A model generated the notes under the pieces. The model did not search any database and had not been told where the DNA came from. It was given only the letters and a program-made list of their open reading frames with translations. Positions 1 to 64,000 of a stretch of 64,000 nt of DNA are shown here, piece after piece. Origin of the DNA: a phage; sequence record PQ724393.1; one strand, written 5' to 3'. Made by a program: the position numbers and the translations under genes. Within the stretch, counting starts at the first letter, position 1, and the number at the start of each line of letters is the position of its first letter.

Positions 1-22
1 GGGACCGTAAGGTCCCTTTATC
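1..22 (+). terminator. GC hairpin gggaccgtaaggtccc (GTAA loop) plus T-run; putative terminator of the upstream late transcript
   Basis: 6-bp stem, 4-nt loop, then TTTAT; identical copy at 47974-47994 after gene 35. Confidence 0.4.
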
Positions 23-24
23 AT

Positions 25-1032
25 TTATTTGGATACTAGTTCAATCCATACTGCTCGTAAGGTATCTTTTACGCACTCAACGAGCTGCTTTTTAACTTCA
101 ACAGGATTTTCGGCATCAGTTAATTCTAATTCTTCGCGGGCTGCTTCTTCCAAAATATCTTGGACTGTCAGTCCCATCACCTTTCCAAAATCCTTTTTAG
201 ATACTTCACCAATCTTACTGATAACGTTGTTAATACGGTTAACAGTCACATAATCAGTGAATTGCCACATCAAGTCCATATCGTCTTGGGATAAAACCAC
301 TGCAACTTTAATAGGCTTATCAGACTTTTTCTTCTCGCTGAATTTAGAGTTCTTACATTTAATCGCTACACGATTTCCGTTTGGAAGCCAGATAGGAACA
401 TCAGGTTTCAGTACAAAGCCTTCGGCGGTGAATACTTTACCTTCTACCTTAGGAATAAAATCTGTTGAGTTCGCAATAGTTAGGCCAGCATTATCCACTG
501 CAAAATTATAATCAGGAACAACAGAATCAAAATCATTAGGAAGTTTAATAAGGTCTTCAAAGCTACCAGTGGCCAGACATGGCGCAACCTTAAACTTATG
601 GATAATACAGAAGGCTTCCATCAATGTATCGGATAGAACAGATTCTGAGCCATCTTCCTTAGTAACTCGGATATCGAACACATAAAAGTCTTTATCACCG
701 TAATCCACATTCTTCTGGATACCCGGCCCAGCGAATTCGCCGTAAATTTGATATGACTGATAATTAATCGATTCAATTAGATGTTGAACGGATTTAATAG
801 AATCAGCATAATTCTTTAAAACAATTTCATAACCAAAGAAATCTTCAGCAGGGAGGATAGGGCCAGTGCGCTTGGCGCATGTGACTGCGTCACGTTCTAT
901 GATTAGACTAAAGTTGGTCCCATGAATCTTCTCACGTGCCACCCATTCACCACCAGTCAAACCGTTAGTACGGAGTTTTTCGATAAACTTACTGTTGTAG
1001 TGGTTTTCGAGACTGCTATATTTCTTGAACAT
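25..1032 (-). CDS. rnlB: RNA ligase 2 (T4 gp24.1 / Rnl2)
   Basis: 335 aa; KIHGTN nucleotidyltransferase lysine motif near N-terminus; length and sequence closely match T4 Rnl2 as recalled. Confidence 0.9.
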
Positions 1033-1146
1033 AAATCACCATAATAAATATAATTAAATAGAAGAGCTAGTAGTCTTCTGTCACCAAGCCAAATGGTTTA
1101 ACGGAAGGACCTAGACCCATTATATCACACCTAAATTTAAAGCATA

Positions 1147-1395
1147 TTACTTTGAACCAGAACGCGCTTTGCGCCGAACCTTGTTGTTCAATCTTTTACG
1201 ATAAACAACCTTTTCTTTCGCTTTAAATTTGGCCTTGGCTTGTTCTACATCAACCCATGCTTTGGCCATATCCTTAGCGGTCCCGCCCATTTTTTTAGCA
1301 ATTTCTATAAAATTCAACCCGGATTCGTGTAAAAAATGTACTTTAACCTTGTCCATAACAATTCTCTCGTTGAGTTGGTAAACCCATCTTAACAT
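1147..1395 (-). CDS. small basic protein with helix-turn-helix-like segment (24.3 position); true start may be ATG at 1356
   Basis: ORF between rnlB and hoc; segment SGLNFIEIAKKMGGTAKDMAKAW plus Lys/Arg-rich tail; internal Met (MDKV) preceded by a weak GAGAG RBS. Confidence 0.4.
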   Translation of the reverse strand: MLRWVYQLNERIVMDKVKVHFLHESGLNFIEIAKKMGGTAKDMAKAWVDVEQAKAKFKAKEKVVYRKRLNNKVRRKARSGSK

Positions 1396-1427
1396 AGGAT
1401 TTTTAACTTGTAAACAGGAATTTTGTA

Positions 1428-1455
1428 CTTTAATGCAAAATGGGCCTTGCGGCCC
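1428..1455 (-). terminator. intrinsic terminator after hoc
   Basis: hairpin gggccttgcggccc (GCAA loop on - strand RNA) followed on - strand by AUUUUGCAUU. Confidence 0.5.
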
Positions 1456-1459
1456 ATAA

Positions 1460-2308
1460 TTAGTAAACGTAATCGTATATAATACCAGCTTCTAAAGCGG
1501 TGCGATGAATAATTCGACCATTACGAGATTCTTGTACATCAACCTCTGGATAGTCGGTAATCATTTTTTGAAGTGTATATCGGTGTAAATAATACGGGCT
1601 ATCTGGGTTATCGGTTTTCCAGTCTTTGCCTTCAAGAGTCATTTTCTGAATTTCATCCATGACCCACCAACCGCACCGGATATAAGCTGAATTGCGTACT
1701 GGCAATGGGTGAACGTAAGGTAATTCGCCATCTGGAACAGGTGCGACTTTAGCCGTGACTGTTACATTACCGGTTTTTGTGACAGTCACCGGGTCATAAT
1801 CAGTCGCCGAAACCACAACAGAAACTTCAATAACCTGTGAACCTTCGGCGCTTGTGTCGATTGCTAGAGTATCCGTGGTGCCAACTACAGGAGAACCGTC
1901 TTTCTTCCAAGAATAGGCAAAAGTAGCGCCAGCAGGCGCGCCGACTACATCCGCTTTAAAAGAAGCTGGAGTGCCTTCAGGAACATTAATTGATTCTGGG
2001 GTTAATGTCACAGAAACACCAGACATAGTTTTATTCTGGATAGTTAAAGTTGTTTCAGCTTCAGCTGTTTCTGGTTCGCCGTCCGCTGGTGTAGTTGTTG
2101 CAACCACTTTAATAGTCTTGCTGCCTGCTGGACCAACAGCAACATAATCCATTGCAGCAGTCACAGAAGATTGAGGAACGCCATCAACGGTCCAGACAAA
2201 TGATTCAGTACCTTCAGCTGCAGCACCGGAACCGGTCGCAGTGAAATTGGTTGTTGCTCCAATAACGGCCGTAGCCGCCAAAGGAGAAATATCTACGGTA
2301 TAAGCCAT
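1460..2308 (-). CDS. hoc: Hoc, highly immunogenic outer capsid protein (two Ig-like repeats plus capsid-binding domain)
   Basis: 282 aa; C-terminal LPYVHPLP...CGWWVMDEIQKMT...YYLHRYTLQKM...EVDVQESRNG matches T4 Hoc capsid-binding domain; N-terminal Thr/Val-rich Ig-like repeats. Confidence 0.85.
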   Translation of the reverse strand: MAYTVDISPLAATAVIGATTNFTATGSGAAAEGTESFVWTVDGVPQSSVTAAMDYVAVGPAGSKTIKVVATTTPADGEPETAEAETTLTIQNKTMSGVSVTLTPESINVPEGTPASFKADVVGAPAGATFAYSWKKDGSPVVGTTDTLAIDTSAEGSQVIEVSVVVSATDYDPVTVTKTGNVTVTAKVAPVPDGELPYVHPLPVRNSAYIRCGWWVMDEIQKMTLEGKDWKTDNPDSPYYLHRYTLQKMITDYPEVDVQESRNGRIIHRTALEAGIIYDYVY

Positions 2309-2317
2309 AATAAACCC

Positions 2318-2989
2318 TTATTTTAAAGTGACAAAAGATGAGTTACGAGTTTCTCGTACTAGAACAGACCCATTACGATTGATGTAATAAATCAAGCTGA
2401 ATAGTGTTTGGTGTGCGGTAGGATGTTGGAAACTGGTTGGACGTTCTTTCCAATCCGGAGTCTCAGAAATCCATTGGTAAATCCACCAAGGAACGGTGCA
2501 ATAACCCGGGTTCTTACCGATAAGCAAAAGATTAGGACTGAAGTTTTCAGGTAAAGAGAATACAGGTTTTTCCGATTCGATAACCTTGGTTACAGCCTCT
2601 TTGAATTTCTCTTCGACAAACGGGACATCCTCTTCAATAATCTCTACCTTAGGAAGTTCGGCCACCTCAATGACTTCAACAACTGCCTCAGGAGCATCGA
2701 ACAAAAGGGTGGCTTCTTCTTTAGCTGGTTCTACACCTTCGATAAAGTCATTACCGCCGGTGAGTTCGTTATCAGCATCAATCAAATCAGAAATAGACAA
2801 ACCTTCTGTTTCTGGAAGTGGTTCGTCAGCCAAGGCTTTAAGGCCTTCAGAGATATCGATAATCAAATTATCAAACGAACGGGTTTTCTTAAGTTTTAAA
2901 CCGAACTGTTCGCCGTATTCGATTAACTTAGCTTTAGCTTCTTTTTTATCTTTGAGTGCACGAAGCTCTTCAATATATTGAGTATCCAT
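2318..2989 (-). CDS. inh: Inh-like acidic protein (inhibitor of prohead protease)
   Basis: 223 aa, strongly acidic, located between hoc and uvsW as in T4. Confidence 0.6.
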   Translation of the reverse strand: MDTQYIEELRALKDKKEAKAKLIEYGEQFGLKLKKTRSFDNLIIDISEGLKALADEPLPETEGLSISDLIDADNELTGGNDFIEGVEPAKEEATLLFDAPEAVVEVIEVAELPKVEIIEEDVPFVEEKFKEAVTKVIESEKPVFSLPENFSPNLLLIGKNPGYCTVPWWIYQWISETPDWKERPTSFQHPTAHQTLFSLIYYINRNGSVLVRETRNSSFVTLK

Positions 2990-3008
2990 AATTAGTCTCT
3001 TGTTGGTG

Positions 3009-3016
3009 TATAAATA
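3009..3016 (+). promoter_or_regulatory. T4-type late promoter TATAAATA for uvsW
   Basis: exact TATAAATA 29 nt upstream of the uvsW ATG. Confidence 0.6.
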
Positions 3017-3022
3017 TAACTA

Positions 3023-3030
3023 TATTTATA
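3023..3030 (-). promoter_or_regulatory. T4-type late promoter (TATAAATA on - strand) for inh-hoc
   Basis: reverse complement is TATAAATA, 34 nt upstream of the inh start; divergent from the uvsW late promoter. Confidence 0.55.
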
Positions 3031-3044
3031 ACTGAGAATTACTT

Positions 3045-4541
3045 ATGCAAATTCAAGTACATTTTGATAATTTTAGTCATGTCCGTATCGAGTGTGATGA
3101 ATCCACATTCTACGAACTTAGAGACTATTTTAGCTTTGAAGCTGATGGATATAAATTCAACCCTAAATTTCGTTATGGGCAATGGGATGGACGTATTCGT
3201 CTTCTAGATTATAACCGTAAACTGCCTTATGGACTTGTCCCTCAAATTAAAAAGTTCGCCGAACAATTTGAATACTCTCTGTGGATTGACCCACGTATTC
3301 TTGAACAGGAAGATATTTCTCGTGAAGATTTTGACTCATGGGTATCTTCTCAAGAAATTTATTCAGGGTCTACCAAGATTGAGCCTCATTGGTATCAGAA
3401 TGAAGCCGTATACAACGGCCTGACAAAACGTCGTGCAATTCTGAATTTACCTACATCCGCAGGTAAATCATTGATTCAGGCGCTCCTGAGTCGATATTAC
3501 GTTGAGAACTATGAAGGTAAAATTCTTATATTAGTTCCTACTACTGCACTCGTCGACCAGATGATTAATGACTTCATCGATTATCGATTGTTCCCTAAAG
3601 CCGCAATGCTTGGTATTCGTTCAGGTACTGCTCGTGATTCTGATGCAATGATTTATGTTTCAACTTATCAAACTGCTATCAAGCAACCTAAAGAATGGTT
3701 TGCTCAGTTTGGTATGTTTATGAATGACGAATGCCATTTGGCTACAGGTAAATCTATTTCTACTATCATCGAAGGCCTAACCAACTGTATGTTTAAATTC
3801 GGTTTGTCTGGTTCTTTAAAAGATGGTAAAGCTAATTTAATGCAATATATGGGTTTGTTTGGTGATGTGTTTAAGCCAGTATCCACTTCACAGTTAATGG
3901 AAGAAGGACAGGTTACTGACCTTAAAATCAACAGTATTTTCCTTCGTTATCCGGATGAATTCACTGTTAAGATGAAAGGTAAAGATTACCAATCAGAAAT
4001 CAAGGTCATTACTAAAGCTACTCGTCGTAATAAATGGGTTGCTAATTTAGCTGTTAAACTCGCTAAGAAAGAAGAGAACGTATTCCTGATGTTTAAAAAC
4101 ATCGAACACGGTAAAACTCTTTTTGAAATGGTTAAAGAGCAACATAAAGAAGTTTATTACGTATCAGGTGAAGTTAATACCGAAACGCGTAATGCTCTGA
4201 AAGTAATGGCGGAAAATGGTAAGGGTATTATTGTTGTGGCAAGTTATGGTGTGTTCTCTACTGGTATTTCTGTTAAGAACCTTCACCACGTTGTATTTGC
4301 TCATCCAGTAAAATCTAAAATCATTGTACTCCAGACAATTGGTCGTGTGCTCCGTAAACATGCCTCTAAATCAACAGCACAGGTGTGGGATATCATCGAC
4401 GACATGGGTGTTAAGCCTAAATCAGCTACGGCTAAAAAGAAATATGTTCATTTGAACTACGCCCTCAAACACGCTTTAGAACGTATTCAACGTTATGCTG
4501 ATGAGAAATTTAATTACGTAATGAAACAGGTGGATTTATGA
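3045..4541 (+). CDS. uvsW: UvsW DNA/RNA helicase (SF2)
   Basis: 498 aa; Walker A NLPTSAGKS, DECH box (MNDECHLATG); N-terminus matches T4 UvsW as recalled. Confidence 0.9.
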   Translation: MQIQVHFDNFSHVRIECDESTFYELRDYFSFEADGYKFNPKFRYGQWDGRIRLLDYNRKLPYGLVPQIKKFAEQFEYSLWIDPRILEQEDISREDFDSWVSSQEIYSGSTKIEPHWYQNEAVYNGLTKRRAILNLPTSAGKSLIQALLSRYYVENYEGKILILVPTTALVDQMINDFIDYRLFPKAAMLGIRSGTARDSDAMIYVSTYQTAIKQPKEWFAQFGMFMNDECHLATGKSISTIIEGLTNCMFKFGLSGSLKDGKANLMQYMGLFGDVFKPVSTSQLMEEGQVTDLKINSIFLRYPDEFTVKMKGKDYQSEIKVITKATRRNKWVANLAVKLAKKEENVFLMFKNIEHGKTLFEMVKEQHKEVYYVSGEVNTETRNALKVMAENGKGIIVVASYGVFSTGISVKNLHHVVFAHPVKSKIIVLQTIGRVLRKHASKSTAQVWDIIDDMGVKPKSATAKKKYVHLNYALKHALERIQRYADEKFNYVMKQVDL

Positions 4542-4765
4542 AAACCTTTAAAGAAGTTATTCAAGAAGCATCTATTGAAAGCTTCATGGCTAAAATTGGT
4601 TCTTGTCAGACTATGGACGGTCTGAAGGAATTGGAAAAGTATTACAAAACTCGTAGTAAGGAAGCCGAACTTCGTGATTCGGATGATATTAGCGTGCGTG
4701 ATGCATTGGCTGGTAAGAGAGCTGAATTGGAGTCGATGGACGACGAGGAAGAGGAAGATTTCTAA
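4538..4765 (+). CDS. uvsW.1: UvsW.1-like small acidic protein
   Basis: 75 aa ORF whose start overlaps the uvsW stop; acidic C-terminus. Confidence 0.6.
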   Translation: MKTFKEVIQEASIESFMAKIGSCQTMDGLKELEKYYKTRSKEAELRDSDDISVRDALAGKRAELESMDDEEEEDF

Positions 4766-4795
4766 ACAAAAAAGGCCCAACCTTTCGGAAGGGCC
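4764..4795 (-). terminator. hairpin plus U-run terminator for the uvsY operon
   Basis: ggccc...gggcc stem; on - strand followed by TTTTTTGTTT. Confidence 0.45.
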
Positions 4796-4824
4796 AATAA
4801 CCATAAATGGCTATACACACTAGA

Positions 4825-4992
4825 CTAAAGTAGTAATTGGGTTTCGTTCAGCTGTTCTTCAGTGTTTTCCGTAACAGGCAGGCTTTGAACGTAATTATAA
4901 CATGAGCCCGGATGAACCGGACCTTTTTCTGTTTCAACAACCAATGCAGCATCGATTGGAGTTTTACAGACAACGCAAATCTTATCTGACAT
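4825..4992 (-). CDS. 55-aa Cys-containing protein (uvsY.-2 position)
   Basis: ATG at 4992 with AAGGAG RBS; MSDKICVVCKTPIDA...; below the 60-aa cutoff of the ORF table. Confidence 0.4.
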   Translation of the reverse strand: MSDKICVVCKTPIDAALVVETEKGPVHPGSCYNYVQSLPVTENTEEQLNETQLLL

Positions 4993-5020
4993 GATTGTCT
5001 CCTTAGTTTAACTTACATAT

Positions 5021-5119
5021 CTATTTATTACTTGATAAAGCAGTATTAATGAATTCTTGAAGAAGTTTCATTTTATCGGCATCTACTTTAATGGGTTTGG
5101 TATTTTTAGTACGTCTCAT
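5021..5119 (-). CDS. 32-aa basic peptide (uvsY.-1 position)
   Basis: ATG immediately follows the uvsY stop (TAAATG); MRRTKNTKPIKVDADKMKLLQEFINTALSSNK. Confidence 0.3.
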   Translation of the reverse strand: MRRTKNTKPIKVDADKMKLLQEFINTALSSNK

Positions 5120-5554
5120 TTATTTACCTGCCTCAAATTGTCTCATCTCATGCATGGTCTTAAGGTTAAAACCCCGCGCCTTAATAGCATCAAGTGCTGA
5201 ACTACAAAAGTCCTGTAACAAAGCCCAATACTGGATTGATGTGTCGATTTTAATTACACTAGAATCCGCAGCCATAACGGTCTTTAATTCAGACTTCTCA
5301 TATTGGTCCATACAAACCTCATCACCAGGCTCTCCACGTCCCGTGTAGAAATCTAATCGCTTCTTAAGTGAGGTCTTTTTCTGGATTTCTAATCTCAATA
5401 TTTCTTTCTTACAATTCGTATACAGCCTTAGCCATTTGCTGTGCAGCAAAACGTTGTTCTGTACTTCATATTGTAAACGAGTTCCATCAATCTTTAAATC
5501 CTCGTCTAATGCGTCCTGAAATGATTCTAATTTATATTCAATCTCTTTACTCAT
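5120..5554 (-). CDS. uvsY: UvsY recombination mediator
   Basis: start moved to internal Met (MSKEIEYKLESF) with AGGAAA RBS; KLQYE..NNV.L.SKWL...LDFCS.ALDAIK.RGF matches T4 UvsY. Confidence 0.85.
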   Translation of the reverse strand: MSKEIEYKLESFQDALDEDLKIDGTRLQYEVQNNVLLHSKWLRLYTNCKKEILRLEIQKKTSLKKRLDFYTGRGEPGDEVCMDQYEKSELKTVMAADSSVIKIDTSIQYWALLQDFCSSALDAIKARGFNLKTMHEMRQFEAGK

Positions 5555-5585
5555 CGCATGTTTCCTGTGTAATAACCATAGGACC

Positions 5586-5612
5586 ATTATACACTATTCA
5601 TTTGAACAGCAA
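5586..5612 (-). promoter_or_regulatory. possible middle/early promoter upstream of uvsY
   Basis: - strand reads TTGCTGTTCA...N...TATAAT (MotA-box-like TGCT plus -10). Confidence 0.25.
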
Positions 5613-6002
5613 TTAACCACTCTGTGAGAGCTGGATTCTAATTTGCTCTAATGTATCTGGGTCATCAACTATACTAAACTGAACCGTCACTATAATCGAG
5701 TTATCATCGTACACAGGTGTCACACCTACAGCCAGGGTAGAAATTCTGGGTTCGAAGTTCCGCACAGCGGAAACTATATTACGCTTAATGGTATCCGTGA
5801 TTAGTGGAGTAATATTCTCAAACAATTGGTTACTGATGTCACAACCAAATTCAGGCATAAAAGGGCGTGAACCTTTGCGAGTAGTAATAATGCCTAACAA
5901 ACTATTTTTTACTGCACGAGCACCTGTAGCTTTAGCGACGTCTCTATTCCAAGACGTCCTCATTTCAGGGTCTAAATCTGAATACATTTTATTGATATTC
6001 AT
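5613..6002 (-). CDS. 25: baseplate wedge protein gp25
   Basis: 129 aa; NINK.YSD.DPEM...LLGIITTRKGSRPF.PEFGCD matches T4 gp25; TAATG coupling with gene 26. Confidence 0.9.
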   Translation of the reverse strand: MNINKMYSDLDPEMRTSWNRDVAKATGARAVKNSLLGIITTRKGSRPFMPEFGCDISNQLFENITPLITDTIKRNIVSAVRNFEPRISTLAVGVTPVYDDNSIIVTVQFSIVDDPDTLEQIRIQLSQSG

Positions 6003-6625
6003 TACATCACCTTAAAGAACTCTTTAAGTCCCTCAATAACGTGGACGGTATGTTCACCACATTCACAAGAAATAGGTATAGCCAAAATAGGCTTAGGGGC
6101 GACTAGTGCATCATAAACTTCTTTTATGTCTTTTTCTGTTATCGCAGAATAAAGGTCATCAAGTTCCGCATCACTTAAATCGGAAAGAAAAAGCTTTTCG
6201 CCTGCAGAAGTTAAAATATAATCGATACACCCTGCGACCATCATAGCTCTATTTTTATCTTCAAAGAGTTTAGGATATCTGAAAACAATTTTAAAGTTGC
6301 CAAAGTCTTTAATAACATCCGGCTCTTTACCTAATGTTGCGCGAGTTAGTGTCATAGGAACAACCTGTGAGCGACCACAACTACAAACCCACTCACGTTC
6401 TATATTCACTTCAGCTAATGAATGGGCCCACAGGTTTATCACCAGGAGCTCAGATTCCTGCTTGTTTAAATCACGAGCATCTGTGCAATTCGAAATGAGT
6501 TCATTGATAAAGGACTCTATTCTGCCTTCTAATTTAGCTTGGAGCAAGTCCTTATACTCTCTGAGGGTAAATGCTCTGCATTTTATGGTTTTGTTTTTAA
6601 TTTTTACGTCAAAAGTATAATTCAT
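6002..6625 (-). CDS. 26: baseplate hub protein gp26
   Basis: 207 aa (T4 gp26 about 208); position between 25 and 51; AAGGAG RBS. Confidence 0.75.
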   Translation of the reverse strand: MNYTFDVKIKNKTIKCRAFTLREYKDLLQAKLEGRIESFINELISNCTDARDLNKQESELLVINLWAHSLAEVNIEREWVCSCGRSQVVPMTLTRATLGKEPDVIKDFGNFKIVFRYPKLFEDKNRAMMVAGCIDYILTSAGEKLFLSDLSDAELDDLYSAITEKDIKEVYDALVAPKPILAIPISCECGEHTVHVIEGLKEFFKVM

Positions 6626-6643
6626 TGTCTTCTCCTTTAAGCT

Positions 6644-6651
6644 TATTTATA
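6644..6651 (-). promoter_or_regulatory. late promoter (TATAAATA on - strand) for genes 26-25
   Basis: overlaps the divergent + strand late box by 4 nt. Confidence 0.5.
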
Positions 6652-6655
6652 AATA
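6648..6655 (+). promoter_or_regulatory. late promoter TATAAATA for gene 51
   Basis: exact TATAAATA 20 nt upstream of ATG 6676. Confidence 0.55.
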
Positions 6656-6675
6656 CATCAATAAGAGGACACCCT

Positions 6676-7428
6676 ATGGCTAATATAGTACGTTGTGAAA
6701 TGCCTGATGGAGTCCACCGATTTAAACCTTTTACAGTAGCTGATTATCGTGATTTTATTTTGATTCGAAATGACATGAATAATAAATCGCCTGAAGAGCA
6801 AAAACAAATTTTAGATGAGTTACTGGAAGAATACTTCGGTGAATATCCTATGTCATGGCGCCCGTATATGTTCATTGAACTTTACACGTCATCACTCGGC
6901 AAGACCAAAATTCCTATCCGATACACTTGTAGTAAGTGTGAAAAGGATAGACAAGTCTTATTCAATTTGAAGCAAGCCAAGTTAGATAACCCTACAATTG
7001 AAGTGGCTGGCCTGAAACTGACATTCAAATTTCCGGAAATAGAATATCACGACAAATCTGAATTGATTTTGAACACCCTCCAAACCGTAGAAGATGAAAA
7101 TGGGACATATAATTGGACTGACCTTTCTGAAGAAGACCAATTAGCCGTAATAGATGCTATAGACTTGTCCACTTTAGAGGATATAGTCAAACAAACAAGC
7201 CCTATTCATTTCGAACTCAAATATGGATGCTGTAATCGTAGAACAATTACGTATACCGATATTTTAGAGGTGTTTAAGCTTATAGTCAATCCGGATGAGA
7301 TATTTTTATTTTACCAAATAAACCATTTATTGGTAAAGAACAATTATTCATTAGAAAGCATTATGCAGATGATTCCAATCGAACGCGGCATTGCTTTGTC
7401 TTTGGTTGAAAAGGACCTTAAGAAATGA
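6676..7428 (+). CDS. 51: baseplate hub assembly protein gp51
   Basis: start moved to ATG 6676 (AAGAGGA RBS); 250 aa versus T4 gp51 about 249; position. Confidence 0.75.
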
Positions 7429-8594
7429 GTTCAAAAACTATGCAGCGTGAAGGCTTTCCTAATATTAGTATACGCCTTTACGAAGATTATGACGCCTGGT
7501 TAGAGCATCGTTTTGTTGAACTAGGCGCGACATTTACTACTCTAACAATGCGAGACGGGCTTTACGGTAGTAATGAAGGATTGCTCCAGTTTTATGATGC
7601 AAAAAACCTTCATACTAAAATGGATGGTGAGCAGATTATCCAAGTTTCTGTTAAGAATGCCAACTCGGAACGTACCCAATCAAGAATTTACGGAAGTAAA
7701 CACTTTGCAGTAGGGGTGGATTCTAAGGGCGACAATATCATAACAATACAACTCGCCCCTATCCACTTTTTAGAAAATCTTAAATTCGGACGTATGTTCT
7801 TCCCTAGTGTTCAAGAAACATTAACTGAAATGATTGGTGTTATTTATCAAGACCGTCCACTTCTTGCACCTCCATTGAACGGGATAAACGTTTACGTTCC
7901 TAATGTTCCTTGGTGTGATTCAATGGACAGATATATGGAATTTGTACGAGAAGTTGGTATGGCTGTTGAATCTGATAAATTTGTATTTGTCTGGGAAGAT
8001 ATAGATGGTATTTCTATTATGGACTACGAATTTATGGTTAATCAAGAGCCAATTAATTTTGTGGTGGGTGAGCCGCGTTTAATAGGCCAATACGTTCAAG
8101 ATATGGATACTCCTATCGCATTTGATTTTGAATGGTTAACTAAAGCCAACCAGCATTCCAGAAAGCCATATGAAAACGCTACTATATACGCCCACTCTTT
8201 CTTAGACAAAAACGCCACACGAATTACTTTTGGCGATGGGCAAAACAGTATATTGGTTTCTCGCTCTGGTGGATATTCTGATTATACCTACCGAAACGGA
8301 TTTGAAGAAGCCGATAGATTAGTTACTATGGCCCAATACGACGGCTACGCGCATTGTAAGGTATACGGTAACTTTGAACTAACTCCAGGCGATAAGATTA
8401 ATTTCTATGACCCTAAAAACCAATTCCAATACGATTTTTATGTAGACGAAGTTATTCATGAAGTGAGTAACAATACATCAATTACAAACCTTTATATGTT
8501 TACTAATGGTAAGCCTATTAAGATTGAAGAACCACCGAAGGTTAAAAATGAACTTAAAACTGATACTCCCGATCAAGAAAATAACGCTGGGTGA
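7425..8594 (+). CDS. 27: baseplate hub protein gp27
   Basis: 389 aa (T4 391); position; overlaps gene 51 stop. Confidence 0.85.
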
Positions 8595-9075
8595 CAAAGA
8601 GATTTCCATTCCTAAATTGGGTCTTAAACACCAGAAATTGGTTAAAGATGAAAAGGACCCTTACAAGGCTCTTCACATATTAATGAATTCCATTTATAAA
8701 GATTTATCCGCGGCAGAGACTGATTTTGCCGCTCTTCACCTTTTAGAATTCAATGGAAGATTAAAAAGTAAAGTAACCAAAGACGGGTTTACTTATAACT
8801 TAAATGACCTTTATATCTGCCAACGACTTGAATTCCAATTCCAAGGTAAAACATTTAAATTTAAATCACATGAACCATTTCAAACATTTGGACCTGTTGA
8901 TAGTGTATTACAGTCCCTTTACCTTGGTGATGATGTACCAGATTTTCTGGATATGCCTGCCTTTGTTGCTACATGGGCCGACGATATAACTTCTACTATA
9001 GCTATCCCTGGTCCTAATGGTCCTATCAAAGGATTGCTTAAAATCATGGATATCTTAAATGAAGAACGAATCTAA
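8548..9075 (+). CDS. 28: baseplate hub distal subunit gp28
   Basis: start moved to internal ATG ([11 protein letters not shown]); about 175 aa versus T4 177. Confidence 0.7.
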
Positions 9076-10795
9076 TCAGAATAGTTTTCGTCGCAATAAA
9101 CTGATTGAAGAAATGGCGCCTCAGCGTCGTGCTGAGGCGCTAGCCCAAACTCAGAACGACGAATTAGGAAATATATCAGATGTTTTATCCGATTCCCAGG
9201 CGGCGTCTGAATTGCTCTCTGAAGTGGTTGAGACAAAGTCCAATCAGATTATTAGTTCTGTAGACCGAGTAGATAAAAGCGTCCAAGATGTTGTTGCTGG
9301 GACAGAATTAACGGCTGAAGCTATATCAGAACAAACTCAACAATCTAAAGCTCTTTCGGATGCACTAAACGAAAAGATTAATAAGCTTTCTAATATGTTA
9401 GAGGCTAAATTTTCTGGTATTTCTATTCCACCGGAAGGGAGTTCATTAAAGGTTATTGAAGACTCTATTCCGGAAGAACCTAAGGCCGAAACTCCTAAAG
9501 TTCCTGCGGTTGTTGAAGATATTCTTCCGCCTGAAGATAATAAACCTGACGCTGAATTTATGCCCGAGCCTCCTAAAAATTCAGATGAAGGTAAAGAAGG
9601 TGATAAGACTTCTCTTTCTGATAAAATTGAAGCCCTTACTAAAATAACTGAAAAGGGATTTAAAGCTTCTATAGGCGTCGCTGATAGAATTTCAGGCATG
9701 CTTTTTAAGTATACCATTACCGCTGCCGCTGAAGCTGCTAAACTCGCCGCAGGTTTAGTCCTTTTAATATTTGGTATAGATGCCATTCGTGTGTACTTCC
9801 AATATTTCATGGACCAATTTGAGTCAGGGTGGAAAGAATTTAATGATAAGTTTAAAGAGTGGGGCCCGTTACTTGAAGGATTAATGACATGGGCCAAGAA
9901 TGCCGAAGCTATGTTTAGTGAAGGGAACTGGTTAGGTCTGGCTGAAGCCATTATTCGTGGTATGGTTAATCTTACTAAAAATATGGCCCAGCTTTTAATG
10001 CTCGGTATTTCTAAGTTGATTTCTGCTATTTTAAGTAAAATACCTGGTATGGGTGAGATGGCTGAAAACGTAGAGGCTTCCGCTTTAATGTCATATCAAC
10101 AAAATACTGGAGCCACTTTAGATGATGAAGACCAAACTAAAGTAGCCAAGTACCACGATAGACGTTCTGCCGAGGCTTTAGAAACAGCCGAGAAAATGAA
10201 TAAGAAGTATAAGGATAAACCCGAGCTTATAAACCAAGCAGAGAAATACGGTAATCTTACTAAAGAACAAGCTGACCAATTACGTGCAGGTGGAATTGAC
10301 ACAAGCTTCCGTGACCTCCCTGAAGAAGAACGATTAGAGTATTTCAAGAAGCGTGATAAAGCCCAAGCCGATATTATTCGTTTGACTCAAACTGCTGATA
10401 ATATAATGAAGCCTGATTCTAAAGATATCGAAAATGCTAAAGCATTTAAAGCTGATATCGAGAAACAATTGGCCGACCCTATTATGGCTAAAGGCGGAGC
10501 ACCGAAGGACCTTAATATCCAGCAATTACTTGATAAGATGAATAAATCTTTAGAGAAATTTAATGAAGCCGAAAAGCCTAAACCTGCTTCTGTAGCGGAA
10601 TCTCCTGAAAATACCCAGGTTAAAAAGGTGGATGAGCAAATGAGAGCAAAGGAAAATGCTAAATATAGTCAGCAAGCTCCAACTCAAATAAATCAGCAAA
10701 CGAATATCAAGAAAACGAGTAAGACTAGTTATAATTTACCTCCGCAGTCTTCTACTCCTGCTCCTGGTATGCGTCAAGCTACTAAAGTTAATTAG
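9059..10795 (+). CDS. 29: baseplate hub / tail-length determination protein gp29
   Basis: 578 aa (T4 590); low-complexity Ala/Glu-rich helical protein; position. Confidence 0.85.
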   Translation: MKNESNQNSFRRNKLIEEMAPQRRAEALAQTQNDELGNISDVLSDSQAASELLSEVVETKSNQIISSVDRVDKSVQDVVAGTELTAEAISEQTQQSKALSDALNEKINKLSNMLEAKFSGISIPPEGSSLKVIEDSIPEEPKAETPKVPAVVEDILPPEDNKPDAEFMPEPPKNSDEGKEGDKTSLSDKIEALTKITEKGFKASIGVADRISGMLFKYTITAAAEAAKLAAGLVLLIFGIDAIRVYFQYFMDQFESGWKEFNDKFKEWGPLLEGLMTWAKNAEAMFSEGNWLGLAEAIIRGMVNLTKNMAQLLMLGISKLISAILSKIPGMGEMAENVEASALMSYQQNTGATLDDEDQTKVAKYHDRRSAEALETAEKMNKKYKDKPELINQAEKYGNLTKEQADQLRAGGIDTSFRDLPEEERLEYFKKRDKAQADIIRLTQTADNIMKPDSKDIENAKAFKADIEKQLADPIMAKGGAPKDLNIQQLLDKMNKSLEKFNEAEKPKPASVAESPENTQVKKVDEQMRAKENAKYSQQAPTQINQQTNIKKTSKTSYNLPPQSSTPAPGMRQATKVN

Positions 10796-10803
10796 GATTA
10801 ATA

Positions 10804-11892
10804 ATGAAAGCAAAAGAACTTGACTTTGATGTAGCCTCCTTGTTTAAAGGAGGCTCAAAGACCTCCGCCGGCCAGTCTAAAGCTAAACCGGCCCAAACTA
10901 CAGTAATGGCCCAATACCCGGCAGAAAGGGCCTCTGGCAATGATACCTCCACAGATATGGTGTTAAGCGATTTATATAAAAATGGATTACTTTTTACGGC
11001 ATATAATTTTAGCTCTCGTGTATCACCTGATTTGCGTAATGACCGATCAAGTCAAATGTCTAAAAAGTTTTCAAAAGCTGCTAGTAAGCTTACCGGCAAT
11101 ACCGGAGGATTCAGCGCGGTTAAAAACTTGTTCAGTAATAACTCTAAGGGAGTTAAATTTGACAACCAAGCTTTGGCAAATATTTTACTCCCACGTTCTA
11201 AATCTGACGTAGATTCGGTGTCGCATAAATTTAATGATGTCGGTGAATCATTAATTACTAAAGGTGGTGGTACTGCTACAGGTATTTTAAGTAACATTGC
11301 AAGTACTGCTGTATTTGGTGCATTGGAATCTGTAACTAACGGGGTAATGGCTGATTCAGGTGAACAGATATACACTACCGCCCGTAGTATGTATGCAGGG
11401 CCGGATAACCGTACTAAGGTATTTACCTGGGAAATGACCCCACGAAACGCCCAAGACCTTATCCAGATTATTAAAATATATGAAATCTTCAACTATTATT
11501 CTTATGGCGAAACAGGTAATTCGGCTTTCGCAGGTGAATTAAAAGAGAAGATTGATACTTGGTATCGTTCTACGTTTAAAAAAGAAGCTATTGACAAGTT
11601 TGATGGTAAGCTATTAGGGGAAAGTATTACAAGCTTCCTTTCTAATGTTATTGTGGTAAGTAACCCGACCATTTGGTATATCCGAAACTTTGGCGATAGC
11701 AGTTCATATGATGGTCGTGAAGATATTTTTGGTCCATGCCAAATCCAGAGTATCCGTTTCGATAAAACCCCTGACGGTCAATTTAATGGATTGGCTATTG
11801 CTCCTAACTTACCATCTACGTTTAGTTTAGAAGTTACTTTCCGTGAAATTATTACTCTGAACCGTGGCTCACTTTATACGGAAGGATTCTAA
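10804..11892 (+). CDS. 48: baseplate tail-tube cap protein gp48
   Basis: 362 aa (T4 364); position. Confidence 0.85.
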   Translation: MKAKELDFDVASLFKGGSKTSAGQSKAKPAQTTVMAQYPAERASGNDTSTDMVLSDLYKNGLLFTAYNFSSRVSPDLRNDRSSQMSKKFSKAASKLTGNTGGFSAVKNLFSNNSKGVKFDNQALANILLPRSKSDVDSVSHKFNDVGESLITKGGGTATGILSNIASTAVFGALESVTNGVMADSGEQIYTTARSMYAGPDNRTKVFTWEMTPRNAQDLIQIIKIYEIFNYYSYGETGNSAFAGELKEKIDTWYRSTFKKEAIDKFDGKLLGESITSFLSNVIVVSNPTIWYIRNFGDSSSYDGREDIFGPCQIQSIRFDKTPDGQFNGLAIAPNLPSTFSLEVTFREIITLNRGSLYTEGF

Positions 11893-12821
11893 TGTATACT
11901 TTACAAGAATTTCAGAACCAGGCAATTAATATTGACCTACAGAGGAATAACCTGTTTAGTGTAGTATTTGCTACAGTTCCTTCTTCTAAATCCCAAGCGC
12001 TCCTCGACCAGTTCGGTGGAGCTTTATTTAACAATATCCCATTGAATAGCGATTTGTTTGGTATTACACAAGGAGAGTTGACCCAAGGTGTTACGACATT
12101 AGTGACAGCGGGCACTCAGAAGTTGATTCGTAAGTCAGGCATAAGTAAATATCTGATTGGAGCTATGTCATCCAGGGTTGTGCAGAGCTTACTAGGAGAG
12201 TTTGAAGTAGGTACATATCTGATGGATTTTTTCAATATGGCCTATCCTACGGCAGGTCTTTTAGTCCACGCCGTTAAAATCCCGGATAATACTTTGAACT
12301 ATGAAATGGATTTGAACCACAACTCGCCTAACATCAAAATTACCGGAAGAGAATATTCTCCATTGGTATTAAGCTTCCGTATGGATTCTGAAGCTGCTAA
12401 CTACCGTGCTTTTAATGATTGGGTCAATAGTGTTCAAGACCCTATTACACAATTAAGAGCATTACCGGAGGATGTTGAAGCTGACATTCAAGTCAACCTT
12501 CATTCTCGTAATGGATTACCCCATACAGTAGTAATGCTTAACGGGTGCGTTCCTGTGGGTGTTTCATCGCCGGAATTATCTTATGACGGTGATAACCAGA
12601 TTGCTTCGTTTGATGTTACATTTGCTTATAGAAGTGTACAGACAGGCGCAGTTGGTAAACAGGCTGCTTATGAATGGTTGGAAGATAAGATTATTAAAGG
12701 CGTGGCGGGTATAAGTGAGAGCAATTCGCTGAGTTCTTCAGTGGCCAAATTAAGTAGACTTTCAGGAGCTTCTAGTGGATTAACAGGATTGGTTAATAGT
12801 AGAATATCGAGGTTGCTATAG
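11892..12821 (+). CDS. 54: baseplate tail-tube initiator gp54
   Basis: 309 aa (T4 320); position; start overlaps gene 48 stop. Confidence 0.85.
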   Translation: MYTLQEFQNQAINIDLQRNNLFSVVFATVPSSKSQALLDQFGGALFNNIPLNSDLFGITQGELTQGVTTLVTAGTQKLIRKSGISKYLIGAMSSRVVQSLLGEFEVGTYLMDFFNMAYPTAGLLVHAVKIPDNTLNYEMDLNHNSPNIKITGREYSPLVLSFRMDSEAANYRAFNDWVNSVQDPITQLRALPEDVEADIQVNLHSRNGLPHTVVMLNGCVPVGVSSPELSYDGDNQIASFDVTFAYRSVQTGAVGKQAAYEWLEDKIIKGVAGISESNSLSSSVAKLSRLSGASSGLTGLVNSRISRLL

Positions 12822-12849
12822 CAAAAAAGGAGAGCGTACGCTCTCCTTT
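12822..12849. terminator. bidirectional palindromic hairpin terminator between gene 54 and the alt cluster
   Basis: ggagagcgtacgctctcc with A-run 5' and T-run 3'. Confidence 0.55.
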
Positions 12850-12855
12850 AGGGGT

Positions 12856-13146
12856 TTACTTACGGAACGAAATGAAACCTGCTGCAGTCATTAATGGCTG
12901 CTTTTTAACAAAGACTGTAATAGAAATAGGAGCTTCAGATTCGAGTTGTCCTGTCACTACACCGTTAAAAATGTTTTCGGTTTGTTCTGGATAAGAAAAA
13001 TTCTCAACAGGTCGGATATCAAACTGTTTGTCTTCACCAAAAACTCGACGTAATTCATTACCTACGGCACTGTCAAACTCTTCAGAAGCAGGGATAACGT
13101 TTTCAACCACCAGTTCTTGACCATTAAAACGGAATGCAGATTTCAT
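12856..13146 (-). CDS. hypothetical protein (alt.-3 position)
   Basis: 96-aa ORF between gene 54 and the alt genes. Confidence 0.4.
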   Translation of the reverse strand: MKSAFRFNGQELVVENVIPASEEFDSAVGNELRRVFGEDKQFDIRPVENFSYPEQTENIFNGVVTGQLESEAPISITVFVKKQPLMTAAGFISFRK

Positions 13147-13203
13147 AATGTTCTCCTCATGTTTGTGTAAGGTAATAGTACCACATCCTTGTGGTGTTGT
13201 AAA

Positions 13204-15327
13204 CTACATTTTGAATTTATTTGATAAAGAAGAGATATCCAAAGACGCTGCAAGGATTTCCATAGCCTCGTTGCTTTCAGAAACGGATTCATTAACCAAG
13301 AATTGACTGAACCCATCCATCAGGCGAACTTCACCGGTTTCCATCAAATGGTCACCATCGTAAACAGATTCACTGAGCTCTGAAGGAGGTGTTACGGTAG
13401 CTTCCATAAGGTATTTGTGAGATACTCTATCATTCATGGCAAAAGCCGCTACTTTATCAACCTTCAACAATAATCCACGCGGAAGGATAATTTCTGCTTC
13501 TTCGGCATATTCTGTAAGGTCACCAGGAGCGATAACTTTAACTGCTTCAGCACCTCGAATAACCATACCAATTTCAGCAATTCTATCCGCAGGACCTTCA
13601 GGTGCAATTGGATTACCGAACTCGTCTTCTTCCCATTCTACCTCTTCGTCATCGACTTCACCCACATCAGATGAACTACCGCTAGCCAATTTAAACAACT
13701 CATCAGCGGAGGATAAAGAACCTTCGCCGCCAACAAAAACGGCTTGGTTGTCGAGGGCCATATAATTTTTACCAAATTCACCAAAGATGTTAGGCTTTAA
13801 TGAGGCTGACACAAAGTTCTTAAAGTAAAATGTTTTGTTATCGATATTATGGCGCAGAATTTTGTATGGCAAATCCTGACCACGATACAAAATAGTACCC
13901 TTAGGAAGTTTAATACCCTTAGTAAATGCTGAGTCTAAATCCTTAATCAATTTAATAGCCGTTGTATTGTTTTCGGATTCAGGTTTACCTAAAAGGAATA
14001 AGTTCATAGGAGCATATTCAGCCGCGCAATATTCAATAATAGCATTGCTTTCGTCTTTGGTTAGGTCCTTAGGTTTAATGAGCTCGCCTGAATAAGCATA
14101 TGCATCACTAATAGAATCGTTAACCAGTTTATAAACGGCTTCCATAGCGAAAGCAATTCGAGAGGCCTTTTCTGAAGGGGAACCCTTAAAACGGGTACTC
14201 AGGTTATTAACAATTTTCTTAATAATATCCAGACTATTGGTTGTATTGATTTGCGAAAGACCACTTAAAAGTCTATCGACTTCTGTATTAAAAAATGCCA
14301 TATTATTAGAGTAAATTTCAAACCCTTGTTTATCTCTATTAGCATAATTTAGTTTAAATTTACTATCAGTCATTAAAGCGTGTGTGAGAGCAATAGTGTA
14401 TCTAAAGTTGGCAAGGTCCTCGCTCTTAGATTTAAACTGAGAAGCCTGGCGCATTTTAGTAATAGCACCTTTTTTAAAGTTCTGGCTAATCTGTTCAATA
14501 CCTTCATTCTCAGGGCCTTCAGCCGTGTGAACCGGTACAGAAGCTTCAAACTCGTTATAAACCTGCAATTCTTTAGGGGACAAAGTTTCAGGCTCAGCAG
14601 TAGAATACTGCGCGGCTGCTGCCATACGACGGGAAATCTTAGTACGGGTAATGACAGCCTTATCAGTACGTTTCTCTTCAACTTGTGCAATAGATGCCGC
14701 TACTGCTTCGACCTTACTTACGGCCTGGCCGGTTTTCTTAGAAACATACACTTCGCCAACTTTAGACTCAACTTTAGTATAAAGATCGGCATTAATTTCA
14801 GGCATACCCTTGATATCTTCAATATTAGCACCACGACGTACTAAAAGAACGTAGGTATGTTTTCCGCTGAATTGGAACATGTCGTCAACAACTTTAAACT
14901 TACCACCGGTACGAGCCATAGCCAAACGAGCTAATACGCGCTGAACGGTAGGGCCTTTACCTTTCATTTTCTTAGTAGGGAAACGGAATAAAACCGCGTC
15001 CATTTTAAGTTTGTTTATTTGTTCATATATGGTATCGAAAATGGTGTTCAGTGTACCGAGTGGATCGGTACCCAAACCGCCCTTGAGTTCTGCCGGAGCG
15101 CCTTTAGCAGATAAACTCATTAAGATAACATGGACGTACTTATCGCCCGCCTTAACCATCTTAATAGCGTCGCCTTCAGACGCATAAGATACCATACGTG
15201 CTACTAAATTGTCATTACCAGGAGCATGTACCGCAAAAATCTGCGGTACGCCTGAGCCAGGTTTAAGATTTGTTACTGGGTAATTTTTTTTATCGCTTTT
15301 ATCAAAAACTTCGTTTAAATTTTCCAT
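13204..15327 (-). CDS. alt: Alt-like ADP-ribosyltransferase, paralogue 1
   Basis: 707 aa; N-terminal ~235 aa shared with T4 Alt and the other two paralogues; C-terminal R-S-ExE signature (LYRGQ, FVSASLKP, EAEIILPRG). Confidence 0.85.
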   Translation of the reverse strand: MENLNEVFDKSDKKNYPVTNLKPGSGVPQIFAVHAPGNDNLVARMVSYASEGDAIKMVKAGDKYVHVILMSLSAKGAPAELKGGLGTDPLGTLNTIFDTIYEQINKLKMDAVLFRFPTKKMKGKGPTVQRVLARLAMARTGGKFKVVDDMFQFSGKHTYVLLVRRGANIEDIKGMPEINADLYTKVESKVGEVYVSKKTGQAVSKVEAVAASIAQVEEKRTDKAVITRTKISRRMAAAAQYSTAEPETLSPKELQVYNEFEASVPVHTAEGPENEGIEQISQNFKKGAITKMRQASQFKSKSEDLANFRYTIALTHALMTDSKFKLNYANRDKQGFEIYSNNMAFFNTEVDRLLSGLSQINTTNSLDIIKKIVNNLSTRFKGSPSEKASRIAFAMEAVYKLVNDSISDAYAYSGELIKPKDLTKDESNAIIEYCAAEYAPMNLFLLGKPESENNTTAIKLIKDLDSAFTKGIKLPKGTILYRGQDLPYKILRHNIDNKTFYFKNFVSASLKPNIFGEFGKNYMALDNQAVFVGGEGSLSSADELFKLASGSSSDVGEVDDEEVEWEEDEFGNPIAPEGPADRIAEIGMVIRGAEAVKVIAPGDLTEYAEEAEIILPRGLLLKVDKVAAFAMNDRVSHKYLMEATVTPPSELSESVYDGDHLMETGEVRLMDGFSQFLVNESVSESNEAMEILAASLDISSLSNKFKM
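14620..15327 (-). repeat. direct repeat: conserved 5' ~700 bp of alt paralogue 1
   Basis: roughly 80% nucleotide identity to 16669-17379 by eye; approximate boundaries. Confidence 0.6.
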
Positions 15328-15330
15328 TAT

Positions 15331-17379
15331 TTACCCTTGGGTGAATTTTTCTGGGGTTTCGTCAAAATTAATACATGAAGCTAAAATAGGCATTATATCC
15401 ACCTTGGTCGATTTGACGAATGAATCAAAAGACACAGGGTTGTCGGTCTCTGTTTCTACGCCTTGGTAAACAACCAATTCACCGGTTTCCATCAATGCAT
15501 CACCATCATAGATAACCGCATTTTCTGCTAGTTGGTCTGTGGTCTGGATATCGGCTTCCAATAATTTGGTGTTGTAGTTTCCTTTATATGAGGCATCAGT
15601 AATTTTAGTAATCTTAACAGTAGTTCCGCGTGGAAGAATAACCTCTTGTTCTGTTGGAGAACCTGACAATTCACCGGGCACAATTACGTTAATAGAGTCT
15701 GCACCGGAAATTTTCCAACCGATGTTCATCATTGTATTTTCGGAACTCGTCAGCATACTTGGAAGAACAATTTCATTATCGCCTTGGAAAGATGTCCCAA
15801 CGCGATAGTCCTGATGAACTGCGGCCATTGCGACGTTTGATACCCAGCCGCCAAAGATAATCGGCTTAAGGGACGTTGATACATAGTTCCTGAAATAAAA
15901 CAATTTTGAGTGTTTGATTTTATCAAAAGTGTTAACATTTAAATATTGACCACGCCAAAGTGTAATATCAGGTGGCAATTTATGGCCAATTTCAAATGCC
16001 GCATCCATATCATTAATTACTTCAATTACATGATGGCTATCAATGAATTCTGCATCCTCTTCATAATAATCACCCAACAAATAATTATTAACATCGGTAT
16101 AATATTGGCCGCAATAAGAAGAAATAGCCTCACGCTGCTCATACTCAAATCGATTATCACTATAACTGGCTGTAAAATGCATAACACTTTCTGAAGCTTC
16201 ATTAGCAAAGTCGGCAACAGCAGCACTTATACGTTGAGCATACTCTTGTTCCCAAAGCTCTGCTGCATATTCTGCCGCATCCATATTAGGAGGGGCCTCA
16301 TTCATTTTTCTTTCGATAAATGCAGCTTTGCGAAGGTTAAGAACCTCTGCACATGATTCGGCAAAAATCTGCATCTGCTTCATACTGCCGACAGGAGCAC
16401 GTTTAAGTTCACGATGCATACGGTTAAAAATTGGGTCAGAGTCTTCGACTCGAATTTCTTCTTTCCACACACCATTTGCTCGCATAGCCGTATCTGCCGC
16501 GCGCATACGCTCCATAGTATTCGTTTCAGAAGGTTGAATAAAAATTTCTAGTTCTTCATAATCATCGATAAGTTCCGCTGTTGCTGGGGCACTAAATTTT
16601 GATGCCTCTGCATCAATCTCATTCCAACCTTCCGGAACTTCATCTCGAGGAGAATACTGGGCTGCGGCTACAGCACGCCTAGAAATCTTGGTAGTGGTAA
16701 TAACAGCCTTATCCGTACGTTTTTCTTCGACTGCCGCTATACTAGCAGATAGTGCTTCTATTTTGGTTACTGATTGGCCTGTTTTCTTGGATACATAAAC
16801 CTCACCAACTTTAGACTCAACCTTAGTGTAAAGGTCTGCATCAATTTCAGGCATACCTTTTATGTCCTCAATATTAGCTTGTTTACGAACCAGTAAAACG
16901 TATGTATGTTTGCCTGTAAATTGATACATATCATCGACAACTTTAAACTTGCCGCCAGTACGAGCCATCGCCAATCGTGCCAATACACGTTGAACAGTAG
17001 GACCCTTACCTTTCATTTTCTTGGTAGGGAACCGGAAAAGAACTGCATCCATTTTAAGTTTGTTTACTTGTTCGTATACAGTATCAAAAATGGTATTCAG
17101 CGTACCAAGTGGGTCAGAACCTAACCCGCCTTTCAGCTCGGCTGGGGTACCCTTAGCAGACAAACTCATCAAAATAACATGAACATATTTGTCGCCAGGC
17201 TTAACCATTTTAATAGCGTCTCCTTGAGACGCATAAGATACCATACGAGCCACCAGATTATCATTACCTGGTGCTTGGATAGAGAAAATCTGTGGAACAC
17301 TGGAACCCGGTTTAAGATTTGTTACTGGATAGTTTTTAGCGGAATCACTATCAAAAACCTCGTTTAAATTTTCCATCAT
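15331..17379 (-). CDS. alt: Alt-like ADP-ribosyltransferase, paralogue 2
   Basis: 682 aa; same N-terminal module; ART motifs LWRGQ, YVSTSLKP, EQEVILPRG; unrelated central region. Confidence 0.85.
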   Translation of the reverse strand: MMENLNEVFDSDSAKNYPVTNLKPGSSVPQIFSIQAPGNDNLVARMVSYASQGDAIKMVKPGDKYVHVILMSLSAKGTPAELKGGLGSDPLGTLNTIFDTVYEQVNKLKMDAVLFRFPTKKMKGKGPTVQRVLARLAMARTGGKFKVVDDMYQFTGKHTYVLLVRKQANIEDIKGMPEIDADLYTKVESKVGEVYVSKKTGQSVTKIEALSASIAAVEEKRTDKAVITTTKISRRAVAAAQYSPRDEVPEGWNEIDAEASKFSAPATAELIDDYEELEIFIQPSETNTMERMRAADTAMRANGVWKEEIRVEDSDPIFNRMHRELKRAPVGSMKQMQIFAESCAEVLNLRKAAFIERKMNEAPPNMDAAEYAAELWEQEYAQRISAAVADFANEASESVMHFTASYSDNRFEYEQREAISSYCGQYYTDVNNYLLGDYYEEDAEFIDSHHVIEVINDMDAAFEIGHKLPPDITLWRGQYLNVNTFDKIKHSKLFYFRNYVSTSLKPIIFGGWVSNVAMAAVHQDYRVGTSFQGDNEIVLPSMLTSSENTMMNIGWKISGADSINVIVPGELSGSPTEQEVILPRGTTVKITKITDASYKGNYNTKLLEADIQTTDQLAENAVIYDGDALMETGELVVYQGVETETDNPVSFDSFVKSTKVDIMPILASCINFDETPEKFTQG
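16669..17379 (-). repeat. direct repeat: conserved 5' ~700 bp of alt paralogue 2
   Basis: see 14620-15327. Confidence 0.6.
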
Positions 17380-19464
17380 TTACCCTTGGATGAATTTTTC
17401 TGGGATGTCATAGAGGTCTATGCATGAAGCCAAAAGAGGCAATACATCAAACCGTGTAGATTTAACAAATGAATCAAAAGATACAGGGCTTTCGGAAGTA
17501 TCGAAGTCATCTTGATATACGACCAACTCGCCGGTTTCCATTAGTACGTCACCATCATATACCACAGATTCTTGAAGCTCATCTGTTGTCATAACTTCAG
17601 CTTGGATGAGTTTTGTATTACTAGATGTTGTTCCATCATTATTAGAAGAATCTGTTATTTTATTAACTTTGACCATTAATCCACGCGGTAGAATAACTTC
17701 GGCTTCAGTTGCTATTCCGAGATTTCCTGGATATACGACATTAACTTTATGAGCCCCATCAATAGCCCATCCTATTTGAACTTTAACATAATCAGGATTT
17801 TCTTTATATGCTCTTATTTCATTAGGATTAATAGTTATTCCTTCTTCATTTTTATCGACTGTCAATTCATTGCGAACTTCCGGTTCTAAAAGACCAATAC
17901 CTGCGTGGGTAACACCAAAACGTCCAAAAATGATAGGAGTTAAAGAAGTAGATACAAAATTTCTGAAATAGAACACTTTATTTTTAACTAGTGCTTCGTA
18001 TATAGGAGCAGTCATACTCTGAGCACGATAAACTGTGATGCCCTCTGGTATACGGTCGCCATTTTCAAAAGCAGAATCCAAATTATTAACCGCGGATTCG
18101 ATATCTTTTTCGCTCATAACCTCATAGTTCTGAGGATTATAACGTCCTAAAAGAAGATTATTTATGTCTGTATATCCTGAACCACAATATTCTCTGATGC
18201 CGCGCTTTTGTGATGGGGTATATTTAGAGCCCTCACGAGCAATAGTAATATCGACCATAATACCGCCACCCACACCAGCAAAACTATATACACGTTTTTT
18301 AATGAACTTGGTCTTGGCGGCTTTCCACTTCGCATCGGTCAATTCATTCCAGAGGTCGTCAGGTTGGCCTTTACGAGTTTTGTTATGCCATGCCAGCCAT
18401 TCACCTTTGTATTCTTCGAAAACGGTATTAATAGCAGAGGCATATTTTTCTAGAGCTTTAACAGATGTCAAAGGTTCGTTTTTGATGGCCGTAAGAATTT
18501 TATTTTTAATTTTCTCTTGGATTTCACCTATACCGTGAAGAGGAAACATTTTATAATCGTAATGCAATTCTTCAGCCGTGCCTTCAGCCACTATATTAGC
18601 AACCTTATTTTTAGCCGCAGGAGAATTGTTATTAGTAACCATTTCCTGAGCCTCAGGGATTAATGGAACTGTTGCAGGTTTATTAAAATCTGCTGCAGTA
18701 GCTTCATATTTCTTAAACAATTCACTTTCATTACGATAAGATTCCAATGATTGGCTTGCTGCAATGGCGCGCCTAGAAATCTTAGTCTTGGTTATAACCA
18801 TTTTATCAGTGCGACGTTCTTCAACCTTAGCAATACTGCCGGCAATAGCAGTTTCTTTAGTAACCTGCACACCTTCTTTTTTGGAAATATAAACTTCACC
18901 GACATCAGAATCTACCTTAGTATACAATTCAGCATTAATTCCAGGCATACCTTTGATATCTTCGATATCAGCTTGTTTACGAACTACTAAGATGTAAGTA
19001 TGTTTACCGGTAAATTGGTACATAGCCGGAACCACTTTAAAACGTCCACCGGTTTTCTGTGCTACCAAACGTTGGATAATCCGTTGGACAATAGGTCCTT
19101 GTCCTTTCATTTTCTTGGTAGGAAAACGGAACATCACGGCATCCATACGAAGCTTTTTAACTTGGTCATAAACCACATCAAAAATAGTATTAATCGCATC
19201 TACAGGAGTAGGGCCAAGGCCACCTTTAAGTTCGGCTGGAGTACCTTTAGCCGATAAGCTCATTAAAATTACATGAGCATATTTATCGCCTAATTTAACT
19301 TGTTTGATTGCGTCGCCTTCAGAAGCATAAGAAACCATACGTGCTACTAATTGGGACTCTACGCCACCAATCTTCCAAATCTGCGGTACTTTAAGTTTAG
19401 GGTTCAAGTTTACTGTAGGCAGTGTGCCTTCGGACTCAAACACTTCATTTAATTGTTCGGTCAT
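17380..19464 (-). CDS. alt: Alt-like ADP-ribosyltransferase, paralogue 3
   Basis: 694 aa; N-terminal module about 65% identical to paralogues 1 and 2; ART motifs VYRAQ, FVSTSLTP, EAEVILPRG; C-terminal tail shared with paralogue 2. Confidence 0.85.
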   Translation of the reverse strand: MTEQLNEVFESEGTLPTVNLNPKLKVPQIWKIGGVESQLVARMVSYASEGDAIKQVKLGDKYAHVILMSLSAKGTPAELKGGLGPTPVDAINTIFDVVYDQVKKLRMDAVMFRFPTKKMKGQGPIVQRIIQRLVAQKTGGRFKVVPAMYQFTGKHTYILVVRKQADIEDIKGMPGINAELYTKVDSDVGEVYISKKEGVQVTKETAIAGSIAKVEERRTDKMVITKTKISRRAIAASQSLESYRNESELFKKYEATAADFNKPATVPLIPEAQEMVTNNNSPAAKNKVANIVAEGTAEELHYDYKMFPLHGIGEIQEKIKNKILTAIKNEPLTSVKALEKYASAINTVFEEYKGEWLAWHNKTRKGQPDDLWNELTDAKWKAAKTKFIKKRVYSFAGVGGGIMVDITIAREGSKYTPSQKRGIREYCGSGYTDINNLLLGRYNPQNYEVMSEKDIESAVNNLDSAFENGDRIPEGITVYRAQSMTAPIYEALVKNKVFYFRNFVSTSLTPIIFGRFGVTHAGIGLLEPEVRNELTVDKNEEGITINPNEIRAYKENPDYVKVQIGWAIDGAHKVNVVYPGNLGIATEAEVILPRGLMVKVNKITDSSNNDGTTSSNTKLIQAEVMTTDELQESVVYDGDVLMETGELVVYQDDFDTSESPVSFDSFVKSTRFDVLPLLASCIDLYDIPEKFIQG
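18760..19464 (-). repeat. direct repeat: conserved 5' module of alt paralogue 3 (more diverged)
   Basis: protein-level conservation of residues 1-235; approximate. Confidence 0.45.
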
Positions 19465-19486
19465 AATAATTCCTCTTTAATAACCT

Positions 19487-19494
19487 TATTTATG
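19487..19494 (-). promoter_or_regulatory. late-promoter-like box (CATAAATA) upstream of alt paralogue 3
   Basis: 7/8 match to TATAAATA, 23 nt upstream of the start. Confidence 0.35.
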
Positions 19495-19500
19495 CCAGAA

Positions 19501-19516
19501 AAGGCCCGAAGGCCTT
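19501..19516 (-). other. UUCG-tetraloop stem-loop
   Basis: aaggcccgaaggcctt; - strand RNA loop UUCG. Confidence 0.4.
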
Positions 19517-19518
19517 TA

Positions 19519-19701
19519 TTAAAGTACTAACAACGTACGGTACACTTCAAATTTAGGACCCTTTTCATAGCGGTCGAAATTATCTTTAAAATCGGCGAAC
19601 GCGATTTCATTTTCAAATTCAAGGACAATTTGGGACACTGTGGTGGAGACATCGCCACCTTCTTTATATCCAATAACCACGGTTTCTAAATAAGCTTTCA
19701 T
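19519..19701 (-). CDS. hypothetical 60-aa protein between gene 30 and alt
   Basis: ATG one nt after the gene 30 stop (TAATATG); table ORF trimmed. Confidence 0.4.
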   Translation of the reverse strand: MKAYLETVVIGYKEGGDVSTTVSQIVLEFENEIAFADFKDNFDRYEKGPKFEVYRTLLVL

Positions 19702-19702
19702 A

Positions 19703-21208
19703 TTATAGTCCAGTTTGAGACCAATCGCCAAATACATCTTCAAATGTATCAGCTTCTGTTTTATCGAAACGCCAACCTTTAATAATTGGAAGGAAAATAC
19801 CTACAGTATCAGTACGTCCTTTAGAATGAACCCAACCATTACATTCGCAGTCAGCAATACGACCAATCAATTTACCTTCACGGGCTTGTTTCATAAGAAG
19901 TTCACGGTCTAAATCAGGACGGTCTTCTAATGGAATCAATACCTTTTTACCTGATTTATCTTTCTTATGGGTGGTATCTTTAAAGCCTGAGCCACAGTCA
20001 CTTGTAATTCGACGACAACGTGATACCAATTCGACACCGCCAAGTTTGTTAGGGTCCTTCGAGTGTTCATAATAACCCACTACTTCTAAAGCGATATCGA
20101 TTACTTCTTTGAACTTGATAAGATTCTTAGAACGGCGGTTTTCCCAGTAGGAGTCCATGTTCTTAAGGATAATGCCTTCCAGGCCCTGGTCGACATATTT
20201 CTTATAAACGACTTTAGCTTCGTCAAGATTATTAACCCATTGCGTTTCTATAGGCTCGACACGTGTAAAACCTTCAGCCATTTGTACTAATGCCGCTAAA
20301 CGAACATCGTATTTTTGACCTTTAATTTTGCCTTCAGAATAAACTTCATCCAGTGGAACAAAGTCCCATGCCTGTAATACCATACCATCAGCTTCAGCTG
20401 GAGTAATAGTTCCTTGAAGAGCTTTATTAGCCAAACCATTTGAAGTAGAACGGTCGGCGACTGTCCGGAATTCCTTGGTTTTACTTAATTCCGGAAGTTC
20501 TTCATCAAACATACTAAACAAATCATTAGATGCTTTCGGTTCAACCTTAGGCGTGTGGTAAACTAATTCGCCATCAATCATAACACCATTAGGATGGCGC
20601 TGACGAGCTTCTTCAGTCATTTTAATAAGTTCGGCTGCAAGCTTAGTAAGCCCTTGATATTCATTACCACCGCGAGTAAGGAATGTTACCCCATCGTTAC
20701 GAACTTCAGCAAAACAACGGGCACCGTCAGCTTTTAATTGAGCGAACGCTGGCCATTTAATATTTTTCTTAATTAGAGCTTCGTCATAAGAACTAGCCAA
20801 CATCTGTGGTTGTTCAGGGATTAAACCTTTCCAAACCTTGTTAGCAATAGAAATCGATGCACCACATTCAAGGTCGCGCATCATTACACGACGTAGTACC
20901 TCAGCGTCTGGACCCTTGGCATCGGCGATAATTTGGGCAAGTTCTTCAATAGCAGCATTACCTGTAATCTTACGGGTTGCTAGTGTGAACTCAGCGAAAT
21001 CAAGAAGGTCTTCAAGTGTAATCATACCAAAGGATTGAGACGTAAATCCAGGTTCTGGCCACTTTTTGATGCCGTAGTTCAAACGACGGGTATAAGCCAT
21101 ACGATATACACGTTTCAGAAGCTCATTATCCTTTTCACGGGCAATAATAGCTTCTTTAGCTTTAGTAGAATCAATAGAAGCAATTTCGTTTAAAATATCT
21201 AAAATCAT
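19703..21208 (-). CDS. 30: ATP-dependent DNA ligase gp30
   Basis: 501 aa; adenylation motif KADGAR; size and position as T4 DNA ligase. Confidence 0.9.
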   Translation of the reverse strand: MILDILNEIASIDSTKAKEAIIAREKDNELLKRVYRMAYTRRLNYGIKKWPEPGFTSQSFGMITLEDLLDFAEFTLATRKITGNAAIEELAQIIADAKGPDAEVLRRVMMRDLECGASISIANKVWKGLIPEQPQMLASSYDEALIKKNIKWPAFAQLKADGARCFAEVRNDGVTFLTRGGNEYQGLTKLAAELIKMTEEARQRHPNGVMIDGELVYHTPKVEPKASNDLFSMFDEELPELSKTKEFRTVADRSTSNGLANKALQGTITPAEADGMVLQAWDFVPLDEVYSEGKIKGQKYDVRLAALVQMAEGFTRVEPIETQWVNNLDEAKVVYKKYVDQGLEGIILKNMDSYWENRRSKNLIKFKEVIDIALEVVGYYEHSKDPNKLGGVELVSRCRRITSDCGSGFKDTTHKKDKSGKKVLIPLEDRPDLDRELLMKQAREGKLIGRIADCECNGWVHSKGRTDTVGIFLPIIKGWRFDKTEADTFEDVFGDWSQTGL

Positions 21209-21468
21209 TTTACCGTCCTTACAGTTTGTGTACTTCTATTATAAGCTACTTCATCTAAAAGCTCATTTAAAGTTTTGTGATACGATATAATACGCTTATC
21301 TTTAATATCGTATTCAGTAACATACATAAATCCACGCCGAACACATTGGGTAAAGATATCTTCATCTTTGGCTTGGAAATATACAGGATTCAATCGAAGG
21401 AAATGTCTAACGTTTCCATAATCGTGGGATTTAGGCGTTCCATCAGTAATAGTATGAACTACAAACAT
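21205..21468 (-). CDS. hypothetical protein (30.1 position)
   Basis: start moved to ATG one nt after the 30.2 stop; 87 aa. Confidence 0.45.
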   Translation of the reverse strand: MFVVHTITDGTPKSHDYGNVRHFLRLNPVYFQAKDEDIFTQCVRRGFMYVTEYDIKDKRIISYHKTLNELLDEVAYNRSTQTVRTVK

Positions 21469-21469
21469 A

Positions 21470-22108
21470 TTAACCTCGGGCAATCCATTCAACTGCTGCA
21501 TTATTACGAAGGGATTCGATAGCTGCAATATCGTCCCATGAATTAACCTTTACGGCTAAATTAGGTTTAAAGTCGCGTTCACCACGGGCTAACCAATAAA
21601 CTTGGATATCCATGAGAATATTAGATGCGGCATCACAGTGGTGAGCCAAATCATCGACATAAAACTTAATACGTTTGCCGTATGTATTTTTAGCTCTTAT
21701 GAACAGGTCTTCTTTTGATTCTGAATGTCCACACATCAGAATCTCCTTGAATGCGCCAGGGAACAAAGCATTCAAATTGAATTGTCTATTCAGCAGGGCG
21801 TCAATTGAGTCGCCTAGCGCAGTCACGGCTACAAAATCGAAGTCTTTTTTGAGCTTGTTGATGTGTTTTAATGCGTCCATGTAAGGAGACAGATAACGAA
21901 TAAAATCCGACTGATTATATTTCTCAATTAAACGTGCGCCTAATTCGTCGTCACAATTAAACAGTTCGCCTGGAGATAAGAAACGTTCGTCCTGAATCAT
22001 ATTCAAAATATGTTCTAAAGGCAAATTATATTTCTGTGCGAAATAAGGCAAGCCGGACTGCCAACTTAAACACACTCCATCGATATCTGTTAAGATAACT
22101 GGTTTCAT
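21470..22108 (-). CDS. HAD-superfamily hydrolase-like protein (30.2 position)
   Basis: N-terminal DxDGV motif (ILTDIDGV), downstream K...DD; 212 aa. Confidence 0.55.
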   Translation of the reverse strand: MKPVILTDIDGVCLSWQSGLPYFAQKYNLPLEHILNMIQDERFLSPGELFNCDDELGARLIEKYNQSDFIRYLSPYMDALKHINKLKKDFDFVAVTALGDSIDALLNRQFNLNALFPGAFKEILMCGHSESKEDLFIRAKNTYGKRIKFYVDDLAHHCDAASNILMDIQVYWLARGERDFKPNLAVKVNSWDDIAAIESLRNNAAVEWIARG

Positions 22109-22572
22109 AATAAATCTCTCAATTTGTTTAGGATGTCGATAAACTCTTTTTCAGTTAGTATTGTATCACATTCTGTAAGGTGGCTTGCCATTGAATGCTT
22201 TAAAACCTTACCTTTAGTGGCTTGTAACGCATCGCGAAATCCTTTGTTTTGGAGCGCTGCTTCAAAATATGCATTTGTATACAACTCTTTCCATGCTGCA
22301 GAGTATCTTGAAAAGGGAATTCCAAGCCAGAAAAGCGTCCCACGGTCCGCAGCTCTTGCATAAGCTCTTCCACTTTGCTGGGCGGCCAATCCGGACATCC
22401 CAAATATACGTTTTTGTTGTTCAACATTTTTCACCTTACACCCTTGGAGGAATCCTTCGAGTCCACCAAATTGGATACCATCCATAACGAAAGGCCATTT
22501 AGCAAAGTTACTTAATGCGCATGATGGCCACGGAAAGTTACTTCTAATTTCTAACTCAGACATCTTTGACAC
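22105..22572 (-). CDS. NADAR / YbiA-like (DUF1768) protein (30.3 position)
   Basis: LSNFAKWPFVMDG...E..LQGCK aligns with the YbiA core FSNFAAWPIKVDG...EHYFQAQK. Confidence 0.65.
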   Translation of the reverse strand: MSKMSELEIRSNFPWPSCALSNFAKWPFVMDGIQFGGLEGFLQGCKVKNVEQQKRIFGMSGLAAQQSGRAYARAADRGTLFWLGIPFSRYSAAWKELYTNAYFEAALQNKGFRDALQATKGKVLKHSMASHLTECDTILTEKEFIDILNKLRDLL

Positions 22573-22774
22573 TTATAATTTCGACATCAGCCCAATGCCC
22601 GTAACCAGGCAGACGGTCTTCAATAGATAAATTTCCGTCATTTTTAGGCATTTTAATTGACGTAACGTACGGTTCTAAACGGTTTTCTGCATAATATGGA
22701 AAAACGTCTGTTACACGATAAGTAACTTCGATCATTTCCGTACCAAACAATTTCTGGATTAATTTATTCAACAT
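22556..22774 (-). CDS. hypothetical protein
   Basis: 72-aa ORF in the early-gene cluster. Confidence 0.4.
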   Translation of the reverse strand: MLNKLIQKLFGTEMIEVTYRVTDVFPYYAENRLEPYVTSIKMPKNDGNLSIEDRLPGYGHWADVEIISVKDV

Positions 22775-22775
22775 A

Positions 22776-22970
22776 TTATCCTCGCTTTAAACATTTGATT
22801 ACAGACAGTTCACCGCCCATGCGAACGTCTTCAGTTCCATCGACCCATAGGACGGTGTAGGCTTCTTTAATTTGGGTATTACCCAATTTAAAAGCAGGTA
22901 GAACCTTGGAAATCATTCCAGGAATACCTATACCTTTTAACTGGACTGTTTGTGATAAGAATAGTTGCAT
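22776..22970 (-). CDS. hypothetical protein
   Basis: 64-aa ORF, tightly packed. Confidence 0.35.
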   Translation of the reverse strand: MQLFLSQTVQLKGIGIPGMISKVLPAFKLGNTQIKEAYTVLWVDGTEDVRMGGELSVIKCLKRG

Positions 22971-23257
22971 TAGAACCTCATCTGAAAGCCGTGCGATTTA
23001 ACATTACCACCATAGATGTCAGAGGTATTGACTTCACGGGCGACACTTGGGTCGATATTGATGTCACGGTTGAGCTTAGTGATTGCCAGGGTATCACGAC
23101 CATTAACAGTACGGAATTCTACTGGACATACAACATCGGCATAGGCCTTAATAGATTCACGAGTAGGTTGTTTGTCGGCAGGAACGTCTTTACCTGCTTT
23201 AGAGAAAACAACTTCACAGAAATTTTTACGAGTATCAAAATAAGTGGTCATAAACAT
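22970..23257 (-). CDS. hypothetical protein
   Basis: start moved to ATG with GAGGAAA RBS; 95 aa. Confidence 0.45.
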   Translation of the reverse strand: MFMTTYFDTRKNFCEVVFSKAGKDVPADKQPTRESIKAYADVVCPVEFRTVNGRDTLAITKLNRDINIDPSVAREVNTSDIYGGNVKSHGFQMRF

Positions 23258-23272
23258 AATATTTTCCTCAAA

Positions 23273-23288
23273 GGAGGCCGAAGCCTCC
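23273..23288 (-). other. UUCG-tetraloop stem-loop between genes
   Basis: ggaggccgaagcctcc; identical copy at 61533-61548; sits directly upstream of an RBS. Confidence 0.5.
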
Positions 23289-23298
23289 ATTTTTAAGA

Positions 23299-23664
23299 TT
23301 AGATATCGAATTCATTCAGAACTACATCAAAGATTGCTTCCAGGTGTTCAGGTTTAGCTCGGTTGCTCAGGATGTGACGAATCCAGGTTTTAACCAGAAG
23401 CTTACGATTAGAACCGTTCCAGCAAGGATGGGTACCTAAATCACGTTGACGGAAATCGTCATCTAAAGCGATTTTAAAAGTAGAACCTTCCATAGTGATT
23501 GAAACCGTAATACCATTTTCAAAGCGCATGTAAACGTAGTTAGGAGTCATGCACTGTTCGATTTCACACACTGTACCGTTTTCGTGTTTCCACAGGCAAA
23601 TAACTTCGGAAGAACCAGCGATACCGTTAGAAACATATTTACGTTCGAAGTTGATGTAGTTCAT
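23299..23664 (-). CDS. hypothetical protein
   Basis: start moved to ATG 23664 (MNYINFERK) with GGAGAA RBS; 121 aa. Confidence 0.45.
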   Translation of the reverse strand: MNYINFERKYVSNGIAGSSEVICLWKHENGTVCEIEQCMTPNYVYMRFENGITVSITMEGSTFKIALDDDFRQRDLGTHPCWNGSNRKLLVKTWIRHILSNRAKPEHLEAIFDVVLNEFDI

Positions 23665-23705
23665 TTTTATTCTCCAGTTTGTTTTCGTATTATTTGGTAC
23701 AGGTC

Positions 23706-23735
23706 TATAATAACACAACCTGTACCAAAGTAAAA
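23706..23735 (-). promoter_or_regulatory. early promoter cassette (variant -35)
   Basis: part of a ~50-bp promoter-leader unit nearly identical to 24068-24120. Confidence 0.4.
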
Positions 23736-23738
23736 CAT

Positions 23739-24072
23739 TTATTTCACAACATTCCAATTTTTCATATCAAGTTTACCAACTTTTTTCATCTGGGCAATCA
23801 GACGTTCAGCGCGTGTACGGGCATTAACGTAATAGAATTCACCAATTTTGTTTTCTTCAATACGACCAGTAATTACAGTTTTCAGTTCATAAATCCAACC
23901 TGTAAAGAAGTTGTGAAGCTCGATGGTAAATGTGAAATCAGTAACCCATACCTTCAGTTGTTTCAACTTCGATGATATCACCTTCAACTGCAGTCAGGAC
24001 CCACATGGTTTCTTGATATTCACCGTTGAAACATTTAGCTTTAACAGATGCATTCAGATTTACAGTTTTCAT
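23739..24072 (-). pseudogene. frameshift-interrupted early ORF (44-aa N-terminal frame plus ~70-aa C-terminal frame)
   Basis: ATG 24072 with RBS reads 44 codons to TGA at 23938-23940; the long downstream ORF to 23739 is in the +1 frame; both frames open between 23938 and 23996. Confidence 0.4.
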
Positions 24073-24112
24073 TTTATTCTCCAGTTTGTTTTCGTATTAT
24101 TTGGTACATGTC

Positions 24113-24143
24113 TATAGTATCATGCCTACCGGAGATGTACACC
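24113..24143 (-). promoter_or_regulatory. early promoter cassette (variant -35)
   Basis: same conserved cassette geometry as the other early promoters. Confidence 0.4.
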
Positions 24144-24151
24144 TTTTTTTA

Positions 24152-24187
24152 AGATTTAGAAACAAAAATGGGACTCCGAAGAGTCCC
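24152..24187 (-). terminator. intrinsic terminator
   Basis: hairpin gggactccgaagagtccc (UUCG loop on - strand) followed by AUUUUUGUU. Confidence 0.55.
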
Positions 24188-24192
24188 ATAAC

Positions 24193-24354
24193 TTATGCCT
24201 GAGGCTTACCAAAGCAAGCAGCATCTGCACGCAATACTGCACGAGCACGAGCTTGAAGCTTATCAACTACCTGATTGATACGCTTGTTGGACGCACGCTT
24301 GTAACCAGCGCGTTTAGAGGTACCGTCAACTACTTTAACTTCTTTCTTAGCCAT
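24193..24354 (-). CDS. 53-aa basic protein
   Basis: ATG 24354; MAKKEVKVVDGTSKRAGYKRASNKR...; followed by the terminator; below ORF-table cutoff. Confidence 0.35.
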   Translation of the reverse strand: MAKKEVKVVDGTSKRAGYKRASNKRINQVVDKLQARARAVLRADAACFGKPQA

Positions 24355-24562
24355 TTTTAAATCTCTTAAATTAGGATGCAGGACTTATTGGCGTTGCCTG
24401 CGCAAGCCCTCAAGGGGAACATAGGTTTCGGATATTTAACGACAGGATAACCATAAACCTCGTCATCATACCGACCACGGCTTAGACAGATAACCTTTTT
24501 CTGACGCGTGATAGTACAAAATACATTCAAGAGGTACACCGTAAAACTGTTGGGGTCTTAAA

Positions 24563-24592
24563 ACTATAATGATTCGCAAATCATTAATCAAA
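24563..24592 (-). promoter_or_regulatory. sigma70-like promoter (TTGATT-N17-TATAGT) downstream of rIII
   Basis: - strand reads TTGATTAATGATTTGCGAATCATTATAGT. Confidence 0.3.
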
Positions 24593-24617
24593 CAGTTCGA
24601 CGGCTCCTCGATTTAAT

Positions 24618-24866
24618 TTACTTCAGGGTAATAATAAAATGACGTACTGCTTTACGAGCTGCAGAAGCCAGAGGCTTAGCAAATTTCAGTTCATCTTTAG
24701 CTTCCAGTTCAGCAGCCAGAGTAGCCTGAGCTGGGTTCAGATGTTTGAAATAACGCAGGATTTCCAGTGCTTCGGCTTCAACATCAATAGATGCGCCGTA
24801 GTTTTCGTGACCGTTGTTCCAAGCGTTGCGTTGCAGTTCAAGAGCGTGATTCAGATGTTTGTTCAT
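24618..24866 (-). CDS. rIII: rIII lysis-inhibition accessory protein
   Basis: 82 aa; MNKHLNH.LELQRNAWNNGHENYGASIDVEAEALEILRYFKHLNPAQ matches T4 rIII as recalled. Confidence 0.85.
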   Translation of the reverse strand: MNKHLNHALELQRNAWNNGHENYGASIDVEAEALEILRYFKHLNPAQATLAAELEAKDELKFAKPLASAARKAVRHFIITLK

Positions 24867-25012
24867 TTTAAATTCTCAATTCGAGATAAAGATTGGCGGA
24901 CACGTTCTTCTGAATTTCACTTCCTTTCGGCAAGTCTCTCAGTTGTAGTCCACCGCTTAGGATTCTCCGGTTAACTAACTAGTCCGGCAGCCAATCCATA
25001 TTATTATTTATA

Positions 25013-25336
25013 TCACTTATAAAGACACGGAATAGCTTTATAGTGACAGGTAACGAATTTTTGTTTAATTTCTTTAGGTTGTTTAATACCTAATGCAACC
25101 AACGGATGAGGCACGTTAGCAATCTTACCAACAGGAAGTGGAGTCAAATCACCTACTTCACAAAAATCTTCAGGGACATCAGGTCCTACAGAATAAATTT
25201 CACAAAGTTCAGGGATTTCACCTTGATGAAGTTTGCCAATAACGATACCAGATGCAGTAGTTTCTTCATCGCCAGCTTGTTTTGGTTCGGAAACGAGAAT
25301 AACATATTCTCCGACCGCTTTAATAGGAAGTTCCAT
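25013..25336 (-). CDS. 31: gp31 co-chaperonin (GroES analogue)
   Basis: 107 aa; [18 protein letters not shown]...PELC...[20 protein letters not shown]...[23 protein letters not shown] matches T4 gp31. Confidence 0.9.
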
Positions 25337-25394
25337 ATTTAATCCATATTGTTTTGTTGATAGATTAATAATAACACGCTATTCTTAAAGCATA

Positions 25395-25694
25395 TTACAG
25401 GACAAGCAGAGTTTCGGTCTGAAGGCCGTTAATAGAAATCAGCTTATCGAAACGGAATGAGCGCCAATCATTAACCTTGGTATCAAATACTCTGATGTAA
25501 TTAACAGGTTCTTTATTGGCTTCAGGCCCAGGGGCCTGGACTTCTTTATATGGAAGCAGGTCTAAGTCACGTGTACAAGTCATACGACGGGCACTACCAT
25601 CAGCCTTTTCAAACAGAACTTCGTGAAAGCCTACAGACAAAATAGTCTTGACTTTTTCACGGAGACGAATTGTTTCTTGTTCGGTTAAAATCAT
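25395..25694 (-). CDS. hypothetical protein (31.1 position)
   Basis: 99-aa ORF. Confidence 0.45.
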   Translation of the reverse strand: MILTEQETIRLREKVKTILSVGFHEVLFEKADGSARRMTCTRDLDLLPYKEVQAPGPEANKEPVNYIRVFDTKVNDWRSFRFDKLISINGLQTETLLVL

Positions 25695-25696
25695 AA

Positions 25697-25930
25697 TTAT
25701 TCCAGAATAGTTTTAATAGTGGTTGCATTACGCTCTTTTAGAGCTCTTAATAGGCTATGGCAATTTTCAAGAATAGGTACTGTTTTGTAATTCATGTTGG
25801 CATAAACCCAATCAGATTTATAGTACGATTTCCAACGAGAGAAAAAGTACTTTTTGTATTCTACTGAATAGGCTACTAAGCTTTCACCTTTTGAATTCAG
25901 ACCTGAAAACTTAACTAGACGAAATTTCAT
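25697..25930 (-). CDS. hypothetical protein (31.2 position)
   Basis: 77-aa ORF. Confidence 0.4.
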   Translation of the reverse strand: MKFRLVKFSGLNSKGESLVAYSVEYKKYFFSRWKSYYKSDWVYANMNYKTVPILENCHSLLRALKERNATTIKTILE

Positions 25931-26475
25931 TATTCACCACAATAGTTTTGAATTGATTCCCAGTTCAGAGAACGGAGGCCAGTACGGTTATACTGGATAA
26001 CCTCAATGCCTGATTCACGGAGGATATCGTCCCACCCTTCAGGATTTCGGTCATAGAGTTCAGCATAAACCAGTGTTTTAATTCCGGACTGCGCAATAGA
26101 CTTAGCACAATCTGCACATGGGGACAGTGTCACATACATCGTAGCACCGTCAATAGAACTTCCTGTACGAGCTGCGAACAGGATAGCATTCAGTTCGGCA
26201 TGGATTTCATTTTTAGATGACCATGCAGCGTGAGCCATACGGTGTTCTTTAAGAAGAACAGATTTGTGCGACATCCGAGTTGGGTCATACACCACACGGG
26301 TCCAGTCCTGTTCCACAGCGTGGTCACAACAGTTAACACCACCGGACGGTGAACCATTATAGCCTGTAGAGATAATGCGACCATTCTTTTCAATAACCGC
26401 GCCCACTTTCCATGAACAACATTTTGATTCTTGAGAAATCAGATATGCAATCTGAAGGTATGTGCTTGCTTTCAT
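25930..26475 (-). CDS. cd: dCMP deaminase
   Basis: 181 aa; zinc-binding cytidine/dCMP deaminase motifs HAE...PCADC. Confidence 0.85.
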   Translation of the reverse strand: MKASTYLQIAYLISQESKCCSWKVGAVIEKNGRIISTGYNGSPSGGVNCCDHAVEQDWTRVVYDPTRMSHKSVLLKEHRMAHAAWSSKNEIHAELNAILFAARTGSSIDGATMYVTLSPCADCAKSIAQSGIKTLVYAELYDRNPEGWDDILRESGIEVIQYNRTGLRSLNWESIQNYCGE

Positions 26476-26813
26476 TACATCACCATGATATAGGCAGATT
26501 TAGCAGTTTCAACACGATATAATTCATGTCGCAATTTCGTGATTGATTTTACACGTGAGGTTAATATACCATAACCATCTTTAAAGCGTTTTTTCTTATC
26601 AAAAAACACTACACCCGCTAATGAACTACCAATTTCAACTGGTAACATAGTCAGCAGCACACCATCATAATCAGCTGGGTTAATGCTTTTGAACAGGGTA
26701 TCATTCATCAACAAAGATCGGATAAATTGTATAGCGCCATCAGAGAGACCGCGATGGTCTCCATCCTTATCTTCTTGTAATGCGGTGGTAATAGCTTCTA
26801 CTAAACTAATCAT
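26475..26813 (-). CDS. hypothetical protein (cd.1 position)
   Basis: 112-aa ORF. Confidence 0.45.
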   Translation of the reverse strand: MISLVEAITTALQEDKDGDHRGLSDGAIQFIRSLLMNDTLFKSINPADYDGVLLTMLPVEIGSSLAGVVFFDKKKRFKDGYGILTSRVKSITKLRHELYRVETAKSAYIMVM

Positions 26814-27040
26814 TGATATACCCGCTGTGCTTCAACCAAACCATCTGAATCTAGTTTTAACTGGGTAATCTGGTCGCCATCTTTAGGATTAACGATAACC
26901 AATACCGCACGTGGTGATTCCTGAATTACTCGCAGAGTTGCATCAGGAAAACGTACAGAAACCTTATTAATCAGGGCCTGAGCAAATTCTTTAACTTTAA
27001 CTTGGAACTGCTCTACAGTAATAGGTTGTTCGCTCAGCAT
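26810..27040 (-). CDS. hypothetical protein (cd.2 position)
   Basis: 76-aa ORF. Confidence 0.4.
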   Translation of the reverse strand: MLSEQPITVEQFQVKVKEFAQALINKVSVRFPDATLRVIQESPRAVLVIVNPKDGDQITQLKLDSDGLVEAQRVYQ

Positions 27041-27594
27041 TAGATGGTCTCCAACTTAAGTTGTTTGGTAGTGGTAGCTTGGGTAACGTCGCCTTTAACA
27101 ATATAACACACTTGTTGGAACGACTTAGTCAAAAGCTCTTCAGCCTGACGATCGGCTTGTTCCTTTGTGTTATGGCGAGAATGAACTTCAATCTTACCAT
27201 TTTTAACAATAAGCACTTTCCAATCGGCCGTAGCTTTTACTGGCTTAGGTTCCGGCTTTACAGCAATACTCGTAGTAGCCAGTGGACGTACTACTTCGAT
27301 AAAGTATTCGAATTCATGGGCAAAGGCGCCTACTGAATTAAAAAGAACACTAGTTGCATCATCGGGATTACCTGTGATTTTGCTCAGGTCAACAAACATC
27401 AACTCATCGTATACACGAATTCGGCTTACACGTGGCTTCCCGTTATGGTAATCAATTTCAACTTCAAACGGGTTCATACCTACATACTTGGCAAAAGCTG
27501 TATTGAGGCCATAAGCACCGTTATTAGTGAATTTGTTTTTAGTGTATTCACCAACGAACTTATAAAACTTACGCTCTTCAAAGAACTGGCTCAT
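27040..27594 (-). CDS. hypothetical protein (cd.3 position)
   Basis: start moved to ATG with GAGGAAA RBS (MSQFFEERK); 184 aa. Confidence 0.45.
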   Translation of the reverse strand: MSQFFEERKFYKFVGEYTKNKFTNNGAYGLNTAFAKYVGMNPFEVEIDYHNGKPRVSRIRVYDELMFVDLSKITGNPDDATSVLFNSVGAFAHEFEYFIEVVRPLATTSIAVKPEPKPVKATADWKVLIVKNGKIEVHSRHNTKEQADRQAEELLTKSFQQVCYIVKGDVTQATTTKQLKLETI

Positions 27595-27656
27595 TTCGAT
27601 TTCCTCATTTGTTTCGGTAGGACTACTATACCACAGTCCTACCATAGTGTAAACAC

Positions 27657-27935
27657 TTAAATTGCTTCGACAACTACCGTTTGTTTCTGGAAGTCCATTT
27701 TGCATGAAATAGCCAAAATGTGATTATCAATTTTAAATGGAACAATTGCAAATGCTGCACCAGGCGTGAGTTGAACAGTGATTGCATCAACCGCATCCGG
27801 GAACATGATTTCCAGAATAGCAGACAAACGACCGTGCACTTTTAGTTCAGTCGACGTGTCGACGGTTTCGTATAGATAATCAGATACAATCTGACTAAAA
27901 ACTACTTTAACAATTTCAGAATAAGTAGGGAACAT
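27657..27935 (-). CDS. hypothetical protein (cd.4 position)
   Basis: 92-aa ORF. Confidence 0.4.
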   Translation of the reverse strand: MFPTYSEIVKVVFSQIVSDYLYETVDTSTELKVHGRLSAILEIMFPDAVDAITVQLTPGAAFAIVPFKIDNHILAISCKMDFQKQTVVVEAI

Positions 27936-27942
27936 AATTACC

Positions 27943-28158
27943 TCAGTGTACTGTATGGACCTTCACGTTAACAATAAACCGGTTAATGACTTCAGTCAGA
28001 GGAACAAACTCAACATAGTACTCGCCTTTGTAACGTTCATTGAGGTCGTTACGAAGGGCTGCTAGTGAGTTAATGAGGGTAGGAGACATATTATGACCTA
28101 CCAGTTTCTGAAGCTCTTTATAAGCTTCTTCTTCAACTTCGTGGTGTTTGTTATACAT
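27943..28158 (-). CDS. hypothetical protein (cd.5 position)
   Basis: start moved to internal ATG; 8-nt overlap with the upstream ORF. Confidence 0.35.
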   Translation of the reverse strand: MYNKHHEVEEEAYKELQKLVGHNMSPTLINSLAALRNDLNERYKGEYYVEFVPLTEVINRFIVNVKVHTVH

Positions 28159-28347
28159 AATGTTCTTCCAAGAAGGCAAGGAGTTCTGGCGCTGATTTAA
28201 AAATACCACCATCGACCTTGTCTTCATCTTTATAGTCCATAACATCCAGGCCAATACGTCCATCAGTTAAAGGCCATACGCCGAAGAAAAAGCATTTACG
28301 TTTTTCAATTTCTTCGATTGTACGAAAAATCTTTTCGATATTATTCA

Positions 28348-28348
<1 letters not shown>
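28151..28348 (-). CDS. hypothetical protein
   Basis: 65-aa ORF; its ATG overlaps the pseT stop. Confidence 0.35.
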
Positions 28349-29573
<1,225 letters not shown>

Positions 29574-29607
29574 AATAATTTCCTCAATTTTTGTAATCCG
29601 TAGGAGC

Positions 29608-29637
29608 ATTATACTCTGCTCCCAAGAGTTTGTAAAC
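29608..29637 (-). promoter_or_regulatory. early promoter (GTTTAC -35, TATAAT -10)
   Basis: GTTTAC-N18-TATAAT on - strand upstream of the pseT.1-position ORF. Confidence 0.4.
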
Positions 29638-29744
29638 TACTTTCCAAAAAGACCATGCATACACATGCTGAACACAATCCCAAAACAAAAGAATGCGGCG
29701 CCAAATCTAACGGCATCCCAACCGCAAACACATGTCTCAATCAT
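29637..29744 (-). CDS. 35-aa Cys-rich hydrophobic peptide
   Basis: ATGA overlap with the upstream ORF stop; strong AAGAGGAG RBS. Confidence 0.3.
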   Translation of the reverse strand: MIETCVCGWDAVRFGAAFFCFGIVFSMCMHGLFGK

Positions 29745-30031
29745 TTGCACTTCTCCTCTTTTAGTCCAGAACGATAATAACATAACATAGATTTCTGGTC
29801 TTGTACATATCTTTTTACGTCATTCAACCAAATGCGATGTTCTTGAGAGTCTTCAAATGGCATACCGACCCAAGCCTTACCATCGATTACCTTAACCTGC
29901 CACTTAACATTATGTTCGGCAATAGGTTGTGGCCACGAAGGGTGGAGTTGTTGTTTAGGCACTACAGGAACATCCTGGGCACACCCAACTAACAAGCCAA
30001 TAGATAACATTACAGCAGTCAATTTAATCAT
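29741..30031 (-). CDS. putative lipoprotein (pseT.2 position)
   Basis: N-terminal signal with lipobox LLVGC. Confidence 0.45.
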   Translation of the reverse strand: MIKLTAVMLSIGLLVGCAQDVPVVPKQQLHPSWPQPIAEHNVKWQVKVIDGKAWVGMPFEDSQEHRIWLNDVKRYVQDQKSMLCYYRSGLKEEKCK

Positions 30032-30381
30032 TCTGTGATGCTCCTGAAGTCTTTGGCAAAGGAATCGAAGGACTTGTTGATTTGTTTTTCGACCAATCCT
30101 GGCTTACTTGCCACCACGTGCGCCTTCTTCGAATCTTTACGGAGCTTTTCATTTTCTACCTTAATTTTATCCAGTCGGGCATTCATTTCAGTAGTGCGGA
30201 ATTCAATATCAGAGTATTGACCACGAAGGTCCTCTACAGCTTCAGCGTTCTGTTTAGCTGTTTGCTGGGTTGTTTTCAGTTCTTCAGTAAGGGTATCAAT
30301 ACGGCTTGATTGATACGAAATAAGACTGTACGCGCCTACTGCAATGGCTCCGGCTAAAAGGTAAATACTTAATTTAGACAT
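30028..30381 (-). CDS. membrane-anchored coiled-coil protein (pseT.3 position)
   Basis: N-terminal transmembrane helix then helical region. Confidence 0.45.
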   Translation of the reverse strand: MSKLSIYLLAGAIAVGAYSLISYQSSRIDTLTEELKTTQQTAKQNAEAVEDLRGQYSDIEFRTTEMNARLDKIKVENEKLRKDSKKAHVVASKPGLVEKQINKSFDSFAKDFRSITE

Positions 30382-30869
30382 TTGGTAATAATCTCGATGA
30401 TGTCATCACGTGACAGGGAATTAATAAGAACCGTTTTAGGATTTTCACACTGAATTTTATACGTTTCAAACATAAAACACAATTCTTCAGCGGTATGGTA
30501 AGGACTTGAAATGCCGAGGCGATTAAACTTGTCGCTTAATGGGTCACAAATCAAATAGAACGTGATGCCTGAGATTTTAACATTAGGTTGGCTAATATTA
30601 ATGAATACCTCGGCATCGTATTTGGAAAGGTTGTTTTGGAGAAACTCGACCATAGAGTTAACAGCTTCCGGCATGGCTTCACGCTTTTCTTCTGCATAAC
30701 GGGTAGAGTATTCTTTTTGCTTAATTTTCTTTTTAGCATTTTTGGCTAAAGTAACACGAAGATCGGTCAGGTAACCTACTGCACGAGAACCTTTAAAAAC
30801 TTGGATGCCGTCAGTAGAGTCACCAAAAGCCTTAACAACCATTTCGTTAGTAATCATTTGCATATTCAT
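30369..30869 (-). CDS. alc: Alc-like protein (host transcription shut-off) by position and size
   Basis: 166 aa (T4 Alc 167) between pseT.3 and rnlA; sequence identity not verified from memory. Confidence 0.5.
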   Translation of the reverse strand: MNMQMITNEMVVKAFGDSTDGIQVFKGSRAVGYLTDLRVTLAKNAKKKIKQKEYSTRYAEEKREAMPEAVNSMVEFLQNNLSKYDAEVFINISQPNVKISGITFYLICDPLSDKFNRLGISSPYHTAEELCFMFETYKIQCENPKTVLINSLSRDDIIEIITKCLN

Positions 30870-30899
30870 TTTGTTTTCTCCTCATTAGTTGGTAAGTCT

Positions 30900-30928
30900 A
30901 TACTAACACATCATGAGGAGATGTAAAC
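30900..30928 (-). promoter_or_regulatory. early promoter cassette upstream of alc
   Basis: GTTTAC-N17-TAGTAT on - strand. Confidence 0.5.
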
Positions 30929-32076
30929 TACTCTACCACAATTTCTTTCAAATATTTTTCAGGGATTTGGGCTTTATGGTTTTTCAAGAACACAGAGTTA
31001 ATCTGGTCTACAACCGTATCATAATTAATACCGCCTACGTACGCCTGCATAAGAATAGAGAACAACCCTGGGAAGTCCTTAAGGATTAGCTGTCCAGTAA
31101 CGGCGTAATCTTTACGGTCGCGGCCCTTGAGTTGGGAATATGCTGCTTCTAACAAGGCCAATGATTGTTCTAGGTAATCTAAATGGATGCGTTCAAAGGC
31201 ATCGATTTTCTCGATAGCAAACGAATCCGTACTGAACAGACCACGAAGGTCATCTGTTCCACCTGCAACTACAACTTCAAACAAACGTTCGTTATTGTTA
31301 ATGGAATCTTTGGTGTGATGCAGGGCGCTGTACCATGCCGTTTTGAGTTTAAAGAACGTGCCATCTTTAAGTACAAAGATAAAGCCTTCAATACCCTCTT
31401 GTTTACGGATATTGTCAACAAAATCACCTTCAGCGAGTTCATAGCTTTTAACCAAATGCTTACGCAGGGCGCCATCTTTAAACAGTTCAGCGTAAGGGAT
31501 ATACTCACCCGTTTCGTTATTACGAACGTTCAGTAAGATAAGGTTTGTTTCTTGGTAAGCCAGCACGATACGGTTGGTGGGTGCAACATATTCAAGGTTA
31601 CAAGTATACCCAGCTTTGGTGATTTCTTCTAAACGTGCGGCAAAAGCCTCGTTTTCAGGGAGGCGAAGGAAACGTAAAGAATCATGCACCATTGATGAAT
31701 GGATAGAGCCTTTAGATTTGACAGAAAGATACTGACGGTCCATGAATGTAGAAATCAGAGAACCATCTTCCTTAGCCATTACGAGGTCAATATTTTCCGG
31801 TGACAAATCTAGACCGATAGTCATAGGGTTTTCGTCGAGGTTAAAGAACTTTTGCATAGGACGAGCAGCAATACGTACCGGACCGTTCTCGTCCATTTCA
31901 AACATAATGCCTCGGCACTCTAGTGCGCCGTCTTCCAACCAATCACTGTATGATGCATAGTTATAACTAAAGATGCGATAGTTGACTCCTAGCGCACTCT
32001 GAAAGTCTTTAAAGAAGAACTTAGATTTAGTCGAGTTTTTAACCAGGGCCATCAAGTTATCATATAATTCAATCAT
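30928..32076 (-). CDS. rnlA: RNA ligase 1 (gp63)
   Basis: 382 aa; adenylation lysine motif KEDGSL; position. Confidence 0.9.
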   Translation of the reverse strand: MIELYDNLMALVKNSTKSKFFFKDFQSALGVNYRIFSYNYASYSDWLEDGALECRGIMFEMDENGPVRIAARPMQKFFNLDENPMTIGLDLSPENIDLVMAKEDGSLISTFMDRQYLSVKSKGSIHSSMVHDSLRFLRLPENEAFAARLEEITKAGYTCNLEYVAPTNRIVLAYQETNLILLNVRNNETGEYIPYAELFKDGALRKHLVKSYELAEGDFVDNIRKQEGIEGFIFVLKDGTFFKLKTAWYSALHHTKDSINNNERLFEVVVAGGTDDLRGLFSTDSFAIEKIDAFERIHLDYLEQSLALLEAAYSQLKGRDRKDYAVTGQLILKDFPGLFSILMQAYVGGINYDTVVDQINSVFLKNHKAQIPEKYLKEIVVE

Positions 32077-32486
32077 TGCTTTATCCTATGTTGGGTATTC
32101 CAAGGTGGATTAAATTTCTTTATGAACATTGGCTCTTCAAGAGACATGGTCTCAACTGACATAGTTCCAAGTTCGTTAGTCATCGACAGATTAAAGCACT
32201 GTCTAGCATAGAACTCTACCTTTTTACCAGCCATTAATGCTTCATGAATCAGAATGGACTTGGTCGAATCCGACGTTTGGTCCTTACGATTAATAGCGGT
32301 TCGGTAGTAGTTGATGCGCTTACGAAGATTTTTAGTCTTCCCGATGTAGACTAGTATATCATCAACCGCTATAGCATATATGACATTTTGTTTATTTGGT
32401 ACTGTGAGTGGAGCTATGGTGGCGTCATCTTGGAGCTCCAGTGTAACGTACTTGATAAAGCTAAATTCATCTGCGATTTCTTTCAT
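32073..32486 (-). CDS. denA: endonuclease II (GIY-YIG)
   Basis: GIY-YIG-like IYAI...YIGKT...R...YY; start moved to internal Met giving 137 aa (T4 DenA 136). Confidence 0.65.
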   Translation of the reverse strand: MKEIADEFSFIKYVTLELQDDATIAPLTVPNKQNVIYAIAVDDILVYIGKTKNLRKRINYYRTAINRKDQTSDSTKSILIHEALMAGKKVEFYARQCFNLSMTNELGTMSVETMSLEEPMFIKKFNPPWNTQHRIKQ

Positions 32487-32494
32487 AGCAATAA

Positions 32495-32508
32495 GGGGCC
32501 GAAGCCCC
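32495..32508 (-). other. UUCG-tetraloop stem-loop between nrdB and denA
   Basis: ggggccgaagcccc. Confidence 0.4.
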
Positions 32509-32513
32509 ATTCC

Positions 32514-33683
32514 TTAAAAATATTTCTTGTATGACGCCATTACTTTTTCATCGACATCATTATCAATTTGTGCTACAAGGTAAGAACTGATTTCCACTTC
32601 CTGAGGAGCCGCCTGTACAGCATCAGAGTTCAGGTATTCGCGAATCCAAGGATAAGGATGGCGAGTAGGAGCATCAGTAATAGGACACGGTAAGCCACAT
32701 TGCTTCATACGAGAAACTGTCAGGTAATCGACAAAAGCACCCATGTTCTGAGTATTTAATCCAGGGCAAGTACCATCTTTGAACAGGTGAGCAGCCCATT
32801 CTTTTTCTTGACGGTTAACTTCCATGAAAATATCAACTGCTTCTTGTTCACACTCTTGAGCAATTTTAACCCATTCATCACCATCTGTACCAAGCTGGAG
32901 TTGACGGATAATGTACTGGGTGCCTTTAAGGTGAAGCTGTTCATCACGTGCAATGAACTTCATAATCTTAGCATTACCTTCCATGATTTCCATGTTTTTA
33001 TGGAAGTTAAAGGTGCATGCGAAAGATACATAAAAACGAATAGCTTCCAATGCGTTGATTACATGCAGGCAGAGGTAAAGAGAGCGCATTAGTTCGTATT
33101 TAGCGGTTTTAAGACCTTCACTGAACTCATGGTATTCTTCTAAAGCATTTTGGTATTTACGTGTTTTTTCAATAACGTCATCGTAATAACGACCAATAGA
33201 TTCGGCACGTTTCATGATAGCGTCGTCCAACAGAATTTCATCAAATACCTTAGATGGGTCTGTATAGAGGTTACGCATGATATGGGTATATGAACGAGAG
33301 TGAATGGTTTCACTAAATGTCCATGTTGCCACCCAAGTATCAAGGCTAGGGTCGGAAATCAAGGCTTGAAGTGCAGCAGAAGGAGCACGACCTTGAATAC
33401 TATCCAGAAGTGATTGATACTTCAGATTATTGGTAAAAATATTTTGCTGGAATTGTGGAAGCTTATTAAACTGGGCAGCATCCATCATCAAGTTGACTTC
33501 TTCTGGACGCCAGAAAAAACTCAACTGCTTCTCACAAAGCTCTTCGAATACTTTATGGCGTTGGATATCATATCGAGCAATACCCAATCCTGAACCAAAG
33601 AACATCGGTTCGACTAAAACATCAACTGGGGTAGTATTAAAAACTGTAGACATGTTATTCTCATTTGTTAGTGACTCATCCAT
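32514..33683 (-). CDS. nrdB: ribonucleotide reductase small subunit (uninterrupted)
   Basis: 389 aa contiguous ORF with di-iron R2 fold features; no intron interruption. Confidence 0.9.
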   Translation of the reverse strand: MDESLTNENNMSTVFNTTPVDVLVEPMFFGSGLGIARYDIQRHKVFEELCEKQLSFFWRPEEVNLMMDAAQFNKLPQFQQNIFTNNLKYQSLLDSIQGRAPSAALQALISDPSLDTWVATWTFSETIHSRSYTHIMRNLYTDPSKVFDEILLDDAIMKRAESIGRYYDDVIEKTRKYQNALEEYHEFSEGLKTAKYELMRSLYLCLHVINALEAIRFYVSFACTFNFHKNMEIMEGNAKIMKFIARDEQLHLKGTQYIIRQLQLGTDGDEWVKIAQECEQEAVDIFMEVNRQEKEWAAHLFKDGTCPGLNTQNMGAFVDYLTVSRMKQCGLPCPITDAPTRHPYPWIREYLNSDAVQAAPQEVEISSYLVAQIDNDVDEKVMASYKKYF

Positions 33684-33705
33684 GAGTCAATTATAATCAG
33701 ATTTA

Positions 33706-35961
33706 TTAAAGCTTACAAGCTGCACAATCGTCGGCTTTAGGAGTTTCGATTTCGTAATCGTCTGTACCAGAGCCATCACGGGTATTGTGGTAGTAAAAAT
33801 TCTTGAGCCCATAATACCATCCGTACAGCAGGTCATCAAGCATTACGGACATCGGAACTTTTCCTTTCTCATAGTTCTGAGGGTCGTAATACGTATTCGC
33901 TGACGCCGATTGGCAAACCCATTTCAACATAATTGCTACTTGGGTAAGATAAGGTTTATTACCTTTCTTAGCGAGGCTCCAAGCGTAATCATAGAGGCCT
34001 TGGTTATGTTCTACATTAGGAACTACCTGACGGAAGTTACCTTCTTTAGATTCTTTAATACTTACCGGCCCACGCGGAGGTTCGATACCGTTGGTAGAGT
34101 TGGAAACTTGGCTGCTTGACTCGCATGGCATAAGTGCTGATAATGTGCTATTACGGATGCCATGTTTAGCCAGGTCTTCCCGCAACGACGACCAGTCACA
34201 AACATAGTTTGGGGCTGCGATTTGGTCAATCTTTTTATTGTACCAGTCGATAGGAAGCTCGCCTCGAGACCACTTAGTGTCTGAATAATACTCGCAAGGT
34301 CCTTTTTCTTCGGCCAACTTGATTGATGCTCGGATAAGTCCATATTGTAATCTCTCAAACAGTTCATGAGTTAAATCGTTTGCGTCTTCATAAGAAGCAA
34401 AGTTGCTTGCCAACCATGCAGCGTAGTTGGTAACACCTACACCCAAGTTACGACGTTTCTTAGCCTTCAAAGCTTCAGGAACAGGATAGCTTTGATAATC
34501 TAATAGGTTATCAAGTGCACGTACCTGTACTTCAGCGAGTTCGTTGATTTTGTCTTGGTCTTGCCAATCAAAGTTATCCAACACGAATGCAGACAGCGTA
34601 CACAATCCGATTTCAGCGTCCGGACTATTCACATCGGTAGTCGGGATAGCAATTTCACAACACAGGTTACTCTGGCGAATAGGAGCCTTTTCACGAATAA
34701 ATGGGGTGAAGTTGTTAGTGTTATCAACAAACTGAGGATAAATTCGTGCAGTGCCTGAACGTTCGGTCATAAACAATTCGAAGAGGTCGCGTGCTTTAAT
34801 ACGTTTCTTACGAATACTAGAGTCTTTTTCAGCCGCTTCATACAATTCACGGAAACGTTCTTGGTCTTCAAAATAAGAATAATAAAGCTCACCACCCATT
34901 TCATGAGGACTGAACAGCGTGATGTAATCATTTTTACCGAAACGTTCCATCATAAGGTCGTTCAACTGGATTCCGTAGTCCATATGGCGAATACGGTTCT
35001 CGTCGACACCTTTGTTGTTTTTCAGAACGAGCAGATTTTCAACTTCCAAATGCCAAATAGGATAATAAGCAGTAGCAGCGCCGCCACGGATTCCACCTTG
35101 TGAACATGATTTAACAGCAGTCTGGAAATGTTTCCAGAATGGAATAACGCCTGTATGTTTGACTTCACCCATGCCAATACGAGAACCTTCAGCACGAATC
35201 ATACCAACGTTGATACCAATACCTGCACGTTTAGAAATGTATTCAATTATTGAGTTAGCAGTTTTGTTAATAGATTTCAGTGAGTCGCCTGCTTCAATAA
35301 CCACACAAGAACTAAATTGACGGGTTGGTGTACGTGCCCCAGCCATAATAGGAGTTGGTAATGAAACCTGACGGGTACTTACAGCATCATAAAAACGAAT
35401 AATATGGGCTAAACGGTTCCCTGGCTCGTCTTGGTGTAAGGCCATGCCAATACACATGATAGCGAACTGAGGGGTTTCATAGATTTTACCGGTTGTTTTA
35501 TCTTTAACCAGATATTTCTCTTTAAGCTGCATTGCGCCAGCGTAAGTCAATTCAAAGTCACGTTCATGCTTGATATGAGATTCTAAGAAAGTAATTTCTT
35601 CTGCAGAATATCGAGACAGCAATTCTGGGTCATATTTACCTTCGTTAACACAATAGGAAATATGGTCAATAAAACTACGCGGTTCAAACTGGCCATAAAC
35701 TTCTTTACGCAGGGCAAACATCAATTGCTTTGCAGCAACATACTGATAATCAGGCTCTTCAACCGAGATAAGGTTGGCCGCGACCTTAACAGTCAAATTC
35801 TGGATATCTTTGGTAGTCATACCATCACGAAGGTGGGATTTGATTTCTTCGTATAATTCGTAGGGATCGATTTGGGTTCCTTCACAACCCCAAGTCAGAA
35901 CTTTAATAATTTTTTGTGCGTCAAAATCTTGGGATACACCACTACTCTTTTGTACTTGCAT
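33706..35961 (-). CDS. nrdA: ribonucleotide reductase large subunit
   Basis: 751 aa (T4 NrdA 754); class Ia catalytic Cys motifs. Confidence 0.9.
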   Translation of the reverse strand: MQVQKSSGVSQDFDAQKIIKVLTWGCEGTQIDPYELYEEIKSHLRDGMTTKDIQNLTVKVAANLISVEEPDYQYVAAKQLMFALRKEVYGQFEPRSFIDHISYCVNEGKYDPELLSRYSAEEITFLESHIKHERDFELTYAGAMQLKEKYLVKDKTTGKIYETPQFAIMCIGMALHQDEPGNRLAHIIRFYDAVSTRQVSLPTPIMAGARTPTRQFSSCVVIEAGDSLKSINKTANSIIEYISKRAGIGINVGMIRAEGSRIGMGEVKHTGVIPFWKHFQTAVKSCSQGGIRGGAATAYYPIWHLEVENLLVLKNNKGVDENRIRHMDYGIQLNDLMMERFGKNDYITLFSPHEMGGELYYSYFEDQERFRELYEAAEKDSSIRKKRIKARDLFELFMTERSGTARIYPQFVDNTNNFTPFIREKAPIRQSNLCCEIAIPTTDVNSPDAEIGLCTLSAFVLDNFDWQDQDKINELAEVQVRALDNLLDYQSYPVPEALKAKKRRNLGVGVTNYAAWLASNFASYEDANDLTHELFERLQYGLIRASIKLAEEKGPCEYYSDTKWSRGELPIDWYNKKIDQIAAPNYVCDWSSLREDLAKHGIRNSTLSALMPCESSSQVSNSTNGIEPPRGPVSIKESKEGNFRQVVPNVEHNQGLYDYAWSLAKKGNKPYLTQVAIMLKWVCQSASANTYYDPQNYEKGKVPMSVMLDDLLYGWYYGLKNFYYHNTRDGSGTDDYEIETPKADDCAACKL

Positions 35962-36089
35962 AATTTCCTCAATATGTTAGGTTCTACATCTATAATAACA
36001 TAGAACCTGTTAAGCATGGACTGATATTTATAGAATGAAATTCAGTCCGACCATAATAACCAAAAACAGAGTACAGATTATTTGAATTT

Positions 36090-37744
<1,655 letters not shown>

Positions 37745-37767
<23 letters not shown>

Positions 37768-38101
37768 AATTAGACCGTAGCTTTTTAATGGCAGTAAAAT
37801 CTTTGCGAATATCGAGAACCAATTTGTAAAGATGTTTAATTGTATCTGTATCAAAATATGATACCGCGCAACGTGATTGGCGAATATCTTCTAATGAATA
37901 TTTGCTTTCGCAAGACCCGTATCCAATGATACCACTAATGCACTTGTCATTAAGCGTATATTTCTGTGGGCCATCAATATTATTTTTAGGATAGATATAA
38001 AGGCTCCAATCAAATTTTTGTTCAAGCGTATTAACCTTAACTTCAAGAATCAGTTCAGGATGGGCATCATCTTTAGCAAAGCAAGTGTATTCAGTAAGCA
38101 T
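37745..38101 (-). CDS. hypothetical Cys-containing protein
   Basis: 118-aa ORF. Confidence 0.4.
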
Positions 38102-38346
38102 TATAGCACCTCAACATGTGTGATATCGTTTGGCCAAATGATGTCATGATGGTTATAATAGGAAATATCGCCCTTAACAAAACGATAATTATTACCACGG
38201 CCTTGCTCCCAGGCCAAAGATACCTTATGGAGGTTTTCATAACGGTCCCTGACCCAAAAGGATTCGTCATATGCTGTATTATTATAAAGTCTATCCAATT
38301 CTGCTTCGGTACCAGTAAACTCTTTTAAATTGATAGTAATTTGCAT
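38101..38346 (-). CDS. hypothetical protein
   Basis: start at ATG with GAGGAAAA RBS (MQITINLKEF); 81 aa; the 160-aa table ORF is a read-through composite. Confidence 0.4.
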   Translation of the reverse strand: MQITINLKEFTGTEAELDRLYNNTAYDESFWVRDRYENLHKVSLAWEQGRGNNYRFVKGDISYYNHHDIIWPNDITHVEVL

Positions 38347-38356
38347 TATATTTTCC

Positions 38357-38617
38357 TCACGCTTTCTTAGCGATTTTCCAGTCAGCTTTAAATTGGTCGA
38401 CATCAGAGTGGTGAATCCAGAAACCAGACGAGCTACCATCTTCATAAAGAGGACAACCATCACACTCATCTTTCCAACCCATCGCGCATAAAGCTTGTTC
38501 AGCTTTTTCCAGAGCTTCCGGGTTATTACCTTGGATTGTGAAGTACCATTTGCCTTTAACTTCAGAATCGTTGATTGATTCACGTTGTAATTTCATTTTA
38601 TTCTCCTTAGTTGACAA
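38357..38617 (-). CDS. hypothetical protein
   Basis: 86 aa; AAGGAGAA RBS; own promoter. Confidence 0.45.
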   Translation of the reverse strand: MSTKENKMKLQRESINDSEVKGKWYFTIQGNNPEALEKAEQALCAMGWKDECDGCPLYEDGSSSGFWIHHSDVDQFKADWKIAKKA

Positions 38618-38621
38618 GGCT

Positions 38622-38651
38622 ATAGTATCACTACCATAGCCTGATGTAAAC
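38622..38651 (-). promoter_or_regulatory. early promoter cassette
   Basis: GTTTAC-N18-TACTAT on - strand. Confidence 0.5.
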
Positions 38652-38897
38652 TTATTTTTGAATTAAGCCCATATAAAATTTAGTGTCTTCCGGGTGCATA
38701 CCGTCGCAATACTCGTCAGCCATAAAGCGGGTAAGGTCTTCAAGAGGACCTTGGACTTCAATTTGCATACTACAGAATTGAGTATCTTTAATATGGGTCA
38801 CAACTAAAGAAGGATAACGATTACGGATAACTTCGTAAGTGTATTCAAAATCAACGATATCAATATTAACCTTAGCCATTTTATTTTCCTCACTCAT
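38652..38897 (-). CDS. hypothetical protein
   Basis: 81 aa; GAGGAAAA RBS; own promoter. Confidence 0.45.
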
Positions 38898-38911
38898 TAG
38901 TTGATAGGTCT

Positions 38912-38940
38912 ATAGTATCATGTTTAAAGGCGTTGTAAAC
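38912..38940 (-). promoter_or_regulatory. early promoter cassette
   Basis: GTTTAC-N17-TACTAT with TGn extension; near-identical to the 39597 and 56893 cassettes. Confidence 0.5.
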
Positions 38941-38942
38941 AT

Positions 38943-39215
38943 TTATTTTTGAATTTTATCAAGCCATTTACCAAGTTTAATCATTTCTTTGGTAGCTTTT
39001 TCCATACTTCTGAATTTAACCAGTAAAGGTTGTGAATCAACACCCATAACTAAGGTGGTTACAAGACTATGTTCACCTACAAGCCATAATGAATAAGTTT
39101 GGATATCGAGCCCGTAATTTCGGTCTTTATGAACTCGTACGCCCATAACTTCAAACTGTTCGCTGGCTTTTTCTACGGCATCCAGGAAATCATCTTTAGT
39201 CATGTTAAATTCCAA
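38943..39215 (-). CDS. hypothetical protein
   Basis: 90-aa ORF. Confidence 0.4.
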   Translation of the reverse strand: MEFNMTKDDFLDAVEKASEQFEVMGVRVHKDRNYGLDIQTYSLWLVGEHSLVTTLVMGVDSQPLLVKFRSMEKATKEMIKLGKWLDKIQK

Positions 39216-39567
39216 AGGTAGCTTTAATCAAGGCAACAACTTCTGCCGCATTTTTATGATTGACTTGTACATGAATGGTTTGGGTATCTATTACAGGGGT
39301 ATCATCTACTTCTATGAAGTGTTTGAATTCCCATTCAGCGAGTTCAAAATATTCATCAGCATTATCTAGGCTATCTAAGATAGTACCGTCTTTCATTTCA
39401 ACTTTTTCAACAAAATAATCACCGTCGATATAACACATATCCAGGACTTTAAAGGAACCACCGTGTTGTTCCATCAGTTTGACCATACGTGAGTTATCGT
39501 CAGGACTACCCTCAATGAATTTTCTTTTAGAAGAAGGGTCTAATGCGTAAGTTTTACCAGTTTCCAT
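39205..39567 (-). CDS. hypothetical acidic protein
   Basis: 120 aa, net charge about -12; GAGGAAAT RBS; own promoter. Confidence 0.45.
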   Translation of the reverse strand: METGKTYALDPSSKRKFIEGSPDDNSRMVKLMEQHGGSFKVLDMCYIDGDYFVEKVEMKDGTILDSLDNADEYFELAEWEFKHFIEVDDTPVIDTQTIHVQVNHKNAAEVVALIKATFGI

Positions 39568-39596
39568 TTTTATTTCCTCATGTAGTTGATAAGTCT

Positions 39597-39625
39597 ATAG
39601 TATCATGTTTAAAGGCATTGTAAAC
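39597..39625 (-). promoter_or_regulatory. early promoter cassette
   Basis: GTTTAC-N17-TACTAT. Confidence 0.5.
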
Positions 39626-39627
39626 CA

Positions 39628-39661
39628 TTAAATGCCAAAAAGGGAAGACCGAAGTCTTCCC
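39628..39661 (-). terminator. intrinsic terminator after gene 32
   Basis: hairpin gggaagaccgaagtcttccc (UUCG loop) followed by UUUUUGG on - strand. Confidence 0.65.
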
Positions 39662-39677
39662 ATTATAAATCAATAAC

Positions 39678-40583
39678 TTATAGACCAGCTAACAAATCGT
39701 CCAGACCGTCGTCATCAGAAGGACTTACTGACGGCTCAGGAGTAGTGGAACGAGCAGGTGTAGACGGTTTGGAATCATATGCATCAAGGTCTGCACTGAA
39801 TGCGTCCAGGTCATCACCAATCTTATCAGCGGCTGCAGAAGCTTTAGCGGCAGCACCACCAAGAGCAGCTGTACCAACAACTTTCTTAAACTTGGCTTCG
39901 TTAGTTTCGAATGATTTGAAATCGAGCAGTTTAGAAAGGTCGTGCATTTCTTCCATCAATTTAGCTTGGTAAGCTTCGTCATTGATGTTAGGAATTTCAG
40001 ACTGACCCATGAATTTGGAATCGTCGTAGTTTTTGAAGTCGCCAACTTTCTTAGATTTCAGTACGAAGTTCGCACCATCAAACGGACATGTTACGTCAAC
40101 CGGCACTTCACCAATATCAGTATCAACTTCAACCATCTGGTTGATTTTATCCATAATTTTCTGACCGAAACGGAATTTAAACACTTTACCTTCGTTAGCA
40201 GGCACTGCACTATCCTTAATAACAAGGATGTTAGCCCAGAAGGAAGTTTTACGTTTCATCAGTTTGTATTCGGCATTATTAGTATTAAAAGTATCGTTCT
40301 GGTTCATGTATTTACATACAGGACAAGAATCGAAATCACCGTGAGTAGACGTACAGTTTTCAATATACCATTGACCATTTTTCTTAAAGCCGTGGTTAAC
40401 GAGCTTAATGAATGGAGATGGATTTTCTTCGTTTTTCGAAGGTAGGAAACGAATTACCGCAGTACCAACACCATTGTCATCTTTCAATTTCCATTCAGCT
40501 TTATCATCGGAAGAGAAAGAAGAACCACCTTTCATTGCAGACAGTTGAGCAGCCAGTTGGGAAGGGTCTTTACGTTTAAACAT
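39678..40583 (-). CDS. 32: single-stranded DNA-binding protein gp32
   Basis: 301 aa (T4 301); MFKRK...[10 protein letters not shown]...CPVC...KRKTS.WANILV..D matches T4 gp32; acidic C-terminal tail. Confidence 0.9.
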
Positions 40584-40672
40584 ATTATTTACCTTAGCAG
40601 ATTTATCAGTTGTATTTTATTGACAGTTTTTAACAGATTGAGTTAGTATATTAACACAGTTGATTTGAAGCA
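40584..40672 (-). promoter_or_regulatory. gene 32 leader / putative autoregulatory translational operator
   Basis: AU-rich unstructured leader, inferred from the known T4 gp32 autoregulation. Confidence 0.35.
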
Positions 40673-41326
40673 TTAAAACTTGCAAGATTTGATAGTTTCA
40701 ATGAACAATTTACGAGCTTCTAAATTATCGATTATAAGAATTTTCTTATAAGCATTTAATTTAGTCGAATACTTAGACCACACTAAATCGTTGGTCTGTT
40801 CATCATGTTTATTTATTATATCCATAAATGAATCAAGCAAAATAAACGTTTCGAACGAAATAACATTCGATTGAAGGAGCTTAAAAATATAGCTCGAGTT
40901 AACTTTTTTATTATACTCAAAAATTTCAGAAAGCGCTTGAACTTCCACTTTCTTACTAAAATAATAAATGTTTTTGATATCATCCTCAAAAACTTGTTTT
41001 ATTCTTTTAAGTCTACCGATATATTCTCGGTAAAAGACTAAGGCGTCAGCATCACTGATGTCGCCAATCCATGCGTCTTGGTTAGCCACCAAGTTACTCA
41101 TGAAGATAAGAGCAAGCTCTTTCAAAGTGTATTTATCACTCAATTTCTCGAAGAAATATTTGTCACGACGTTTTTGGTAAGCCGTATCAGAGATTCGCAT
41201 GACCCAGTTATATTTTATAACGTCGTATTTGGCATTGAAGTGATGTTTGAGCATTAAGTATAGTGAATATACGCTCTTACCATTCACCATACGGTTATTG
41301 TTTGGTGGCATGCGAATCTTAATCAT
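40673..41326 (-). CDS. 59: helicase loader gp59
   Basis: 217 aa (T4 217); N-terminus MIK.RMP...DGKSVY.LYLM.K.H.N.KYDVIKYNW matches T4 gp59. Confidence 0.85.
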   Translation of the reverse strand: MIKIRMPPNNNRMVNGKSVYSLYLMLKHHFNAKYDVIKYNWVMRISDTAYQKRRDKYFFEKLSDKYTLKELALIFMSNLVANQDAWIGDISDADALVFYREYIGRLKRIKQVFEDDIKNIYYFSKKVEVQALSEIFEYNKKVNSSYIFKLLQSNVISFETFILLDSFMDIINKHDEQTNDLVWSKYSTKLNAYKKILIIDNLEARKLFIETIKSCKF

Positions 41327-41625
41327 AACAAGAAATCCAAGGTATTAGTTTTTTGCGTTCGTGCCATTGAAGGACGAAGCAAGTTATCATCAATGGCTTC
41401 GTTCATAATTTTATCAATAATTCCTGCAGGCAAATAACGAGCAAAGTTACCTTCAGGGATGCTGTTCTCTTCCAACCATGCGGTAGCCGCTTCGAGGTAA
41501 CTACAACCTTCAGCCTCAACAAAGGCCTCAATATCAAGGCCATTCTGTTGTTTATTTACCAATACATGGACAGGTTCAGAAGCGGTATTAACCGCTCCAT
41601 CAAAATCATTCAAAGATTGTGTCAT
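41323..41625 (-). CDS. 33: late transcription co-activator gp33
   Basis: 100 aa; position between 59 and dsbA. Confidence 0.65.
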   Translation of the reverse strand: MTQSLNDFDGAVNTASEPVHVLVNKQQNGLDIEAFVEAEGCSYLEAATAWLEENSIPEGNFARYLPAGIIDKIMNEAIDDNLLRPSMARTQKTNTLDFLL

Positions 41626-41884
41626 ACAGTTCTACCACTTCAGTTTTTTCGTCTTCGAAACGTTCACGAGTGCCTTTATGATACAGTGAGAACAGCTGGT
41701 TAAACATTTTACCGTCGACACCAAGTTCAGTCTTAGCACGGTCTTTGATATCTTTAATTTCATCGCCATAGGCTTCCATTTTTAATTTAGTATCGGAAGC
41801 AGACTTAATCAGTTGTGCCAATGTGTTACCATGTTCTTCTTGATTGAATTCAACTTTCACTTTTTCTTTAGCCATTATATTCAC
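41606..41884 (-). CDS. dsbA: dsDNA-binding protein DsbA
   Basis: 92 aa (T4 89); position. Confidence 0.6.
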   Translation of the reverse strand: MNIMAKEKVKVEFNQEEHGNTLAQLIKSASDTKLKMEAYGDEIKDIKDRAKTELGVDGKMFNQLFSLYHKGTRERFEDEKTEVVELYDTIFE

Positions 41885-41885
41885 C

Positions 41886-42833
41886 TTAATAAAAATCAGC
41901 TACCGTAGCAGTTAGTTTAGACAAACCAGATTTAACGAAATAAGGATAGACTTTAGATTTCGAAGGTTTGTTATACGTATTATATCTTTCGGTAATTAAA
42001 GCAACAATATCATCTGGAATAAAGTCCATATCAATTAAGATTTGGTTTTCACAGAAACGTTCATATTGTTCCTCAGTAAGAAGTGTTTTAATTATATCAT
42101 GGTCATAATAATTCAGAGCAATTGCTTCAAGTTCCTTGGCACGAGTGCTAGGAGTACGTTCGCCTTCAACCATAGTCAACCAATAATCACCACGAACTTT
42201 AATACTTGCAACGTTATCCTTGCGGTCGCCTTTAACAACCTTAGTTACACAATCAAGCAAGGCATCACCGGATTTTGTTTTGACGAATTTTTTCTGCATT
42301 GGAGACCATTGTTTTACACCAGGGAATTTATGAAGTTGGGTAAAGTCACCATCCGAAGAACCGATCATAACAGGATGACCTAAAGCCGTAAGGATACGAG
42401 TCAATACAGCAATATGGTCATCAGCCTCGATTGTATCGATATTCATAACAATATAAGGCATATTATGTTCAAGCTCATCAACAATAATATGCATTGCCGT
42501 GAATAAACCTTCCCAATCAAATGGTGATTCATCACGTGCCTTAGCACGGTTTTTCTTATAATAAGAGGAATAACGACGGCGCCAATAACCTGATTTAGAG
42601 TTATCAACACAAATGATTAGTTGGTTGTAACCTTGTTTACGGAAGTCTTTAATGTTTTTCTTAATTGAATTCAACACGAGGTGTCGAAGCATTGCTGTGG
42701 TTACTTTAGGAAATCCAGCGTTTTCACCAAATTCTTGGAAGGCCGCCGCCATAATGATTTGGCTGAAATCCAGGAGTAAAAATCCGTCTTTTTGTTGGTC
42801 TTCTTCAGGAAGTAAAAAATCTAAATCGTTCAT
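41886..42833 (-). CDS. rnh: RNase H (5'-3' exonuclease, FEN family)
   Basis: start moved to internal ATG with RBS; CVDNSKSGYWRR...YYKKNR...SSDGDFTQLHK matches T4 RNase H. Confidence 0.85.
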   Translation of the reverse strand: MNDLDFLLPEEDQQKDGFLLLDFSQIIMAAAFQEFGENAGFPKVTTAMLRHLVLNSIKKNIKDFRKQGYNQLIICVDNSKSGYWRRRYSSYYKKNRAKARDESPFDWEGLFTAMHIIVDELEHNMPYIVMNIDTIEADDHIAVLTRILTALGHPVMIGSSDGDFTQLHKFPGVKQWSPMQKKFVKTKSGDALLDCVTKVVKGDRKDNVASIKVRGDYWLTMVEGERTPSTRAKELEAIALNYYDHDIIKTLLTEEQYERFCENQILIDMDFIPDDIVALITERYNTYNKPSKSKVYPYFVKSGLSKLTATVADFY

Positions 42834-42900
42834 ATGAACCTCTGTCCAATTAGTGTAGAGGTTCATTATATCATGACCCTAGAAGAAGTAAACACTTTGC

Positions 42901-42908
42901 TATAAATA
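42901..42908 (+). promoter_or_regulatory. late promoter TATAAATA for gene 34
   Basis: exact box 33 nt upstream of ATG 42941. Confidence 0.6.
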
Positions 42909-42940
42909 GTTCTATACCCTGAAAACGAAAAGGAAATAAA

Positions 42941-45900
42941 ATGGCCGATATTTTAAAACCTGCATTCCGTGCTACATCCGGACTCGATGCTGCGGGCGAG
43001 AAAGTTATCAATGTTGCCAAAGCCGATTACAATGTATTAGATGATGGCGTCAACGTTGAATTCTTTATAGATGAGAACACCATCCAGGCGTACGACGAGA
43101 CGCGCGGATATAAGAATGGGTTTGCCGTAATCCATGACCAACGTATCTGGGTTGCTCAACGTGATATCGCTGCACCAGCCGGAACTTTTGTACCTGGTTA
43201 TTGGACCGCTACCCGTACCGACCCTAAATGGATTACCGTAGCGTCTCCTACACGCCAGCTGGCTTCCGGTGAATATATTGCGGTGGATTCTGCTGCTAGC
43301 TTTACTACATTTACCCTGCCTCCGAACCCTACTGACGGTGATACAATCGTAATCAAGGATATTGGTGGTCGTGTAGGTTATAATGAAATTAAGCTCCAGT
43401 CTAGTTCTGCTCCAGGCGGCGGTAATCAGAAAATTGTTCGTTTTGGTAATCAGTTCACTGAGACCTTAATTACGAAGCCTTTTTCTTATAATATGATTAT
43501 CTTTGCCAACCGTTTATGGCATTTCTGGGAAGCAGCTAATGAAGAACGTGGTATTCGTGTAGAACCGAACACCGCTCAGTTCCAATCACAAGCGGGTGAT
43601 AACGTTTTGCGCCGTTATACTTCAGGTGCAGTAATTAAGTTTACTCTTCCTAAGTATGCGAACCAAGGTGATATTATTAAAACCGTTGATATCGATGGTT
43701 TAGGAAGTAAGTTCCACTTAATTGTAGAAACGTTTGATGCTTCGTCTGCATTAGGTAAACCTGGGCAGCATAGTATGGAATTCCGTACCTCCGGCGATGG
43801 ATTCTTTGTTTATAACTCTACCGAAAAATTATGGTATGTTTGGGACGGTGATCGTCAAACTCGTTTACGCGTAATTCGTGACGATGTTGAACTCTTGGCT
43901 AACGAAAGCGTTATTGTTTTTGGTCCTAATAACACGACACCACAGACAATTAATATCACATTACCTACAGGCGTAGCCCAGGGTGATGTAGTCAAGATTG
44001 CTCTGAACTATCTCCGTAAAGCTCAGACGGTAAATATTAAGGCCGCTGTAGGAGATAAAATAGCTTCTTCGGTTCAATTGCTCCAGTTCCCTAAACGTTC
44101 TGAATATCCGCCAGATACTGAATGGGTATTGAATGATGTATTGACCTTCAATGGTAACTTAAGTTATACTCCGGTTATTGAACTGAGTTATATTGAAGAC
44201 TCCACTACAGGTGGCAAATATTGGGTTGTTGCTCAGAACGTTCCTACTGTAGAACGTGTAGATTCTAAAGATGATTTAACCCGTGCTCGTCTTGGTGTTA
44301 TTGCTCTGGCGTCTCAGACCCAAGCAAACGTCGACCATGAAAATAATCCTGAAAAAGAACTGGCTATCACCCCACAGACTTTAGCCAATCGTGTAGCTAC
44401 CGAATCACGTCGTGGTATTGCTCGTATTGCTACTACTGCTCAGGTAAACCAGAACACAACTTTCGCGTTCCAGGACGATTTGATTATTTCTCCTAAGAAA
44501 TTAAACGAACGTACTGCAACCGAAACTCGTCGTGGTGTTGCTGAAATTGCTACGCAAGTTGAAACTGATGCCGGTGTTGATGATACAACCATTATCACTC
44601 CTAAGAAGCTACAGACGCGCCAGGGAACTGAAAGCCTGTCTGGTATAGTAAAATATGTATCTACCACAGGAACCACTCCTGCGACTTCTAGAGCAACTGT
44701 AGGTACTAACGTTTATAATAAGAACACAACTACTTTAGTTATTTCTCCTAAAGCTTTAGACCAATATAAAGCCGATCAAAATAACCAAGGTGCTGTATAT
44801 CTTGCTACGCAAGCCGAAGTTAATGCGGGTGCTACTAACCCAGGTTTTAGTAACTCGGTTGTCACACCTGAAACATTGGGTGCTCGTCGTGCTACTGATA
44901 CTAATCATGGTTTAATTGAAATTGCTACGCAAGCAGAGACTGATACTGGAACTGATTATACTCGTGCGGTAACGCCTAAGACGTTAAATGACAGGAATGC
45001 TACTCAAACACTTACTGGTATTGCTCGTATTGGTACTCAAGTAGAATTTGATGCAGGTGTATTAGATAATGTTATTTCAACTCCGTTGAAAGTTAAAACA
45101 AGATTTAATGATACTGCTAGAACTTCTGTCTCAGCAGCCAGTGGTTTGATTGAATCAGGAACCTTATGGAACCATTATACACTAGATATCCGTGAAGCAA
45201 GTAATACTCAACGTGGTACAGCTCGTTTGGCGACCCAAACTGAAGTTAATACTGGTACCGATGATAAAACAATCATCACTCCGCTTAAGCTTCAAGCTAA
45301 AAAGGCTACCGAAAACGCTGAAGGTATTATCCAACTCGCTACTCAGGCCGAAGTTATTGCGGGTACGATAAGTAATAAAGCGTTTAGTCCCAAGCATTAC
45401 AAATATGTCGTCCAACAGGAAAAATCCTGGGAAGCTACTTCTGCTCGTAGAGGATATGTTAAATTAACCACAGGTACCGCCACTTGGGAAGGCGATGATA
45501 CTAATGGCTCTGTTGCTAACCTGGCTAAATTTGAAGACGATGGTTTTGCTATTTCACCACTTCAGATGAACACCGCATTAACTCACTATCTTCCTATTAA
45601 AGGTAAGGCTTTTGACTCCGATAAATTGGACAACCTGGATAGCTCTCAGTTCGTCAGGAGAGATATCGACCAAATAGTTGAAGGAACATTAACCCTTCGT
45701 AAAAACATCAGAATCGATGGCCAGTTAACTACAGGTGGTACAGGTGAGTTTGGTGGTTCTTTAGCTGCTAATTCTACATTTACTATTCGTAATACAGGTG
45801 CTTCAACTCGTTTGGTATTTGAAAAAGGACCACAAACTGGAAATAACCCGTTTCAAACCATGAATATCCGAGTATGGGGTAACCAGTTTAGCGGTGGAAG

Positions 45901-46840
45901 TAATACAAGTCGTTCTACTATATTTGAAGTTGGTGATGAAACGTCTAATCACTTCTATTCACAGCGTAACGACGCTGGTAATATTACTTTTAGTATCAAC
46001 GGCACAGTTCAACCGATTAACGTTGATGCATCCGGAACATTGAATGCTAATGGTGCGGCGACATTTGGACGTTCAGTGACTGCACAGGGTGAATTCACAT
46101 CTTATAGTTCAAACGCATTTAGAGCAATTAACGGTAATTATGGTTTTATTATTCGTAATGCCGGTAATGACACCTATTTTATGCTCACCGCGGCGGGTGA
46201 ACAGACCGGTGGATTTAATGGATTACGTCCATTAATAATTAATAACCAATCGGGCCAAGTAACTATTGGTGAAAGCTTAATCATTGCCAAAGGTGCTACT
46301 ATAAATTTGGGTGGTTTAACAGTTAACTCGAGAATTCGTTCGCAGGGTACTAAACCTGCTGACCTTTATTCGAGAAAACCTAATGCCGATAATACAGGCT
46401 TCTGGTCCGTTGAAGTTAATGATTCAGCTACATATAATCAGTTCCCTGGTTATTTTGAAATGGTCGAAAAAGTTAACGAAGTAACAGGATTGCCTTACTT
46501 AGAACGTGGTGCAGAGATTAAATCCCCTGGCACATTGACCCAGTTTGGTAATACCCTGAATTCGTTATACCAAGATTGGATTACTTATCCTGCTAATGCC
46601 AACGCACGTACTACTCGTTGGACCCGTACATGGCAGCAAAGTAAAAATGCATGGTCGGGTTTTGTTCAGGTGTTTGATGGCGGTAACCCTCCTCAACCTT
46701 CTGATATCGGCGCCCTTCCGGCGGATAACGCTTCGATGAGTAACTTGACCATTCGTGACTGGTTACGTATTGGTAACGTTCGTATAGTTCCTGACCCGGT
46801 AACTCGTTCTGTTAAATTCGAATGGATTGATACACCATAA
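42941..46840 (+). CDS. 34: long tail fibre proximal subunit gp34
   Basis: 1299 aa (T4 1289); first large late ORF after rnh. Confidence 0.9.
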   Translation: MADILKPAFRATSGLDAAGEKVINVAKADYNVLDDGVNVEFFIDENTIQAYDETRGYKNGFAVIHDQRIWVAQRDIAAPAGTFVPGYWTATRTDPKWITVASPTRQLASGEYIAVDSAASFTTFTLPPNPTDGDTIVIKDIGGRVGYNEIKLQSSSAPGGGNQKIVRFGNQFTETLITKPFSYNMIIFANRLWHFWEAANEERGIRVEPNTAQFQSQAGDNVLRRYTSGAVIKFTLPKYANQGDIIKTVDIDGLGSKFHLIVETFDASSALGKPGQHSMEFRTSGDGFFVYNSTEKLWYVWDGDRQTRLRVIRDDVELLANESVIVFGPNNTTPQTINITLPTGVAQGDVVKIALNYLRKAQTVNIKAAVGDKIASSVQLLQFPKRSEYPPDTEWVLNDVLTFNGNLSYTPVIELSYIEDSTTGGKYWVVAQNVPTVERVDSKDDLTRARLGVIALASQTQANVDHENNPEKELAITPQTLANRVATESRRGIARIATTAQVNQNTTFAFQDDLIISPKKLNERTATETRRGVAEIATQVETDAGVDDTTIITPKKLQTRQGTESLSGIVKYVSTTGTTPATSRATVGTNVYNKNTTTLVISPKALDQYKADQNNQGAVYLATQAEVNAGATNPGFSNSVVTPETLGARRATDTNHGLIEIATQAETDTGTDYTRAVTPKTLNDRNATQTLTGIARIGTQVEFDAGVLDNVISTPLKVKTRFNDTARTSVSAASGLIESGTLWNHYTLDIREASNTQRGTARLATQTEVNTGTDDKTIITPLKLQAKKATENAEGIIQLATQAEVIAGTISNKAFSPKHYKYVVQQEKSWEATSARRGYVKLTTGTATWEGDDTNGSVANLAKFEDDGFAISPLQMNTALTHYLPIKGKAFDSDKLDNLDSSQFVRRDIDQIVEGTLTLRKNIRIDGQLTTGGTGEFGGSLAANSTFTIRNTGASTRLVFEKGPQTGNNPFQTMNIRVWGNQFSGGSNTSRSTIFEVGDETSNHFYSQRNDAGNITFSINGTVQPINVDASGTLNANGAATFGRSVTAQGEFTSYSSNAFRAINGNYGFIIRNAGNDTYFMLTAAGEQTGGFNGLRPLIINNQSGQVTIGESLIIAKGATINLGGLTVNSRIRSQGTKPADLYSRKPNADNTGFWSVEVNDSATYNQFPGYFEMVEKVNEVTGLPYLERGAEIKSPGTLTQFGNTLNSLYQDWITYPANANARTTRWTRTWQQSKNAWSGFVQVFDGGNPPQPSDIGALPADNASMSNLTIRDWLRIGNVRIVPDPVTRSVKFEWIDTP

Positions 46841-46848
46841 GAGGTAAT

Positions 46849-47973
46849 ATGGAAAGATTTATGGCTGAATTTGGACAAGATTACGTTCAAATTCCTGTAC
46901 TATCTGAAAATAATGCCGTTAGTTATAAACTTAGTATAGCAGGGAGCTGTACTAAGTCTACTAAAAAGGCTTATATCAAATTTCAAGATGAGGACTTCGG
47001 TCCTCAGAATTTCCAATCCGGCCTAAATTTGGTTGAAATAGACCCGACAAATAACACAATAGTAACTACAAAATCATACTCATTTACCAAAGACCATGAT
47101 GTTATTTCCCAAGCGTTTATAACTTATATTTCATCTATACCTGCTGGTAGAATTGTTTGCATTATTTCTTCCGGCAAATTAAACGCCTCACAAGTATTAA
47201 TTGATTGGTTTAGGGCTTCCGGTTCTACAGCATTTCCGGATAAATGGCTTATTGATAAAGTGGATACTTCTTATTCAGCTTTTTATGTTTCAGGAAGAAA
47301 TGCTATTGTAATGGAACATGTGCTTTATAACGATGGCGTTTTGGTAGAAGATGTTTCCACTCCATTAGAAGTCGTTTATGATAACTTTAATGATGTAGGT
47401 GGGACCGGGTTCCCTGTTAGAGTCATTGAAGATGAAAATACTTACTATAGCGGAGCTACTCAAGAAATTAAAAGGTTTCCTACCAATTCCGCCATAACTC
47501 CTTGTGCCGGTTATAATATGGTCCCTGGAGATTTCTTTTATCTTAAATTCCAAATGACCTATGACCAGGCTTTAAAAGATTTGGGGACGACTCAGATGTC
47601 CATACGATTTTTTAATGGCCAAGAAATGCTTCAATCCACTGATATCAATATTCCTGTAGGAGCAGGCTCTCCACCGGCAGGCGCATGGATGACTTTTGAG
47701 CGCGTAATAGAAGTTCCGCCAAATGCCAATGGTTTTACATTATATTGTAGAAAAACTGTCTCAGGCGGAGTAGGAGGTGTTAGGAATGTTATGTTTGGTG
47801 AAATAGCTAGACCTGAAGATACCCCTAAATCCGCTGAAATCGGTGTTAATGGTATTCGTATGAGCTATGGTACCGAAACCCGTTCAATGGGTAATGTTAT
47901 TGCACAATTGAATGACAAATCATCTGGTAACGCAGGTAAAGTATTTGTTCAAGAATTTAAAGAAAAATATTAA
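46849..47973 (+). CDS. 35: long tail fibre hinge gp35
   Basis: 374 aa (T4 372); position. Confidence 0.85.
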   Translation: MERFMAEFGQDYVQIPVLSENNAVSYKLSIAGSCTKSTKKAYIKFQDEDFGPQNFQSGLNLVEIDPTNNTIVTTKSYSFTKDHDVISQAFITYISSIPAGRIVCIISSGKLNASQVLIDWFRASGSTAFPDKWLIDKVDTSYSAFYVSGRNAIVMEHVLYNDGVLVEDVSTPLEVVYDNFNDVGGTGFPVRVIEDENTYYSGATQEIKRFPTNSAITPCAGYNMVPGDFFYLKFQMTYDQALKDLGTTQMSIRFFNGQEMLQSTDINIPVGAGSPPAGAWMTFERVIEVPPNANGFTLYCRKTVSGGVGGVRNVMFGEIARPEDTPKSAEIGVNGIRMSYGTETRSMGNVIAQLNDKSSGNAGKVFVQEFKEKY

Positions 47974-47994
47974 GGGACCGTAAGGTCCCTTTTT
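47974..47994 (+). terminator. intrinsic terminator after gene 35
   Basis: gggaccgtaaggtccc plus TTTTT. Confidence 0.6.
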
Positions 47995-47996
47995 GC

Positions 47997-48004
47997 TATA
48001 AATA
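47997..48004 (+). promoter_or_regulatory. late promoter TATAAATA for genes 36-37
   Basis: exact box 26 nt upstream of ATG 48030. Confidence 0.6.
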
Positions 48005-48029
48005 CGTTATCTAATAAAGAGGAATAACT

Positions 48030-48677
48030 ATGGCTGATTTAAAATTAGGCTCAACCGCCGGAGGTTCCGTTATATGGCACCAAGGCAACTTTCCGCTGAC
48101 GCCGGTATCAAATGATATTTTATATAAAACCTACAAAATCTATACCGAATTTAATAAGCCTCAAGCTACAGATAACGACTTTGTTTCTAAGGCAGCCGGA
48201 GGTACATATAAAGGTACTGTTAATTTTGAAAAAGGTATAACTTTTAACGACTCTGCCGGGTATGCTATTAAATTGGGTGCCAGAGAAGGCGGGCAACCTT
48301 TTACCGCTTCATTTAAGATTAAAGGGTCTTTTGGCCTTGAAACTGAAACGGGGACCCCATTTGTAATCTTCAACCCGAGCACTACAGTAGGAGCTAACCG
48401 TCTTACAGTAATGGGTGATATCCTTGGTCGTCAAATTAAAGACGAATCAGGCCGAGTGTTTTCTCCAGGGAATGCTCCGACAAAAGCCCAGGTAGGATTA
48501 AGTGATGTGGATAACGCAAAACAGGTCCAAATAAATAATAGTAACATACAATCCATGGCTGGTGTTCTTTCAGCCCCAAATTTCATATCTAGGAACCCAG
48601 GTACATTGAACGAACACGTTCCTCGTATTGACCAGGTTGTTCTTAGAGGTACATCTGAAGATTTTGGATATTATTAA
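48030..48677 (+). CDS. 36: long tail fibre distal connector gp36
   Basis: 215 aa (T4 221); position. Confidence 0.85.
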   Translation: MADLKLGSTAGGSVIWHQGNFPLTPVSNDILYKTYKIYTEFNKPQATDNDFVSKAAGGTYKGTVNFEKGITFNDSAGYAIKLGAREGGQPFTASFKIKGSFGLETETGTPFVIFNPSTTVGANRLTVMGDILGRQIKDESGRVFSPGNAPTKAQVGLSDVDNAKQVQINNSNIQSMAGVLSAPNFISRNPGTLNEHVPRIDQVVLRGTSEDFGYY

Positions 48678-48685
48678 GAGGCATT

Positions 48686-51600
48686 ATGGCTACTTTAAAA
48701 TCGATACAATTTAAAAGAAGTAAAATAGCAGGAGCCAAGCCTACTGCAGCCCAGTTAGATGAAGGTGAACTGGCTATTAACTTGCGTGACCGTACCATTT
48801 TTACTAAGTCAGACCAGGGACAGATTATTGACCTTGGTTTTGCAAAGGGTGGTACTGTCGATGGCGATGTAACTATTAATGGGACCCTGAATTTAAACGG
48901 TCCTGAAATTGTTGCCTCTGGTGGTTATATAGAATTTAACTATCGTACGACAGGTAGTGGCTCTTGGGCAGGCCAGCACAGGGCCAAAGCTCCTATTTTT
49001 GCTGATTTAAGTGCGGCTGCATCTACTTCAGAATACAACCCACTGATTAAACAACGCTTTAAAGATGGAACATTTTCAGCAGGCACATTAGTTTCGGAAG
49101 GTAGTTTTAAATTCCACTATATTAATGAAGCTGGTGATTCAAAATATTGGACCTTTAATCGTAATGGTAATTTTCAAGTTGATACCGGTAGTTTAATGGT
49201 ATCAGCAGGTAATATTTCTGCATCAGGCAACATAAATTCGGCTAATGGTATTATCACCGGTCCTGAAATTGTTACCAAAAATATTAATTTCAGTACAAAA
49301 TCATTTGTAGCTAATGCAAATATAGGATACGACTGGGTTTCATTACCTACCTGGGTTTATAATCCTCCTGCTGATGGTTCTGATGATACTACTAACGGTT
49401 TAAACTATTTGCGTAAATTGCGTGCATCAAGTGCATCAAGTATTTTCCATGAAATTGCTGATTGTCGCAAAGGTAAACCACAAGAAATTTCTTGGTGGAC
49501 CGGCGTAGGACCATCGTCTTTCCAATGGGCTTTTGATAACTCTGGACGTATTACCGCAGGTAAATCAATTTCTGTAGGTCTTCCTGATAATGGTACAAAT
49601 GGTCGTTACCCACTAGATTCAGCAATTTCTATTGGTATTGCAATTGGTGATAATGACACCGGTATTAAATGGGTTCGTGACGGCGTTATTGATTTCATGG
49701 CTAACAGTATTTCAACCGCTACCATTTTGAATAACGGTATTAACAGTACTAAAAAATTGACGGTCGGTTATAGCCGTGATTCCGGCTCTACTTGGGATTT
49801 CCCAAATAACAACCAGGCAATGTTTACTGCTCGTACCGATATTGATGGTAATAATAATGGTGACGGTCAGACTCATATCGGTTATAGCAGCAATGCCAAG
49901 ATGTATCACTATTTCCGTGGCACAGGTCGTATGTCTGTTAGTATGGGTGATGGACTTCTTGTTGAACCGGGTATTTTAGATATTAAAACCGGTTCAAATT
50001 CATTAAATTTACGTGCTGACGGTACTGTTGCTTCAACGAAAAGAATTAAACTTGATAATGGATTGGTTCTTACCGGTTCTAGACCTGATGGTATTCAACT
50101 TGATGCACCCACATCAGTAGATGGCACTAAATCTATTTTGTGGGCTGGTGGTACTCGCGCAGGTCAGAATAAAAACTATGTAACTATTAAAGCATGGGGT
50201 AATGCATTCAACTCAACTGGTGATAAAACCCGTGAAACCGTATTTGAAGTTGGAGATGGACAAGGATACCATTTTTATTCACAGCGCATATCCCCTACCG
50301 GAGTTGAAACAGTTGGCCCTGTGATTATTCAAATGGCAGGTAGTTTATTGGCTCGTGGTACGTTAAACACTGATGGCAATCTTTATGTGAAAGGATTAAG
50401 TACACATGAAGGTACTGTGACCATGAATAATGGCCTTCGTTTAACTGGCGGCGCTAATATAAGCGGCCAGGTTAAAATTGGTGGTGTTAACGATGCATTG
50501 AGAATTTGGAACGACCGATATGGTGCTATTTTCCGTCGCTCAGAAACATCATTACATATTATCCCGACCAATGAAAATGAAGGTGAAAACGGTCCGATAA
50601 GCAACCTTCGCCCGTTTAGTATTGAATTAGGTACTGGTGCCATTAATATGGGCCATTCTTTAATGATAGGCAACTCGGCCCGCGGTGATGGCCTGCTGAA
50701 TATTGATACCAAAGCATTCTTGATTACAATTAACAGTCATTCGAAAATTAAACCTAATTATCGTATGGACTTAGAAAACGGTGCTTATATAAATGCTTTA
50801 ATGGATGCAAACGGTCGTTCAGCTGGCGCAGGTTCATTCGCGTCCCAGAATAATGAAAACGTCCGCGCTCCATTCTACATGAATATCGACCGTGATGATA
50901 CCAGCACTTATGTTCCAATGATAAAGCAACGTTATGTTCAGGGTAATGGATGTTTTTCAATAGGTACTTTGTTGAATAATGGCAACTTCCGCGTCCATTA
51001 TCACGCTGGTGGTGACGGTGGTTCGACTGGTGCTCAGATTGCAGATTACGGTTGGGAATTCACTAAATCCGGTGATTTTGTATCTCCACGACGTGTCTCG
51101 GCAGGTGGTTCGGTTTATCTAGGTACGGATGGTAATATCACTGGTGGTTCTGGTAATTTCTCTAACCTGAATACTACTTTAGACCGCAAAGTTACCACGG
51201 GGTGGATTAACTATTCTTCTGAAAGTGGCTGGTATAAATTGGCAACAGTAAATATGCCTCAAGGTGCAGCTACGGTCCAATTTAAAATAACAGGCGGTTC
51301 CGGTTTTAACGTTGGTATTTTTAGACAAGCAACAATTAATGAAATTGTATTGCGTTCCGGTAATAATACACCTAAAGGAATTAACGGTGTTTTATGGCAG
51401 CGCGAAACTGATGCTATTAAAGACATTGCATATATTAATACCTCAGACGATGAGTATGATGTTTATATTAATTGTGGTACTTATTTAAATAGACTTACCC
51501 TAGAATATAGCACTTCAGAAAACGCTTCGGTAGTAGTTTATGGATTATATGGGCCTACGCAATCACCGGTAGAAGAGCTTCCTGTAGATATTGTTAAAGG

Positions 51601-52663
51601 TCGTGTTTTTAAACTTCTTAATAATAGCTCAGATGTTTTTGACGCTGGTAGTTCTAATATTTCTACAAATGCCACCTTTGTTGCTAATACAACTGTAGGT
51701 TTCCGCCATAAATCCAATGGTGATGAAAGTGGTTCTGCCGCTACTCTGTTTTATAATGATGGTACTACGTTCCATATATTATTAACAGATAAGAACACCG
51801 ACACAGATAAAACTAAAGCCTCTGGTTCTAACAACAGTTTAAGGCCTTTTTCTATCAATATTGCTTCTGGTAAAGTAACTATTTCAAACTCTATGAGTGT
51901 TTCTGGTGTTGCAGAGTTTTATAACGGTCTTAATATCAAAAACAATGGAAGCATTAATTTTGATAAGTCTGGTGCGAACCCGAGAAACATGCGTATATTC
52001 CATGCCGGTGATGCTTCACGTGGAAACCGTATTGAAGTTGCGGATGAGTCTAATTACTTAGTTTATTGGGAAAAAACTCCGGGCGGCGCAAACCGTTCTT
52101 CATATAACCAATGTGAAGTTAATGGTATAACTACTCTTAACGTTAATACTAAAGTGAACACCCCACAAATTGGAGCATTTGGTGTTAACACAACTAATGG
52201 ATTTGGTGGTAACTCAATTGTAATAGGTGATACCGATACAGGTTTCAGACAAGTTGGCGATGGACTTTTAGAAGTTTGGACCAATGCCGTTCGCCGGATG
52301 CGATTCCAGAGTGGTGACACTTATTCTGATATGAATATAAATGCTCCAAACGTTTATATTCGTTCGGATATCAGATTGAAATCTAACTTCAAACCTATTG
52401 AAAATGCTCTTGAAAAGGTTGAACAGCTCGACGGTTTAATCTATGATAAAGCTGATTATATTGGTGGAGAGGTTGTTCACACTGAAGCAGGTGTTATTGC
52501 ACAGAGCCTGGAAAAAGTATTACCTGAAGCTATTCGTGAAGTTGAAGATATCAAAGGTAATAAAGTTCTGACCGTTTCGACTCAGGCCCAAGTGGCGCTG
52601 TTACTTGAAGCGGTTAAAACCCTGTCGGCTAAAGTTAGAGAACTTGAAGCTAAATTAAATTAA
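48686..52663 (+). CDS. 37: long tail fibre distal subunit gp37 with C-terminal intramolecular chaperone domain
   Basis: 1325 aa; N-terminus MATLK.IQFKRSKIAG..P.A..L.EGELAINL.DRTIFTK matches T4 gp37; C-terminal ~99 aa begin with SDIRLKSN. Confidence 0.9.
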   Translation: MATLKSIQFKRSKIAGAKPTAAQLDEGELAINLRDRTIFTKSDQGQIIDLGFAKGGTVDGDVTINGTLNLNGPEIVASGGYIEFNYRTTGSGSWAGQHRAKAPIFADLSAAASTSEYNPLIKQRFKDGTFSAGTLVSEGSFKFHYINEAGDSKYWTFNRNGNFQVDTGSLMVSAGNISASGNINSANGIITGPEIVTKNINFSTKSFVANANIGYDWVSLPTWVYNPPADGSDDTTNGLNYLRKLRASSASSIFHEIADCRKGKPQEISWWTGVGPSSFQWAFDNSGRITAGKSISVGLPDNGTNGRYPLDSAISIGIAIGDNDTGIKWVRDGVIDFMANSISTATILNNGINSTKKLTVGYSRDSGSTWDFPNNNQAMFTARTDIDGNNNGDGQTHIGYSSNAKMYHYFRGTGRMSVSMGDGLLVEPGILDIKTGSNSLNLRADGTVASTKRIKLDNGLVLTGSRPDGIQLDAPTSVDGTKSILWAGGTRAGQNKNYVTIKAWGNAFNSTGDKTRETVFEVGDGQGYHFYSQRISPTGVETVGPVIIQMAGSLLARGTLNTDGNLYVKGLSTHEGTVTMNNGLRLTGGANISGQVKIGGVNDALRIWNDRYGAIFRRSETSLHIIPTNENEGENGPISNLRPFSIELGTGAINMGHSLMIGNSARGDGLLNIDTKAFLITINSHSKIKPNYRMDLENGAYINALMDANGRSAGAGSFASQNNENVRAPFYMNIDRDDTSTYVPMIKQRYVQGNGCFSIGTLLNNGNFRVHYHAGGDGGSTGAQIADYGWEFTKSGDFVSPRRVSAGGSVYLGTDGNITGGSGNFSNLNTTLDRKVTTGWINYSSESGWYKLATVNMPQGAATVQFKITGGSGFNVGIFRQATINEIVLRSGNNTPKGINGVLWQRETDAIKDIAYINTSDDEYDVYINCGTYLNRLTLEYSTSENASVVVYGLYGPTQSPVEELPVDIVKGRVFKLLNNSSDVFDAGSSNISTNATFVANTTVGFRHKSNGDESGSAATLFYNDGTTFHILLTDKNTDTDKTKASGSNNSLRPFSINIASGKVTISNSMSVSGVAEFYNGLNIKNNGSINFDKSGANPRNMRIFHAGDASRGNRIEVADESNYLVYWEKTPGGANRSSYNQCEVNGITTLNVNTKVNTPQIGAFGVNTTNGFGGNSIVIGDTDTGFRQVGDGLLEVWTNAVRRMRFQSGDTYSDMNINAPNVYIRSDIRLKSNFKPIENALEKVEQLDGLIYDKADYIGGEVVHTEAGVIAQSLEKVLPEAIREVEDIKGNKVLTVSTQAQVALLLEAVKTLSAKVRELEAKLN
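52364..52660 (+). other. predicted self-cleaving intramolecular chaperone domain of gp37
   Basis: SDxRLKxN Ser-Lys dyad motif followed by a helical C-terminal segment. Confidence 0.55.
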
Positions 52664-52668
52664 GAAAA

Positions 52669-52682
52669 GGGCCTTCGGGCCC
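52669..52682 (+). other. UUCG-tetraloop stem-loop after gene 37
   Basis: gggccttcgggccc, no clear T-run. Confidence 0.4.
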
Positions 52683-52694
52683 TAAGGATTTATT

Positions 52695-53495
52695 ATGGCA
52701 ATCGTAGGATTACCCGGTTGGGTCGGCCAATCTGCAGTTGACGAAACAGGTCAACGTTGGATGGATGCAGCAATGCGTGATGTTCGTGTAGCTGTTCCGG
52801 GTTGGATGGGTTCGATGGCTAACCAATCAAAAGAAATTTACTTATCTATAGGGGCTAATCATAACTATGATAGGAATACCCTTATAAACTGGATGAGAGC
52901 ACAAGGTGGTGCGCCTGTGGTTATTACAATTACCGGCGACTTGGTATCAAATAGCCGCGGAAACCCTTGCCTGGAATTCCCTAGCAATCTTCCTAACGCA
53001 TATATTCAACTTACCATTAATAGCGGTGTGACTGTTTATGGCCGAGGAGGCCGAGGAGGCTGGACCCATAGCAACGGCAATGGTAATGGTGAGGCCGGCG
53101 GAATAGCCATACAAAACAATGCCGGAACTAAACTTCGTATCCGTAATAATGGCGCTATAGCCGGTGGTGGTGGCGGTGGCGGTGGCATCGCGTATAGGCC
53201 CCATTCAGGTGCTAACTGGCAAGATATAGGCGCTGGCGGCGGTAGACCATTTGGTGCAGCTGGTGGCGGAGGATACTCCGGTGGGGCGGCATCTCTTACC
53301 GGAGCAGGTGGTGGTTATAATTATGGTAACGCGCATTCCGGTGCTGGTGGGAATGTCGGTGCTAAAGGCCAAAACGCTTGGAATGATGGAGGTAAAGTGC
53401 TTAAAGTTGGCGCTGGTGGTAATGCTGGGGCAGCAGTCGCCGGTAATGCTCCTAACTGGCAAAACGTTGGTACGATATACGGAAGCAGAGTATAA
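52695..53495 (+). CDS. 38: receptor-recognising adhesin gp38 (T2 type, glycine-rich motifs)
   Basis: 266 aa; N-terminus MAIVG.PGW.G.SAV.ETGQRWM as in T2-type gp38; poly-Gly islands (GGGGGGGG) flanking variable segments. Confidence 0.8.
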   Translation: MAIVGLPGWVGQSAVDETGQRWMDAAMRDVRVAVPGWMGSMANQSKEIYLSIGANHNYDRNTLINWMRAQGGAPVVITITGDLVSNSRGNPCLEFPSNLPNAYIQLTINSGVTVYGRGGRGGWTHSNGNGNGEAGGIAIQNNAGTKLRIRNNGAIAGGGGGGGGIAYRPHSGANWQDIGAGGGRPFGAAGGGGYSGGAASLTGAGGGYNYGNAHSGAGGNVGAKGQNAWNDGGKVLKVGAGGNAGAAVAGNAPNWQNVGTIYGSRV

Positions 53496-53505
53496 TACCC
53501 CATAT

Positions 53506-53513
53506 TATAAATA
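53506..53513 (+). promoter_or_regulatory. late promoter TATAAATA for holin t
   Basis: exact box 19 nt upstream of ATG 53532. Confidence 0.55.
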
Positions 53514-53531
53514 TCTTTAAAGGAGAAAAGT

Positions 53532-54185
53532 ATGGAACCAAAAGTAGGATTTTCATTATCAGACCTACTTTTTGGACTTCTTGATAGAATTTTTAAAGAT
53601 ACTTCTTCCGGGAAAGTAGTTTTTTCCCGGGTCCTAGTCGTAATATTATTGTTCTTTATGGCACTGGTTTGGTATAAAGGCGAGTATATTCTAAACTTTT
53701 ACAAAGAGACAACTTATGCCTCTTATACTGAAATGATTAGACAAGACCAGGACAATAGATTTAAAATTGCGGCTATCGAGCAGCTCCGAATAGTGCATTC
53801 TTCTTCAGGCGCGGACTTCACAGCAATATATTCTTTTAGACCAACCAACATGAATTATTTTGTGGATATGGTTGCTTACGAGGGTAAATTACCGGAAACG
53901 GTAGACGCAAAAAATACGGGAGGGTTTCCAATTGACAAAACGTCAGTAGAATATATGGCGGGAGTTAACGGGAACTATTTTGAATCAAGTACCGAAACTG
54001 TATTCCTTCCTACAAAGAAGAAAACACAATTCACATATATGTTTTCATGCCCGTTTTTTAATTTGGATAACGTCTACGCCGGCTCGATATCGTTGTACTG
54101 GTACGATATCAAACCGGATTTAGGATTTCCTAGACTTTCGTCTATGTGTGGTCAAGCCGGGAGGACATTAGGTCGAACACGTTAG
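53532..54185 (+). CDS. t: holin T
   Basis: 217 aa (T4 218); single N-terminal transmembrane helix; LDR.FKD...GKV..SRV.VVILLF.MA.VWY, YSFRP.N.NYFVD..AYEGKLP match T4 T. Confidence 0.9.
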   Translation: MEPKVGFSLSDLLFGLLDRIFKDTSSGKVVFSRVLVVILLFFMALVWYKGEYILNFYKETTYASYTEMIRQDQDNRFKIAAIEQLRIVHSSSGADFTAIYSFRPTNMNYFVDMVAYEGKLPETVDAKNTGGFPIDKTSVEYMAGVNGNYFESSTETVFLPTKKKTQFTYMFSCPFFNLDNVYAGSISLYWYDIKPDLGFPRLSSMCGQAGRTLGRTR

Positions 54186-54457
54186 AAATTGGAGGTATAC
54201 ATCATTAAATAACGGTGTATATCTTCATATCCTTCATTAAATTGCTCTATAAGAGTATCACGTTCATCTTCAGTTAAAGACTTAAATAATTTGTTATAAG
54301 ACAAACCATTAAGTTCCTTTCCATGTTCATTACGAATACCTAACTCATTCAAAAAGGCAATAAACTCATCACGACGTTGCATGATGTCTTCACAATCCGT
54401 TTTAATCAAAATGGAAACAATAGTAGCAATTTCGGAAACGATTTCAATTTTAGTCAT
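54182..54457 (-). CDS. asiA: anti-sigma70 factor AsiA
   Basis: 91 aa; ...VSILIK...EDI...R..FIAFLNE.G...EHG..LN..S..K....LTE.E...LIE.FNEG.E...RYL.MYT matches T4 AsiA. Confidence 0.9.
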   Translation of the reverse strand: MTKIEIVSEIATIVSILIKTDCEDIMQRRDEFIAFLNELGIRNEHGKELNGLSYNKLFKSLTEDERDTLIEQFNEGYEDIHRYLMMYTSNF

Positions 54458-54498
54458 AATATTCTCTTCAATTCAGTACGACATCATCTGATAGGGCT

Positions 54499-54527
54499 AT
54501 ACTAACATATCCTTAGGGATTGTAAAC
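54499..54527 (-). promoter_or_regulatory. early promoter cassette upstream of asiA
   Basis: GTTTAC-N17-TAGTAT. Confidence 0.5.
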
Positions 54528-54760
54528 ATGTTCTTCGTTCTTTTTAACATATTCCTGATACATCTCTTCTATTGGTTCCTGGAACTTAAAATCAGCTCCC
54601 AGGAATTCCTCAAAGCACTCCTGCTCACGTGTACGCATGCCTGTTACGGTATTCTCTAAGTTATGACTCATAGCCTTTACCCTTATGTTTCTGTTTACGT
54701 TTAGACTCTTTAAGATTTTTCTTCTTGTCCTTATGGACAGAAGCCTTATTGAAATCGTGC

Positions 54761-55045
54761 TTAGCTACCAGATTGTTCATCACGTAATTTCCTTAATTGA
54801 TATTCAAGAGAGCTAATAATTTCTTTATTAGTCGCAATATACATATCACGTAGGAATGGCTTCAACCCTTCCATATTCCCATGAATTGTCTTGGAACTAA
54901 TATTCTTTATATATTCATGGTCTAATGCATCCCAAGCCGGTTGGTTGACATAAGTTCCCCAGTTGTCTTCCACCATGACATTCAGTCGTTTAATATGATT
55001 AATATGGGCTTCGATTGCATCAATCTGGAGTTGTTTAAGATTCAT
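54761..55045 (-). CDS. hypothetical protein (arn region)
   Basis: 94-aa ORF; cannot confirm identity with Arn. Confidence 0.35.
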   Translation of the reverse strand: MNLKQLQIDAIEAHINHIKRLNVMVEDNWGTYVNQPAWDALDHEYIKNISSKTIHGNMEGLKPFLRDMYIATNKEIISSLEYQLRKLRDEQSGS

Positions 55046-55533
55046 TAGTAAAGGTCCTCAGAGTAAAGTTCTTTTTCACTACCACCACGTTCAATACGAA
55101 CTTGATTAGCATATGTTGCAATTACCATTGCTTCTTCGCGAGTCCAATAGTTTGAGTATTGGTCGATAAATCCTTGGTCATCACCACAGACGTGCTCGGA
55201 TACAAGTTTATCACTTACCTGGTCAAGCACTTCTGCCATATCTTTAGAATAATGACGAGCTCCTGGAATAACCAATGTCCCACCGTCTTTTAACTTAAAA
55301 CGGTTGGCCGCGCATACAATTCGACGTTGGTATTTTTCATTGTTGTTCCAATAGGCAATCTGCCAACAGATTTCTGGGACTTCATTCAAAACATCCTCTT
55401 CTGTATATTCGGTGTAATCGCCATAGGCCTGTAATTTAGCTGCTAGACTTTCAGGCGTCTCGCGAGAAAGAGCTTTATCTAACAAGGCCATTCGGTCTTT
55501 GAAGGATAATTCTTTACCTTTTAATGGATTCAT
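55045..55533 (-). CDS. hypothetical protein (arn.x region)
   Basis: 162-aa ORF. Confidence 0.4.
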
Positions 55534-55889
55534 TTAACAATTACCTTATAGCCTTTAACTTTAGAAAATGATTGGATTTTGGAACCGGTTTCTATTAACA
55601 TATCTTCATTAGAAGAAGATAGCATGATATCCACGATTTGACCTTTACCGTATGGGTTGATAGAAACTTCTTCCTTGGCAATCATAGCTAAAAATCTATT
55701 TAACTGCATACCAAATTCAAGACTCACTTCATGAATACGAAGGTTAAGCTGGTATACTTTCTTAACACCGTTAACTAAGGAAGCCATTTCATTCCATGCA
55801 TTACGTTGTTCTTCGCGAGGCTCTTCAATCAATTTAAGGGAGTGGCCTTCGCCGTCCCAGTTAAGTTCCATCGGAATCATTTGAACCAT
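55530..55889 (-). CDS. hypothetical protein
   Basis: 119-aa ORF. Confidence 0.4.
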
Positions 55890-56206
55890 CCTTTAACACG
55901 TTGCCAGAGGCTTTTCTGTTGGGCTTTATTAACACCAATTGAACGAATAACCGGCTGTGATTCCTGGTATTCTTTGTAGTCGGCTTTATAGACTTCATAA
56001 GCGGCTGGAACAAAGGTGCTGATTGCTGCCATAAAGTTCTTACGAATTCCCATAGAAGCTTCAGAACCGCCACGGATGATTAAGTATTTACCTGCTTTAA
56101 TCTTAACAATAGTGCCGAGATAAGCACCATGGTACCAAATGTCCCAACCTTCTTGAGTAGGTTCTGCACAACGACGAAGTTCATTAACAATATTCAGCTT
56201 GTTCAT
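55877..56206 (-). CDS. hypothetical protein
   Basis: 109-aa ORF. Confidence 0.4.
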   Translation of the reverse strand: MNKLNIVNELRRCAEPTQEGWDIWYHGAYLGTIVKIKAGKYLIIRGGSEASMGIRKNFMAAISTFVPAAYEVYKADYKEYQESQPVIRSIGVNKAQQKSLWQRVKGWFK

Positions 56207-56224
56207 AATAATTTCCTCAGTCAG

Positions 56225-56857
56225 TTAAATTGCGTTGGTTACGGTTTTGATAACTTCAGATGATACGTTTTGGAAGTCGATATAAGTATTCTTACCACCA
56301 GTCTTAATCTTAACATCAAGGTTCAAGGAAGTAAACACTTGTTTTTCTTTATCAGTCATATTATAACCGAAGATACGCATCATTCCATCACGACGGACTT
56401 CGATTTGACGAATACCATTGGTGCGTTTAGCGAATCGAACTTCAAGGTTGCTACGGTTTTCAGCAATTTCACGAATCTCGATACGGTCTTCCAACAAAGA
56501 TTTAACTTCATCAGCCAATACCACCATTTCAGGAGTAACACCACGTGAGCTACGCGTTTTACGTTTTTCCAACATCTCTGGAGCATTTTCAGAAGCGAAC
56601 AGGTCGGCAGCTTTTTGAACTAGGTCCATTGCTTCACCTGTAGCCACCAGTCCATCACCAGATTTTTCGATGAATCCTTTCTTAATCAATACACCGATGT
56701 TAGAGTTAACTACCGCAGCACTAAATTGCTCACTCAGGGCTTCACGGACTTCGCCTGAAGTGATGAAGTTATTCTTGATGATATGTACTAAGATAGAAGC
56801 GGTTTTTTCATTCAGGACGTCTTCAGAAGCTTTGATGATGTAAGTAATTTTAGACAT
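56225..56857 (-). CDS. motA: middle-transcription activator MotA
   Basis: 210 aa (T4 211); MSK.TYIIKAS.DVLNEKTA.IL...K..FIT..EVRE...VVNSNIGVLIKKG..EKSGDGL matches T4 MotA. Confidence 0.9.
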   Translation of the reverse strand: MSKITYIIKASEDVLNEKTASILVHIIKNNFITSGEVREALSEQFSAAVVNSNIGVLIKKGFIEKSGDGLVATGEAMDLVQKAADLFASENAPEMLEKRKTRSSRGVTPEMVVLADEVKSLLEDRIEIREIAENRSNLEVRFAKRTNGIRQIEVRRDGMMRIFGYNMTDKEKQVFTSLNLDVKIKTGGKNTYIDFQNVSSEVIKTVTNAI

Positions 56858-56892
56858 TTTGTATCTCCGATAACCATTTATTTGATAGGTCT

Positions 56893-56921
56893 ATAGTATC
56901 ACGTTTAAAGCAGAAGTAAAC
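56893..56921 (-). promoter_or_regulatory. early promoter cassette upstream of motA
   Basis: GTTTAC-N17-TACTAT. Confidence 0.5.
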
Positions 56922-56935
56922 ACCTTTTTGCACTA

Positions 56936-56961
56936 AACCAAAAAAGGAACCCTAAGGTTCC
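56936..56961 (-). terminator. intrinsic terminator
   Basis: ggaaccctaaggttcc followed on - strand by UUUUUU. Confidence 0.55.
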
Positions 56962-57066
56962 TTACTTTTTAAAGTGGGCTGCTATTAAACCTATAGCTAA
57001 GCCTGTCGCCAGGCCTAGGATAACAGCAAAGATACAGAGTAACAAGAACTCGACTCCAAGGCTCAT
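56962..57066 (-). CDS. 34-aa hydrophobic membrane peptide
   Basis: ATGA overlap with gene 52 stop; MSLGVEFLLLCIFAVILGLATGLAIGLIAAHFKK. Confidence 0.3.
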   Translation of the reverse strand: MSLGVEFLLLCIFAVILGLATGLAIGLIAAHFKK

Positions 57067-58442
57067 AGAGCCTCCAAATCTTTAACATACTCGGTTACAA
57101 CATCAGTGGTTTTCCAATATTGATGCTCTTCTTTCTTAGCCTTGGCTTCTAAGGCCAATTTCTTAGCTTCATCTGATGTGATATGGAAAATGTTCATGGC
57201 TACTAGTTTATCAGCATACTCGCCGTAGACTTTATTACTAGCCAATTCTTCGGTTAAAACCTTACGAGTCTTACCTTGGATAACCACTACGCCATCAATA
57301 ACATCTTTGATAAATGTGGCTTTAGCCAATGCCAGTTTGAAAGCTTCTTCAGTTTCGATGATTTTACCATCAATACGTTTCTGTACAAAGGTCTTACGGA
57401 CCTCAACGAAATCACGAATCAGTTCAACTGCATCTTCGTAAACCTTAAGTTTACCTTTCTCATTAATGACAGTCAGGTTTTGTGAACGGCGTTCGATTAA
57501 CCCGAAGTCCTTCATGATTTTTTCATGCTTCTTGTTTTCTTCGGTAGGCAATTCATATTCTTTACGAATCTTAACCTTGAAGCCGAAACCGTTCTCGTCA
57601 CAGTCATCGTCATACGTGATATACCCTTTGTCTTCTAAAGGGTCTAATACCTTGGCCACGTACGTTTCACGATCATATTTGTATGGGATTTCCGTGATAT
57701 GCATTTGGGTTCGAGATGTGAACTTATAGGTCCCACGAATCTCATAACTACCTGGTTCAGTCTCAACAACATCACCACGGAATTCAGGATAAGCCACTTT
57801 AGGCTTGGTTACACGTTTTTCCTGAAGAACTTGTAATACAGCTTTCTTAACAGAATCAAAACTATGAGGAAGAATATTAGTTGCATAACCAGTTGCAATA
57901 CCGGAAACGCCATTAAGAAGAACAGTAGGAATAATAGGCAGATAAAAAGCCGGTGGCTTATGTTCGACATCCGCATGAACCGGAGCATATTCTGTGTCCT
58001 TATAAACTTTTGCAAAGTTACTTCCAATACGAGCAAAAATATAACGAGAGGCCGCCGCCTTTTGAACCAAACGAGAACCAAAGTTACCCTGGCCATCCAA
58101 CAGTGGGAAGTTGTTGTTCCATGTGTTAGCCATCAAAGCCCCTGCTTCCTGAGCAGAACCTTCACCATGATGATATCCAAGGTCGGCTACGCCACCAGCG
58201 ATAGAAGCCAGTTTGTGGAATTTTTCTTTATTACCACGAGCCATATCAAGACAACGAGCAACTACAAAACGTTGTACAGGTTTAAAGCCGTCAATCATAT
58301 TTGGAATGGCACGGTTTTCGACAGTATACATTGCATAAGCCAATGCTTCGTTGTCGATAATACTTTTTAAGTCGCGAGGAGTAAAAGTATCGTCGTAAAC
58401 ATCTAAAGCCTGTTTAAAAAGGGTATCAATTACATCAGCCAT
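57063..58442 (-). CDS. 52: DNA topoisomerase II medium subunit gp52
   Basis: 459 aa; DLKSIIDNEALAYAMYTVENRAIPNMIDGFKPVQRF with active-site Tyr region matches T4 gp52. Confidence 0.9.
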   Translation of the reverse strand: MADVIDTLFKQALDVYDDTFTPRDLKSIIDNEALAYAMYTVENRAIPNMIDGFKPVQRFVVARCLDMARGNKEKFHKLASIAGGVADLGYHHGEGSAQEAGALMANTWNNNFPLLDGQGNFGSRLVQKAAASRYIFARIGSNFAKVYKDTEYAPVHADVEHKPPAFYLPIIPTVLLNGVSGIATGYATNILPHSFDSVKKAVLQVLQEKRVTKPKVAYPEFRGDVVETEPGSYEIRGTYKFTSRTQMHITEIPYKYDRETYVAKVLDPLEDKGYITYDDDCDENGFGFKVKIRKEYELPTEENKKHEKIMKDFGLIERRSQNLTVINEKGKLKVYEDAVELIRDFVEVRKTFVQKRIDGKIIETEEAFKLALAKATFIKDVIDGVVVIQGKTRKVLTEELASNKVYGEYADKLVAMNIFHITSDEAKKLALEAKAKKEEHQYWKTTDVVTEYVKDLEAL

Positions 58443-58446
58443 AATT

Positions 58447-58587
58447 TTACCATACTAGTGAATGAATAGCCATAATAACATCGGAAATAAAAAGCACAAC
58501 TTGGATAAGTCCGAACATTACTCCATAATACAGCGCTACTAATAAAGCAGCAAGGACTAACGAGTAGCCCAGGATTTGTTTAATCAT
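58447..58587 (-). CDS. 46-aa membrane peptide (52.1 position)
   Basis: ATGA-coupled to the upstream ORF; hydrophobic. Confidence 0.35.
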   Translation of the reverse strand: MIKQILGYSLVLAALLVALYYGVMFGLIQVVLFISDVIMAIHSLVW

Positions 58588-58748
58588 TTCTTGACCAAGG
58601 CTTCCAGAAATTTAACGATTGCATCAATTACGAACCAAGTGCAAATAAATCCAACAGCGAAAGGACCTGGAACCCACACACCAGCAGCAAAAAGGGTTAC
58701 CCACACAATAACAATCACGAGCCAGATAAAAGTATAAATCGGTAGCAT
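58584..58748 (-). CDS. 54-aa membrane protein (ac position)
   Basis: GAGGAAAAT RBS; two predicted transmembrane segments. Confidence 0.35.
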   Translation of the reverse strand: MLPIYTFIWLVIVIVWVTLFAAGVWVPGPFAVGFICTWFVIDAIVKFLEALVKK

Positions 58749-58758
58749 ATTTTCCTCA

Positions 58759-58836
58759 TTAGCGTCCGAAGACGCCTTTAGTTTTAAGATTGTTACGATA
58801 GAACTGCATCACATGTTCGTTATGGAAATTACTCAT
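58759..58836 (-). CDS. stp: Stp peptide (EcoprrI restriction inhibitor / PrrC anticodon-nuclease activator)
   Basis: 25-aa [28 protein letters not shown] matching T4 Stp as recalled; ATG overlaps the ndd stop (TAATG). Confidence 0.7.
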
Positions 58837-59285
58837 TAGTAAGCCTGCAGAACGAATTTGAAGTTATCAGCCAACATACGGTTCATTTCTTCCAGGGTCT
58901 GGAGATCTGAACTATGGTTGCGAGTGAAAGCCATTGCAATTTGTCCTTTACCAAAACCTGTAGTCAGAGGTTTCATTTTAGAAGCCGGTACATAAAGAAC
59001 TTCATACAGGATACTGTTAGTTTTCATGGTACGGTTGGCTTGAGAACGAGCTGAACGAATATTCTTAAGAACACCATCCAGACCTTGTCCTGAACGCTGA
59101 TTACCTACATAGAAGCGAGCAGCTACGATGCGGTTTTCGCCAACACCTTTAACAAAGAAATAGAAGCCTGGCTGGGCAGAGATTTCTTTAGAAGGCTTAC
59201 CGTTTTGGTATTCACCATTCTTAACATAAGCAACAGTAGTAGCACCTGCAGACAGAACGTTACGGCGAGTCATATAAGTATTCAT
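58836..59285 (-). CDS. ndd: nucleoid disruption protein Ndd
   Basis: 149 aa; ...[13 protein letters not shown]......I...RSQ..RT.......[48 protein letters not shown] matches T4 Ndd. Confidence 0.9.
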
Positions 59286-59334
59286 ATCAATTTCCTCAGT
59301 AGATTAATGTTTTGTTATCCAGTCAACGAGAACC

Positions 59335-59363
59335 ATTATAACATGATTCTCGAGGTTGTAAAC
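59335..59363 (-). promoter_or_regulatory. early promoter upstream of ndd
   Basis: GTTTAC-N17-TATAAT with TGn extension. Confidence 0.5.
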
Positions 59364-59707
59364 TATTTTTGTAGCTGTTCTAAAATAAATCCGCTCGTAT
59401 AAAAGGAAGCATTATAAACCTTATTCAGTGGGTGCAAAGCACGTCCGTATGTATCACGTAGTTCTTTGATAACATTTTCATAGCTCACATAGTAAGCACT
59501 ACGATAGTCCGGGTCCATGCTCATACGGAATTTGATGAACCGATAAAAGCCTGTTTCCGGATCTTGAACGAAAACGAAATCCGCGCTTGCCATAGTTTTT
59601 GGATTTACGCCTGGAATCATACTTTGATTGAATGATACCGTTGCCTCCTGAAGGCTGAGTTGTTTAAAGAACATAACTTTAGAGTTACCAAAAAATACTT
59701 TAGACAT
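59363..59707 (-). CDS. hypothetical protein (ndd.x position)
   Basis: start moved to ATG with AAGGAAAAT RBS; 114 aa. Confidence 0.4.
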   Translation of the reverse strand: MSKVFFGNSKVMFFKQLSLQEATVSFNQSMIPGVNPKTMASADFVFVQDPETGFYRFIKFRMSMDPDYRSAYYVSYENVIKELRDTYGRALHPLNKVYNASFYTSGFILEQLQK

Positions 59708-59717
59708 GATATTTTCC

Positions 59718-59930
59718 TTATTCAGCGTCAACAGAAATAGCCATCAGTTCATCAACGGTAAGACATTGTACACTTGGCCCTACACAAAAGCGCTTAGTTG
59801 AATCATAGAGGTCTGTAGCATTTACAGGCTGCAATTCAGTACCAACTTGCAAAGGAGAAATGCGAATCAGTTGTTGGCCGTTATGTAATACAAAGCTCTC
59901 ACCAACTGCGACATCTTTAAAAAGTTTCAT
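59718..59930 (-). CDS. hypothetical protein
   Basis: start moved to ATG with GAGGAAAAT RBS; 70 aa. Confidence 0.4.
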   Translation of the reverse strand: MKLFKDVAVGESFVLHNGQQLIRISPLQVGTELQPVNATDLYDSTKRFCVGPSVQCLTVDELMAISVDAE

Positions 59931-59940
59931 AATATTTTCC

Positions 59941-60051
59941 TCAGAAGTTAAAGAATACACGTACATGGTCAATCATAAAAACGATTGGGAAAATGCTCAA
60001 TACTACTAACAACACAAACATGTTCCAAATTGCTTTAAGTAAGTTTTTCAT
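59941..60051 (-). CDS. 36-aa hydrophobic peptide
   Basis: MKNLLKAIWNMFVLLVVLSIFPIVFMIDHVRVFFNF; GGAG RBS; follows the promoter at 60078-60106. Confidence 0.3.
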   Translation of the reverse strand: MKNLLKAIWNMFVLLVVLSIFPIVFMIDHVRVFFNF

Positions 60052-60077
60052 AATCATCTCCATTAGTTGATAGGTCT

Positions 60078-60106
60078 ATAATATCATGTCTAATGGAGAT
60101 GTAAAC
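60078..60106 (-). promoter_or_regulatory. early promoter cassette
   Basis: GTTTAC-N17-TATTAT. Confidence 0.45.
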
Positions 60107-60110
60107 TGAT

Positions 60111-60200
60111 TTATGCCAATTTCCACAACAATAAACTAAAACATACACAAATCACCGGGATACAGGTCAACCAAATAAGGCACCACATTTTGCTGCTCAT
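60111..60200 (-). CDS. 29-aa Cys-rich hydrophobic peptide
   Basis: ATGA-coupled to the upstream ORF; MSSKMWCLIWLTCIPVICVCFSLLLWKLA. Confidence 0.25.
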   Translation of the reverse strand: MSSKMWCLIWLTCIPVICVCFSLLLWKLA

Positions 60201-60454
60201 AATTCCACCTCAATGATTTCAATCTTCTTGGCTTTGATAGCTTTCTTCAAATCCGGGTAAACTTGAGTACAGTAAGAATTATTCAACTCGCCATTCACCA
60301 AACGTTGAATCTCTTCATGGGTGGTCAGATAAGGTTGGTCCGTCTCATATTTAGATAAATCCAGTCCGGTAATGCAAAAATCTTCTCCATCCGAAAAGGT
60401 TGAAAACGATACAAACTCACGGGTAATTTTATGTTTAGCGTAATAGAATTTCAT
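60197..60454 (-). CDS. hypothetical protein
   Basis: 85 aa; GAGGAG RBS; own promoter. Confidence 0.45.
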   Translation of the reverse strand: MKFYYAKHKITREFVSFSTFSDGEDFCITGLDLSKYETDQPYLTTHEEIQRLVNGELNNSYCTQVYPDLKKAIKAKKIEIIEVEL

Positions 60455-60484
60455 TTTTGTTTCTCCTCATAAGTTGATAGGAAG

Positions 60485-60514
60485 ATAGTAACACCGTCCT
60501 TGGTGTATGTAAAC
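60485..60514 (-). promoter_or_regulatory. early promoter cassette
   Basis: GTTTAC-N18-TACTAT. Confidence 0.45.
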
Positions 60515-60530
60515 TGTTTTGTGGAAAAAA

Positions 60531-61007
60531 TTATAAGGCGAGATACCAGCCGCTAAAATTACTCTTACGGACTAGCTTTTTGATGGCTTCTCTATCACCA
60601 GAGAATTTAGGAGTGAACAGGACGTCGCCTGCCTCATTTACTGAAGTGTTGAATATAATTATACAGTCTGCAACTTTATGATTCAGGAGTGGGCCTAGGT
60701 TAATCCCTGTTCCATAAGGGAAGTCACCGGAGTATCCTGTAGTACAGGAAATCCACTTAGAATCCGACTGATGGGTCTTGACCTCTACACGAAGTCCACA
60801 ATACATAGGATGGGCTAAAACATCCCATGCATAGGTATAAGGGTCGTCATGGTCTTCCAGACCGCTGTTAACATATCCTTTCAACCAATCCGCCACCATA
60901 TACTCGGCATACGTTGCAATGACACACCGAGTCAATACTTCTTTCTTATCTTGGGACGGGTCTTGACTTAAGGAATACAGTACAGTATCCTTAATCTTAA
61001 CCTTCAT
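60531..61007 (-). CDS. denB: endonuclease IV-like protein by position; start uncertain (could extend to 61088 or 61115)
   Basis: large ORF between the ndd cluster and rIIB as in T4; N-terminal extension conflicts with the upstream ORF 60997-61320. Confidence 0.45.
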   Translation of the reverse strand: MKVKIKDTVLYSLSQDPSQDKKEVLTRCVIATYAEYMVADWLKGYVNSGLEDHDDPYTYAWDVLAHPMYCGLRVEVKTHQSDSKWISCTTGYSGDFPYGTGINLGPLLNHKVADCIIIFNTSVNEAGDVLFTPKFSGDREAIKKLVRKSNFSGWYLAL

Positions 61008-61320
61008 TTCGCCTGTTAAACCAGATGTCTTCAGGGTAAATGTCGGCATCGCTGCCAATCGGAGTAGTCCCGGGTTCGTCTTCACCATAAATGCCTCGAA
61101 TATGAAGTTCACCATAATAAATTCGGTCGTTAGGCTCTAAAGTATCGGAATCTACTAAAGGAAACTCGCCTTCAACCACCTCATCACATTCTAGAAAAGC
61201 GTAATGAACATCACCAGGGTGTTTAACGAGCTTAGCACAATAAACAGTGCCTGCTTTATGGAACCCACGCAAATTAGAAATCTTGATATCGCGTTCACCT
61301 ACATTCAGGTAATTAATCAT
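60997..61320 (-). CDS. hypothetical protein (denB.1 position)
   Basis: 107 aa from ATG 61320 (table start was GTG); TAAAATG junction with the upstream ORF. Confidence 0.35.
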   Translation of the reverse strand: MINYLNVGERDIKISNLRGFHKAGTVYCAKLVKHPGDVHYAFLECDEVVEGEFPLVDSDTLEPNDRIYYGELHIRGIYGEDEPGTTPIGSDADIYPEDIWFNRRNEG

Positions 61321-61321
61321 T

Positions 61322-61519
61322 TTACTCACCGAAATAAGAAATACGAACCTCTAAACAATGAGCATAAGCACCCATCGCATCCAGTTGTGAAATAAGTAAC
61401 CCTTGTTGACGGATATCGAGAGTTTCAAAAACACCGCCTTTAATAAAGGTTTCTAGTGTATTAATTTTAAGAACCAACTGGTCGTATTCTTCAACTACAC
61501 GTGCTTGGTAACCTAACAT
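61322..61519 (-). CDS. hypothetical protein
   Basis: 65 aa; AAGAGGAAATT RBS directly after the stem-loop. Confidence 0.4.
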   Translation of the reverse strand: MLGYQARVVEEYDQLVLKINTLETFIKGGVFETLDIRQQGLLISQLDAMGAYAHCLEVRISYFGE

Positions 61520-61532
61520 AATTTCCTCTTAG

Positions 61533-61548
61533 GAGGCCGAAGCCTCCA
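61533..61548 (-). other. UUCG-tetraloop stem-loop after rIIB
   Basis: ggaggccgaagcctcc, identical to 23273-23288. Confidence 0.5.
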
Positions 61549-61554
61549 ATTAGT

Positions 61555-62586
61555 TTATTTGTATTCGTTTGCAAACTGTTCAGTGACGTCTTCCAGAACT
61601 TCATAATAACATACACGCATTTTAGCATCACCGTAATCGACTGGGATACTAACAACATCACGCGGGTTAACTTTACATGAAACTACTTTACAGTTTGAGC
61701 TACCAAAATGTCTGATATAGCTACGAGAGCAAACATGCAGACCTGTTGAACAAGTTACTTCGTCGTCATCATTTACACGCGAACGAGGCATTTTAACTGG
61801 TTTGCCTGGCGAGTTATCAAACGTACCGGTACGACAGTCGGTGTAATCGGAGTTAACTACCTTCCATGTAATAAAGTGGCCATCTTCAGTGATTTTGATA
61901 TCGTTTGCAACCAGGAAGTCGAACAGACGCTGTACAGCTTTTTCGCTTGGGTTTTCTAACAGATTCTCAAGGAACGGCAGGTAGAATTCGAAGTCTTCAC
62001 CATTTTCCATTGAGGTGATAATACGGTCAATCAACCCTGAACGCAATTCGATACCTTGATAAACCAGACGTCCACCTTCAATACGAACGTTACCTTTAAC
62101 GAAAGCCTTAACAGCTTCTTTAATGGAAATCAGTTTAATCGCATCATCGAAACGAGATTCTTTAAGAGCCTGTACGATGGCATCGAAATGTTTGTTCTTA
62201 TTAGTGGTGTTCCATACTGTACGGCCTTCAGTGATGGATACGAATTTAGAACTCGCGTTCCAAATAATTTCAGGACGAGAACCACCAATAGTAGCTTCAA
62301 CAGGAACTACACGAGGCTCGTTAGGAACTGTTACTTTGATATTTCCGGTAATAACCACTTCTGCCGGGGCATTAAGAGGTACAGTAGGTGCTTTTTTAAG
62401 AGATTCGGCTAATTCTTTAGCTACTTGCGAACGTTTAGCTTCTTCAGCATTTTTCAGGACTTTACGAATGGTATCAACCGAAACACCATACCAGTCAGCT
62501 AGTTCTTGCTGAGTATAATTACCAGATTTATAGAGGGAAACTACTTTCTCTTGTTCAGATTTAGCCAGGCACTTAATATTGTACAT
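61555..62586 (-). CDS. rIIB: rIIB membrane-associated protein
   Basis: 343 aa; N-terminus MYNIKCL.K.EQ..V.LY.SGNYTQQELADW.GVSVDTIR.VLKNAEEAKR and C-terminal VTCSTGLHVCS.SYIR.FGSS matching T4 rIIB. Confidence 0.85.
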   Translation of the reverse strand: MYNIKCLAKSEQEKVVSLYKSGNYTQQELADWYGVSVDTIRKVLKNAEEAKRSQVAKELAESLKKAPTVPLNAPAEVVITGNIKVTVPNEPRVVPVEATIGGSRPEIIWNASSKFVSITEGRTVWNTTNKNKHFDAIVQALKESRFDDAIKLISIKEAVKAFVKGNVRIEGGRLVYQGIELRSGLIDRIITSMENGEDFEFYLPFLENLLENPSEKAVQRLFDFLVANDIKITEDGHFITWKVVNSDYTDCRTGTFDNSPGKPVKMPRSRVNDDDEVTCSTGLHVCSRSYIRHFGSSNCKVVSCKVNPRDVVSIPVDYGDAKMRVCYYEVLEDVTEQFANEYK

Positions 62587-62600
62587 AATATTTCCTTAGA

Positions 62601-64000
62601 TTAAGCCGCTTCCACGGCTTTCATGAATTTAACGATTTGAGCTACAGAAGCCTCGGTAATGGATGTTCCACGACGATACATGTAGTCCGAAACTAAATGG
62701 TAATCAGATTCAAACTGTACAGTCATTTTATCATTGTTACTTGAAGCATTATTGGTTAGCGTATTGAACGTCGTGTTACAGATTTTCTTGATAACGGAAA
62801 GCTTATCATCAGTGATATAACCATGGAAATTCATATAACGGAATATATCATAGAAATTACTCAGACGAGTATATGCTTCAGACACCGGCTTGTCACTGAA
62901 ATACTTAGTCATGAAACCAAGCTCAGGGAACTTAGCAATGATTTCAAGGTAATACCTTGCACGGGTATTACTACCAATGTAGTCATCAATATCTACCGCA
63001 TCCAATGCTTCGGCATAAGCTTCTAATGTAGCTTCCATCAGGCATTCACATTGGCCTAACTTTTTAATCTTTTTGGCAATCTGAGGGCGAATGATATGGA
63101 ATTCGGTAGCACCAATCAAATTAGCCATACGACACATGGTAGTGGTGTTGATGTCAAAGATACCATAAGCTTCATCCATTCCCATGATATCAGAACGACT
63201 ACCAAACAGAACATAACCGGTAATTTCTTCTGCTTCAGCTGCGGTCAAATACATGGTCTCTTGTTGCCAGCGCCCGTCTTTAATGAACCAACGATAAGCA
63301 CTTGGTGTTTTAGGACGCGGTTCTGATGAACGGACAGTAACCGGAATCCATGGCTTAACAATTTTATTCAGTTCAGAGACTTTATAAAAATGAATTGTGT
63401 CACCTTTAAAAAGTTCTTTAACCTTTTCAAGTTGTTGCATTTGCAACATTGAATTCGGGTCGACGAAAATAAGGTCGGTCCCGGATTTAGGAATATTGTT
63501 CTCTTTAACAATTTTCTTGGCCGAAGCACTGTTGTCCATTGCTAAGGCCCAAAGTCCTCGAACTAATGGCACACGGCCCTTTTCATCGTCATAAACAATA
63601 TGGATTTCTTTATTATTAATGCCTAATAGGCCACTAAGTCCTGCTACCGAAGAAGTATTACTACTCGGCTTAATTCGTCTCAAACGTGGGTCCATACAAA
63701 CTTCGTAAACAACACCCAAATTAATAAGGTCGTTTTGAAGTGTATAACGTTGGTATAATTTCTCATATGTCAATTTTTCTGTAGTAAACAGGCTAGTCCC
63801 ACCTTTTTTGGTAAGATAGTCACGAGCACTGTAACCAAGGTTAGAAAGGTCACGATAAACATGGCGTGGATTATCAGATTCAACCCATTCCTGTGTATCG
63901 TTTTTAAAGACCAATGCATCCAAGGCTTCGATACGAGTTGCAATATTTTCCATTGTGCGTTTATCAAGAGACAACACTTCACGAGATGGAGCAATATCCA
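62601..64000 (-). CDS. rIIA: rIIA, C-terminal part (N-terminus beyond window end)
   Basis: ORF open to the window edge, immediately upstream of rIIB as in T4; sequence not verified from memory. Confidence 0.7.
   Translation of the reverse strand, partial: DIAPSREVLSLDKRTMENIATRIEALDALVFKNDTQEWVESDNPRHVYRDLSNLGYSARDYLTKKGGTSLFTTEKLTYEKLYQRYTLQNDLINLGVVYEVCMDPRLRRIKPSSNTSSVAGLSGLLGINNKEIHIVYDDEKGRVPLVRGLWALAMDNSASAKKIVKENNIPKSGTDLIFVDPNSMLQMQQLEKVKELFKGDTIHFYKVSELNKIVKPWIPVTVRSSEPRPKTPSAYRWFIKDGRWQQETMYLTAAEAEEITGYVLFGSRSDIMGMDEAYGIFDINTTTMCRMANLIGATEFHIIRPQIAKKIKKLGQCECLMEATLEAYAEALDAVDIDDYIGSNTRARYYLEIIAKFPELGFMTKYFSDKPVSEAYTRLSNFYDIFRYMNFHGYITDDKLSVIKKICNTTFNTLTNNASSNNDKMTVQFESDYHLVSDYMYRRGTSITEASVAQIVKFMKAVEAA

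Follow-up and report, generated by a model that had tools for sequence, protein, structure and literature searches.

A T2-type long tail fibre tip in a Dhakavirus: gp37 with a predicted self-cleaving S74 chaperone and a mosaic gp38 adhesin with loops of the OmpA class

The module of a gp37 fibre subunit that ends in a peptidase S74 chaperone and a gp38 adhesin, together with its mechanism, has already been described for phages T2, T6 and S16. In T2 and T6, gp37 is cleaved and then capped by gp38 (PMC3157838), while in S16 autocleavage of the chaperone at S^SDRRIKK (full site DLNVS^SDRRIKK) uncovers the docking site for gp38; the corresponding motif of the fPS phages is DVYIR^SD (PMC7917993). 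Gp38 itself is described by a scheme of glycine-rich motifs (GRM) and hypervariable segments (HVS) (PMC3157838), and the latter set specificity in T2/T6, S16, RB5xRB32 chimeras and CM8xEV240 swaps (PMC3157838; PMC7917993; 10.64898/2026.04.02.716166). Swaps of the HVS redirect the receptor (PMC3157838; 10.64898/2026.04.02.716166), and a single substitution can suffice, such as Q206L in RB68, which switches the phage from OmpF to OmpW (10.64898/2026.04.02.716166). Receptor use may also be composite: RB32 requires OmpA plus LPS, and PST-like adhesins make use of Tsx as well as OmpA (PMC3157838). In the Dhakavirus LHE83, adsorption is blocked by anti-gp38 serum. With a chaperone that cleaves itself off and a capping gp38 being textbook knowledge for T2-like phages, and with structures and receptor swaps published, a further locus of this type is of small value for basic biology. 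Its practical value is modest and lies in a testable OmpA prediction for a Dhakavirus-type phage, which could assist the choice of phages for cocktails and the anticipation of resistance routes.

We analysed a window of 64,000 nucleotides of phage DNA (PQ724393.1), which is, by its nucleotide identity of 94-97% to the Dhakaviruses fDHCT2, JS10, JS98 and dhaeg, a Dhakavirus (JS98-like) genome. Its tail fibre region very probably codes for the distal end of a long tail fibre of T2 type, composed of a gp37 with an S74 chaperone and a capping gp38, with OmpA as the most probable receptor; nothing in the sequence spoke against this gp37/gp38 architecture. The gene order is rnh-34-35-36-37-38-t-asiA-motA-52, and the position of gp38 directly downstream of an S74-bearing gp37 and upstream of the holin gene t is the same in T2, T6, JS98, S16, PP01 and RB69. 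The gp37 part of the region comprises the following features:

48686-52663, plus strand: gp37, precursor of the distal subunit of the long tail fibre, 1325 aa (ORF list; phrog_1699, E 5e-299)
48686..52363, plus strand: predicted mature gp37, aa 1-1226, C-terminus ...NINAPNVYIR (from the S16 site, the fPS-phage motif and alignments)
52364..52660, plus strand: Peptidase_S74 intramolecular chaperone domain, aa 1227-1325, 99 aa (Pfam, 54.5 bits; profile and Foldseek matches), with predicted release by autoproteolysis
52364..52381, plus strand: catalytic dyad motif S1227-D-I-R-L-K1232 (Ser codon 52364-52366, Lys codon 52379-52381)

An earlier note, made from the letters of this DNA, had described gp37 as a 1325-aa protein, compared with about 1026 aa in T4, and had read its last segment of about 99 aa, beginning with SDIRLKSN, as a chaperone of the autoproteolytic type with a Ser-Lys dyad. 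Both lengths are correct (T4 gp37 has 1026 aa), and Pfam, the conservation of the dyad, and profile and Foldseek matches bear out the domain assignment. The translation from 52364, precisely where the note had let its module begin, reads SDIRLKSNFKPIENALEK...LEAKLN*, which is 99 aa up to the stop codon and forms the extreme C-terminus of a fibre protein. The alignment with peptidase S74 domains that the note had suggested places aa 1227-1283 on positions 1-57 of 58 of the Pfam profile (PF13884; E 1.4e-14, 54.5 bits with a cutoff of 22 bits), so that the match starts at S1227 and, judged by sequence, is far beyond chance; T2 gp37 scores 56.5 bits. Residue indexing gives S1227/K1232 as the Ser-x4-Lys pair at the domain start. 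The pattern SDxRxK is kept in six gp37 proteins (window, T2, T6, JS98, S16 and DCP80), with SDIRLKS of the window aligned to SDRRIKK of the S16 chaperone, and S, D and K of the motif are each at least 90% conserved in alignment A1.

Structural comparisons agree with this assignment. A profile search against the PDB matched the chaperone to S16 gp37 (6f45_A, E 1e-18), the MyRF ICA (7dc3, E 2e-10) and the GA-1 chaperone (3gud, E 4e-5), the chain of which begins at SD, with the serine homologous to S1227. The top 11 Foldseek matches of an AF2 model of this part (pLDDT mostly 85-95) were to 7dc3 (E 3.5e-6, TM 0.63), 3gw6 and 3gud; because a domain that acts as a trimer was modelled as a monomer, rmsd values are large and the fold match is supportive rather than exact. 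Profile and AF2 alignment were built from the homologues of a 129-aa C-terminal gp37 fragment, a set of 11 short proteins that served these two uses and is not a family survey. The K1F endosialidase (3GW6), the GA-1 neck appendage (3GUD) and the MyRF ICA (7DC3) share Peptidase_S74, the Ser-x4-Lys start and the predicted fold with the window protein, but they carry S74 on a tailspike, an appendage and a eukaryotic transcription factor instead of a T-even long tail fibre, and their sequence identity is low (14-23%). A phmmer search with the C-terminal 225 aa of gp37 gave PDB matches to influenza haemagglutinin HA2 (E 0.02-0.5), which are weak, lie just before and across the cleavage site and were rejected; the profile search gave clean S74 matches in their place.

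With S16 as the precedent, the cut would lie on the N-terminal side of the dyad serine, and the piece released from gp37 is predicted to be exactly 99 aa long. The cut would fall at NVYIR^SDIRLKSN, in the R1226-S1227 bond and between nt 52363 and 52364, and would leave a mature protein that ends in ...NAPNVYIR1226, the last residues of which are predicted to serve gp38 as its docking surface. T2 (Tequatrovirus T2, LC348380) has the same junction, NVYIR^SDIRLKSNFKPIENAL, within a C-terminal stretch of 175 aa (aa 1150-1324 of the window protein) that is 71% identical, and the two gp37 proteins share their Pfam architecture including the C-terminal Peptidase_S74; over aa 1-1084, in contrast, identity is only 55%. 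At 749 aa, S16 gp37 is far shorter; it has DLNVS rather than NVYIR before the cut and releases a chaperone of 113 aa, compared with the 99 aa predicted here. As cleavage in this phage is deduced entirely from homology, S74 could in principle be a non-cleaving relic, with gp37 retaining its C-terminus and gp38 acting elsewhere. We consider this highly improbable: the dyad Ser and Lys and the adjacent Asp are intact and conserved, the S74 score is well over the Pfam threshold, the homologues of T2/T6 (PMC3157838) and S16 (PMC7917993) are reported to be processed, and the docking site of S16 gp38 becomes exposed only once the chaperone is removed (PMC7917993). Elsewhere in gp37, a self-BLASTP detected no internal repeats at E < 1e-3, and the short motif GDxDTG(I/F)(K/R) occurs twice, near aa 330 and near aa 1190.

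The next gene encodes the adhesin, with the following parts:

52695..53495, plus strand: gp38 adhesin, 266 aa, stop codon 53493-53495 (Pfam; S16 6f45_D, E 7e-42; model fold)
52695..52820, plus strand: N-terminal attachment domain, aa 1-42, with W9, W22 and W37 (Pfam Gp38_N); docking on the gp37 tip predicted
53040..53423, plus strand: specificity region GRM1 to GRM5, aa 116-243, 37% Gly, a predicted polyglycine sandwich with receptor loops and invariant Gly columns
53424..53492, plus strand: conserved C-terminal tail of T2 type, aa 244-266 (96% identity to T2)

Its coordinates and length are those first proposed, and the claims of a T2-type N-terminus and of poly-Gly islands flanking variable segments proved right as well: aa 1-115 are 88% identical to T2 gp38, and the glycine-rich region contains the runs GGRGG, G8, GAGGG, GGGG, GAGGG, GAGG and GAGG. 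Five Gly-rich motifs, at aa 118-122, 157-164, 179-193, 203-219 and 239-242, contain invariant Gly columns and are separated by variable stretches, the four HVS. Pfam identifies Gp38_N (PF21721) at aa 1-42 with 58.6 bits and GP38 (PF05268) at aa 47-266 with 227.5 bits and E 2e-67 (cutoffs 25 bits each), the two domains also found in T2 gp38, and the match to phrog_2056 has E 9e-98. Within the N-terminal domain, W9 and W22 do not vary in 31 gp38 homologues, and W37 belongs to the consensus; the role of Trp "prongs" in attachment comes from S16 (PMC7917993). In sequence as in predicted fold, gp38 resembles the solved adhesins of PP01 and S16: the gp38 model (pLDDT 85.8) matched the gp38 of PP01 (9v85, E 1e-21, TM 0.71/0.84) and of S16 (6f45_D, E 9e-21, TM 0.75/0.81), the solved reference tip (PDB 6F45), and Foldseek returned no other fold below E 1. 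Sharing its name and its gene position with T4 gene 38, gp38 might instead be an assembly chaperone of the T4 style that is absent from the virion, with the gp37 tip binding the receptor. This is exceedingly improbable, since the 183-aa T4 gp38 is unrelated to the window protein (BLASTP E 0.32), T4 gp37 lacks S74 and has the Collar and Phage_fiber domains and needle-tip modules that are missing from window gp37, and gp38 fits the adhesin families and adhesin structures. The adhesin that the earlier note had recognised, of T2/S16 type by sequence and predicted fold, is therefore the reading that we retain.

In the mechanism that we propose, gp37 would be synthesised as a 1325-aa precursor whose last 99 residues, the Peptidase_S74 chaperone, would nucleate the fibre trimer and its folding from the C-terminal end and would then excise themselves via S1227/K1232 at the R1226-S1227 bond. 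This cut would uncover the ...NVYIR tip of gp37, onto which one gp38 molecule may dock by its Trp-bearing N-terminal domain (aa 1-42). Placed in this way on the virion, the glycine-rich domain of gp38 would display four hypervariable loops that face the cell surface, and gp38 would set host specificity. The earlier note had likewise assigned receptor specificity to gp38 and not to the gp37 tip; adhesin family, fold and the published chimeras uphold this part of the claim, whereas its "T2-type" label applies to the scaffold only and does not extend to the loops:

53061..53099, plus strand: HVS1, aa 123-135, WTHSNGNGNGEAG; 69% identity to each of four OmpA-type gp38s, others 15-31%
53187..53228, plus strand: HVS2, aa 165-178, IAYRPHSGANWQDI; OmpA-type 86-93%, others 0-14%
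53274..53339, plus strand: HVS3, aa 194-215; OmpA-type 77-86%, others 14-45%
53352..53408, plus strand: HVS4, aa 220-238, which includes NAWNDGGKVLKV; OmpA-type 74-79%, others 21-42%

The gp38 protein is a mosaic of a T2-like scaffold and loops of the OmpA class, a finding that goes beyond the earlier note. The N-terminal 115 aa, the rung at aa 136-164 and the C-terminal tail resemble T2, in nucleotides as well as in protein, while the OmpA class is represented by HVS1 and, beyond the rung, by HVS2-4. The alignment of variable segments that had been suggested for predicting the receptor yielded pooled HVS identities of 82% to RB32, 79% to LHE83, 76% to FL08 and 78% to AV119, all OmpA-dependent, but only 32% to T2 (FadL), 19% to T6 (Tsx), 21-26% to S16 and PP01 (OmpC; S16 21%) and 21% to RB69 (OmpF), with the labels taken from the literature (RB32 OmpA plus LPS; LHE83, FL08 and AV119 OmpA; T2 FadL; T6 Tsx). 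RB32, LHE83 (Dhakavirus), FL08 and AV119 ("type 1", Lutz et al. 2025) are similar to the window protein in every HVS (69-93%) and differ from it in their scaffolds, which are of the T6/JS98 kind and only 37-46% identical over aa 1-115. By sequence, the loop set belongs to the class of these four phages and not to the FadL class of T2, and OmpA is therefore most probably the primary receptor. The Dhakavirus Bp7, with LamB and OmpC reported as receptors, lay outside the gp38 comparison set.

The call on the receptor is weaker than that on the architecture, and two other outcomes deserve consideration. A T2-type module might be expected to use the T2 receptor FadL (or OmpF), and scaffold and C-tail indeed share 88-96% identity with T2 gp38, and the tip of gp37 shares 71% with its T2 counterpart. 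However, the four receptor-contacting loops are unrelated to those of T2 (just 7-42% identity), and published chimeras locate specificity in the HVS block and not in the scaffold (PMC3157838; 10.64898/2026.04.02.716166), which makes this outcome very improbable. That the architecture is as proposed and OmpA is not the sole receptor, with specificity shifted to another porin or a further need added (for instance the LPS core, as in RB32), is unlikely, though a good deal less so. The window loops differ from the characterised OmpA binders at 18-24% of HVS positions, and the precedents of RB32 (OmpA plus LPS) and PST (Tsx and OmpA) (PMC3157838) and of the single-substitution switch from OmpF to OmpW (10.64898/2026.04.02.716166) point in this direction. 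Against it, all four HVS fall into one OmpA class. HVS2 also includes an Arg-x-His-Ser-Gly-Ala stretch, which in silico models of FL08/AV119 give as the principal contact with OmpA (PMC12032242). With IAYRPHSGANW and NAWNDGGKV, gp38 keeps the contact residues around R165 (R-V/P-H-S-G-A) and D217; the modelled contact stretches YR(P/V)HSGA and xDGGKVLKV are conserved among RB32, LHE83, FL08, AV119 and the window, and YRPHSGA is identical in RB32 and the window protein. OmpA thus remains the preferred receptor.

The locus adds one more natural adhesin that joins loops and scaffold of different ancestry. Because the gp38s of Escherichia phage DCP80 (PQ671644; 98%) and of the metagenomic cluster P0001 (99%) are nearly identical over their full length, this combination of scaffold and loops is already in public data; both are annotated as hypothetical only and carry no receptor assignment, and DCP80 gp37, in contrast to its gp38, shares only 42% identity across most of the protein. 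Identity of the HVS block at the nucleotide level is only 62-78% to RB32 and LHE83 (FL08 and AV119 were outside the nucleotide comparison), and for this reason the loops would not have been acquired recently from these two phages. We tentatively suggest, as a possibility with somewhat less than even chances, that gp38 is a natural patchwork from several short exchanges at glycine-rich motifs. If true, this would imply at least four breakpoints, and it would show that an entire set of OmpA loops can move naturally to a scaffold of other origin, and between genera; in laboratory crosses, no exchanges were recovered inside the GRM1-GRM5 block (PMC3157838). Alternatively, the similarities of scaffold and loops could reflect ordinary divergence and selection instead of discrete exchanges. 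The T2 resemblance is set in different backbones, Tequatrovirus in T2 and Dhakavirus here, and with different receptors, FadL there and OmpA by our prediction.

Two further features lie outside the coding sequences of gp37 and gp38:

47997..48004, plus strand: T4-type late-promoter motif TATAAATA upstream of gp36, informative by its position relative to genes only
52669..52682, plus strand: intergenic hairpin GGGCC-UUCG-GGCCC, located after the stop codon of gp37 and before the Shine-Dalgarno sequence of gp38

Since this motif precedes gp36 and none stands directly before gp38, gp36-gp37-gp38 are probably one late transcription unit. Other copies precede gp34 (at 42901) and t (at 53506), and the whole-window count (9 found, 6.7 expected) is not above chance. 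The hairpin, just upstream of the gp38 Shine-Dalgarno AAGGA at 52684-52688, is unremarkable in energy by itself (z -1.2) and is argued for by the stems, of other sequence, that are kept at the same gene 37/38 position in T2, JS98, T6 and S16. Whole-window RNA scans with Rfam (gathering thresholds) and ARAGORN found nothing. The GC content of the gp38 region is raised (53%, compared with about 40%), and 85-aa reverse-strand ORFs lie inside gp38; both most likely result from the many GGN glycine codons, and we take these ORFs as by-products of such codons rather than as genes.

We found that gp38, the predicted fibre-tip adhesin, is, by its sequence, a mosaic in which OmpA-class loops sit on a T2-like scaffold. 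This mosaic and the OmpA prediction go beyond the earlier note, whose observation of a T2-type gp37/gp38 module was confirmed and whose interpretation is supported. The module (52364-53495) runs from the S1227 codon of gp37, the long tail fibre distal subunit precursor, to the gp38 stop, and belongs to a canonical T-even long-tail-fibre operon:

42941-46840, + strand, gp34, 1299 aa
46849-47973, + strand, gp35
48030-48677, + strand, gp36
48686-52663, + strand, gp37, 1325 aa
52695-53495, + strand, gp38, 266 aa
53532-54185, + strand, holin t

The operon is preceded by rnh and followed by asiA, motA and gene 52 on the minus strand. Judged from sequence, the backbone is that of a Dhakavirus, and the nrd/td/gene 32 region shares 94-97% nucleotide identity with fDHCT2, MN04, JS10, JS98 and dhaeg.

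The 'T2-type' label is correct. T2 gp37 (1341 aa) carries the intramolecular chaperone domain Peptidase_S74 at aa 1243-1300, and T2 gp38 (262 aa) combines the same two Pfam families as the window's; the window's gp37 matches that of T2 at 55% identity across aa 1-1084 and at 71% in its final 175 aa. In contrast, T4 gp37 (1026 aa, in line with the earlier note) has Collar and Phage_fiber modules without the S74 domain found here, and the 183-aa T4 gp38 shows no similarity to the window's gp38 (E 0.32).

Translation from 52364 gives SDIRLKSNFKPIENALEK...LEAKLN and a stop, exactly the 99 residues beginning with SDIRLKSN that had been described. Peptidase_S74 matches gp37 aa 1227-1283 over profile positions 1-57/58 (54.5 bits, cutoff 22; E 1.4e-14), and the family model thus starts at precisely the serine named in the earlier note. 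The gp37 proteins of T2, T6, JS98, S16 and DCP80 share the motif SDxRxK, whose Ser and Lys lie five positions apart. When more distant S74 proteins are aligned, the motif is at least 90% conserved, and the profile derived from them matched S16 gp37 (6f45_A, E 1e-18), a tail-fibre chain (8jov, E 7e-11), the MyRF ICA domain (7dc3, E 2e-10) and the GA-1 neck-appendage chaperone (3gud, E 4e-5), whose crystallised chain begins at the homologous Ser. When the final 129 residues were modelled with AlphaFold2, confidence was high for the chaperone part (pLDDT mostly 85-95), and the model's top eleven Foldseek matches in the PDB are 7dc3, 3gw6 (endosialidase chaperone) and 3gud. Aligned with the cleavage sites of S16 (DLNVS^SDRRIKK) and fPS phages (DVYIR^SD; PMC7917993), gp37 would be cut at NVYIR^SDIRLKSN, between nt 52363/52364, giving a 1226-aa mature fibre and releasing exactly 99 aa.

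For gp38, the proposed T2-type N-terminus and adhesin architecture held. Gp38_N covers aa 1-42 (58.6 bits) and GP38 aa 47-266 (227.5 bits), and phmmer matched gp38 of S16 (6f45_D, E 7e-42) and PP01 (9v85, E 2e-39). A model from 31 homologues (pLDDT 85.8) resembles the S16 and PP01 structures only (TM 0.71-0.84), with no other match below E 1. W9 and W22 are invariant in the 31 homologues; the equivalent S16 tryptophans insert into the gp37 tip (PMC7917993). Glycine makes up 24% of the protein and 37% of aa 116-243, where the poly-Gly islands flanking variable segments correspond to the five glycine-rich motifs described for this type by Trojet et al. (PMC3157838). Modules of this kind are thoroughly characterised already.

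Identity of gp38 with T2 gp38 and with the gp38 of RB32, LHE83, FL08 and AV119, for which OmpA dependence has been shown (HVS, hypervariable segment)
Scaffold, aa 1-115: T2 88%; four OmpA-dependent 37-46%
HVS1, aa 123-135: T2 31%; four OmpA-dependent 69%
aa 136-164: T2 86%; four OmpA-dependent 62-66%
HVS2, aa 165-178: T2 7%; four OmpA-dependent 86-93%
HVS3, aa 194-215: T2 41%; four OmpA-dependent 77-86%
HVS4, aa 220-238: T2 42%; four OmpA-dependent 74-79%
Four HVS pooled: T2 32%; four OmpA-dependent 76-82%
C-tail, aa 244-266: T2 96%; four OmpA-dependent 65-74%

T2-like and RB32-like segments alternate in the nucleotide profile as in the protein. The nucleotide similarity of the related Dhakaviruses dhaeg, IME08, fDHCT2, CLB_P2 and AnYang to the window ends at ~53041-53050, the first glycine-rich motif, consistent with the proposal that these motifs are recombination points (PMC3157838).

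The variable segments, whose comparison had been suggested, point to OmpA rather than T2's FadL as the likely primary receptor, because their identity is high to OmpA-dependent adhesins and low to others (pooled: T6 (Tsx) 19%; the OmpC binders S16 21% and PP01 26%; RB69 (OmpF) 21%; JS98 28%), and because YR(P/V)HSGA and DGGKVLKV, modelled OmpA contacts in the 'type 1' OmpA binders FL08 and AV119 (PMC12032242), are kept. By published assignments, RB32 requires OmpA and LPS (PMC3157838); LHE83, also a Dhakavirus, uses OmpA. The prediction stays short of certainty since one HVS substitution can change the receptor (10.64898/2026.04.02.716166) and no near-identical gp38 has a tested receptor: DCP80 (98%) and a metagenomic cluster (99%) come closest, followed by a full-length relative at 73%. 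Public databases already contain this exact adhesin variant, without annotation. DCP80 (PQ671644; 141 kb, filed as Gaprivervirus) is the sole GenBank phage with a near-identical gp38; its gp37-gp38 (4341-9162) lie between DNA primase and exonuclease genes, not gp36 and t, which suggests a rearranged or misassembled record.

By analogy with T2/T6 and S16 (PMC7917993, PMC3157838), the chaperone would drive trimer folding, the S1227/K1232 dyad would cleave at R1226/S1227, the exposed NVYIR tip would bind the gp38 attachment domain, and the polyglycine domain would present four loops to the receptor. The HVS block would determine that receptor, as in the RB5xRB32 (PMC3157838) and CM8xEV240 (10.64898/2026.04.02.716166) swaps.

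T4 late-promoter motifs (TATAAATA) at 42901, 47997 and 53506 (+) directly precede gp34, gp36 and t, with none before gp37 or gp38, which suggests a single late gp36-37-38 transcription unit; the motif's count across the whole window does not exceed chance. A hairpin, GGGCC-UUCG-GGCCC (52669-52682), separates the gp37 stop codon from the gp38 Shine-Dalgarno. T2 (GAGGGC-TTCG-GCCCTC), JS98, T6 and S16 carry stems of differing sequence at this site, so the structure is kept, not the sequence. Probably this is a stable tetraloop hairpin of the T4 kind that influences gp38 translation or the stability of the mRNA; by energy alone it is ordinary (z -1.2).

Further upstream, gp37 contains at aa 509-646 (50210-50623) a homologue of the C-terminal trimerisation domain of gp34 (Pfam Gp34_trimer; PDB 4uxe/5nxf, E ~1e-10), a module also present in T4 and T2 gp37. 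A short GDxDTG(I/F)(K/R) motif is found both around aa 330 and around aa 1190, and a similar one near the S16 gp37 tip. The ~65 aa at 1085-1149 (51938-52132), between two T2-like blocks, may be a further mosaic insert directly upstream of the conserved tip; BLASTP found no counterpart in T2 or DCP80 gp37, and T6 gp37 aligns over part of it (29% identity). The hinge connector gp35 (46849-47973) matches, at aa 57-128, Pfam ILEI (PF15711, 'Interleukin-like EMT inducer'; 37.4 bits, cutoff 27), a surprising domain name in a tail-fibre protein. Adjoining the DNA ligase gene (19703-21208), three tandem Alt-like RNA polymerase ADP-ribosyltransferase paralogues (13204-19464, minus strand; 707, 682 and 694 aa) all match phrog_802 (each E < 1e-240); T4 carries a single alt gene.

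Follow-up and report, generated by a model that had tools for sequence, protein, structure and literature searches.

In bacteriophage T4, the small peptide Stp targets the type Ic restriction-modification complexes EcoprrI and EcoR124I, so that restriction is blocked and modification is spared (PMC3014915; PMC12707154). When prrC lies within the type Ic locus, Stp unmasks the latent tRNA-Lys anticodon nuclease PrrC, in a process that depends on GTP hydrolysis and has dTTP as its co-activator. PrrC then cleaves tRNA-Lys on the 5' side of the wobble base, and the broken tRNA is healed and sealed by polynucleotide kinase (Pnk) together with RNA ligase 1 (Rnl1) (PMC3014915; PMC12707154). The T4 stp phenotype requires the peptide itself, which is also sufficient for it (PMC3014915). 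Loss-of-function mutations in T4 stp cluster at residues 4-14, the first 18 residues hardly vary across T4 relatives, and deletion of the eight C-terminal codons lowers both activities only moderately (PMC3014915). Beyond the T-even phages, Stp-like peptides of T1-like phages (TLS and Stevie) have already been reported (PMC4319613).

We analysed a stretch of 64,000 nucleotides of phage DNA (record PQ724393.1), called here the window. Its nearest DNA matches are the Dhakaviruses AnYang, CLB_P2, IME341, fDHCT2, JS10 and IME08, with 91-96% identity, and these matches identify it as a Dhakavirus-like relative of the T-even phages. It is not T4 itself, as these matches and the 65% nucleotide identity of its ndd gene to that of T4 rule this out. 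T4 belongs to a different genus, and its Ndd and Rnl1 proteins are only 63.5% and 49% identical, respectively, to those of the window. The region of interest has the gene order ndd, stp, small hydrophobic ORF, 52.1 and 52, as in T4, RB3 and JS10. In the direction of transcription, its features are the following.

59335..59362, minus strand: sigma-70-like promoter candidate (TTTACA, 16 nt, TG-TATAAT), 11/12 consensus matches, with an extended -10 TG.
58836..59285, minus strand: ndd, coding for the nucleoid disruption protein, 149 aa (PF06591, E 1e-66).
58759..58836, minus strand: stp, 25 codons plus TAA, with an ATG start (Pfam PF08133, phrog_6763, identity to the T4 and JS10 Stp peptides).
58761..58776, minus strand: RNA hairpin of the final stp codons (GGC GUC UUC GGA CGC U), with a 6-bp stem and a UUCG loop, according to RNA folding.
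58756..58761, minus strand: tandem stop codons TAA TGA, from a DNA alignment of the window, JS10, T4, RB3 and DK-13.
58584..58748, minus strand: hydrophobic ORF of 54 aa (phrog_9347, E 1.5e-24; GRAVY 1.69).
58447..58587, minus strand: 52.1 homologue of 46 aa, with a DUF7396 domain (PF24129, E 1.1e-22; phrog_3595; GRAVY 1.81).
57063..58442, minus strand: gene 52, coding for the topoisomerase II medium subunit (81% amino acid identity to T4 gp52; annotated in the matching phage records).

The initial annotation of this DNA had described a 25-codon ORF overlapping the ndd stop codon in a TAATG junction, and had matched its product to T4 Stp. Both the ORF and its overlap are found, at exactly the coordinates listed above. 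The proposed check, an alignment with T4 Stp (NP_049878), gives 25 identical residues out of 25, so that this match is correct; the length differs, as the T4 peptide has 26 residues and its terminal Gln26 is the only one missing here. The peptide matches the Pfam 'Anticodon nuclease activator family' (PF08133) with 72.1 bits (E 2e-20; gathering cut-off of 25 bits) over profile positions 1-25 of 26, and it matches phrog_6763 with an E value of 1.6e-20. These profile scores and the identity to T4 Stp rule out a chance ORF. All the residues from 4 to 14, where the loss-of-function mutations of T4 stp cluster, are intact in the window copy. In addition to residues 1-25, T4 and the window have in common the position of stp after ndd, the TAATG overlap, the UUCG hairpin and the TGAGGAAAATATG sequence that joins stp to the following ORF. 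The 25-mer is hydrophilic and basic, unlike the products of both hydrophobic ORFs downstream of it. Altogether, we are highly confident that the ORF is the orthologue of T4 stp in a Dhakavirus-like T-even phage, and that its product would act as it does in T4.

The gene and its location, the coupling to ndd and the partners in its function all belong to textbook T4 biology and are as such already known. Similarly, the identical 25-aa protein is already annotated as Stp in GenBank, in Dhakavirus JS10 (EpJS10_0256, ACL78482.1), whose gene is the same at 78 of 78 nucleotides. When 50,697 phage records were searched in translation, 439 of them contained the 25 residues with at least 99% identity, and stp is present at a nucleotide identity of at least 95% in 529 of 604 records. 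There was no match to stp in prophages or chromosomes of Escherichia coli among 5,426 complete genomes, and a structure search found no solved structure containing Stp. In many GenBank records stp is unannotated and lies under the label 'nucleoid disruption protein', and in OL964745, OL631483, OP870144 and OQ223305 the stp ORF is labelled 'naphthalene 1,2-dioxygenase'. These wrong or missing labels are an annotation artefact affecting a gene of 25-26 codons, and they make it plausible that stp was also absent from the ORF track behind the initial annotation, as stated there.

The DNA alignment accounts for the length difference between the two peptides. T4 and RB3 have CGC CAG TGA at the end of the gene, whereas the window and JS10 have CGC TAA TGA, so that the codon for Gln26 is now a stop codon and is followed by the former one. 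The old TGA is also the beginning of the Shine-Dalgarno sequence of the next ORF (TGAGGAAAATATG). The 25-aa form is found not only in JS10 but also in the siphovirus Ro145clw. By analogy with T4, the absence of Gln26 should be harmless, because the deletion of eight C-terminal codons has only a moderate effect on T4 stp.

The ATG of stp (58836..58834) and the TAA of ndd (58838..58836) share base 58836. The same one-base overlap exists in T4 (ndd at 165585..166040, stp at 165505..165585). Upstream of the stp ATG there is no strong or canonical Shine-Dalgarno sequence, and only an AGG is present at -10..-8; in the DNA alignment, T4 has the same AGG and the same TAATG before stp. As only this weak AGG precedes the start codon, the translation of stp is probably coupled to the termination of ndd, which is presumably the case for T4 stp too. 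The strong sigma-70-like site, a candidate identified by a consensus scan of the sequence alone, precedes the start of ndd by ~50 nt and is likely to be an early promoter for ndd, stp and the downstream ORFs. Such a promoter would be compatible with early expression of stp, as described for T4 (PMC3014915), although a consensus match is not proof.

The ORFs that follow stp are tightly packed, and the stretch 58447..58836 of the initial annotation does take in three small genes, stp being the first of them. The 54-aa ORF starts 10 nt past the stp stop codon and is preceded by GAGG, the start of the 46-aa ORF overlaps its stop codon (ATGA), and gene 52 begins four bases after the 46-aa ORF. The two small products are strongly hydrophobic, in agreement with the coupled membrane peptides of 46 and 54 aa noted earlier for this DNA. 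The 46-aa protein scores 80.3 bits against PF24129 (cut-off of 27) and is 93.5% identical to T4 gp52.1. The 54-aa ORF fills the slot that is occupied by ac in T4, but its identification as T4 ac is not supported, since it belongs to phrog_9347 and T4 Ac to phrog_2501. Identity with Ac is 38%, in a gapped alignment with a 22-residue gap, and there is no Pfam match for the 54-aa protein. As judged from these comparisons, the slot and the hydrophobic character are the only features common to the 54-aa ORF and T4 Ac. The 54-aa ORF has in common with unannotated or hypothetical ORFs of JS10 and DK-13 a GVW(V/T)PGP motif.

The two enzymes of the T4 repair step are also encoded in the window, as follows.

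28348..29256, minus strand: pseT, coding for polynucleotide 5'-kinase/3'-phosphatase (Pnk), 302 aa (PF25109, E 4e-58; AAA_33; phrog_505).
30928..32076, minus strand: rnlA (gene 63), coding for RNA ligase 1 (Rnl1), 382 aa (PF09511, PF20819, phrog_562).

PseT harbours an AAA_33 domain at residues 6-150, corresponding to the P-loop kinase, and PF25109 at residues 160-302, corresponding to the HAD phosphatase, with the motifs GCPGSGKS and FDVDGT (DxDxT). Rnl1 is composed of PF09511 (residues 53-246), with the ligase motif KEDGS (KxDG), and of the Rnl1-specific C-terminal domain PF20819 (residues 256-375); its 49% identity to the T4 enzyme extends over the full length. The counterparts of R54, K75, F77, K99, K119, E159, E227, G228, K240 and K242 of T4 Rnl1, which we take to be the essential residues from T4 Rnl1 mutagenesis, are all conserved in the alignment. 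As this ligase is only 49% identical to that of T4, we infer its tRNA-repair specificity from its domains, among them the one at the C-terminus that is specific to Rnl1, and from the conservation of these motifs. The pair shares its domain architecture and catalytic motifs with the T4 pair, and the genes are arranged as in T4 (pseT ... alc - rnlA), with alc lying between pseT and rnlA. Both genes had been described as present and intact in the initial annotation, and both are full length with their domains and catalytic motifs.

Divergence from T4 is very uneven across the circuit, the identity being 100% for Stp, 88% for Pnk and only 49% for Rnl1. No tRNA genes are present anywhere in the window, and hence no phage tRNA-Lys that could serve as an extra counter-measure. 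Elsewhere in the window, putative nrdB-like (389 aa, 32514..33683) and td-like (286 aa, 36090..36950) genes, called by position and length, are uninterrupted. Their T4 counterparts contain introns, and no mobE-sized ORF is found here between nrdB and nrdA.

The mechanism proposed earlier for this locus, in which Stp blocks EcoprrI and frees PrrC, and Pnk and Rnl1 repair the damage, matches the published T4 model. From the identity of the window peptide with that of T4, we infer that it has both the anti-restriction and the PrrC-activating functions. Thus, by analogy with T4, it would bind type Ic complexes such as EcoprrI and EcoR124I and block restriction but not modification. In hosts with prrC in the type Ic locus, this binding would unmask PrrC, which would cut tRNA-Lys, and the phage Pnk and Rnl1 would then repair the cleaved tRNA-Lys. 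The role of Stp is that of a trigger and an anti-restriction factor, and the peptide does not belong to the tRNA repair step itself.

The selective benefit of Stp to a T-even phage is not obvious, because the DNA of these phages contains modified cytosines and already resists type I restriction. This raises the question of whether a genuine Stp homologue might have its main or only useful target elsewhere, for example in another host complex, PrrC activation being an incidental liability. That Stp is kept identical in hundreds of phages, and near-identical in unrelated virulent siphoviruses, could be taken in the same sense, and the molecular mechanism by which it inhibits type Ic enzymes has been described as still unknown (PMC12707154). 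However, the published activities of Stp all concern type Ic enzymes and PrrC, and no sequence feature points to another target. Moreover, the DNA of the siphoviruses that carry Stp is ordinary, so that anti-restriction suffices as an explanation there, and the T1-like copies have been interpreted in terms of anti-restriction (PMC4319613). We therefore consider a different main target very unlikely and retain the T4-type action on type Ic enzymes and PrrC.

The stp-like ORFs of three siphoviruses were compared with the window copy.

Kagunavirus Ro145clw, L008:1501-1578: 25 aa, two residue differences from the window peptide, unannotated.
Veterinaerplatzvirus T145P1, L006:1483-1575: record without annotation.
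Tunavirus SA30RD, L007:1501-1581: GTG start whose first base is also the final one of the stop codon upstream, unannotated.

The Stp-like peptides of virulent siphoviruses have the common core xSN(F/W/H)HN(E/G)H(V/I)MQFYR. They differ from the T-even copies in that they are encoded in unrelated genomes and neighbourhoods, are mostly unannotated, have differing C-terminal tails and lack the hairpin. No ndd gene was seen beside them. Their nucleotide differences from the window gene are concentrated at third codon positions, with eight synonymous changes and only two replacements for Ro145clw, and nine synonymous and six replacement codons for T145P1. Because these distant copies change mostly at synonymous sites and keep the peptide, the codon comparison indicates that selection acts on the Stp peptide.

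Synonymous divergence between the window and T4 follows another pattern. There is a single synonymous change in stp, at His8, over ~13 synonymous sites (pS 0.077), compared with pS values of 0.67 for ndd, 0.71 for gene 52 and 0.45 for 52.1. At these values, ndd and gene 52 approach saturation at their synonymous sites. The binomial probability of finding one change or none in stp at a pS of 0.67 is 1.5e-5. Over its 75 nt, the window gene is identical to that of T4 at 74 positions and to that of Tequatrovirus HY01 at all 75. Within the Dhakaviruses, there are no synonymous changes in stp relative to JS10, with pS values of 0.25-0.35 for the flanking ndd and gene 52. This near absence of synonymous divergence suggests either a recent horizontal exchange or a constraint at the nucleotide level. 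Since synonymous sites are free to vary in the distant stp copies, we tend to favour a recent exchange between genera over an absolute constraint on the RNA.

The slots around stp also vary among close relatives. In Dhakavirus VR5, the stp slot (1957..2136 of locus L003) contains an unrelated hydrophobic ORF of 59 aa (phrog_5941), bounded by the ndd stop codon and by the conserved TGAGGAAAnTATG junction, and no stp-like frame is present in this ndd-TGAGGAAAnTATG locus. In the window, VR5, JS10 and DK-13, the next slot is occupied by a member of phrog_9347, whereas T4 has Ac (phrog_2501) there. The ORF downstream of stp in JS10 is a different phrog_9347 member from that of the window, which instead matches the VR5 ORF with 96% identity. 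The window therefore pairs a JS10-type stp with a VR5-type 54-aa ORF. On the basis of these gene contents, the stp slot and the next one are swappable cassettes among Dhakaviruses. Modular shuffling of small early genes is a known phenomenon in T4-type genomes. The near-identity with T4 and HY01, the replacement in VR5 at conserved junctions and the near-identical siphovirus peptides lead us to propose, tentatively and as a possibility that falls somewhat short of an even chance, that the 75-nt stp has not been inherited vertically but behaves as a mini-cassette that was exchanged recently. The alternative would be a second constraint, at the nucleotide level, such as the UUCG hairpin or signals for translational coupling.

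Hairpins of the UUCG type are known from T4 mRNAs. The hairpin at the end of stp comes to within 3 nt of the GAGG that precedes the 54-aa ORF, and T4 and DK-13 fold the same hairpin, the loop being UUUG in DK-13. The folding energy of the 61-nt hairpin segment has a z-score of -1.1, which is not significant on its own. The hairpin is ruled out as a terminator of stp, since it is not followed by a T-run on the sense strand, and a terminator-like hit is on the opposite strand. Similarly, it is ruled out that the GVFGR tail is kept only for the hairpin, as the codons for GVFGK in the siphoviruses cannot form it.

A rival explanation would hold that the short ORF is a chance frame or a decayed, unexpressed remnant, and that what is conserved at the ndd/ac junction is an element of the RNA or DNA and not the peptide. 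The ORF has only 25 codons and no strong Shine-Dalgarno sequence, its 3' end folds into the UUCG hairpin, and its nucleotides are near-invariant between genera at a synonymous divergence far below that of ndd and gene 52, all of which would suit such an element. Yet the distant copies vary at third positions and keep the peptide, and those of the siphoviruses lose the hairpin and retain GVFG(K/R). In addition, no Rfam family matches positions 56000..61000 at E values up to 1, and in T4 the phenotype depends on the peptide itself, which suffices for it (PMC3014915). We thus regard this explanation as extremely unlikely, and the ORF is best read as a gene coding for the Stp peptide.

Together, Stp, EcoprrI-PrrC and Pnk-Rnl1 represent a textbook case of an anti-restriction factor that is sensed by a back-up defence, itself countered by RNA repair. 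With its 25-26 codons, stp is missed or mislabelled by gene callers and in many records, so that it is under-counted in automated inventories of defence and counter-defence in T-even-like phages. Its low synonymous divergence and its cassette-like replacement may interest students of modular exchange in T4-type phages. If stp is indeed a recently exchanged mini-cassette, this would imply a selection for Stp that is strong, recent and still under way across families of coliphages.
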